A DNA stretch of 64,000 nucleotides from Macrostomum lignano (GCA_002269645.1 NIVC01000894.1:62001-126000); one strand, 5' to 3'; positions 1 through 64,000 are shown, counted from the first letter of the stretch. Notes: generated by a model not told the origin, from the letters alone. Translations and numbers: made by a program.

Positions 1-22
1 TTCTTGCGCATTAGCCGTGGCT

Positions 23-757
23 TCACCAAGAGATAGGGGCACCCACCAAGAGCCAGATGAGCCCACCAAGAAACAGGGCACCCACCAAGAGATAGGGGCA
101 CCCACCAAGAGATAGGGGCACCCACCAAGAGACAGGGACACCCACCAAGAGACAGGGACACCCACCAAGAGACAGGGCACCCACACCAAGAGACAGGGAC
201 ACCCACCAAGAGACAGGGACACCCACCAAGAGACAGGGCACCCACACCAAGAGACAGGGACACCCACCAAGAGACAGGGACACCCACCAAGAGACAGGGC
301 ACCCACACCAAGAGACAGGGACACCCACCAAGAGACAGGGACACCCACCAAGAGACAGTGCACCCACACCAAGAGACAGGGACACCCACCAAGAGACAGG
401 GACACCCACCAAGAGACAGGGACACCCACCAAGAGACAGGGACACCCACCAAGAGACAGGGCACCCACACCAAGAGACAGGGACACCCACCAAGAGACAG
501 GGGCACCCACACCAAGAGACAGGGGCACCCACCAAGAGACAGGGGCACCCACCAAGAGACAGGGGCACCCACCAAGAGACAGGGGCACCCACCAAGAGAC
601 AGGGACACCCACACCAAGAGACAGGGACACCCACCAAGAGACAGTGCACCCACACCAATAGACAGTGCACCCACACCAAGAGACAGGGACACCCACCAAG
701 AGACAGTGCACCCACACCAATAGACAGTGCACCCACACCAAGAGACAGGGGCACCAA
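23..757. repeat. Minisatellite, 19-21 bp units (CACCAAGAGACAGGG(G/A)CAC[C])
   Basis: CACCAAGAGACAG core recurs every ~19-21 bp; the ORFs at 23-757 and 358-723 are just translations of the unit. Confidence 0.95.
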
Positions 758-1487
758 ACTACAAGTACGAGATAGATGCGCAAACTAAGAAACCAAATAT
801 TGGTACCCCAATTAATGTTGCCACTTCTCCAGTTAAAGTTGCTGTGTACGCAACTGGATATAATGTACTTTTAATGCAGAGCATGGTTCGGTTTACCCTA
901 GTGGCCGGTGTGCACTCATGCGACAGCCTTAGTTAGGCAGCCTGCAGTTGATGTTGTAAATTCTTAACTAGGCAATAGAGCCATTGTTATCCCAATATCC
1001 ATCATCTCCATCAATATTGCCGTCAGAGCTATATTGGATTCTGATTGTGAGCACACCAGGGCTTTCTGATGCAGGATGGAATTTGAGTTCGAAAGCGTTA
1101 GCGAACCCGAGAACTCCTAAGTGTGGGTTGTAGCCAAGGAATGCGACCGGTACTAAGCCCAATCTTTAAGAATCTTGCGAACATCTCTGTCAGATTTAAA
1201 TTGGTTGATTGATTGAAAACAGAATTAGGGAACAAATCCCAAACAAAATTTGCCGTTCCATCAGTAAATTCGCGGGATTTGGTATCGCTAATACATTTAT
1301 ATTAGAGGCAAACATATTGTATACATTGTACGGTGGGTTGCAAAATTTAAAACCAGGGAATACGAGGCATTTGTTAGAGTTTTATAGGGGCTAAAGGTTT
1401 AAGGTATAATTATTAAAATTAAAATTAAAACATTATTTAATTAACCAAATAACCATTATTTAACCAAATAGGCGGATGAGCAACCGA

Positions 1488-1739
1488 CAGCTATTGAGCG
1501 GCGCATCTGAAGGCTGCGTACGGCTGCTCAGTACAAGCACTGGGGGGGAGGTCGCCACACACACCCACAGTTAATTACCCCAGCTAATGCTGGCACCCAT
1601 TCTACAGCTGGTTGAACTGAAGCAATGCAGAGTTAAGTGTCCTGCTCAATGACAAAAATTGTCGCAAGTGGGTCGAGAATCGAACCCCCGACCTTTCAGT
1701 CGTGTGTCAGACGCTCTAACCACAAAGGCTGCAACCCCC
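1488..1739 (-). mobile_element. tRNA-derived SINE with CORE-like central domain (copy 1)
   Basis: Minus strand reads GGGGTTGCAGCC..GTGGTTAGAGC (A box), GGTTCGATTCTC (B box), then TTGAGCAGGACACTTAACTCTGCATTGCTTCAGTTCAACCAGCTGTAGAATGGGT (resembles MIR/CORE) and tail CAGCCGTACGCAGCCTTCAGATGCGCC. A second copy lies at 21382-21641. Confidence 0.85.
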
Positions 1740-1903
1740 TTGGGTTAAACTTAACTTGTTCATAAATTGAATATGCTCGCAGATATGTATCAATATGCTG
1801 GTTACAGAAGGTTACAAACGGATAAAAAAGTTTTGATCGAGCAAAAAAAGTTTATTTTGTTTTTGTCAAATTTTTGCTATCATTTAAGCTGCAGTCTCAG
1901 TTT

Positions 1904-3566
1904 CTAAAAAGCCCTCCTGAGATCGAGACTGACTTTATAAGCGAGCTGGTCAACCTTCTGCGGTACGACGTGGTACAGTTTGTTATCGATCTGGACTGGC
2001 TCCTTCTGCAGGTGCCGGTTCACCTTGGTCATGATGTAGCCGAGATCGTGCCGCTTGAAATCTGTTTCAATATAACTGCACAGAGTCTGCACAAATACGG
2101 AGCCTTCGGCGGTGTCTCGGAACGCCACTGAGCCCGGGGTGTTGGCGAAGCAGAGCAGGAAGTCTCCTTCGGCGGGGTGGATGGCCGGGTCGAGCACTGG
2201 GGCTGGCGGCTCATCAGTTCTCATAGTGGAGTATTCGACTGCCGATGCAGCATTTCGGCAGGCTGGCGCAGAAAGCTTGTCAGTTTTCATTCTTGAGCTC
2301 CGACTACCGATTCTGTTGCCGCGGCAGGCCTGGATGAAGAAAATCTTTGGCTTCCCAGCCAGACTTTTGCAGACGGAGGCCTGAGAAGGTATGGTTGAGC
2401 ATAGGCTAAGATTGCTTGAACAAAATATGTTTTTAAAAAAGCAGACCAGAGCAAAAGTAAATTTAACGGCATCTCAGCAAGTGGAAGCTTCTTTGACTCA
2501 TGCCACCAATGGTCTAGAGCATGTAGAACACTGTACATGTACCATCATCAGCCGAGAGGTCCGTCGATGAAAGAGACAATGCATATGTGCACCAGCTGTG
2601 TGGAATTCTGGGTTTGGCTGCGTGCTCAAATGTCGGGCAAGATCATTCTTCCAATTGCTAATAACAAGGAGTTCAGACAGAATGGTCAATGCTAACCTGA
2701 AACCTCTCGGTTAGTTTACGGATCTCATACGGGACGCCGTCGCTGCCGTAGATACAGTCGTGGCTGCCGTGAGCCATAAAAAAGCAAACAAAGCTGCCGT
2801 GTCTGGCCAGCTCTTTCGATCGCTTCACCTCGCTGAGAAAGTCGTCGATCTCCTCGGCAGTGAGGTCCTCCTGCTTTTTGACGCGGAATTGGAGCTTCCC
2901 AAAGAGTTCGGTCACTCGATCTACATCCCGCTGGGAACCTTCGCGCTCCTCGTGGCTGACTGTGATATCGCTAGTAGCCGTGTACTTGTTGATGTTGACA
3001 ATGATGCAGAATCCTTGAGGATTGGTCACTTTATAGTAGTCCTCGTCTAGCCTAAAATACGAGTACGAAGGAAATCATTCAGTAAACACTCAGAGAGTTT
3101 CAGAGAGAAGATTCTGAGATTACCATATTGACGGTCCTCCACTTTTTCGAGAGACTCCGGTGGCACCTTGTGGATACAGGTCTGTACTCCGGCTGCTAAA
3201 ATAATATTTATCATAAATTTTATCAACTTTCTATTCTAAAGACGAAAAATACGAGACTTGTTCAAAATTTGTGTAAAAAACATACTAATTTTCCTGTTCC
3301 TCGTAATTTGATAGCTCATCCACATCGTCAACCTGTGTTCTTGTTCTTCGGGTCGAATAATTACTAGAAGATTGGCTAGTGGACCGTGTAGTGCCGCTAA
3401 GCTTTGCTTCCACTTCCAAATTGTGACTTGCAACACCAGTGGCTCTTTTAGAAGACATTTCTTCCACTTCCAAATTGAGACTTGCAACACCAGTGGCTCT
3501 TTTAGAAGACATTTCTTTCACTTCCAAATTGAGACTTGCAACACCAGTGGCTCTTTTAGAAGACAT
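1904..3566 (-). CDS. Caspase paralogue A (peptidase C14), ~394 aa; exons 3566-3286, 3195-3124, 3051-2697, 2380-1904; 5' start uncertain
   Basis: GT-AG joins are phase-consistent (total 1185 nt). Motifs: GFCIIVNINKY, REGSQRD, catalytic MAHG, LAGKPKIFFIQACRG (QACRG at 2318-2332), small subunit GDFLLCFANTPGSVAFRD..GSVFVQTLC. Confidence 0.92.
3405..3566 (-). repeat. Three 54-bp coding tandem repeats (MSSKRATGVAS[L/H]NLEV[K/E][E/A]) in the caspase A prodomain
   Basis: ATGs at 3566, 3512 and 3458 start near-identical 18-aa units. Confidence 0.9.
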
Positions 3567-3852
3567 TGGACTTGTCAAATCTCTTAGCTGAGCTGGTTTG
3601 CACAAAAAGCAGAATCCGCTCCACTAGCGCACCTGCCCCAGTGACTGCTTTTGTAGGCTTGTGCAGGTTGCCATGAGAATGGGGGTTACTTTATCCTATC
3701 ATCTCTTACTCTATTCTAGAAGTACTCGTACATTACTTGTCATTTCTTTTTCCGTGCAATAGCTTTTTGCTACTGACGTAAGTAGGAGATAGAGAATAAT
3801 ACTGTACAATTTTGCAATGCGTCATCAATGCACTTTTATTTGTCTTTTAAGG

Positions 3853-4036
3853 TAGGGGACAGCAAACATTGGTCCGCGGCCCACATGCGGCCCGCGAAGG
3901 CTATCTATCCGGCTCCAAGTACTACTTAACATTGTTGTTGTTAAGTAGTCCTTGTCTGGCTCTCTGGTCCTTTAAAACTTCGCATTAGCATTGCAATCCG
4001 GCCCGCACGAGGTTTGTGTCTCTTTGCAGCTCCCTA
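3853..4036. mobile_element. Probable hAT-derived MITE (~184 bp)
   Basis: Imperfect TIRs TAGGGGACAGCAAA ... TTTGCAGCTCCCTA; subterminal GGTCCGCGGCCCACATGCGGCCCGCG and CGGCCCGC motifs typical of hAT/Charlie ends. No 8-bp TSD seen. Confidence 0.5.
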
Positions 4037-4044
4037 GTCGAATC

Positions 4045-4250
4045 TCCTCTTCCCTCTTCCCTTCTCTCCTCTCCTTTCCTTCTCTCCTCTCTTCTCTCCT
4101 CTCCTCCTCTCTCCTCTCCTCTGCTCTCCTCTCATCTTCTCACCTCTCCTGTCCTCTCCTCTTCTCCTCTCCCCCTCCTCTGCTCTCCTTTCCTTTCATC
4201 TCCTCTCCTCTCCTCTCTCATCTCATCTGCTCTCCTGTCTCCTCTTTTGA
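4045..4250. repeat. CT-rich low-complexity tract
   Basis: Nearly pure pyrimidine (CTCTC/CTC) runs. Confidence 0.9.
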
Positions 4251-4548
4251 GGTCTTCGTTCTATTATTGTCCGTCAATTTCAGTGAGAAAGTAATTGGCT
4301 GAAATATTAAGGAATTGCTATTATTTTCCATTCATACTACAATACTTCTTTAAATGGAAAAGGGAATCTCTATTCGGGTATTTCTAAATTCTGGTGTATA
4401 GTAAGGATGAGTTTTGCGGGTCCGACCAACTGCTTGATATATTTAGTGACCAGAATTTCGATTTATTAGTGAATTTAGTACCTCAAGTGGTTCGAAATTC
4501 TGAAATGAAGTGACGATAACAATCGATTATCTTAGAACTGAGCTGGAG

Positions 4549-4668
4549 CCCTGGTGCTAAAGCCCCTGGTGCTAAACCCCTGGTGCTAAACCCCTGGTGC
4601 TAAAGCCCCTTGGTGCTAAAGCTCCTAGTGCTAAAGCCATTAATGCTAAAGCCCCCTTGTGCTAAAGC
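4549..4668. repeat. 15-bp minisatellite GCCCCTGGTGCTAAA (degenerate copy)
   Basis: About 7-8 units; same unit as 49010-49150. Confidence 0.85.
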
Positions 4669-5829
4669 CACTAACGAATCACAAATGCCTACTAACAACA
4701 GTAATAGTTGCAGATGGTTTCACTCTATACGTACTTTTAAAGCACAAAAAAAATTTAAATCACGTGAGCGCTATGGTCTATAGAGTCGCGGGCAGAACTA
4801 TTTTTTATTGTTATTGTTACTGGGTGAAATTAACGAGAATGCAGGAGCAGCCAGGTATTGGAGCAAGAAGCCTGTCCTGAGCGTAACCAATGACATCCTA
4901 TTTAGAGATAAAGGGACAGGGGTGGCTGGAATTAGGAGTCAAGAAGGGGTTTGGGACGATCGATAAAGCGGTGTGTACAGTACTGGGAGAGGAGACTGAA
5001 GTATGTGGCAGTTTAATTTTACAGTACTATTATAACTCAATATTGAACATGAGCAGCGCCCGAGAGGCCTGGACAAATTCCTGTACAGTCACTATGGTAA
5101 CCGCTTGCAGTTAAAGCCGCTATTGAACTCACTCTATGCCCATTGTTGTGCAAGCCTTTTGTTGGTTGGGCCAGGCGCGACCCAGGGTTGTAAAAATATG
5201 CCAAGCACCTTTTCGGCACATCAGATCTGAGGGAGAAGCCGCTCCATTCATAGTCTAGCAGCTTGCATTTCATCGCACACACTGCTTGCTACTACACGAA
5301 AGACTATGAATTAAGGCATTAATCTATATCTAAGGATTTAGGATAAATAAAAAACGGTTTTAAATATTTACAGCATCGTCATTTTTATGCACTTTTAGCG
5401 ACACAATTTTCTTCCTTAGCGACAACACAAGGGTGGGGGCAAAATTGATAAATATTTTGAAATAAGCAGATATATTATTGCGTAGTTACAAATAAATATT
5501 CTTTTAAGCACAAAAGCACAGTTCACAGAATCTTAAGATGCTCGATTTCACATCTAAAACAAGAACGAAAAAACAGCAATCAGTTTTTGAGATTTCAAGA
5601 ATACAAACAAAAAATTTAACAAATAAACACTGTTTAATTCAATCTACCGAAAAAGTACGACGTAAAAGACGAGATTAAATAGGCCTAAAGGGCAGGAGAC
5701 CGGTGAAAAACGTACTTCGTATCATCACGGTCTGTCAAATTCTGAATAAAGAGTACATTTTAACAACAATTTGACAACAAGTTCCTTCAGAAAAAATCTT
5801 CACTGAGACGTCACCCGGCTTTGAGAGGC

Positions 5830-6925
5830 CTAGTTGGCCCTGCTGGGATCAAAGCTGACCCGGCGTGCCAGCTGGTCCACCTTCTGCGTCACAATAGACT
5901 GCAACTTGCCATCGCCGGTCTCAACAGAATTCTTCTGCAGGAAGTTGTTCACTTTGGTCATGATGTGCGACACGTCGTGCACCTTGTAGTGCTGCTGCAT
6001 GAAGCGGCAAAGAATCTGCACAAATGGCGAGCCCCTGTGGGTGTCTCTTATGGCGACGGAGCCCGGTGTGCTGGCGAAACACCGCAGAAAGTCGCCTTCG
6101 GCCGGACATAAGTCTCGGTTTCTCAGAGGAGCAAGTGCGGCTGCGTCGAAGGTCACGCTGGACTCTCCAGCTTCTTGAGTGGAGCGAGTCTGGCCTTGTC
6201 CCATGGCTGGGACTCGGTCGGAGCGAATGGTGGAGCGTGCAGCGGCTAAAGTGTTGGTGCGACAGGCTTGAATGAAGAAGATTTTCGGTTTCCTGGACAG
6301 AGCCTGGCAGAAGTAGGACTGAAACAGCGAATTCGTGAAAATTAGTTTGCAGATTTTTCCCTAGAGTAACAAATTACACATTTTTTGCGATTGTGTAGCG
6401 TCCCTCAACCCGCTTAAGACCACCCAGATACTCAGAAAAGTACAATACAAATAATTACCATTGACGACAATAAGACTGGTAGACTAATTAGCGTAGTTTT
6501 TGTCAATAAAAATCTGCATTTTTAAATTACCTGAAATTTATCAACGATCCTATCGATGGGATAAGGAACCCAATCGGCTCCGTAGATGCAGTCGTGGCTG
6601 CCGTGAGCCATTAAAAAGCAGACAAAACTGCCGTGCTTGTTGAGCTCCTCTGATCTCTTTACGTCATTGAGATAGTCGTCGATCTCCTGAGTTTTGAGGT
6701 CTTCCCGAACTTTGACAATGAAACGAAGCTCCTCGAATACTTGTCTCACTAGCTGCACATCCTTCGCCGATCCTTCACGTATCTCTGGATCGATGTTGGC
6801 TGTGCCTCCCTCCTTGTGCTTTAACTCTTCGTATTTGCCAATGTTGATGATGATGCAGAATCCCTGCGGGTTCGTAACTGGGTAGAACTCCTCTTCGCTC
6901 CTGGAATTGGGCATAGCGATTGAAA
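5830..6925 (-). CDS. Caspase paralogue B catalytic exons (6925-6531, 6318-5830), QACRT active site
   Basis: GFCIIINIGKY, REGSAKD, FLMAHGSHDCIYG; phase-0 join KFQ|SYFCQALSRKPKIFFIQACRT (QACRT at 6256-6270); GDFLRCFASTPGSVAIRD..GSPFVQILC. Closely similar to paralogue A. Confidence 0.92.
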
Positions 6926-7094
6926 CTGAATTATATATTACCAAACCCGAGAAATTCTCTCCAACCTTATATATTTTTCTATATTTTATTATTTATATAC
7001 CTAATAGTTTTTTAAAGGTAAAATACGCTCGTAATTTCGTGGGTTCATATAATTTATTCACGAGAAAAGCTGCTTTCACAGATTTAAAAGTTTA

Positions 7095-7235
7095 TAGTCT
7101 ATGGGCTTCCTCTCAGGTCTATGGGCTTCCTCAGATCTATGGGCTTCCTCTCAGGTCTATGGGCTTCCATAGCGTCAGATCTATGGACTTCATTAGATCA
7201 TTGGCCTTCCTCGGGTCTATGGACTTCCTCAGATT
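7095..7235. repeat. ~18-20 bp intronic minisatellite (TCTATGGGCTTCCTCAG[G/A])
   Basis: About 6-7 degenerate units. Confidence 0.8.
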
Positions 7236-7363
7236 CATAGTCTTTTTAAGCCAATAAAAGAACACTAAGCCTAACTTAGACCTTATTTCTAGTCTCTGAC
7301 GATGTCTCAAATAAAAAATCCCAATAGTACATTTAAGCAAGCAAGCGAGACCTCGTGGCTTAC

Positions 7364-8270
7364 CAGTTCGTCTGTCTAGTCGTAGCACCGCTTTGAGAGC
7401 CTGTTGACGGCTGAACTTCCGGAAATTCCGCTCTTTCAGGCGACCTGAAATTGATTAAATCAGATTAAATTCAAGTACTAACTATACTCGTTAACCTGTT
7501 GCTTTTTATCAATTTTTAGCTTTCTGAATCTAGAAATAGGTCGCATAAATCTATAAAACCAGAGTGTCCTTCACTGGTCCAACTCTCAATCTGCAGTAGT
7601 ATGACTTGCCAGCTCTCATCTTCGTCCCAGATGTCGTCTGTCTGAGCTCCTCGCCGCGTTTTCCATCTACAAGGATGAGAGCATTGTTCTAAACAATCCG
7701 CCTATACTGAAAATTACTAGTACGAGCAATAAGTACAAGACAAATATCAATCAACACATACGGCAGATTCGGAGTCTCATCAAAGAATTTTTTCGATTGG
7801 TACCTGAAACAGGCAAGCGAAAAGGTAATTGTTACTGATGCACATTTAGATTTTGTCAAGCAGTTTTGCAGTTGGACAATATGAGCCAAGTACAAAATCA
7901 ACTCTTTGATAACCTTTTTTTCGATGGGAAATGTACTAAAACATCCGAAAGTCCTAAAATATACTCAGCAACATAGCAAAGTCGCCACTCGGGTAGCTTT
8001 AATCCGTCCAACCCTCGCACACCGCTTCCCCCCACTTCATTCCTCAACTCAAGTCTGCCGTGGCGTAGCTGAGTTGCGTCACTCGCAAATATTGAGAGAC
8101 TTTACCAGCGCTTTCACAAGTAGCGATCACAGACGGAATCTTCTGTGATGGCGACTTTTCGATGTTGCAGGTCATGCGAGCTATATTGAACTTGATTGTT
8201 ATTTTAATATCTTCCCGTGTCACTTCCATCAGCAAGTGAAGTCAAGGGCAACTTACGCTCGTAGAAACAC
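7364..8270 (-). CDS. Six small linker exons (8270-8257, 8180-8106, 7953-7914, 7803-7762, 7666-7560, 7444-7364) joining the ankyrin exons to caspase B
   Basis: All are bounded by AG/GT with consistent phases (2-1-1-2-2-1-1) and read without a stop: PCFYEPRMTCNIEKSPSQKIPSVIATCESAGLSDVLVHFPSKKRYQSKKFFDETPNLPWKTRRGAQTDDIWDEDESWQVILLQIESWTSEGHSGRLKERNFRKFSRQQALKAVLRLDRRT|VSIAMP. The model needs a 14-nt microexon, two weak donors, and skipping of a strong upstream AG near 7708. Confidence 0.55.
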
Positions 8271-8318
8271 CTTCAGAGCAAATTACTTGCCCATAAAGAG
8301 CGGTAAATGTAAACTCAC

Positions 8319-10319
8319 GGTTGCAGTAAGTCGGTCAGATCCTCCTTATCATATTCGAGGGCAATTTCATAGGCAGTGCAGCCACGGGAGTCTTTCAGAC
8401 TCCAATCGGCGCCTCCAGCCAACAGGAACCACCCTGTCAAGAAGGCTCTTCGAATGGGCGTGTTGGAGGCTGCCGCGATCAGGGGAGTCTCGCCGTTGTC
8501 CTTTGTGGCATTGGCGGCGGCTCCTGCATTTAGCAGTGCGACAATCGCCGAGTCGTTTCCTGTCTCGGCTGCGTGATGCACACAGGTATTGGCATTTATG
8601 TCGGCGCAGGTTGGGTCAGTCAGGTTCAGCAGCTGCTTCCAAACGGACGCGTTTTCAATTTCGACGCTCCGAACTAGATGCATCAGCATGGTGTGACCGG
8701 CTCTGCTAGGCAGATCGCAGTTGGCGCGCGTCACCAGCCGCAGCAGCGTCGCCACGTTGCCCTCCCGGGCCAGGCACTCCAGCTTCTCTCTGTCGGCCTC
8801 TTCCTGCAGCGATTAGTTAACAGGAAATCGACGTTAAGTAGATCAGGAGGTTTCTTCTCAACTCTCTTTTCTCCTCTCTCCCCATCTTCTCCCTCATCTA
8901 TTATCTCATTTCCTCTCTCATCTAGACCGCAGCTAGGTTCTTTATCTGGCCCTTCCTTGAGGTAAAAAAGTTTGCCGATCCCTTAAGTAGTAGATGCATT
9001 GCCACATGGTAAATAAGAGACACGCACCAGCGAACGAGGCTTACCTGCTTCGTCAGACCGTTGATTAACCCAATCGCGACCACATCCAGACGCATCTCGC
9101 TGCAGAAAAAATCCAAAAAATCTCGTGTTATACGCTCGTATTGACAAAACCAGCTATTCTTGAGAATGATATTCTGTAAAGCCAGAAAGTAAAGCAGGGC
9201 AGATTACACACCAGACTCACTCACCGTTCTATATAGCTGGCCAGCTCTGAGTAGCCCTTGAATTACGCCAGCTCCAGCGCCGTCTGACCATTTTGGTCCT
9301 TCATTCCAAAAAACTTCTGCCTCATCGGGTTTCGACTCATATCGCCAGTGTAGCTGGCCTTTAGAAACCTGCCTAGTTGTCGTGCTGTACTGACGCCTCT
9401 GTATTCGTCTATGAACCTCTCCTGCCTCAGCAGGTGCAGCAGGTGCTTGGCGCATTTCCAGCTGCCAAAAAGCACCGCCTCCATCAGCGGAGTGCGTCCC
9501 CACTCGTTCTGCAGCCACTTCGCCTCGAAAGGCAGCAGCGCCAGCACTCGCACGTGGTCCCGGCGGGCTGCCAGGTGAGCAGCCGTGTTGCCCTCTGCGT
9601 CAGATGCTTTCGGATCCGCGCCGAGCTCAAACAAGTACAAGATGCACTTTTCAGCTTGCAAAGGAGTTCCACGAGTGTCGGCCACTAGCATCAAAACGGT
9701 GCGTCCACTTCCATCTTTTGACTTTACTAACCGGCGCATCGCCAGCTGTCGCACTTGTCCGAAGTCGCCTTGAATGACAAGCTTAGCGAGTCGCTGCAAG
9801 GCTGCTGACTCATCAACCGTGTCAGATTTTGCCTAAGAATAAAGTTTAAGATTCAAAGCGAAAGAATGATACGTTCTAAAAAGAGCTTCGCCTGTCGACC
9901 CTCAAGCGTCATTGTACCTGTACTAACGATCCTCAAGCGGCATTGTACCTGTACTAACGATCCTCAAGCGGCATTGTACCTCTACTAACGATCCTCAAGC
10001 GGCATTGTACCTGTACTAACGATCCTCAAGCGGCATTGTACCTGTGCTAACGATCCTCAAGCGGCATTGTACCTGTGCTAACGATCCTCAAGCGGCATTG
10101 TACCTGTACTAACGATTCTCAAGCGGCATTGTACCTGTACTAACGATCCTCAAGCGGGATTGTGCCTGTACTAACGATCTTCAAACGGCAATATGTCTGT
10201 AATAACGATTCTCAAATAGCATTATACCTTTAATACATCCTGACTATTGTAAAGGACTGGTACTTAGACGTGCTTCATAAGCTTCTTACCTGGGAATTTA
10301 CTGAGCTACCAGAGCCCAT
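8319..10319 (-). CDS. Ankyrin-repeat region with N-myristoylation motif; exons 10319-10290, 9832-9267, 9099-9045, 8803-8319
   Basis: Starts MGSGSSVNSQ (MGxxxS). About 8 ANK-like motifs (GRTVLMLVA, GNTAAHLAA, GRTPLMEAV, GQTALELA, GHTMLMHLV, NTCVHHAA, GETPLIAAA, GCTAYEIA). Phase-consistent GT-AG joins. The last exon ends at donor CC|GTGAGT rather than at a stop. Confidence 0.88.
9899..10205. repeat. 31-bp intronic minisatellite (CCTCAAGCGGCATTGTACCTGTACTAACGAT)
   Basis: About 9-10 units, decaying at the right end. Confidence 0.92.
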
Positions 10320-11757
10320 TATCGTTTGGAAACAAGCGGATTTTTTCGAGAGGAAAAATGGAACTGCTATTGCCTGGTGTTGAGCTGAGAGCGGAGGCTT
10401 TTGACTGCTCTAGCTTTTATAGACTCTATTGTATATGTCTAGTATGAGAAACACGCAGTCTTAAACAATCTCATGATGCTACTGAACTGCGGTAGTGTAG
10501 TGCGCACATAATCAGGCGCTTGTAACTATTGCTGTTGTAGTTGGCCTAATCGTGTTGAAGATGTCTGTGTTATCTACGAGCTACATGTACGTACTTAGCA
10601 TCCGCTTGTCTTTTTATGTGGTAAATTCTTAGATAGGACTAGATTGGAATTGATTTTCCGATACAGACAATTTAAGTCTATAGACAAAAAAGAGTGTTTG
10701 TTTGAATTGAAGCTGACGTTTTAGGCTGTAGGAGGACCAGAAGCAGTAGATATAGGTTGGAAAGGTCGATTAGATGGACCAGCCCGGTGTGACTTGCCGT
10801 GACTTCTATGCCCAAAGATCGACGTCCGTCGGCGCCAAAATCTCATCGTTGTTGCAAAACAAGACGGTCTGGACCAGCGCCCTCTGGTGGTTTGGCAGCG
10901 CCTCAGACTGCAGGACCGCTCTCATAGAGTGAAGGGCAACCCTGCAAGCAACGCCGCAGATTCTTTCAGAGATCAGGTAGGCTGTCCTGACGGAGGTAGA
11001 ATTCACACGTTCTCCACAAGAATCCACACGAATCCACGACTCCACAAACGTAAGGACAGACGCTTTAGGCTAGTAATAATGTTCGAGGAGGGCTGTAGGG
11101 TGTCTTTATGGGTGTAAATCGCACGACAGTTAAGAAGAGTTAAGGATAGGCAGCCAAATACTCAGCAATATTGAATTCATTCGAAGTCACTTCCCTGCGA
11201 AACCATCGTTCTACAGTGATTCTTTCCCACGATCCCAAAAGACAATGAAAATGTATTTTATATACGCTACTAGTAGTAAAATATTCGTTTTTTAAGTTGT
11301 CGGCAAAGCAACAATCAGCATGCTTAGATTAACGAGGTTGCTTCAAACTAGCAACAATTGCAGGTATGCAGGCGCAGTGGGGCGTAAATGTAAATAAGGG
11401 GGAGTGGGCCGGAAAAGTTGAGCAGCTCTGCACATTGCTCTGCTTTAACGTGCTTCTTTTGTCGCAGCGCTGCCAGCCAGGCCCAGTCGAGGTCTGAGAC
11501 ACTCAAGATAGGCAAATTAGGTGGACTGGACAATAAGAGAAGAATTTTGAAATTTATACTGCAACAACTTTCTGCATCTGGGCCAGAGCACAATAAAGTC
11601 TATATTATTTAGATTCTTCGCTTCATTCAAGCATCTACCTTTAGGCAGTCCAATTTTAGCTGATATTGAATGGGTCAAGGTAAAGAAATCTTTGTCATAA
11701 AAGCGTAAACTCTCAAAGCAGTGAAAGAGATTCTGCTGTCAAGACTCGGATTAGAAG

Positions 11758-13535
11758 ATGGTGAAGCCACCTTTGACAAACTCTGTTAGAGTTTTCAGCA
11801 GATTTAAACTATTTCTTTTGATTTTCTTCATCGTTCATATCGCGCAACCGGTGGCATGTGAGCTGGAGTACTCCACTCCTGTCCCGACTCCCGTCAAGCA
11901 CCATGCCACCGGGAAGCAGCGAGAGCAACTGCTCCAGCTGAAAAGCATCGTTACCAGTGCTTTGAGATCATCGTCGACAAGCCGCATCAACGGATCTACG
12001 GAATCAGCCATCGACAGTGCGTCGCCAATTGAAACGAAGTCACGGGGCAAGACTACATCGAAACCGAAGTACTGGTGGATTTCCAAGCCATTCTTCATCG
12101 CCAGCATCTCCGCCGGATGCGCGTCGCTTGTCGTCCTGGTGCTTCTGTGCATCGTCTGCACGCCGCTGTGCAACAGCGTCGACTGCCCATGTCGGAAAGG
12201 ATTTTCATCCGGTGGCAAGGCCGACTTGGGAGACGGCTCGTCCGATGGCGGCTCGCTCTGCCAGGAGGCCGCCATCGCTGACTGCCCCTCGCCCTACGGT
12301 GTCATCCGGTACCTGATGACCTACAACCAGGATATTGAAGAACTCACCGTGCTTGTGAAAGGCTGCACAGATCTGCCTAGAAACATATCGGGCACGCTCA
12401 ACCCTTATATTCTGGTCCGGATTGTGAGCAAGGACGGGGCCGGCGCTGCCCTGAGCGAGACGGAGGCAATCGCCACGCCTGTGGAGCGCGGCACAACCAG
12501 TCCGGAGTTCAACTATCCCTGCAGCTTCAAGCTGGCCAAGGCCGACCTCACCAAGGCCGCGGTGAAGTTCGAAGTTTACGACCGCGACGAAGTGTCCAAG
12601 GAGCCGGCGCTCCTGGCCCGGTGCCGGCACAATCTGGAGGATCGGCGCTGCGGAAATGAGATCGACGACCTGCTGATCAACACTGCGACGGATGAGAAGC
12701 ACGTGTTCCGCCGCAGGCTGAAGCGCGGCTTGGCGGCAGACTGCGGCCCAGGCGAAATCTGCGTGCTGCTGCGTCGGGGCGGCGCTGATGAAGCGCCGTT
12801 GATGGTACGAGTTATCGAGTGCAAAGGTGTGAAGAACTTTGGCACTGGCCCAGAAAGTATATGGAGTAGAAACTTTAAGCCAGAGACAACTCGAGCCTGA
12901 ACACACTAAACTCCCATTTTCTAGACTAAATTGCGACCCTAATCCCCTATAGCTGCGATAGGAGCTTTGCAGAATGTAGCTTTTACCCTGTTTAGGCAAT
13001 GTGACCTAGTTAAGTAGCCTGAGTCATTCTATGCAGCAGAAAGTTTATTAAATTGCTGAATAAACCTACAGGTGTTCACCTGAAACAGTCCGACGGACAG
13101 TTGGACAAGCACAACCTGCCCAACACCTTCGTTGAGCTGATGCTGATGGAGCCGAACGGACCGATCCACGTCAAACGGAGCGACACTGTGGATAAGAGCC
13201 GCAACCCCTACTTTAACGAGGAGTTCAGCTTCCCAGCCATGCCAGCTGATCGACTTCGGCACTGCGCCCTCCGGCTCAGCCTGGTGCACGTCAGCGACTT
13301 CCTGCGCAGTAAGCAAGCGGTCGGCTCGGTTGAGCTTTCAGCCGATGATGACGGAGCGAGTGGCGAGAGCGATCGGCGCTTCCGACTAGCTCGGGAACAC
13401 TGGCTGAGCATCACCGAGTCGAAGGCGCAGCAGCAGCAGCAGGCGGTGTCGAAGTGCTGCTGGCACAGTCTGGTGGCTCCCGACGAGGAGATGCATCTGC
13501 GACGTGCGCGAGCGATGAACGCAGCGAGGAAGTAG
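11758..13535 (+). CDS. Synaptotagmin-like protein (TM + C2A + C2B); exons 11758-12856 and 13072-13535
   Basis: TM FFIASISAGCASLVVLVLLCIVC followed by a Cys cluster; C2A (YGVIRYLMTY..LTVLVKGCTDL..NPYILV..PEFN..KFEVYDRD); C2B (GEICVLL..VRVIECKGV..NTFVEL..NPYFNEEFSF); C-terminal WHSL motif; phase-1 join GAA A|GT. Confidence 0.85.
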
Positions 13536-14218
13536 ATTCCGGATGCTGTGTATGGCTTACTGAGTCTTGCCTCTGATACATCGACGCAACTAATGACAAC
13601 GAAATGTTCTTGTCAAAATGGTCTGACTCTGTATTCTAACCCGTAACGCACAGTTTAGTACTCTCGATTCTTACCATCATTTTCACTTTATTAGCTTTGC
13701 AGATAACAAATATCAACAAGTGTTTATGAGAAATTTTTGTGGAAATGAGATGTGAAGCGAGTTATATAATTTAGCTCGTATTTTCTTTTATCTGCTAACA
13801 CACAAATTTTTTTTTCAAACGCATTGTATTAAAAAACTCAAATAGACGAACTATACACTCACTGACTTCATTGCAAAACTGGCCGGAATGTCTAAAAGTT
13901 GATTCCCTTCAGTTCCTGTCTCTATCATAGCGCATTTCGACGGATTCAGTCTATGGTGAAATCCAACGCTTCGTCTTGCATGTATACTAACACAGCGTAC
14001 ATGTTTCCTGTCTCCTGCAGTCAACTATTCCTTACCTCTAACAATATTTCTTTGACTTTATTAGGCGAAACACATACAGTTGTTTTATTCTTAACTCGAA
14101 AGTGTATTAGTCGAGTCATGTTTAATTTAGTGCTAAAGAACTGGGCTAATACAATGAAAACCCGTGTCCTTATGCTTAAAATTGTTTTGCACGAGCTTCA
14201 GACGCTTATATGGACTGT

Positions 14219-17933
<3,715 letters not shown>

Positions 17934-17974
17934 GCGTGAAGCAAACTGCGGCTGGATGATGGAGTAGCGCGATT

Positions 17975-18210
17975 TGAAGTCACTGAGTGAATGATATTGG
18001 GGTCACTGATGAATCTGAGGTCACTGAGTTAATGATATTTGGGTCACTGAAGATCTGAGGTCACTGAGTGACTGATATTGGGTCACTAAAGGATATGAGG
18101 TCACTGAATGAAGGATATGGGAGTCATTGCAGATCTGAGGTCACTCAGTGAATAGAATCGGGTCACTGACAGATCGGTGGGTCACTGATGGATTTGTAGA
18201 TCACTGAATG
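17975..18210. repeat. Degenerate ~20-bp repeat with GGTCACTGA core
   Basis: About 11 occurrences of G(G/A)GTCACTGA at ~20-bp spacing. Confidence 0.75.
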
Positions 18211-19382
18211 GTTTATGGTTCACCAACACATTGGTGCTGAGTGCATGAAGCAATTCGTGTACAGCACAAGAATCTTGAAATCAGGTGTAAATTTGTAAGT
18301 GCAAATCGTACGTGTTATGCATTCTGCATCAACCTAAACATACAAAACTTGCTTACCCGACGACTGGTCTGCTTGAGCAGTCAGGAAAATCAGGATCAAA
18401 GCAGTGAGTACAACAGCAGTACAAAGTTTTCGCCCCATCAACCTGGTTAGTTACTCAGTGTGCAGTCTTTGCTCTTCTGAATTCCAGCTTGAGTCGATGC
18501 GAGATGATTCTCAATGTATATTTTATAGTTGAGGCTCTTCTCTCGTATGGTTGTTCCATGCTAATTTTGCTACCTTTAAATCAATAATTAAGCAGCTAAC
18601 CAGTCAGGTGAGTCACATATGCTTATAACTATCTGCACTGCGAAATATAAGGACATCTTAGTCATCTCTTTCATACGATCGTTATTTAGACCAAGTTTTT
18701 GTTATAAATGGGTCGCGAAAATCCTAAATTTTTACCGACAAGATCTGGTTGGGAAGAGCAAAAGTCAGTCGAGGTTCTTCTTGGGCCGCAACATCGACTT
18801 GAATTTCGCCCGGGGGGACGCAAAAGGCGAAAAATTGAAAAATCTGCTCGCGTCAAAAAAAAGTTCTCAAACACTTTTTTGAAGAAATTTAATCTTCTTA
18901 TTTTGTCAGAAAATTTGATCCCAGCTTAATTTTCACTGTGCACTTGAGGGCTTCAATTTTTGAAACTTTTGCACCTGGTGCCGCAAAAAAGTAACTTCTG
19001 TTGCGCTCTTGAAGTTCGGATGCCGAAAGAACTGAAAAATGAAAAAAATGGCTCAGGTTTCAGCTGAAAGTAGCTGCACTCTATGCAGCAACGGCAGCTG
19101 TCTTTGACTAAAATGCCAAACTGCAGATTGAGAAAGGCGCGATGGAACGCCGGGGGCGAAATCCGACACTTTCAACGAGAGCTCAATGGTTGTTGAGCGG
19201 TTGCTGCGTCAGCGAATTTTATTCTAGATAAAAACTGCGCCAGTTTGCGGCAATCCGAGGGCCAAGATCAGCTCTGCAAACTCAGTTTCTGAGTTTCAAT
19301 CTCAGCGCTACTCTAACTGAAGAAAACTTGTGCGACACTCGTCCGAACCAGTGGCTTGTCCGACACTGGTTGAACTGAAGAC

Positions 19383-22300
19383 ATGGGACTCTTCAATAGG
19401 GCTTCTGGCGGCCTCCTGTGGCTGGCTGTGATCGCCCTGTGCTCGGAGGCTGCGCTTGGTGAGTCATTGTGATGATCCTCTCTGAGTGACCTGCTCCGGT
19501 AGATGGTTAGATCGGTAGATAGCTTGGTTTAGAGTGATCTGCTTCGGTTGAGTGCATTAGTTTAGGTTCTAGAGTGATCTGCTTTGGCTGAGTGCATTAG
19601 TTTAGGTTCTAGAGTGATCTGCTTTGGCTGAGTGCATTAGTTTAGGTTCTAGAGTAATCTGTTCTGGTTGAGGCCAGCCTGCTCCAGAATGATCCCGCTA
19701 CGCCACTGACAGGTCGCATACTCGAGACGCTCAACTGCACTCAAAGCTCCGTCGCCTTCAACGGTCAATGCGGCCGCGCTCTGGACGGAAATACGGCGAG
19801 GAACTACGGCCGCAATTCGTGCACCCACACCAAGCAGCAGCCGCGGCCCTGGTGGCAGGCCACCCTCAAGAATGTCTCCCGGGTGAAGGCAATCCGCATC
19901 TTCAACCGTGGCGACTGCTGCGCCGAACGGCTGAACAGTTTCACCGTCCAGGTTGACGGTCGGGTCTGCGCGGTGCACAAATCCGCCAAGCCGTTCGACG
20001 TCAAGAAGCTCGCCTGCAACATGAACGGCCGCGTGGTGCGCATCGTCAACACTGGCGGCACCATTCTGACCCTGTGCGAGGTGCAGATCATTGGCTGGCC
20101 AGTGCGACCGCCAGGTAAGCTCGTAATGGGCAACTCCCTGCGGTATCACGTCCGACTCTCATGCTAACGTACCTGGATCCTGCTTCTTGATTTTTCTGCA
20201 GTTTTCTAATTTCAATTTCTTTTAACCTTCAATACCGCCGCCTCGCACCTGCAGGCAGCTGCAGCAAGGCCAAGGCCCAGCTGTTGATCAAGAAGCTTCA
20301 ACTGGCCAAGAAGCAACTGAAGCGAGGCATTAGAAATGCGCGCACTGCCTTCACTAAGGCCGCTAAGGCGATCCGCCAGCAGCAGAAGAAACGTGAGCTT
20401 TTTTGCATGTTGCATGACTACGGGGGTTCTGAGCTATGAATCCATCTTTTGTATGACGACTCAGACCTAGCAGACGCGATTTTTGGCTTAAGTTAGTGAT
20501 GGCTCTACGACCATTGTGAGCTGTGGTTCTATGAACAGTGTGAGCTGTGGTTCTATGACCAGTGTGAGCTGTGGTTATATGACCAGTGTGAGCTGTGGTT
20601 CTATGACCAGTGTGAGCTGTGGTTTTATGACTCTTGTGAGCTATTGGTTTTATGACCATTGTGAGCTATGTTTTTATGGCCATTGTGATTTATGATTTTA
20701 TGACCATTTTAAGCTATGATTCTATGACCAGATTGACCATGAATCCATGACTCAAATGAGCCATCACTCTGTCAGAGTATGACGCCACGGTACCAGTCAT
20801 TTACTTGCCCAATCTCGCCTCCCCAGAGATGCCTCTGCGCCGCACCTGCGAGCACAGCGTCGGAACCTTCGCCTGTCCCAAGGGCTACACCGTGAGCATC
20901 CAGCAGGCGATGTATGGCCGCCAGTCCACCAAGTTCTGCCCCCGAGGCCGCCTGTCCGCCCGCACGAACTGTGCAGCTAAGAAAGCGCTGGCCATCGCCA
21001 AGTCCCGCTGCCGAGGCCGCCAGTCCTGTCAGGTGCCCGCCAGAAATTCTATCTTCGGCGACCCCTGCCCCGGCACCTTCAAGTACCTGCAGATCAGCTA
21101 CAGATGCGTGCAGAGACCCGGACAGGTTCGAAACCGACTCAAGGCTGTCAGGAGAAGGTACCGCTCTAGCAAGCGCCAGCTTATGGCCCAATTCAGAGCG
21201 AAGAAGATCGGACTGAAGGCCAAGATTGTCACTGAGAAGAGGCGATATAAGCGGTGCATCGGAGGCAGTAAGCAAGCCAATAAGATTCTAAATTGAAGCG
21301 TTCAAAATCACAGTCAAAATCTTAGCTTAGGGTCATATCGGTCCCTTGCGTGGGTGGTATTCGGCTATTCTAGTTTATGGAGGGGTTGTAGCCGAAAGGG
21401 TTCTAGTCTAGTGGTTAGAGCATCGGACTCACGACTGAAAGGTTGAGAGTTCGATCCCCGATCCCAATTGGAACAATCTGTGTCCTTGAGCAAGACAATT
21501 AACTCTGCATTGCTTCAGTTCACCCAGCTGTAAAATGGGTGCCAGCATTAGCTGAGGTAATTGAAGGTGTGTGTGTGGCGACCCCCCAGTCCTTGGACTG
21601 AACAGCCGTACGCAGCCTTCAGATGCGCCGGGCAATAGCTGCGACTGAGCTGTCGATTGCACATCTTCCTGTTAGGGCAGGGGTGATCAATTACTATTAC
21701 GAGCGTACTATTAGTATAGTTCATGGAGATTTAGTTAGAAAAATTGGGTCGCCGTTAGCCTTTTACGCTTGTAGATTGAACGAAATTAAATATGCGCTTC
21801 TATTAGCATCTCCGCTTTAAGATTCGTTGCTATCCCATGAATTTCAGTGTCTTGTCAGGGTGGCCAGAGCAGAGCACTGAAACAGGCGCTGGCCCAGGAG
21901 CAGCAAAGGCATAAGACTGCGTTGGCAAATGCGCAGCGAGCCAAGACTTCGGAGCTGGCTGGCGTTGCTGGAAAGCGGATTGTCAGTGAGTTCACAGGAT
22001 GTTAAAATACTGATTTTCTGAGAGCTGCCATGCATTTCACACCCATGAGTCCTGACAAAAGTCAGTACCGGAAAAATAGTTTCCGAAATTAAATGTTCCA
22101 ACCATCAAACGCCTCCCTCAGCCAAACCCGAGACTCGAACTTGCGAGAATCACGTCCAGAGCATCACCTGCCCAGCTGGCTACGTTATTAAGCTGCTCAG
22201 CGTCTTCTACGGTCGAAAGGACGCCGCCAGCTGTCCTCATCCGCAAATCCGCACCATCAAGTGCCAGGCTCGAAATGCGGTTGTCAAGGTACGAGCCGCC

Positions 22301-25300
22301 TGTGACGGCAAACAGTCTTGCAAATTGCAGTCCAGCAATTCCGTGTTTGGTGATCCTTGCCCCGGCACCTACAAGTACATGCTGGTCAGGCACTCATGCC
22401 AGATGACTGACGCCAAGCTGAAAGCGGTTCGCGCCGCCGTGGACGCCAGATACCGCAGCACTGTCGCACGCCTTGGCAAGCAACACCTGGCTAAGGTAAA
22501 GAGTTTCACTGCCCAGCTCAACTTGGCCACTGCAAGGCACAAAGCTTGCGTTATTAAGCGAAGACGGGCCCGAAGCTTCACCCGGCAGCTGCAGCTGAAC
22601 ACCGAAAGCCTGCGACGACGGCTGGTTTGGATTACGGCGGCTCTGAAACGAAGGCGCCTAAGAGCAAGGCGAAGAGAAGCCCAGTGCGCCAAGGAGAAGA
22701 AATTGCAGAACGAAATCGTGAGGCGCAGTGTTCGGTTGCTAATCAAACGTCGCAATAACAAACCTTTAAAGTCGGGAAAAGAGATCCAGAAGCTAAAGAG
22801 ACTGCTTATAAAGCGGCGACAAATGCGACGAAGAGCGGCAAAAAGACGCCAGAGAAAGGCCGCGACGAGACGCAGGAGGATTGCGAGAAGAAACAAAAGA
22901 CGCCAGAGAAAGGCACCGAAAAAGAACAGGAGACAGAGACAGACCTCAAAAAAGAGCAGAAGACGCCAGAGAAGAAGCAGACTCGCAATCCGACGACGCA
23001 GACGAGCAGCAAAGAGACGCGCTGCAATCCGAAGACGCAGACTGGATATCCAAAGACGTAGACGCGCGGCAAAGAGACGCGCAGCAATCCGAAAACGTAG
23101 ACTGGCGATCCGAAGACGCAGACTCGCAATCCGACGACGTAAGCGCGCTGCCAAGAGACGCGCTGCAATCCGAAGACGCAGACCCGCGGCAAAGAAACGC
23201 GCTGCAATCCGACGACGCAGACTGGCAATCCGAAGACGCAGACGCGCTGCGAAGAGACGCGCAGCGAAGAGACGCGCTGCAATCCGAAGACGCAGACGCG
23301 CTGCCAAGAGACGCGCAGCGAAGAGACGCGCTGCAATCCGAAGACGCAGACGCGCTGCCAAGAGACGCGCAGCGAAGAGACGCGCTGCAATCCGAAGACG
23401 CAGACTGGCAATCCGAAGACGCAGACGCGCTGCCAAGAGACGAGCAGCAAAGAGACGCGCGGCAAAGGGACGTCCTGCAATCCGAAGACGCAGACTCGCA
23501 ATCCGAAGACGCAGACGCGCTGCCAAGAGACGCGCAGCGAAGAGACGCGCTGCAATCCGAAGACGCAGACTGGCAATCCGAAGACGCAGACGCGCTGCCA
23601 AGAGACGAGCAGCAAAGAGACGCGCGGCAAAGGGACGTCCTGCAATCCGAAGACGCAGACTCGCAATCCGAAGACGCAGACGCGCTGCCAAGAGACGCGC
23701 AGCGAAGAGACGCGCTGCAATCCGAAGACGCAGACTGGCAATCCGAAGACGCAGACGCGCTGCCAAGAGACGAGCAGCAAAGAGACGCGCGGCAAAGGGA
23801 CGTCCTGCAATCCGAAGACGCAGACTCGCAATCCGAAGACGCAGACGCGCTGCCAAAAGACGCGCAGCGAAGAGACGCGCTGCAATCCGAAGACGCAGAC
23901 TGGCAATCCGAAGACGCAGACGCGCTGCCAAGAGACGAGCAGCAAAGAGACGCGTGGCAAAGGGACGTCCTGCAATCCGAAGACGCAGACTCGCAATCCG
24001 AAGACGCAGACGCGCTGCCAAGAGACGCGCAGCGAAGAGACGCGCTGCAATCCGAAGACGCAGACTGGCAATCCGAAGACGCAGACGCGCTGCCAAGAGA
24101 CGAGCAGCAAAGAGACGCGCGGCAAAGGGACGTCCTGCAATCCGAAGACGCAGACTCGCAATCCGAAGACGCAAACTGGCAATCCGAAGACGTAAACTGG
24201 CAATCCGAAGACGAAGACGCGCGGCAAAGAGACGCGCTGCCAAGAGACGCGCAGCAAAGAGACGCGCAGTAAAGAGACGTCTTGCAATCCGAAGACGCAG
24301 ACGCGCTGCCAAGAGAAGCGCAGCAAAGAGACGCGCTGCAATCCGAAGACGCAGACTCGCAATCCGACGACGCAGACTGGCTATTCGAAAACGCAGACTC
24401 GCAATCCGACGACGCAAACTGGCAATCCGAAGACGTAGGCGCGCTGCCAAGAGACGCGCTGCAATCCGAAGACGCAGACTCGCAATCCAACGACGCAAAC
24501 TGGCAATCCGAAGACGCAGACGCGCTGCCAAGAGACGCGCAGCAAAGAGACGCGCTGCAAAGAGACGTGCTGCAATCCGAAGACGCAGACTCGCAATCCG
24601 ACGACGCAAACTGGCAATCCGAAGACGCAGACTGGCTATTCGAAAACGCAGACTCGCAATCCGACGACGCAAACTGGCAATCCGAAGACGAAGACGCGCG
24701 GCAAAGAGACGCGCTGCCAAGAGACGCGCAGCAAAGAGACGCGCAGTAAAGAGACGTCTTGCAATCCGAAGACGCAGACGCGCTGCCAAGAGACGCGCAG
24801 CAAAGAGACGCGCTGCAATCCGAAGACGCAGACTCGCAATCCGACGACGCAGACTGGCTATTCGAAAACGCAGACTCGCAATCCGACGACGCAAACTGGC
24901 AATCCGAAGACGTAGGCGCGCTGCCAAGAGACGCGCTGCAATCCGAAGACGCAGACTCGCAATCCAACGACGCAAACTGGCAATCCGAAGACGCAGACGC
25001 GCTGCCAAGAGACGCGCAGCAAAGAGACGCGCTGCAAAGAGACGTGCTGCAATCCGAAGACGCAGACTCGCAATCCGACGACGCAAACTGGCAATCCGAA
25101 GACGTAGGCGCGCTGCAAAGAGACGCGCAGCAAAGAGACGCGCTGCCAAGAGACGCGCAGCAAAGAGACGCGCAGTAAAGAGACGTCTTGCAATCCGAAG
25201 ACGCAGACGCGCTGCCAAGAGAAGCGCAGCAAAGAGACGCGCTGCAATCCGAAGACGCAGACTCGCAATCCGACGACGCAGACTGGCTATTCGAAAACGC

Positions 25301-28300
25301 AGACTCGCAATCCGACGACGCAAACTGGCAATCCGAAGACGTAGGCGCGCTGCCAAGAGACGCGCTGCAATCCGAAGACGCAGACTCGCAATCCAACGAC
25401 GCAAACTGGCAATCCGAAGACGCAGACGCGCTGCCAAGAGACGCGCAGCAAAGAGACGCGCTGCAAAGAGACGTGCTGCAATCCGAAGACGCAGACTCGC
25501 AATCCGACGACGCAAACTGGCAATCCGAAGACGTAGGCGCGCTGCAAAGAGACGCGCAGCAAAGAGACGCGCGGCAAAGAGACGCGCTGCCAAGAGACGC
25601 GCTGCAAAGAGACGCGCTGCCAAGAGACGCGCGGCAATCCGTAGACGCAAACTAGCAATTCGACGACGCAAACTAGCAATCCGACGACGCAAACTAGCAA
25701 TCCGAAGACGTAGGCGCGCTGCAAAGAGACGCGCAGCAAAGAGACGCGCTGCAAAGAGACGCGCTGCAATCCGAAGACGCAGACTCGCAATCCGACGACG
25801 CAAACTGGCAATCCGAAGACGTAGGCGCGCTGCAAAGAGACGCGCAGCAAAGAGACGCGCGGCAAAGAGACGCGCTGCCAAGAGACGCGCTGCAAAGAGA
25901 CGCGCTGCCAAGAGACGCGCGGCAATCCGTAGACGCAAACTAGCAATCCGACGACGCAAACTAGCAATCCGAAGACGTAGGCGCGCTGCAAAGAGACGCG
26001 CTGCCAAGAGACGCGCTGCAAAGAGACGCGCTGCAAAGAGACGTGCTGCAATCCGAAGACGCAGACTCGCAATCCGACGACGCAAACTGGCAATTCGAAG
26101 ACGTAGGCGCGCTGCAAAGAGACGCGCAGCAAAGAGACGCGTGGCAAAGAGACGCGCTGCAAAGAGACGCGCTGCAAAGAGACGCGCTGCCAAGAGACGC
26201 GCGGCAATCCGTAGACGCAGACTCGCAATCCGAAGACGCAGACTGGCAATTCGAAAACGCAGACTGGCAATCCGAAGACGCAGACTGGCAATCCGAAGAC
26301 GCAGAATGGCTATTCGAAAACGCAGACTCGCAATCCGACGACGCAAACTGGCAATCCGAAGACGCAGACGCGCTGCCAAGAGACGCGCTGCCCAGAGACG
26401 CGCTGCAAAGAGACGCGCGGTAATCCGTAGACGCAGACTCCAAATCCGAAGACGCAGACGCGCTGCAAAGAGACGCGCTGCCAAGAGACGCGCTGCCAAG
26501 AGACGCGCTGCAAAGAGACGCGCTGCAATCCGAAGACGAAGACTCGCAATCCGAAGACGCAGACGCGCTGCCAAGAGACGAGCAGCAAAGAGACGCGCAG
26601 CAAAGAGACGCGCGGCAAAGAGACGCGCTGCCAAGAGACGCGCTGCAAAGAGACGCGCTGCCAAGAGACGCGCGGCAATCCGTAGACGCAGACTCCAAAT
26701 CCGAAGACGAAGACGCACTGCAAAGAGACGCGCTGCCAAGAGAGGCGCTGCCAAGAGACGCGCTGCAAAGAGACGCGCTGCAATCCGAAGACGCAGACTC
26801 GCAATCCGACGACGCAAACTGGCAATCCGAAGACGTAGGCGCGCTGCAAAGAGACGCGCAGCAAAGAGACGCGCGGCAAAGAAACGCGCTGCCAAGAGAC
26901 GCGCTGCAAAGAGACGCGCTGCCAAGAGACGCGCGGCAATCCGTAGACGCAAACTAGCAATCCGACGACGCAAACTAGCAATCCGAAGACGAAGACGCGC
27001 TGCAAAGAGACGCGCTGCCAAGAGACGCGCTGCAAAGAGACGCGTTGCAAAGAGACGCGCTGCCAAGAGACGCGCGGCAATCCGTAGACGCAAACTAGCA
27101 ATCCGAAGACGCAGACGCGCTGCCAAGAGACGCGCTGCAAAGAGACGCGCTGCAATCCGAAGACGCAGACTCGCAATCCGACGACGCAAACTGGCAATTC
27201 GAAGACGTAGGCGCGCTGCAAAGAGACGCGCAGCAAAGAGACGCGTGGCAAAGAGACGCGCTGCACAGAGACGCGCTGCAAAGAGACGCGCTGCCAAGAG
27301 ACGCGCGGCAATCCGTAGACGCAGACTCGCAATCCGAAGACGCAGACTGGCAATTCGAAAACGCAGACTGGCAATCCGAAGACGCAGACTGGCAATCCGA
27401 AGACGCAGAATGGCTATTCGAAAACGCAGACTCGCAATCCGACGACGCAAACTGGCAATCCGAAGACGCAGACGCGCTGCCAAGAGACGCGCTGCAAAGA
27501 GACGCGCTGCAAAGAGACGCGCTGCAATCCGAAGACGCAGACTCGCAATCCGACGACGCAAACTGGCAATCCGAAGACGCAGGCGCGCTGCCAAGAGACG
27601 CGCTGCAAAGAGACGCGCTGCAAAGAGACGCGCTGCAATCCGAAGACGCAGACTCGCAATCCGAAGACGCAGACTCGCAATCCGACGACGCAAACTGGCA
27701 ATCCGAAGACGTAGGCGCGCAGCCAAGAGACGCGCTGCCAAGAGACGCGCTTCCAAAAGACGCGCTGCCAAGAGACGCGCTGCAAAGAGACGCGCTGCCA
27801 AAAGACGCGCGGTAATCCGTAGACGCAGACTCCAAACCCGAAGACGAAGACGCGCTGCAAAGAGACGCGCTGCAAAGAGACGCGCTGATAAGAGACGCGC
27901 TGCAAAGAGACGCGCTGCAATCCGAAGACGCAGACTCGCAATCCGGAGACGCAGACGCGCTGCCAAGAGACGCGCAGCAAAGAGACGCGTGGCAAAGAGA
28001 CGCGCTGCAAAGAGACGCGCTGCAAAGAGACGCGCAGCAAAGAGACGCGCTGCTAAGAGACGCGCTGCAAAGAGACGCGCTGCCAAGAGACGCGCGGCAA
28101 TCCGTAGACGCAAACTAGCAATCCGAAGACGCAAACTGGCAATCCGAAGACGCAGACTCGCAATCCGACGACGCAAACTGGCAATCCGAAGACGTAGGCG
28201 CGCTGCAAAGAGACGCGCTGCAAAGAGACGCGCTGCCAAGAGACGCGCGGCAATCCGTAGACGCAAACTAGCAATCCGAAGACGCAGACGCGCTGCCAAG

Positions 28301-31300
28301 AGACGCGCTGCAAAGAGACGCGCTGCAATCCGAAGACGCAGACTCGCAATCCGAAGACGCAGACGCGCTTCCAAGAGACGCGCAGCAAAGAGACGCGCTG
28401 CAAAGAGACGCGCTGCAATCCAAAGACGCAGACTCGCAATCCGACGACGCAAACTGGCAATCCGAAGACGTAGGCGCGCTGCAAAGAGACGCGCTGCAAA
28501 GAGACGCGCTGCCAAGAGACGCGCGGCAATCCGTAGACGCAAACTAGCAATCCGAAGACGCAGACGCGCTGCTAAGAGACGCGCTGCAAAGAGACGCGCT
28601 GCAATCCGAAGACGCAGACTCGCAATCCGACGACGCAAACTTGCAATCCGAAGACGTAGGCGCGCTGCAAAGAGACGCGCTGCAAAGAGACGCGCTGCCA
28701 AGAGACGCGCAGCAATCCGTAGACGCAAACTGGCAATCCGAAAACGCAGACGCGCTGCAAAGAGACGCGCTGCCAAGAGACGCGCTGCCAAGAGACGCGC
28801 TGCAATCAGAAGACGCAGACTCGCAATCCGAAGACGCAGACTGGCAATTCGAAAACGCAGACTGGCAATCCGAAGACGCAGACTGGCTATTCGAAAACGC
28901 AGACTCGCAATCCGACGACGCAAACTGGCAATCCGAAGACGCAGACGCGCTGCCAAGAGACGCGCTGCCAAGAGACGCGCTGCAAAGAGACGTGCTGCAA
29001 TCCGAAGACGCAGACTCGCAATCCGACGACGCAAACTGGCAATCCGAAGACGTAGGCGCGCTGCAAAGAGACGCGCAGCAAAGAGACGCGCGGCAAAGAG
29101 ACGCGCTGCCAAGAGACGCGCTGCAAAGAGACGCGCTGCCAAGAGACGCGCGGCAATCCGTAGACGCAGACTCCAAATCCGAAGACGAAGACGCGCTGCA
29201 AAGAGACGCGCTGCCAAGAGACGCGCTGCAAAGAGACGCGTTGCAAAGAGACGCGCTGCCAAGAGACGCGCGGCAATCCGTAGACGCAAACTAGCAATCC
29301 GAAGACGCAGACGCGCTGCCAAGAGACGCGCTGCAAAGAGACGCGCTGCAATCCGAAGACGCAGACTCGCAATCCGACGACGCAAACTGGCAATCCGAAG
29401 ACGTAGGCGCGCTGCAAAGAGACGCGCTGCAAAGAGACGCGCTGCCAAGAGACGCGCAGCAATCCGTAGACGCAAACTGGCAATCCAAAAACGCAGACGC
29501 GCTGCAAAGAGACGCGCTGCAAAGAGACGCGCTGCAATCCGAAGACGAAGACTCGCAATCCGAAGACGCAGACGCGCTGCCAAGAGACGCGCAGCAAAGA
29601 GACGCGCGGCTAAGAGACGCGCTGCAATCCGAAGACGCAGACTCGCAATCCGACGACGCAAACTGGCAATCCGAAGACGCAGACGCGCTGCCAAGAGACG
29701 CGCAGCAAAGAGACGCGCTGCAAAGAGACGTGCTGCAATCCGAAGACGCAGACTCGCAATCCGAAGACGCAGACGCGCTTCCAAGAGACGCGCAGCAAAG
29801 AGACGCGCGGCAAAGAGACGCGCGGCAAAGAGACGCGCGGCAAAGAGACGCGCTGCAAAGAGACGCGCTGCAATCCGAAGACGCAGACTCGCAATCCGAA
29901 GACGCAGACGCGCTTCCAAGAGACGCGCAGCAAAGAGACGCGCGGCTAAGAGACGCGCTGCAATCCGAAGACGCAAATTGGCAATCCGAAGACGTAGGCG
30001 CGCAGCCAAGAGACGCGCTGCCAAGAGACGCGCTGCCAAGAGACGCGCTGCCAAGAGACGAGCTGCAAAGAGACGCGCTGCCAAGAGACGCACGGTAATC
30101 CGTAGACGCAGACTCGAAATCCGACGACGCAAACTGGCAATCCAAAGACGTAGGCGCGCTGCAAAGAGACGCGCAGCAAAGAGACGCGCTGCAAAGAGAC
30201 GTGCTGCAATCCGAAGACGCAGACTCGCAATCCGACGACGCAAACTGGCAATCCGAAGACGTAGGCGCGCTGCAAAGAGACGCGCAGCAAAGAGACGCGC
30301 AGCAAAGAGACGCGCTGCAAAGAGACGCGCTGCCAAGAGACGCGCTGCAAAGAGACGCGCTGCCAAGAGACGCGCTGCAATCCGAAGACGCAGACTCGCA
30401 ATCCGAAGACGCAGACTGGCAATTCGAAAACGCAGACTGGCAATCCGAAGACGCAGACTGGCTATTCGAAAACGCAGACTCGCAATCCGACGACGCAAAC
30501 TGGCAATCCGAAGACGCAGACGCGCTGCCAAGAGACGCGCTGCCAAGAGACGCGCTGCAAAGAGACGCGCTGCAATCCGAAGACGCAGACTCGCAATCCG
30601 ACGACGCAAACTGGCAATTCGAAGACGTAGGCGCTCTGCAAAGAGACGCGCAGCAAAGAGACGCGCAGCAAAGAGACGCGCGGCAATCCGTAGACGCAGA
30701 CTCCAAATCCGAAGACGCAGACTGGCAATTCGAAAACGCAGACTGGCAATCCGAAGACGCAGACTGGCAATCCGAAGACGCAGAATGGCTATTCGAAAAC
30801 GCAGACTCGCAATCCGACGACGCAAACTGGCAATCCGAAGACGTAGGCGCGCTGCAAAGAGACGCGCAGCAAAAAGACGCGCGGCAAAGACACGCGCTGC
30901 CAAGAGACACGCTGCAAAGAGACGCGCTGCCAAGAGACGCGCGGCAATCCGAAGACGAAGACGCGCTGCCAAGAGACGCGCTGCCAAGAGACGCGCAGCA
31001 AAGAGACGTGCTGCAAAGAGACGTGCTGCAATCCGAAGACGCAGACTCGCAATCCGACGACGCAAACTGGCAATCCGAAGACGTAGGCGCGCTGCAAAGA
31101 GACGCGCTGCCAAAAGACGCGCAGCAAAGAGACGCGCTGCAAAGAGACGCGCTGCTAAGAGACGCGCTGCCAAAAGACGCGCGGCAATCCGTAGACGCAA
31201 ACTAGCAATCCGAAGACGCAAACTGGCAATCCGTAGACGCAAACTGGCAATCCGAAGACGCAAACTGGCAATCCGAAGAATTAGGCGCGCTGCCAAGAGA

Positions 31301-32751
31301 CGCGCTGCAAAGAGACGCGCAGCAAAGAGACGCGCGGCAATCCGAAGACGAAGACGCGCTGCAAAGAGACGCGCTGCCAAGAGACGCGCAGCAAAGAGAC
31401 GCGCTGCCAAGAGACGCGCAGCAAAGAGACGCGCTGCAATCCGAAGACGCAGACTCGCAATCCGACGACGCAAACTGGCAATTCGAAGACGTAGGCGCGC
31501 TGCAAAGAGACGCGCAGCAAAGAGACGCGCGGCAAAGAGACGCGCTGCCAAGAGACGCGCTGCAAAGAGACGCGCTGCAAAGAGACGCGCTGCAATCCGA
31601 AGACGCAGACTAGCAATCCGAAGACGCAAACGCGCTGCCAAGAGACGCGCTGCCAAGAGACGCGCAGCAAAGAGACGCGCGGCAAAGAGACGCGCTGCAA
31701 AGAGACGCGCTGCCAAGAGACGCGCTGCCAAAAGAGGTGCTGCAATCCGAAGACGCAGACTTGCAATCCGACGACGCAAACTGGCAATCCGAAGACGTAG
31801 GCGCGCTTCAAAGAGACGTCTTTTTGCGTCTTCGAATGAGCTGCTGAAGTTTTTCGGAGACTCATTAGGCATTTCTGAAAGCGAGGAGTGCTTCACTATT
31901 TTGTCTGAGAAAGACATAGCTCTGTGGCGCAATGCAAAGCGTCTTCTTCGAAAGTCGTTGGAACGTGTCGGTTCTAGAGATTTTTCGGAGACGGAAAAGA
32001 AAGATTTTGTTTCATCTGTGAATGCTAAGCTAAAAATCGCAAAGAAGAACTTTAAAGCGGCTCTTCGTGGTGTTAGAGTTTGTTTGCCAAGTAAGCACTA
32101 TTGTCTTCTTGCATATTTTATTCCTTGTTCCCCATATTTTCTCCCTGATCTAACTATTGTTTTAATTTACGCACTTGTCTTTTTCACTTTTTAGAGCAGT
32201 CTAGTAAGCTGGCCTGTTTGCAAGACATTTTGAAAGAAGTTTCTAAGCCTGTCAGTAGGGTCAGACGTAATGTACGAAGAGCCAGTCGTGCGGCTAGTCG
32301 ATCAATACTAAGACGACTCAAACGCCGAGCAGCTCGACGGGCTCGGCGAGCATCAAGAAAGTCAGTGAGAAGACGCGTTCGAGTCTCCAGACTAAGTTCT
32401 AGACGCATTAAAAAGAAACTAAGGCAAGGCATGAAAGTTCTCCGACGAACCATCCGAATTCAGCTGCGAAGAGAGAAACGGAAGATGCTGAGGCGCGGCA
32501 GGAGGATTGTAAAACGCCAGGTGCTTCGAAGTTGGTCCAGCCGACGCCGTTTTAAGAAAATCATTTTTCGCAAGGTAAAAAACATCAGCCGATCAATTCG
32601 ACACCGCGGCCGTCGAACCGTTCAGCGCTGGGTGAAGCGTCGCTTGGCTCAAGTTGCTCCCCGTCGCAATAGCAGAAGCAAAAGCAAAAGCAAAAGTAAA
32701 CGCAAAAGAACAAGAAGAAGAAAAATAAGCAAAAGAATGATTTTGCAATAA
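19383..32751 (+). CDS. Giant secreted lectin-polycation protein, ~3,906 aa; exons 19383-19458, 19713-20114, 20255-20392, 20827-21267, 21848-21985, 22122-32090, 32195-32751
   Basis: All six introns are phase 1 GT-AG; exon sum 11,721 nt = 3,907 codons including the stop. Signal peptide MGLFNRASGGLLWLAVIALCSEAALG, one F-type lectin domain, two SUEL domains, ~8.8 kb of Arg/Lys/Ala repeats and a basic tail. The exon-4 acceptor could alternatively be at 20776. Confidence 0.9.
19490..19660. repeat. ~40-bp intronic repeat (TCTAGAGTGATCTGCTTTGGCTGAGTGCATTAGTTTAGGT)
   Basis: About 3-4 copies in intron 1 of the giant gene. Confidence 0.8.
19713..20114 (+). other. F-type lectin (fucolectin/FTP) domain encoded by a single exon
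   Basis: CTQSSVAFNGQCGRALDGN..CTHT..PWWQATL..IRIFNRGDCCAERLNSF..LTLCEVQI; matches the H-X26-R-X-D-X4-R fucose-binding motif exactly (26 residues counted). Confidence 0.92.
20500..20740. repeat. 24-bp intronic minisatellite (ATGACCAGTGTGAGCTGTGGTTCT)
   Basis: About 10 units, decaying rightwards. Confidence 0.88.
20827..21110 (+). other. SUEL / rhamnose-binding lectin domain 1
   Basis: TCEH..FACP..AMYGR..C..C..C..C..NSIFGDPCPGTFKYLQISYRC; hallmark YGR, DPC and KYL motifs with 8 Cys. Confidence 0.93.
21382..21641 (+). mobile_element. tRNA-derived CORE-like SINE (copy 2) in intron 4 of the giant gene
   Basis: GGGGTTGTAGCC[15-bp insert]TAGTGGTTAGAGC (A box), GAGTTCGATCCCC (B box), CCTTGAGCAAGACAATTAACTCTGCATTGCTTCAGTTCACCCAGCTGTAAAATGGGT, and the same 3' tail as copy 1. 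Confidence 0.85.
22122..22405 (+). other. SUEL / rhamnose-binding lectin domain 2
   Basis: TCENHVQSITCPAGYVIKLLSVFYGRKDAASCP..CQARNA..ACDGKQSCKLQSSNSVFGDPCPGTYKYMLVRHSC. Only partly inside the supplied ORF, which starts at 22325. Confidence 0.93.
22985..31815 (+). repeat. Coding repeat array of 15-bp (KRRAA), 21-bp (IRRRRLA/IRRRKLA) and 24-bp (IRRRRRAA) modules
   Basis: AAGAGACGCGC(T/A/G)GC(A/C) and ATCCGAAGACGCAGACT(G/C)GCA modules are concatenated for ~8.8 kb with no stop in the coding frame. Confidence 0.97.
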
Positions 32752-34146
32752 TCTGAGCATGAAAGGTGAGAGATTCCCATTTAATAAAAAGGCCTGCGAA
32801 TATTGAAATAATATATTAAACATATCAGATAAGTTAATTTTTTACCTCCATTTTTCAGAGTTGAGATCTACTCAAGATGAGCGCTGAAGTCTATGAATTA
32901 GACATGCTCCATGAACTACCTTTGGTGACGGGTTCCAATGCTAATAAAACTGACAAGTAATCAATCAGCTAATAAATACACCCTGGTTAACGATCTACGT
33001 GAAAATATTGTTTTCACTTTATTGTTGAAAATGTTTCTGAAAATGAAAAAGCTGCGCAAAAAATTCTATCTATGTTCCGAGACTACTACTGAGCTTGTCA
33101 GCGGCGTGAGGCGGGTTAGAAAGGTTTTTAATACCCAGATATATCAGAAAAATTAGTTCAAATCGATGCTTGCCTAGAGTTTTGCAGTATTAATTACTCT
33201 TGCTAGTGTCTATGGCCAAGAGGTAGTCACCTCGGCAGTCAAAGCCCTACAGTGTTCGGGATATGCTGGCTTGATGACGGAGATGCTACATGATAAATAA
33301 TAGTTCATAAACCTTGCGAAGCCTGTGGCTATCTTATTTCCTCGTAAATTATTGAATAAAATTTGGTGCAACTTCTGCCAGCCTGGGGAACTACATCTGG
33401 TGCAGGGCTGACGAGACTTCAACGCAGAAGGGCTCCGAAGCCACGGGTTCGAGTGCCAGGCTTACTGCATCGAAAATGAGAACTACAGCCGAAGAAAAAA
33501 ATGGCAGGGTAAATATTTCTAATTTGTGTGTAAATAATTGTGTGCCAGCTCTGGTGTGCCAGTGGTCTAGGCTCGATTCCCAAGTGCGGTCACAATTATT
33601 TGGGGCTAAATTGGAATCTCGGCTTGGCTCTGCTCGTGCAATTAACGCCATTGAGGTCCAACCCCCCCCAAAGGCGCAGTGAAGTGTACATGCCTAGCGA
33701 TAATATAAAGTTAGGGCCGCTGTACACTCCTGTGTGAGTGTGTGCCTGTGCGTTTGGCTTGTGTGCCTGCGCTCAGGGGAATCGGCCGAATGGGCAGTAA
33801 TGAGACTTCTTGAATTATAGGTATATAAGTTGCAGTTTTGATAGGATAGTAATTATGTCTCTAAATCAAAATTGGTTTTTGATGGTGCTGATTTCAAATT
33901 TTGGCATTATTTTTATGCAGCTTCAACCCATCAACTGGAACATGGGGAATGGGGGGATTAGGGTGGGGAGATTCTTCATGGGGATTGATTTTGTATACCT
34001 GAACTTCAACAGAGGCGTGGAGACCTAATGAAATTAACTAAACTTTTGCTCATAAAAAAGCAGCTTAAATTTGAAATCGGCCCCATTTCAAACCCAGTTC
34101 TCATTGAAAGCACATAGGAGACTAACAAATCTGGCTGCCACCACCA

Positions 34147-35210
34147 ATGAAGGTAAGCTAAATTTTCATGTTTTTGGGTTTTTAACCATTCCGGACTACT
34201 CCTGAGAGCCTGACGAAAGTTTCAAAAAACTAAAAAACAACTAGTTACGCCCATGAAAAGCAATGACAACATGGACATGGACAAAGCATATGAATGATCA
34301 AATTCGTCATTTCAAATCGTTTCAACAATGGTCATTTCAGCCGGTGACAGACGGCCGACCGAATTCGCCCTCTCGAAGCCATTCCGACAGAGCGCCGGGT
34401 CTGCCTCTGCATTTATCGGTCAGGAGGAAGCCCGAAGACTGTCTTAAACGGGTGGCCTTCTCCAAGGCGGCCCAGTCTCGGGAACAGTCCACCAAGCTGT
34501 TGTCCAAACACCGAGACAACAGCCAAGACCGAGACAGCGACATCTCTGTGCCCGTAGTCACCGAGAACCACTTGGTTTACATAGCCAAGGTGCTGCTGCC
34601 CCATCATCCCATCAGAATCCGGCACCTGCCCTACTCAGCCCAGCGGCTCCTCATTTACGGTGTCTACGGTTTCCAAGAAATGACGCCAAAAACTGAGATG
34701 CCAACGAATGCTGCGAGTTCGGGGTCGAACGTGCCCTACTATTTGGATGCAAGTGCATTCGTCTCTGAGTAACTGGGATCTGTTTTCGCTATTGTAGAGG
34801 GCTGGAGCTTGTGCTACTGATCTCTACGAATGTCTACCAATAATACGCTCGTAACTATCGTTATTAACTCACTTTATCTGATTTTTGCTTAACTATCATA
34901 CAGGTGCTCTCTTGGCAGCATAAACTGTGCGACTTGGTGCAGGTCTCCGATTCTACCATGTACGCTCTGGTCCAGTTGAATGGGTCAATAAACCTGGTTC
35001 ACTTTGACGAGCTCATGACACAACAGCAGGTGCTCAGCCTGGGACCCATTGGCTGCGTGACCTCAATAACGGCTGACAATAGTGGCACCTACCTTTACCT
35101 GACTCAAAAGGCCAGGAACTGCGTGCTGCGAATCAGTGTAAGTCTGTCTATCTATCCATCAATCCATCTATTTATCTATCTATCTATCTATCTATCTGCA
35201 TATCTATCTG

Positions 35211-35293
<83 letters not shown>

Positions 35294-35326
35294 GTCTATC
35301 TATCTATCTATCTATCTGTCTATCTG

Positions 35327-35396
<70 letters not shown>

Positions 35397-35397
35397 C

Positions 35398-35486
<89 letters not shown>

Positions 35487-36879
35487 CTCTCAAACAGACG
35501 AGCGACTTGGACAAAAATTCAATCGATTATTTCGGCACCCTATGGAGACCATTCGACTGCTGCATGAGTCAGCCCATTGCCCTGCCAAACGGCAAACATA
35601 CTCAGTTCTTGTTCGTGTCGAACATCGATGCGGACATTGTTGTGTTCGACACGGAGACAATGTCTGTTGTGGCAGAGTGTGGTAAGCACTTTCGTAATGT
35701 TTTCTGTAAAATCTGTTTCGAAAACAAGGTTAATTTTTTCAGTAAGCTTTAAACTATCCAGTTGTCTTATAGGCGAAATATTGTTGTCATTTTAAACTCT
35801 AAACAGATTGAAGAAACAAAACTAAAAGAGATCTATCTATCAGGGATTTTAGCCCCCCGCCAAGGCCATACAGAGAGTGTTCATGCCTGACAACTAGAAA
35901 GTCAAGGCGGTTATAAATTCTAAGAATTGAGCGCAGAGCGCACAGCCCTGGAGCCCTGGGTGAGCTCAGAGCTCAGGCAGTAGTTGAGACTGTCTTGTTG
36001 TACAACGTCGAGACCTAGACCCTGACGGTTGAGGCAGCTTGGAGAGGCAGATGGTCGCTGAGCATGAAATGTGTTAGCGGTCCAGGCAGCGATACCAATA
36101 CCGCGCTCTATACCTGAGGCGGCCTTCTGACCTGCTGCGCGGGCGACGACTTCGACTGGCTGGTCACGTCATCCGGTCGAAGGCCCGCTGTCCTGAGCCG
36201 CGAGATACCCTGACCGACTTTTGACTGGATGCTGGTGCCACGGACCAAGCTGGAAGGGGGGGTGACTTTTTGAAGGCTATGGCCCAGAGACGCGCAGCTC
36301 TCTGACTTCTCCCCCACCTTTTCTGTACACTTAGTGGCTGGAAGGAGAATTATTTTGTTGTTGTTATTGTTATACATTCTTAAACATTCTGGGTATGAGT
36401 GCCTGTCTGTTTACAGTTTCCACGCGCTTTATAGTGTTCTTAGGAGTCAGAAAAATGGGCATTTGCCCCAAGAGACTTGTTTCTGGTCTTCAAGCTCCAT
36501 CCAGTGTAAAATTCTGAGCATTAACTTTCACCCACCCCAAACAGGCGCAGACTTCACCGCGGGCGCCAAGTACCTCACCTACGACCAGAAACGCGGCGTC
36601 CTTTTCGTCTCCAGCTCGTCCGATCGTCAGCTCCGCTGCTACCGGTTCGACGCCAGGTTGCCCCGGCCGAAGCTGCACAAAATCGACGACTTTATGGTGG
36701 CAACAAAGAAGTCGACGGTTCGCAGCGGCGGGCCGCAGTGCATCATGTGGGACTCCGACATGGAGCAGCTGGCGGTGCTCAGCTGGTCGCAGAGGGTCGG
36801 CAGGTTTATGATCAAAGCGTTTCGCATCAACCTGGACGAGTCTGCCGTGTGGCGTCATTCCTTTGAGATTTCGAAATGA
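34147..36879 (+). CDS. Probable beta-propeller (NHL-like) protein; exons 34147-34152, 34341-~34768, 34904-35137, 35498-35681, 36545-36879
   Basis: ATG AAG|GTAAGC joins in phase 0 to PVTDGRP. The last three exons join phase-consistently and show repeated blade-like segments ([45 protein letters not shown]). The exon 2-3 junction is unresolved. Confidence 0.6.
35145..35484. repeat. (TATC)n intronic microsatellite
   Basis: Direct reading; it inflates the ORF at 34904-35752. Confidence 0.97.
35977..36210 (+). mobile_element. Degenerate RTE-clade non-LTR retrotransposon fragment (post-RT region)
   Basis: [16 protein letters not shown] (35977-36027; cf. LLYGxETWTL) and [11 protein letters not shown] (36144-36176; cf. 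RRLRWAGHVxR). An in-frame stop and a frameshift between the motifs indicate decay. Confidence 0.75.
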
Positions 36880-37014
36880 AAGCTTGTGCTATAATGCCTA
36901 TTTATTTAGTAGAAAATATCTACAATAAATCGAATACATGCATTGTTATTTAATACGATTAACTTGCGAATAGCTTCTCTATACGGCCCTCGGGTCCGTG
37001 AAACTCAAGGTTTG

Positions 37015-37720
37015 TGTCTCTTCTCATCGCTCTTCTCTCTAATCTTCTCTCACTTTTCTTTTTCTCCTCTCTCCTTTTCTCTCCCTTTTCTCCTCTCTCC
37101 CTTTTCTCCTCTCTCCTCAGCTCTTCTCATCATTCTTCTCCTCTCTCCTCTCTCGTCTCTCGTCTCTCATCTCTTATCTCTCATCTCTCATCTCTCATCT
37201 CTCCTCTCTCATCCCCCATCTCTCATCTCTCATCTCTCATCTCTCATCTCTCCTATTTTATCTCTCCTCTCTCATCTCTCCTCTCTCATCTCTCATCTCT
37301 CCCCTCTCATCCCCCATCTCTCGTCTCTCATCTCTCCTCTCTCCTCTCATCCCCCATCTCTCATCTCTCATCTCTCATCTTTCATCTCTCTTCTCTCCTC
37401 TCTCCTCTCTCCTCTCTCATATTTTCTTTCTCACCTCTCATCCCCCATCTCTCATCTCTCTTCTCTCCTCTCTCCTCTCTCCTCTCTCATCTTTTCTTTC
37501 TCACCTCTCATCCCCCATCTCTCATCTCTCATCTCTCATCTCTCATCTCTCATCTCTCCTCTCTCCTCTCTCCTCTCTCCTTTCTCATTTCTCCTCTCTC
37601 TTAATTAATCTCTTCTCTCCTTTCATCTCCTCGTTTTCTAAATTCATTCGTCTCTCCTTTCTCCTAGTTCCTTCGTCTTTTCTCTATTCCCTCTCCTCTC
37701 TGCCCTCCTCTGGCTCGGAG
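37015..37720. repeat. CT-rich low-complexity tract (TCTCATC / CTCTC units)
   Basis: Direct reading. Confidence 0.92.
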
Positions 37721-38555
37721 TCATGCTCCAGGGTCTCTACACCTGACCCTTGAGATAAAAATATTTTGCCCGACCCCTGTTCTTGACAGCAGTGTCTGCT
37801 TCAATATTTGAATGTACATTGTTATTGTTGAGTCAAACTCTTTGTTACGGGCTGCAATTGTTAATAGATTAACTATTTGTTCAAAGAAAGAGCCGTAAAA
37901 ACAATGACAATAAGGAAGCGTCGTGACAGTTTTTAAAAGAACCACTTCAGTGTTTGAAGTCCATTGACAAAGTTAGCTCTGCAAATATTGCACTATTGCA
38001 TTAATATATTGAACACACATGTATAAGGTATCAAAATTAATCGCATGGCTGTTTGCTACTCTTTGCTAGAAATTGCTTTGCATTAAAAAAGAAAAACTGC
38101 GAAATTATTTTTTTCTCGTTTTTAAAAACTCTACTAACAGTAGATAAAAGGTTTTTTAACGAAAAAGTGACTAGAAACAAAAAACTATATGAAAAAAACG
38201 GATTTATACAAGCATAAGCCTTATTGTTGTTTGACTAGTTGCTAACTAGTTACTAACCGGCATTCCCAGGTGTTAATGTGAGGCGAGTCAGCAGTATGAG
38301 CAAGAGTAAATCAGCGTGCTCTGAGCAAAAACAAAAAACACCCCCGAAACTAAAAAACTCAAGCGGCACAAAAAGCTGAAACTGAAATTCAAAGCAGAGA
38401 AAAATATCGGGCAGCAGGAAAAACACTAGAGTGAAAAAACAAATAGCCGAATTCTTGATTCTGATTTTTTCCAAAAAAACACGCAAGCAAGCAAGCGGTT
38501 GGTGCAAGCTGAGGAATCTCTTTGGTTAATTTGTCAAATTTGTCTTTCGCGGTCC

Positions 38556-41500
38556 TCAATCCAAGTCGGCACCCGTGATGAACTCGCCCTTGTACTGCGA
38601 GTGCCGGATTCCGAAGCTGTGCTTTGGGGCGGCTTTTTTCGAATTGTCGTACACCTGGAAATGAATTGTGAAGTTGAATAGTTATTACTCGTAATTTAGC
38701 TTTTCAGCCTGAAAATATGATTCACCACTAACTTCAATGTGTGTGGCTTTTCCGACTGTCATTGTGGTGGGAAAGCCTAGCGTTCTAAAAATAGTTTTCT
38801 ATCGGATGACGTCACACAAGAGAAGCAAGATCTAAAATGTACACCATTAAGAGTCAACACATTTGGTTTGACTTATTTGCGTACTGAGATTCTATCAACT
38901 GACGTAGAGCCATACAAACGATTGGCTACATGTGAAATTGCTTGTGAAATTGTGCAATACTATATGATAATAGTCCCAAATAAAAATCGGGTGTTAGTGA
39001 CTCACCTTCTCGGGCGAGTGGGCGCCAGGCCCCGGCTTCACGGTGGTGTCCCCTGGCATGGCGTTCCGGCTGGTCATGCTGTAGCTGGGGGCGCTGCTCC
39101 TGTAGTGCGTCGACTGGGTGGTGTTGTAAGCGCCTGGACCCGGAGTCTGCGGATCGTTGCATGTTGGGTTTGAGAGTTCAAGTTTTCAACAAAAGAGAGG
39201 AACGAGGAGAGAGGGGAGAGTGGAGAGAGGAGAGAGGAGAGAAGAGAGGGGAGAGAAGAGAAGAGAGGGGGGAGAGGAGAGAGGAGAGGGAGAGAGAAGA
39301 GAAGAGAGGGAGAGAGGAGAGGGGAGAGGGAGAGGGAGAGGGAGAGAGGAGAGGGAGAGGGGAGAGAGGAGAGAGGAGAGGGAGAGGGGAGAGGGAGAGG
39401 GGAGAGAGGAGAGAGGAGAGAAGAGAGGGGAGAGAAGAGAGAAGAGAGAGGGGGAGGAGAGAGGAGAGGGGAGAGAGAAGAGAAGAGAGGGGAGAGAGGA
39501 GAGGGGAGAGAGAAGAGAAGAGAGGGGAGAGAAGAGAGAAGAGAGGGGGAGAGGAGAGAGGAGAGGGGGGAGAGGAGAGAGGAGAGGGAGAGGGGAGAGG
39601 GGAGAGGGGAGAGGAGAGAGAGGGGATAGAGGAGAGAAGAGAGGGGAGAGAGGAGAGATGAGAGGGAAGAGAAGAGAGGGAGGAGAGAGGAGAGGGGAGA
39701 GAGAAGAGAAGAGAGGGGAGAGAGGAGAGAGGAGAGAGAGGAGAAGAGAGGAGAGAGGGGAGGGGAGAGGGGAGAGGGGAGAGAGAGAGAGGGGAGAGAG
39801 AGAGAGGAAGAAGAGAGGGGAGAGAGAGAGAAGAGAGGGGGAGAGAGAGAGGAGAGAGGGGGAGAGGAGAGAGGAGAGGGGAGAGGGAGAGGGGAGAGGG
39901 GGAGAGGAGAGAGGAGAGGGGATAGAGGAAAGAAGAGAGGGGAGAGAGGAGAGAGGAGAGGGAAGAGAAGAGAGGGGAGAGAGGAGAGAGGAGAGGGGAT
40001 AGAGGAGAGAAGAGAGGGGAGAGAGGAGAGAGGAGAGGGAGAGGGAGAGGGGAGAGAGAGAGGGAGAGAGGAGAGGGGAGAGAAGAGAGAAGAGAGGGGG
40101 GAGTGGAGAGAGGAGAGGGGGAGAGGAGAGAGGAGAGGGAGAGGGGAGAGGGGAGAGAGGAGAGGGGAGAGAGAGAGGGAGAGAGAGGAGAGGGGAGAGG
40201 GGAGAGAGGAGAGAGAGAGGGAGAGGAGAGAGGAGAGAGGAGAGAGGAGAGGGAGAGGGGAAAGGGGAGAGGGGAGAGAGGAGAGAGGAGAGAAGAGAGG
40301 GGAGAGAAGAGAGAAGAGAGGGGGGGGAGGAGAGAGGAGAGGGGAGAGAGAAGAGAAGAGAGGGGAGAGAGGAGAGGGGAGAGAGAAGAGAAGAGAGGGG
40401 AGAGAGGAGAAGGGAGAGAGAGAGGGGAGAGGGGAGAGAGGAGAGAGGAGAGAAGAGAGGGGAGAGAAGAGAGAAGAGAGGGGGAGAGGAGAGAGGAGAG
40501 GGGGAGAGGAGAGAGGAGAGGGAGAGGGGAGAGGGGAGAGGGGAGAGGGGGAGAGGAGAGAGGAGAGGGGATAGAGGAAAGAAGAGAGGGGAGAGAGAGA
40601 GAGGAGAGGGAAGAGAAGAGAGGGAGAGAGGAGAGAGGAGAGGGGATAGAGGAGAGAAGAGAGGGAGAGAGGGAGAGAGGGGAGAGAGGAGAGAGGAGAG
40701 GGAGAGGGGAGAGAGGAGAGGGGAGAGAGGAGAGGGGGAGAGGAGAGAGGAGAGAAGAGAGGGGAGAGAAGAGAGAAGAGAGGGGGAGAGGAGAGAGGAG
40801 AGGGGGGAGAGGAGAGAGGAGAGGGGAGAGGAGAGGGGAGGGAGGAGGATAGAGGAGAGGGATAGAGGAAAGAAGAGGGGAGAGAGGAGAGAGGAGAGGG
40901 AAGAGAAGAGAGGGAGAGAGGAGAGAGGAGAGGGGATAGAGAGAGAAGAGAGGGGAGAGAGGAGAGAGGAGAGGGGAGAGGGGAGAGGGGAGAGGGAGAG
41001 AGGAGAGGGAGAGAGGAGAGGGGAGAGAGGAGAGGAGGAGAGAGAGAGAAGAGAGAAGAGGGGGAGAGGAGAGAGGAGGTGGCAGAGGAGAGAGAGAGGG
41101 GAGAGAGAGAGAAGAGAGGGGGAGAGGAGAGGGAGAGGGGGGAGAGGAGAAGAGGGAGAGGGAGAGGGGAGAGGGGGAGAGGAGAGAGAGAGGGGATAGA
41201 GGAAAGAAGAGAGGGGAGAGAGGAGAGAGGAGAGGGAAGAGAAGAGAGGGGAGAGAGGAGAGAGGAGAGGGATAGAGGAGAGAAGAGAGGGGAGAGGAGA
41301 GAGAGAGGGGAGAGGGGAGAGGGGAGAGAGGGAGAGGGGAGAGAGGAGAGGGGAGAGAGGAGAGGGGAGAGGGGAGAGAGGAGAGGGGAGAGGGAGAGGG
41401 GAGAGAGGAGAGAGAGAGGGGAGAGGGGAGAGGGGAGAGGGGAGAGAGGAGAGGGGAGAGAGGAGAGGGGAGAGAGGAGAGGGAGAGAGAGAGGAGGAGG

Positions 41501-44500
41501 AGAGGGGAGAGGGAGAGGGGAGAGAGGAGAGGGGAGAGAGGAGAGAGGAGAGGGGAGAGGGAGAGAGGAGAGAGGAGAGAGAGGGGAGAGGGAGAGGGGA
41601 GAGAGGAGAGAGGAGAGGGGAGAGGGGAGAGGGGAGAGGGGAGAGAGGAGAGGGGAGAGAGGAGAGAGGAGAGGGGAGAGGGGAGAGGGGAGAGAGGAGA
41701 GAGGAGAGGGGAGAGGGGAGAGGGGAGAGGGGAGAGGGGAGAGGGGAGAGGGGAGAGGGAGAGAGGAGAGGGAGAGAGGAGAGGGAGAGGGAGAGAGGAG
41801 AGAAGAGAGGGGAGAGAGGAGAGAGGAGAGGGGAGAGGGGAGAGGGGAGAGAGGAGAGGGAGAGAGGAGAGGGGAGAGAGGAGAGGGAGAGAGGGGAGAG
41901 GGAGAGGGGAGAGGGAGAGGGAGAGAGGGAGAGGAGAGGGGAGAGGGGAGAGGGGAGAGGGGAGAGAGGAGAGGGGAGAGAGGAGAGGGGAGAGAGGAGA
42001 GGGAGAGAGGAGAGAGGAGAGGGAGAGAGGAGAGATGAGAGGAAGAGAAGAGAGGGGAGAGAGGAGAGAGGAGAGGGGAGAGAGAGAGAAGAGAGGGAGA
42101 GAGGAGGGAGAGAGAAGAGAAGAGAGGGGAGAGAGGAGAGAGGAGAGGGGATAGAGGAGAGAAGAGAGGGGAGAGAGGAGAGAGGAGAGGGGAGAGGGGA
42201 GAGGGGAGAGAGGAGAGGGGGGAGAGGAGAGAGGAGAGAAGAGAGGGGAGAGAAGAGAGAAGAGAGGGGGAGAGGAGAGAGGAGAGGGGGAGAGGAGAGA
42301 GGAGAGGGGAGAGGGAGAGGGGAGGGGAGAGAGGAGAGAGGAGAGGGGATAGAGGAAAGAAGAGAGGGGAGAGAGGAGAGAGGAGAGGGAAGAGAAGAGA
42401 GGGGAGAGAGGAGAGAGGAGAGGGGATAGAGGAGAGAAGAGAGGGGAGAGAGGAGAGAGGAGAGGGGAGAGGGGAGAGGGGAGAGGGAGAGAGGAGAGGG
42501 GAGAGAGGAGAGGGGAGAGAGGAGAGGGGAGAGAGGAGAGGGGAGAGAAGAGAGAAGAGAGGGGGGAGAGGAGAGAGGAGAGTGGGCAGAGGAGAGAGGA
42601 GAGGGGAGAGGGGAGAGAAGAGAGAAGAGAGGGGGGAGAGGAGAGAGGAGAGGGGGGAGAGGAGAGAGGAGAGGGGAGAGGGGAGAGGGGAGAGGGGGGA
42701 GAGGAGAGAGGAGAGGGGATAGAGGAAAGAAGAGAGGGGAGAGAGGAGAGAGGAGAGGGAAGAGAAGAGAGGGGAGAGAGGAGAGAGGAGAGGGGATAGA
42801 GGAGAGAGAGGGGAGAGGGAGAGAGGAGAGGGGAGAGGGAGAGGGGAGAGGAGAGAGAGAGGGGAGAGAGGAGAGGGGAGAGAGGAGAGGGGAGAGGGAG
42901 AGAGGAGAGGGAGAGGGGAGAGGGGAGAGGGGAGAGAGGAGAGGGGAGAGGGGAGAGGGGAGAGGGGAGAGAGGAGAGAGGAGAGAGGAGAGAGGAGAGG
43001 GGAGAGAGGAGAGGGAGAGAGGAGAGAGGAGAGGGGAGAGGGGAGAGGGGAGAGGGGAGAGAGGAGAGGGGAGAGAGGAGAGAGGAGAGGGGAGAGGGGA
43101 GAGAGGAGAGAGGAGAGGGGAGAGGGGAGAGGGGAGAGAGGAGAGGGGAGAGAGGAGAGGGGAGAGGGGAGAGGGGAGAGAGGAGAGAGGAGAGGGAGAG
43201 GGGAGAGGGGAGAGGGGAGAGAGGAGAGGGGAGAGAGGAGAGAGAGAGGGGAGAGGGAGAGGGGAGAGAGGAGAGAGGAGAGGGGAGAGGGGAGAGGGGA
43301 GAGGGAGAGGGGAGAGGGGAGAGGGGAGAGGGAGAGAGGAGAGGGAGAGAGGAGAGGGGAGAGGGGAGAGAGGAGAGGGAGAGGGGAGAGAGGAGAGGGG
43401 AGAGGGGAGAGGGGAGAGGGGAGAGAGGAGAGAGGATTGGGGATAGAGGAGAGTAAAGAAGACACAAGTCTTTATCGGGCTGGATTGCTAATGGTGGATG
43501 CACATTGAATCTTATTGCGGCCATGCCAAGGCATTGATGTATGCATGTATGCATATACATGTATGCTGGTTGGACACAATAACCCAGCCTGGGTGAGAAA
43601 GCACCTCGCCAAATGTCGATAAGTACGCAAAAATTTTCTCAGAGTTGCCAGCGCACCTTCTGCAAATCCTCGTGAAACCCGCCGTTCTTGGAGCGACCCG
43701 TGAGCGAATAGGCCGGTGCTGACTTCTTCTGGCTGCGAATGCTTCTGCCCACCATACTGTCGGGTAAGTAAGCGTTGGGGCCTGTAGGGGTTAAGATGCG
43801 GTTTTTGGAAGGCATACATTCACCATAGCTACTTAAACGATCGTTAGAAATATCATGCTGATTCACTGAGACAACATCCTGAGATACAACAACAACAAAA
43901 GACACAACATCCTGAAAGACACAACAACCTGAAATACAACACCCTGAAAGACACAACACCCTGAAAGACACAACACCCTGAAAGACACAACACCCTGAAA
44001 GACACAACAACCTGAAAGACACAACACCCTGAAAGACACAACAACCTGAAAGACACAACACCCTGAAAGACACACCATCCTGAGATACAACATCCTGAGA
44101 TACAACATCCTGAGATACAACATTCTGAGATACAACATCCTGAGATACAACATCTTGAGACACATCATCCTGACAGACACACCATCCTGAGACACAACAT
44201 CCTGAGATACAACATCCTGAAAGACACAACATCCTGAGATACAACATCCTGAGATACAACATCCTGAGATACAACATCCTGAGATACAACATCCTGAGAT
44301 ACAACATCCTGAGATACAACATCCTGAGATACAACATCCTGAGATACAACATCCTGAGATACAAAATCCTGAGATACAACATCCTGAGATACAACATCCT
44401 GAGATACAACATCCTGAGATACAACATCCTGAGATACAACATCCTGAGATACAACATCCTGAGATACAACATCCTGAGATACAACATCCTGAGATACAAC

Positions 44501-44994
44501 ATCCTGAAAGACACAACATCCTGAAAGACACAACATCCAGAGACACAACATCTTGAGACACCATCCTGAAAGACACACCATCCTGAGACCCTTCAAGACT
44601 CACCAGGCGTGTTGTCAGTCCGGAACTGCTGGTGCCGCATCCCGAAGCTGTAGCTGGGCGCTTTGTCCATTGATGTCGTCTCGGGCCGGTAGGCGCCCGG
44701 TCCCGGAGCCGAGAACGCGGTGCTGTCCCGCGGCCTGCCATATAGGGAGAACTGCGGCGCCGCGTCCCGACCGTCACGATAAGTCTTCTCCTGCGGCATG
44801 TAGCAAGGTCCCGGACTCGAGTCGTCGGCATATTTGCCGTGACGAACGCCGAACGGATATGCCGGGCCGCGGTTGTGTACGGAGCGGGGGTCATGGTGCG
44901 GATGGCCAACCAGGCCGGGTAGGCCGTACTTCGGCCCGGGGCTGCTGTACATGGCGGCCACTGGCCCGCGGGGCTTCGTGTAGTTGTACACCAT
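38556..44994 (-). CDS. ODF3: Outer dense fiber protein 3 / CIMAP1 (SHIPPO-repeat ciliary protein), 251 aa; exons 44994-44604, 43781-43657, 39146-39006, 38654-38556
   Basis: N-terminus KPRGPVAAMYSSPGPKYGLPGLVG..HDP; repeated PGPGAY / APxYS(F/L/M) motifs; C-terminal APKHSFGIRHSQY. Phases 1, 0, 0 are consistent; total 756 nt. Confidence 0.93.
39190..43455. repeat. ~4.3-kb purine-only (GA-rich) intronic tract
   Basis: GAGAG/GGAGAG/GGGGAGA units with very rare T or C; lies in ODF3 intron 2. Confidence 0.97.
43868..44590. repeat. 15-bp (GATACAACATCCTGA) and 18-bp (AAGACACAACA[C/T]CCTGA) minisatellite in ODF3 intron 1
   Basis: Direct reading. Confidence 0.93.
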
Positions 44995-47908
44995 TATTGA
45001 ATTGCTTTCTTGACTAGACTTGTCGGCTAACTTGGGAGGCTGGATTAATCCTGACGATTATAGAGCATGAAGAAAATTATGTCGATTTGAAATTCAAAAT
45101 GAAATTGCTAACTGTCTGGTTATTTGACTCTCGAATTGAACGAACCAAAAAAATCCTTTCATTAAAAAAATCTAATAAAATTAAATCTAATTATTCATTC
45201 TTAAACATTAAACTAAAAAACTTCTCAAGCATTTGGTTTTGCTGCCATGACAAAAAAATAGCTAGCTTTGACATTATATATTATTGCTATTTATTTACTG
45301 TTAATACTAATTTAAAAATAAATTTAAATTTCTTAAAAGACTCGAATGTGATTTTAAAGTGAAGTTTTCAATTTAGACACTAAAAGCACAAAATCTTAGC
45401 TCATATACTTAAATCTTAAATCCAATCGAAATTTTGAAAGATAAAAGTAATACGAGTACTTTCTGGTAATAGTTAACTGCAGCCTCGTCATTTCTTTTAC
45501 TCCAAAAAGGATGTTTATCTCTTATAAAATATACACAGTATATTACATAACGGTAAAGAAATATTACTAAATTTCTAGCTTATCTATCTAAAACATATTA
45601 AGTGCAAATTGTAGGAACTGCAGACACTTTGACTTAAGCTTATAAGGAAGCCAAACCAGCTACCACGTGACGACATGTTGTAACTGACAGCTTTACGCGT
45701 CGATAATCTTGACGAGTTTTCATGCTTAGCTATCCACACTAAGTGTGTTTGTTTCGCTTCTCTAGAGCAAGAAACCAACGCTCGATCAAGTGAAAAAAGA
45801 ACTTCAAAAATTGTAGCTTTAAGCTCTTTGAGAGGACCCCCTGTTGCTACCACGCCGACAAAGTCATTATAAATAACCTTTATAACGTAATTATTTTCTA
45901 TCGTATATTTTTTGCCATTAATTTTACAAGTTTAATTATATTTTACTCACTATATTTAAATTCTGTTCGTTCAGTTTGTTTTAATTTAATATGTGAAGCG
46001 ACAAATCCCGCTAAATGACTGTGGTAACTACCATTTTTAATAAATTTAAATTCCTAATCGAGTCAGATAGAGTTTAACTTAGTTTTAATTTAAAATAAAA
46101 CATCTTAGCTCATGACCTAAATCTTGAACTTAATCGTTATTTAAAGAAATTAAAGTTCAAATGATTATTTTCAATCTGTATATATGGCCGAATTTAATTT
46201 TTTTGAAACTAAAAGATTCATGAAGTGATCAACTAGAAGTTATACAATTCATAATAGCTCATGTTTCCTACACAATGTAAGCGAAATTCAAGCAAACTTA
46301 ATTTAAATTGCATGTCCAGCTAAGCATTGACGCGCATGCCGTCATCTATACAGATGTACATGTACATGCACATGTAATTAGGTAGCCAGCTACTCAGCAT
46401 TTCTCTAACTTTTCAATTTTTCGAATGGAATTATCATCCTAAGTGTTGTAAGACAGTGTTGGAAAGCCCGTGTTTGTAGTACGAGACAGATCCCCAAGCT
46501 TGAACCGACATCCGTAACCTTATTGCAGCTATTTTATAATTCTGGGTTAGCTTTTCGTTATTAAATTAGATATTTTATTCATGCTTTTGTTTCTTAAATA
46601 TACAAGCATTAGAACTACGACATTGCGAATTAGCGAGCTATGAGTATCGATCGGCATCTGCGTATTTTAAATATTTCAGATTATTTACATGTACGAGTAT
46701 ATGTACGAGTATATCTCATTTCACCCAATCAAATCCTCAATTTCACTTAATTTGAAGGGGTACATGAATTTCATCCCGAGGGACGCCATTTCGTTTTAGG
46801 GGGCGCTATTTCATTTGAGAGAAGCGTACCCATTTTATTTGAGAGGGTGCCATTTCATATAGGAGCGGATGTGCTATTCTTGAGAAGGGTGCCATATCAA
46901 ATGAGAGAGGCGTCATTTTATATTATGGGACGCCATTTACTATGAGAGAGGGCCGCGCCGTTTAATTTGACAGGGGCGCCTTTTCATATCGGATCGGAGG
47001 GGCGCCATTCCATATTTCTTTCCCTATGTCCCAATTGTCTTTAACACGATACCCACTAAAGAAAAATGCACTGGCAAGACCAAGAGGCAGGCACAGGAGA
47101 CCGGCTACCATTGGACGAACTGCTTTGGCCCGAAGCTGCGGATTGGTTGGTTCGACTACTGTTGCCTGAGTTGGCAGACCACTAGACCCTTCTCTAACCA
47201 TAAGGGAGGGTCCTGCCCCGCTACCCCGCAAGCACAACTCCCTCTCGCTCAGGTCCTGTTAGGGCCAAAGGTCTCGCGCGGGACATTAAAGTTTTAGACG
47301 ACCCCTGCATGCAGCTCCAGTCGGTGTCCTTCCGCCATTAAACTCGCTCCGCTCTCTGAAGGTGAATCGCATTCAACTATTTACTCACTGGTGAGAAAAA
47401 AATTACCAACGTGCGGCTCAAACCGACTGAGAGCCAAAGAGAAATAAAGAAAGAGGAGAAAATCTCCCACAACGACACGACGGGCGGTATACAAAGACGC
47501 GATAAAAAATCCTCTTGACCCGCGGCCCCAACATCTCCTATTAGTCATACGGCTTGAGCAGGTTGCCTACAGACTCAACTATAATGATAATAACGGCAGT
47601 GCCAAGCCCTGCTCACAGCCTCAACAGTTGAGTCTGACAGCACCCCCCCCCCCTACTCCAAGCAATTATTTACCTGCGGTCCAACTGGCAGAAGGTGACA
47701 ATCGCCTGTTTGCATAGCCGGGCCGATTCAAAAAGTTTAAAAAATTAAATTACACAACGCCGTTCTGAGCAAAGTTCAAAGAAGAAGAAAACGAGACGCC
47801 GCCAAGGTCCCAGCGGCCAGGTTGAGAACGCATCAAAAGGCGATGCCCGGATTGCCGTCCCAGCCGTCAAAGGTGACAACTGCAGCGGTGTTTAGCGAGT
47901 CGGCTAAG

Positions 47909-62773
<14,865 letters not shown>

Positions 62774-63034
62774 AAAAAAACACAAAACTTGAAAAAGCTT
62801 TGTCAACTGCTGCATTAAATTTGCCGCTGAAGGGTCCAAATTGTAATGGGGTGTGGATGAGTTGTGGACTTACATTGCTTTGTTAGTTAGTTAGTTGGCG
62901 GGTTTGCTGTTAAGAGAATATTATTAGCAAACCCAGGTAGTAATTATAGGTTTATACACGTAATGCTAATGAAATTACTTAAAATGCACTAGAAAGTGCG
63001 TCTTAAGAACGAATGATAAGAGATAAAGAGGATG

Positions 63035-63930
63035 GAGAAATGGAGAGAGAGAGAGGGGGGAGAGGGAGAGAGAGGGAGAGGGAGAGAGGGAGAGAGGGAG
63101 AGAGAGAGGGAGAGAAGGAGAGAAGGAGAGAGGGAGAGTGGGAGAGGGAAGAGGGAGAAAGGGAGAGGGAGAGAGTGAGAGAGGGCGAAAGGGAGAGAGG
63201 GGGAGAGGGAGAAAGGGAGAGAGGGAGAAAGGGAGAGAGGGAGAGAGGGAGAGAGGGAGAGAGGGAGAGAGAGAGGGAGAGAAGGAGAGAAGGAGAGAGG
63301 GAGAGTGGGAGAGGGAAGAGGGAGAAAGGGAGAGGGAGAGAGTGAGAGAGGGCGAAAGGGAGAGAGGGAGAGAGGGAGAAAGGGAGAGAGGGAGAGAGGG
63401 AGAGAGGGAGAGAGGGAGAGAGGGAGAGAGAGAGAAGGAGAGAAGGAGAGAAGGAGAGAGGGAGAGTGGGAGAAAGGGAGAGAGGGAGAGAGGGAGTGAG
63501 GGAGAGAGGGAGAGAGGGAGAGAGAGAGAGGGAGAGAAGGAGAGAAGGAGAGAGGGAGAGTGGGAGAAAGGGAGAGAGGGAGAGTGGGAGAGAGGGAGAG
63601 AGGGAGAGAGAGAGAGGGAGAGAAGGAGAGAAGGAGAGAAGGAGAGAGGGAGAGTGGGAGAAAGGAGAGAGGGAGAGAGGGAGTGAGGGAGAGAGGGAGA
63701 GAGGGAGAGAGAGAGAGGGAGAGAAGGAGAGAAGGAGAGAGGGAGAGTGGGAGAGGGAAGAGGGAGAAAGGGAGAGGAAGAGAGTGAGAGAGGGCGAAAG
63801 GGAGAGAGGGAGAGAGGGAGAAAGGGAGAGAGGGAGAGAGGGAGAGAGGGAGAGAGGGAGAGAGGGAGATGGAGAGAGGGAGATGGAGAGAGGGAGATGG
63901 AGAGAGGAGATGGAGAGAGTGAGACAGGGA
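63035..63930. repeat. GA-rich purine tract
   Basis: GGGAGAGA-type units. Confidence 0.95.
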
Positions 63931-64000
63931 ATGTCAGGAGAGGCAAATGTAGGAACATTTCGCGGGATCTAACGGTGAGCAAGATGGTGAGCCAAATGCA

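What the first reader, a model, noticed from the sequence alone, without database searches (positions are those of the whole stretch)
5830..10319. Putative myristoylated ankyrin-repeat-caspase fusion (~792 aa)
Seen: the ankyrin exons end at a splice donor (8319), not a stop. Six small GT-AG exons fill the 1.4-kb gap in consistent phases and run into the caspase B exon at 6925; the 12 exons total 2,379 nt = 793 codons. The product would be MGSGSS (myristoylation consensus) + ~8 ANK repeats + linker + caspase p20/p10. Established: metazoan initiator caspases normally use CARD or DED prodomains. Inference: a membrane-anchored caspase recruited or gated by an ANK sensor, possibly an immune or cell-death sensor-effector. 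Weak points are a 14-nt microexon, two weak donors and a skipped strong acceptor near 7708.
Basis: partly seen in the sequence, partly recalled or inferred. Interest (0 to 1): 0.85.

Follow-up and report, generated by a model that had tools for sequence, protein, structure and literature searches.

The report
Flatworm ankyrin-caspase gene, truncated copy
This is a real, already annotated gene of the flatworm Macrostomum lignano that joins an ankyrin-repeat domain to a caspase protease, but it has 9 exons rather than 12, and this copy carries an early stop codon that separates the predicted membrane anchor from the protease.

Summary
The window is 100% identical to Macrostomum lignano assembly Mlig_3_7, contig NIVC01000894.1. 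The finding is gene BOX15_Mlig009377g4 on the minus strand.

The ankyrin-caspase fusion is real. A 9-exon model (10319-5830, 738 codons) reproduces GenBank protein PAA75242.1 exactly from Met215. The GenBank annotation derives from an RNA-seq-guided transcriptome. Full-length sister copies g1 and g3, and more distant paralogues, show the same join.

- Junctions 8319, 7762>7666, 9832 and 6318 are correct.
- There are three linker exons (42, 57 and 81 nt, one with a GC donor), not six.
- The caspase acceptor is 6900, not 6925.
- Billions of frame-consistent six-exon chains cross the gap by chance.

This copy has TAA at codon 200 (9265-9263), where g1 and g3 have AAA. The annotated CDS therefore starts at Met215, and MGSGSS is uncoupled from the caspase here.

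Ankyrin-prodomain caspases are already published for parasitic flatworms. This family sits in a separate, M. lignano-only caspase clade. Its ankyrin module is also fused to MAP3K-like kinases at the same exon boundary.

Function is inferred, not shown. Interest is moderate.

The parts
10290..10319 (-). Exon 1: ATG (10319-10317) plus 9 codons, MGSGSSVNSQ. It has a strong Kozak context (A at -3, G at +4) and a putative N-myristoylation motif (Gly2, Ser6). Donor CAG|GTAAGA.
   Evidence: Identical in copies g1 and g3. P0010 and P0086 begin with the same peptide.
9225..9832 (-). Exon 2 (608 nt): first ANK block. It ends at the strong donor ACG|GTGAGT.
   Evidence: Pfam Ank_2 E 2.9e-14. 99% identical to P0010 residues 33-235. 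The equivalent exon is 581 nt in P0023 and P0011.
9263..9265 (-). Premature stop TAA at codon 200, inside a conserved ANK helix (ALELA*FKGYSELASYIE). Copies g1 and g3 have AAA (Lys).
   Evidence: Paralogues have Arg or Lys at this column.
9045..9099 (-). Exon 3 (55 nt), EMRLDVVAIGLINGLTKQ. It contains ATG 9095-9093 (Met215), the annotated CDS start of PAA75242.1.
   Evidence: The gene range L002 10001-13266 maps to window 9095-5830.
8319..8803 (-). Exon 4 (485 nt): second ANK block. It ends in phase 2 at CC|GTGAGT, and an in-frame TGA (8317-8315) overlaps the donor.
   Evidence: Pfam Ank_2 E 1.5e-14..
7762..7803 (-). Exon 5 (42 nt, phase 2-2): YQSKKFFDETPNL. This is the conserved cap motif of the ANK module, Y-[DEQ]-[GS]-K-x-[YF]-F-[DN]-E.
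   Evidence: A 42-nt exon at the same position occurs in ANK-kinase P0023 and ANK-caspase P0011. The motif is aligned.
7610..7666 (-). Exon 6 (57 nt, phase 2-2): WKTRRGAQTDDIWDEDESW. It is an acidic linker exon with a GC donor (CTG|GCAAGT). UniProt models P0086 and P0087 skip it.
7364..7444 (-). Exon 7 (81 nt, phase 2-2): SPERAEFPEVQPSTGSQSGATTRQTNW. This linker is predicted disordered.
   Evidence: AF2 pLDDT is below 50 over P0010 residues 432-474.
6531..6900 (-). Exon 8 (370 nt): N-terminal half of the caspase domain. It carries the S1 Arg494 (6779-6777) and the catalytic His552 (6605-6603, motif MAHGS). The acceptor is TTCCAG|G.
5830..6318 (-). Exon 9 (489 nt): catalytic Cys595 (6264-6262, motif QACRT), the intersubunit loop, the p10-like part with Arg667, and stop TAG 5832-5830.

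Best explanation
Shown:
- Window 10319-5830 (minus strand) is Macrostomum lignano gene BOX15_Mlig009377g4. It is one of four ~97-98% identical copies of a lineage-specific ankyrin-prodomain caspase gene in this redundant (hidden polyploid) genome.
- The intact gene (copies g1 and g3) has 9 exons and encodes 738 aa. In order: an MGSGSS N-terminus; a two-block ANK solenoid of about 390 aa; a linker of about 60 aa encoded by three symmetric phase-2 micro-exons; and a caspase-3/7-like protease domain.
- The protease domain keeps the His-Cys dyad and the Arg/Gln/Arg S1 pocket.
- In the window's copy a single A>T change turns Lys200 into TAA. The only long CDS left is the annotated 524-aa frame from Met215.

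Inferred:
- Translation from the strong first AUG would stop after a 199-aa ANK fragment, and the mRNA would be a target for nonsense-mediated decay. This copy therefore probably makes little or no full-length enzyme, and g1 and g3 carry the function.
- In the intact protein the N-terminal glycine is myristoylated and holds the proenzyme at a membrane.
- The ANK module is a protein-binding platform. When it engages a still unknown partner, it concentrates or dimerises the protease (induced proximity). Cleavage at Asp sites then follows in the disordered linker (DDIWDEDE) and in the intersubunit loop (IRSD, VTFD).
- The same ANK module, through the conserved 42-nt exon, is joined to a MAP3K-like kinase in paralogues. 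This suggests one recognition module wired by exon shuffling to alternative effectors.
For: Identity of the locus:
- 8,501 nt of the window are 100% identical to L002, which is NIVC01000894.1.
- The 9-exon model contains P0084 (PAA75242.1) as an exact 524-aa substring. It differs from P0010 (copy g1) at only 8 of 738 positions, including *200K.

Basis of the annotation:
- The GenBank annotation of Mlig_3_7 comes from a genome-guided RNA-seq transcriptome (StringTie, TACO and TBONE). That pipeline cuts transcription units at trans-splice and poly(A) sites. The genome has 180 Mb of blocks duplicated at 95% identity or more (PMC5730564).

The fusion is seen independently:
- Copies g1 and g3 (P0010 and P0083, 760 aa 'partial') carry it.
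- So do paralogues P0011, P0012, P0013, P0018, P0027, P0046 and P0004.
- Copies g1 and g3 are 97-98% identical to the window across exons and introns.

Exon structure:
- All three linker exons are phase 2-2, and the GC donor is conserved in g1, g3 and g4.
- The exon structure is identical through the 42-nt exon in ANK-kinase P0023 (L004) and ANK-caspase P0011 (L005).

Protease domain:
- Pfam Peptidase_C14 E 1.5e-41.
- Best solved relatives are caspase-3 and caspase-7, with His, Cys and the S1 residues aligned.
- The AF2 model of copy g1 has mean pLDDT 80.6. It shows a confident ANK solenoid and caspase fold and a disordered linker.
- Foldseek matches caspase-7/-3 at TM 0.85-0.88 and DARPin-DARPin fusions for the ANK part.

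Stop codon: T at 9265 is unique to g4.

Other:
- The kinase partner is MEKK2/ASK1-like.
- The MGxxxS N-terminus recurs in P0012 and P0013.
Against: - No reads or junction counts could be inspected here. With four near-identical copies, RNA-seq support cannot be assigned to g4 specifically.
- The TAA could be a consensus error or a polymorphism of the assembly.
- An in-frame ATG at 6914 with an open frame upstream, and the TGA overlapping the 8319 donor, leave room for separate ANK-only and caspase-only isoforms.
- Older UniProt models skip exon 6 (P0086, P0087) or all linker exons in paralogues (P0004, P0027), so the isoform mix is unknown.
- Myristoylation, membrane localisation, protease activity, the activation mode and any binding partner are all untested.
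- The ANK domain could equally act as an intramolecular inhibitor.
Confidence: 0.78

Rival explanations
1. One reading: a 12-exon, ~792-aa myristoylated ANK-caspase. It uses the 9267 donor, six small GT-AG linker exons (including ones near 8270 and 8180 and a 14-nt microexon) and the 6925 acceptor.
For: It shares several true junctions with the annotated model: 8319, 7762>7666, 9832 and 6318. The reading frame can be kept open.
Against: - No annotated protein or homologue contains sequence from 8318-7804 or from 6925-6901.
- The annotated 9-exon model matches GenBank exactly.
- About 2.4e9 alternative six-exon chains exist by chance.
- The 9267 GT is absent from the intact copies.
- The model misses the GC-AG intron.
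Confidence: 0.03
2. Two separate products are the main output. One is an ANK-only protein ending at the TGA that overlaps the 8319 donor. The other is a short-prodomain caspase starting at ATG 6914 (MPNSRSEEEF...), made from an internal promoter or a trans-spliced downstream cistron.
For: - TGA 8317-8315 is in frame if the intron is retained.
- ATG 6914 is in frame, with an open frame back to 6992.
- M. lignano trans-splices about 39% of its genes and has polycistronic precursors (PMC5730564).
- ANK-only paralogues exist (P0015, P0025).
Against: - The TBONE pipeline, which cuts at trans-splice and poly(A) sites, left ANK and caspase in one gene in copies g1, g3 and g4.
- Several divergent paralogues keep the same join and the same phases.
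- The linker exons are conserved in size and phase.
Confidence: 0.07
3. This copy is rescued. The A>T change that creates TAA also creates a 5' splice site (GGC|GTAATT, exon end 9267) in the same phase as the normal donor. Splicing there removes 42 nt with the stop and yields a 724-aa myristoylated fusion lacking 14 residues of one ANK repeat.
For: Model A is fully open, at 664 aa without the linker exons and 724 aa with them. Both donors are in phase 2, 42 nt apart.
Against: - The new site matches only 3 of 7 non-GT consensus positions. The normal donor ACG|GTGAGT, 42 nt downstream, matches 6 of 7.
- The deletion would remove the second helix of a conserved ANK repeat.
- GenBank did not annotate this form.
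Confidence: 0.08
4. The TAA is an assembly or consensus error or a rare somatic or strain variant, and g4 encodes the same full-length 738-aa protein as g1 and g3.
For: Mlig_3_7 is a long-read assembly of a highly redundant genome. Copy g2 (P0085) shows a frameshift in the caspase that could also be an error.
Against: - The difference is a substitution, not the indel type typical of long-read errors.
- g4 also carries about 20 other exonic substitutions relative to g1 and g3, so it is a distinct, diverging copy.
Confidence: 0.1

Closest known systems
Its own annotated copies and paralogues in Macrostomum lignano: BOX15_Mlig009377g1-g4; Mlig016858, Mlig007583, Mlig006631, Mlig000705
   Same: - Same gene. 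PAA75242.1 is encoded exactly by the window.
- g1 and g3 are 97-98% identical in DNA and give the intact 738-aa protein.
- The paralogues share the ANK module, the 42-nt exon, a variable linker and the caspase domain at 40-50% identity.
   Different: - g4 has the premature TAA.
- g2 has a frameshift in the caspase.
- Mlig016858 has QAGRG, so the catalytic Cys is lost.
- All are named only 'hypothetical protein' or 'ANK_REP_REGION domain-containing protein'. No paper in the searchable library mentions Mlig009377.
[quoted passage not shown]
   Same: - N-terminal ankyrin repeats in place of CARD or DED, followed by a long low-complexity linker and a C-terminal caspase domain.
- Flatworm-specific.
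- Proposed to act as initiators through ANK-mediated protein interaction.
   Different: - In an NJ tree of caspase domains, the neodermatan ANK caspases group (93%) with another M. lignano protein, Mlig019067. The window groups (100%) in a M. lignano-only clade.
- Identity to the S. mansoni caspase domain is only 26%.
- The ANK module is unrelated beyond the repeat itself.
- The paper states ANK caspases are restricted to parasitic species, whereas this is a free-living species.
M. lignano ANK-MAP3K-like kinases (for example BOX15_Mlig017273g1, Mlig013011g1, Mlig015152g1)
   Same: - Same ~400-aa ANK module, 50-58% identical to the window's.
- Same exon structure through the 42-nt 'YDGKIYFDEP' exon.
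- One member lies on the same 416-kb contig.
   Different: - The effector is a STE-group kinase domain (best PDB matches MEKK2 and ASK1) instead of a caspase.
- The N-termini (MAQR..., MAEQ...) lack the Gly2 myristoylation motif.
Executioner caspases-3/-7 and long-prodomain CARD/DED caspases
   Same: - Caspase fold, with TM 0.85-0.88 to caspase-7/-3.
- His-Cys dyad, QACRx pentapeptide and S1 Arg/Gln/Arg.
- Overall logic of an N-terminal interaction module plus a C-terminal zymogen, as in caspase-8 and caspase-9.
   Different: - No death-fold domain is present.
- The prodomain is a ~390-aa ANK solenoid with a lipidation motif.
- The pentapeptide is QACRT, not QACRG.
Caiap (CARD + 16 ANK adaptor of fish inflammasomes, PMC5662874) and caspase-binding DARPins
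   Same: ANK repeats bind a caspase directly. In Caiap they stabilise active caspase-1-like Caspa in large complexes. DARPins are cited in PMC11463336 as specific caspase binders.
   Different: There the ANK domain acts in trans on a separate caspase. Here ANK and caspase are in one polypeptide. No sequence relationship was tested.

Membership tests
Caspases (MEROPS C14A / Pfam Peptidase_C14) | Significant match to the family profile over p20 and p10 | tested here: met
   PF00656 E 1.5e-41, 143 bits against a cut-off of 21.4, residues 18-259 of the 290-aa caspase part.
Caspases (MEROPS C14A / Pfam Peptidase_C14) | Catalytic His-Cys dyad and Asp-binding S1 residues (Arg, Gln, Arg) | tested here: met
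   The alignment to caspase-3 matches MAHGS to SHGEE, QACRT to QACRG, iREGS to sRSGT and aiRD to swRN. Window coordinates are His 6605-6603 and Cys 6264-6262.
Caspases (MEROPS C14A / Pfam Peptidase_C14) | Caspase/haemoglobinase fold | tested here: met
   AF2 model of the near-identical copy g1. Foldseek matches procaspase-7, caspase-7 and caspase-3 at TMt 0.85-0.88.
Caspases (MEROPS C14A / Pfam Peptidase_C14) | Asp-specific endopeptidase activity | not testable with these tools
   Needs recombinant enzyme and peptide substrates.
Platyhelminth ANK caspases sensu PMC11463336 | Ankyrin repeats as the N-terminal pro-domain of a caspase | tested here: met
   Pfam ANK families in exons 2 and 4. They are joined in frame to the caspase in the annotated model.
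Platyhelminth ANK caspases sensu PMC11463336 | Caspase domain belongs to the monophyletic ANK-caspase clade (sister to DED caspases) | tested here: not met
   NJ tree with 252 columns and 200 bootstraps. Schistosoma, Trichobilharzia and Taenia group with Mlig019067 at 93%. The window sits in a separate M. lignano-only clade at 100%. The method is rough and the deep nodes are unsupported.
Platyhelminth ANK caspases sensu PMC11463336 | Restricted to parasitic flatworms | tested here: not met
   The window is from free-living M. lignano.
CARD/DED initiator caspases | Death-fold (CARD or DED) pro-domain | tested here: not met
   No CARD or DED hit in Pfam for any exon block. The AF2 N-terminal region is an ANK solenoid.
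N-myristoylated proteins | Met-Gly start with a small, uncharged residue at position 3 and Ser/Thr at position 6 | tested here: met
   MGSGSSV at 10319. The motif is also present in P0012 (MGSAASS) and P0013 (MGSWFSK). The consensus is recalled from general knowledge; no predictor was run.
   The modification itself is not testable here. In this copy the MGSGSS frame ends at TAA codon 200, upstream of the caspase, so the coupling fails unless the weak 9267 donor is used.
BOX15_Mlig009377g4 (GenBank PAA75242.1) | Identical genomic sequence and identical encoded protein | tested here: met
   100% identity over 8,501 nt to NIVC01000894.1. The 524-aa protein is an exact substring of the window model.

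The most novel reading that the evidence does not exclude
Macrostomum has evolved its own modular sensor-effector family. One conserved ~400-aa ANK recognition module, ending in the 42-nt 'YxGKxYFxE' exon, has been wired by phase-2 exon shuffling to one of three outputs: a caspase (with a myristoyl membrane anchor), a MAP3K-like kinase, or nothing. It has expanded to dozens of loci. In this reading the ANK-caspases would be membrane-tethered death or immune effectors triggered directly by ligand binding to the ANK module. That would be an activation route independent of death-fold adaptors, and separate from the neodermatan ANK caspases. Combined with Mlig019067, it would also overturn the published view that ANK caspases are an adaptation to parasitism.
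Probability: 0.2. Interest if true: 0.7.

Novelty: new variant of a known kind. Interest (0 to 1): 0.4.

Why it matters
Caspases are normally recruited through death-fold domains. A family that uses an ankyrin solenoid, probably lipid-anchored, shows another way to couple recognition to proteolysis. The same module is plugged onto a MAP3K-like kinase in sister genes.

M. lignano is transgenic and RNAi-tractable, so the idea is testable.

The data also correct a published generalisation. A free-living flatworm has ANK caspases of at least two unrelated lineages, one of them related to the schistosome and tapeworm type.

For genome annotation, the case shows two things:
- Ab initio chaining of micro-exons is unreliable, since billions of valid chains exist.
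- Redundant copies in this genome carry disabling mutations.

Tried and rejected
- **Direct-splice model.** My first model spliced 8319 directly to 6900 (6 exons, 664 aa, fully open). It fitted older UniProt paralogue models (P0004, P0027). I replaced it with the 9-exon model once P0010 and P0084 showed three linker exons. It remains possible as a minor isoform, because all linker exons are phase 2-2.
- **Exon versus intron divergence among g1, g3 and g4.** Exons differ by about 1% and introns by 2.5-6% including indels, but the copies are too similar to tell 40-80-nt exons from intron.
- **Bacterial promoter/terminator scan of the upstream region.** Not meaningful for a eukaryote.
- **Supplementary tables of PMC11463336.** Not held, so I could not see which M. 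lignano sequences that study used.
- **Full-text search for 'Mlig009377'.** No papers.
- **Transcript-derived (Logan) proteins identical to the fusion.** None found. The only Logan relative is a 205-aa caspase fragment at 35% identity, from run SRR31628394, organism not given.
- **Exhaustive HMMER search with copy g1.** No close relative of this ANK module outside M. lignano. Distant hits are generic ANK proteins or generic caspases.
- **Alternative genetic code to explain the TAA.** Rejected, because the sister copies have AAA and all other stops behave normally.

Full report
**What is in the sequence**

On the minus strand between 10319 and 5830 there are clear coding blocks:
- a 30-nt first exon, ATG GGC TCT GGT AGC TCA... 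(MGSGSSVNSQ);
- two large ankyrin-repeat blocks (Pfam Ank_2 E 2.9e-14 and 1.5e-14);
- a two-exon caspase domain (Peptidase_C14 E 1.5e-41).

The observation of ANK exons followed by a caspase on the same strand is therefore real.

**Where the window comes from**

- A search with the caspase part found only Macrostomum lignano proteins. Several of them had ANK joined directly to the caspase.
- A search with the ANK-to-caspase query found P0010, 'hypothetical protein BOX15_Mlig009377g1, partial' (760 aa, ANK + Peptidase_C14). It covers 100% of the query.
- Its 90% cluster holds four GenBank copies (g1-g4) and two UniProt models.
- The contig carrying g4 (NIVC01000894.1, 416 kb, assembly GCA_002269645.1 = Mlig_3_7) is 100% identical to the window over the 8,501 nt compared.
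- The g1 and g3 loci are 97-98% identical, introns included.

**The gene model**

I used the P0010 and P0084 sequences to place exons. This gave a 9-exon model with GT-AG introns throughout, except one GC-AG intron after exon 6:

| Exon | Window coordinates | Note |
|---|---|---|
| 1 | 10319-10290 | start codon |
| 2 | 9832-9225 | first ANK block |
| 3 | 9099-9045 | contains Met215 |
| 4 | 8803-8319 | second ANK block |
| 5 | 7803-7762 | linker, 42 nt |
| 6 | 7666-7610 | linker, 57 nt, GC donor |
| 7 | 7444-7364 | linker, 81 nt |
| 8 | 6900-6531 | caspase |
| 9 | 6318-5830 | caspase and stop |

- The model is 2,217 nt, or 738 codons plus the stop.
- It contains GenBank PAA75242.1 (P0084, 524 aa) as an exact substring starting at Met215.
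- It differs from copy g1 at 8 of 738 positions.
- The annotated gene range of g4 (L002 10001-13266) maps to window 9095-5830. That is from the ATG of Met215 to the TAG.
- The GenBank annotation of Mlig_3_7 is the 'coregenes' subset of a genome-guided RNA-seq transcriptome. It was built with StringTie and TACO, and TBONE cuts units at trans-splice and poly(A) sites. The junctions therefore rest on transcript data rather than ab initio prediction (PMC5730564). I could not inspect reads myself, and reads cannot be assigned among four near-identical copies.

Correct:
- the donor after 8319, although an in-frame TGA at 8317-8315 overlaps it;
- the 7762>7666 junction, which skips the acceptor near 7708;
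- the 9832 and 6318 acceptors.

Wrong:
- six linker exons instead of three;
- exons near 8270 and 8180 and a 14-nt microexon, none of which appears in any annotated protein or homologue;
- the acceptor at 6925 instead of 6900;
- the totals of 12 exons and 793 codons.

The exon 7666-7610 ends at a GC donor (GAGCTG|GCAAGT), conserved in g1, g3 and g4. A GT-AG-only reading could not recover it.

As a control for chance, I counted all frame-consistent GT-AG exon chains from the 8319 donor to either acceptor. There are about 2.4e9 six-exon chains in the real sequence and 0.6-3.9e9 in shuffled versions. 'Six small exons in consistent phases' carries no evidential weight.

**The premature stop**

- Exon 2 of this copy has TAA at codon 200 (9265-9263). 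It lies within a conserved ANK helix (ALELA*FKGYSELASYIE).
- g1 and g3 read AAA (Lys), and paralogues have Arg or Lys there.
- That donor is weak, matching 3 of 7 consensus positions. The normal ACG|GTGAGT donor 42 nt downstream matches 6 of 7.
- The first AUG has a strong context (A at -3, G at +4).
- The expected product of g4 is therefore a 199-aa ANK fragment from an mRNA prone to nonsense-mediated decay. It is neither a myristoylated ANK-caspase nor, probably, the annotated 524-aa protein. This step is inference.
- Copy g2 (P0085) has a frameshift in the caspase. Two of four copies thus look disabled, which is plausible in a genome with 180 Mb of duplicated blocks. Assembly error cannot be excluded.

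**Anatomy of the intact protein**

An AlphaFold2 model of copy g1, built with a 30-sequence family alignment, has mean pLDDT 80.6. It shows:
- a disordered N-terminus;
- a disordered segment at P0010 residues 432-474, corresponding to the linker exons;
- a confident caspase fold;
- a disordered intersubunit loop.

Foldseek finds DARPin-DARPin fusions for the ANK part and procaspase-7, caspase-7 and caspase-3 (TM 0.85-0.88) for the protease.

By sequence, the best solved relatives are caspase-3 and caspase-7 (E 2e-27). The catalytic His (MAHGS), Cys (QACRT) and the S1 Arg/Gln/Arg all align.

The linker and the intersubunit loop contain Asp sites (DDIWDEDE, IRSD, VTFD) that could serve for processing. 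This is inference.

**The family**

- Both homology searches and an exhaustive HMMER scan of 1.84 billion representatives found this specific ANK module only in M. lignano.
- It occurs in four forms: joined to a caspase (Mlig009377, 016858, 007583, 006631, 000705); joined to a protein kinase (at least 10 clusters); with an N-terminal SH3; and alone.
- The kinase is STE-group and MAP3K-like, with best matches MEKK2 and ASK1.
- Exon mapping compared an ANK-kinase (P0023, on the same contig, L004) with an ANK-caspase paralogue (P0011, L005). Their structure is identical through a 42-nt exon encoding Y-[DE]-G-K-x-Y-F-[DN]-E-P. After that exon the kinase or the caspase exons follow.
- In the window, exons 5, 6 and 7 are all phase 2-2. 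The ANK module ends in phase 2 and the caspase begins in phase 2. This geometry favours exon shuffling and frame-preserving exon skipping.
- UniProt models do skip exon 6 (P0086, P0087) or all linker exons in paralogues (P0004, P0027).
- MGxxxS N-termini occur in three ANK-caspase subfamilies but not in the ANK-kinases.

**Comparison with the literature**

[quoted passage not shown] According to that paper:
- they were first noted in Schistosoma;
- they are monophyletic and sister to DED caspases;
- for M. lignano, only a caspase with a kinase-like pro-domain is mentioned.

My results differ:
- A search with another M. lignano ANK-caspase, Mlig019067 (P0223), retrieved the Schistosoma, Trichobilharzia and Taenia ANK + C14 proteins and DED caspase-8 as nearest relatives.
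- In a rough NJ tree of caspase domains (252 columns, 200 bootstraps), the neodermatan ANK caspases group with Mlig019067 at 93%.
- In the same tree the window's caspase sits in a 100%-supported M. lignano-only clade. That clade also holds the other ANK-module caspases, a second ANK type (P0006) and a Ras/Roc-caspase (P0116).

So the architecture is a known kind. This family fails the clade criterion and looks like an independent fusion. Separately, M. lignano also has a relative of the published clade.

**Mechanism**

Shown:
- one reading frame links an ANK solenoid, a disordered linker and a catalytically complete caspase domain in the intact copies;
- the N-terminus fits the myristoylation consensus;
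- the ANK module is shared with MAP3K-like kinases.

Inferred:
- the protein is membrane-tethered through myristate;
- the ANK module binds a partner and concentrates or dimerises the zymogen (induced proximity, as for CARD/DED caspases), or alternatively masks it until a ligand binds;
- Asp-directed processing follows.

ANK domains binding caspases in trans (Caiap, PMC5662874; DARPins cited) make either mode plausible. Nothing here tests an immune role.

**Verdict**

- The finding is a real but already annotated gene of an already described architectural class.
- In this copy the headline claim (myristoyl anchor + ANK + caspase in one protein) is broken by a nonsense codon.
- What remains interesting is the M. 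lignano-specific modular ANK family (caspase or MAP3K-like effector) and the conflict with the 'parasite-restricted' claim.
- Interest 0.4.

Noticed in passing
window 1907-3053 (minus strand): A second caspase lies directly downstream, in two exons (3053-2676 and 2383-1907). It is 94-99% identical to the C-terminal half of UniProt model P0087. At the g1 locus (L001 10283-10594) this downstream gene has its own ANK exon. That exon is missing in the window and at the g3 locus, so here it looks like a caspase-only remnant of a tandem ANK-caspase pair.
   Followed up: partly
window 11758-13535 (plus strand): A C2-domain gene (510 aa in the NCBI annotation; ORFs 11758-12900 and 13053-13535) is transcribed divergently. 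Its ATG lies about 1.4 kb from the ANK-caspase ATG. A TATAAAAG lies about 100 nt upstream of the caspase-gene ATG, near 10420.
   Followed up: partly
window 22971-31745: A tandem array of about 9 kb built on a 15-nt unit (AGACGCGCTGCAAAG) with higher-order periods of 90-330 nt. It has a strong AT skew (0.59) and GC 0.59. The UniProt ML2 model P0088 (2,968 aa) translates its minus strand and runs on through neighbouring genes into the ANK-caspase, so that model is probably chimeric.
   Followed up: partly
window 39194-43453; also 16226-17670, 52000-53318, 56459-57558, 60756-62550: Large simple and tandem repeats: (AGAGAGG)n of 4.3 kb with GC skew near 1, (TAGA)n of 1.4 kb, and several 16-23-nt satellites. 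This fits the repeat-rich M. lignano genome.
   Followed up: no
window 9896-10229 (intron 1) and about 7100-7250 (intron 7): A 31-nt tandem repeat (10.8 copies) in intron 1 and a ~20-nt GGAAGCCCATAGACCTGA-type repeat in intron 7. Both vary in copy number among g1, g3 and g4 and account for most intron alignment gaps.
   Followed up: partly
P0223 (BOX15_Mlig019067g1-g4), not in the window: M. lignano has a 599-aa ANK + caspase protein. Its nearest relatives are the Schistosoma, Trichobilharzia and Taenia ANK caspases and DED caspase-8, and it groups with the neodermatan ANK caspases at 93% bootstrap. This contradicts the statement in PMC11463336 that free-living flatworms lack ANK caspases.
   Followed up: partly
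P0011 / P0004 (BOX15_Mlig016858g2; locus L005): The closest distinct paralogue has QAGRG instead of QACRG. The catalytic cysteine is replaced, so it is probably a pseudo-caspase.
   Followed up: no
L004 (NIVC01000894.1 235843-245034) and other M. lignano loci: The same ANK module is fused to a MAP3K-like (MEKK2/ASK1-like) kinase in at least 10 protein clusters. The exon structure is identical through the 42-nt exon. A Ras/Roc-caspase (P0116) also falls in the same caspase clade. The 'kinase-like pro-domain caspase' reported for M. lignano in PMC11463336 might be a run-on model of neighbouring family members; this is speculation.
   Followed up: partly
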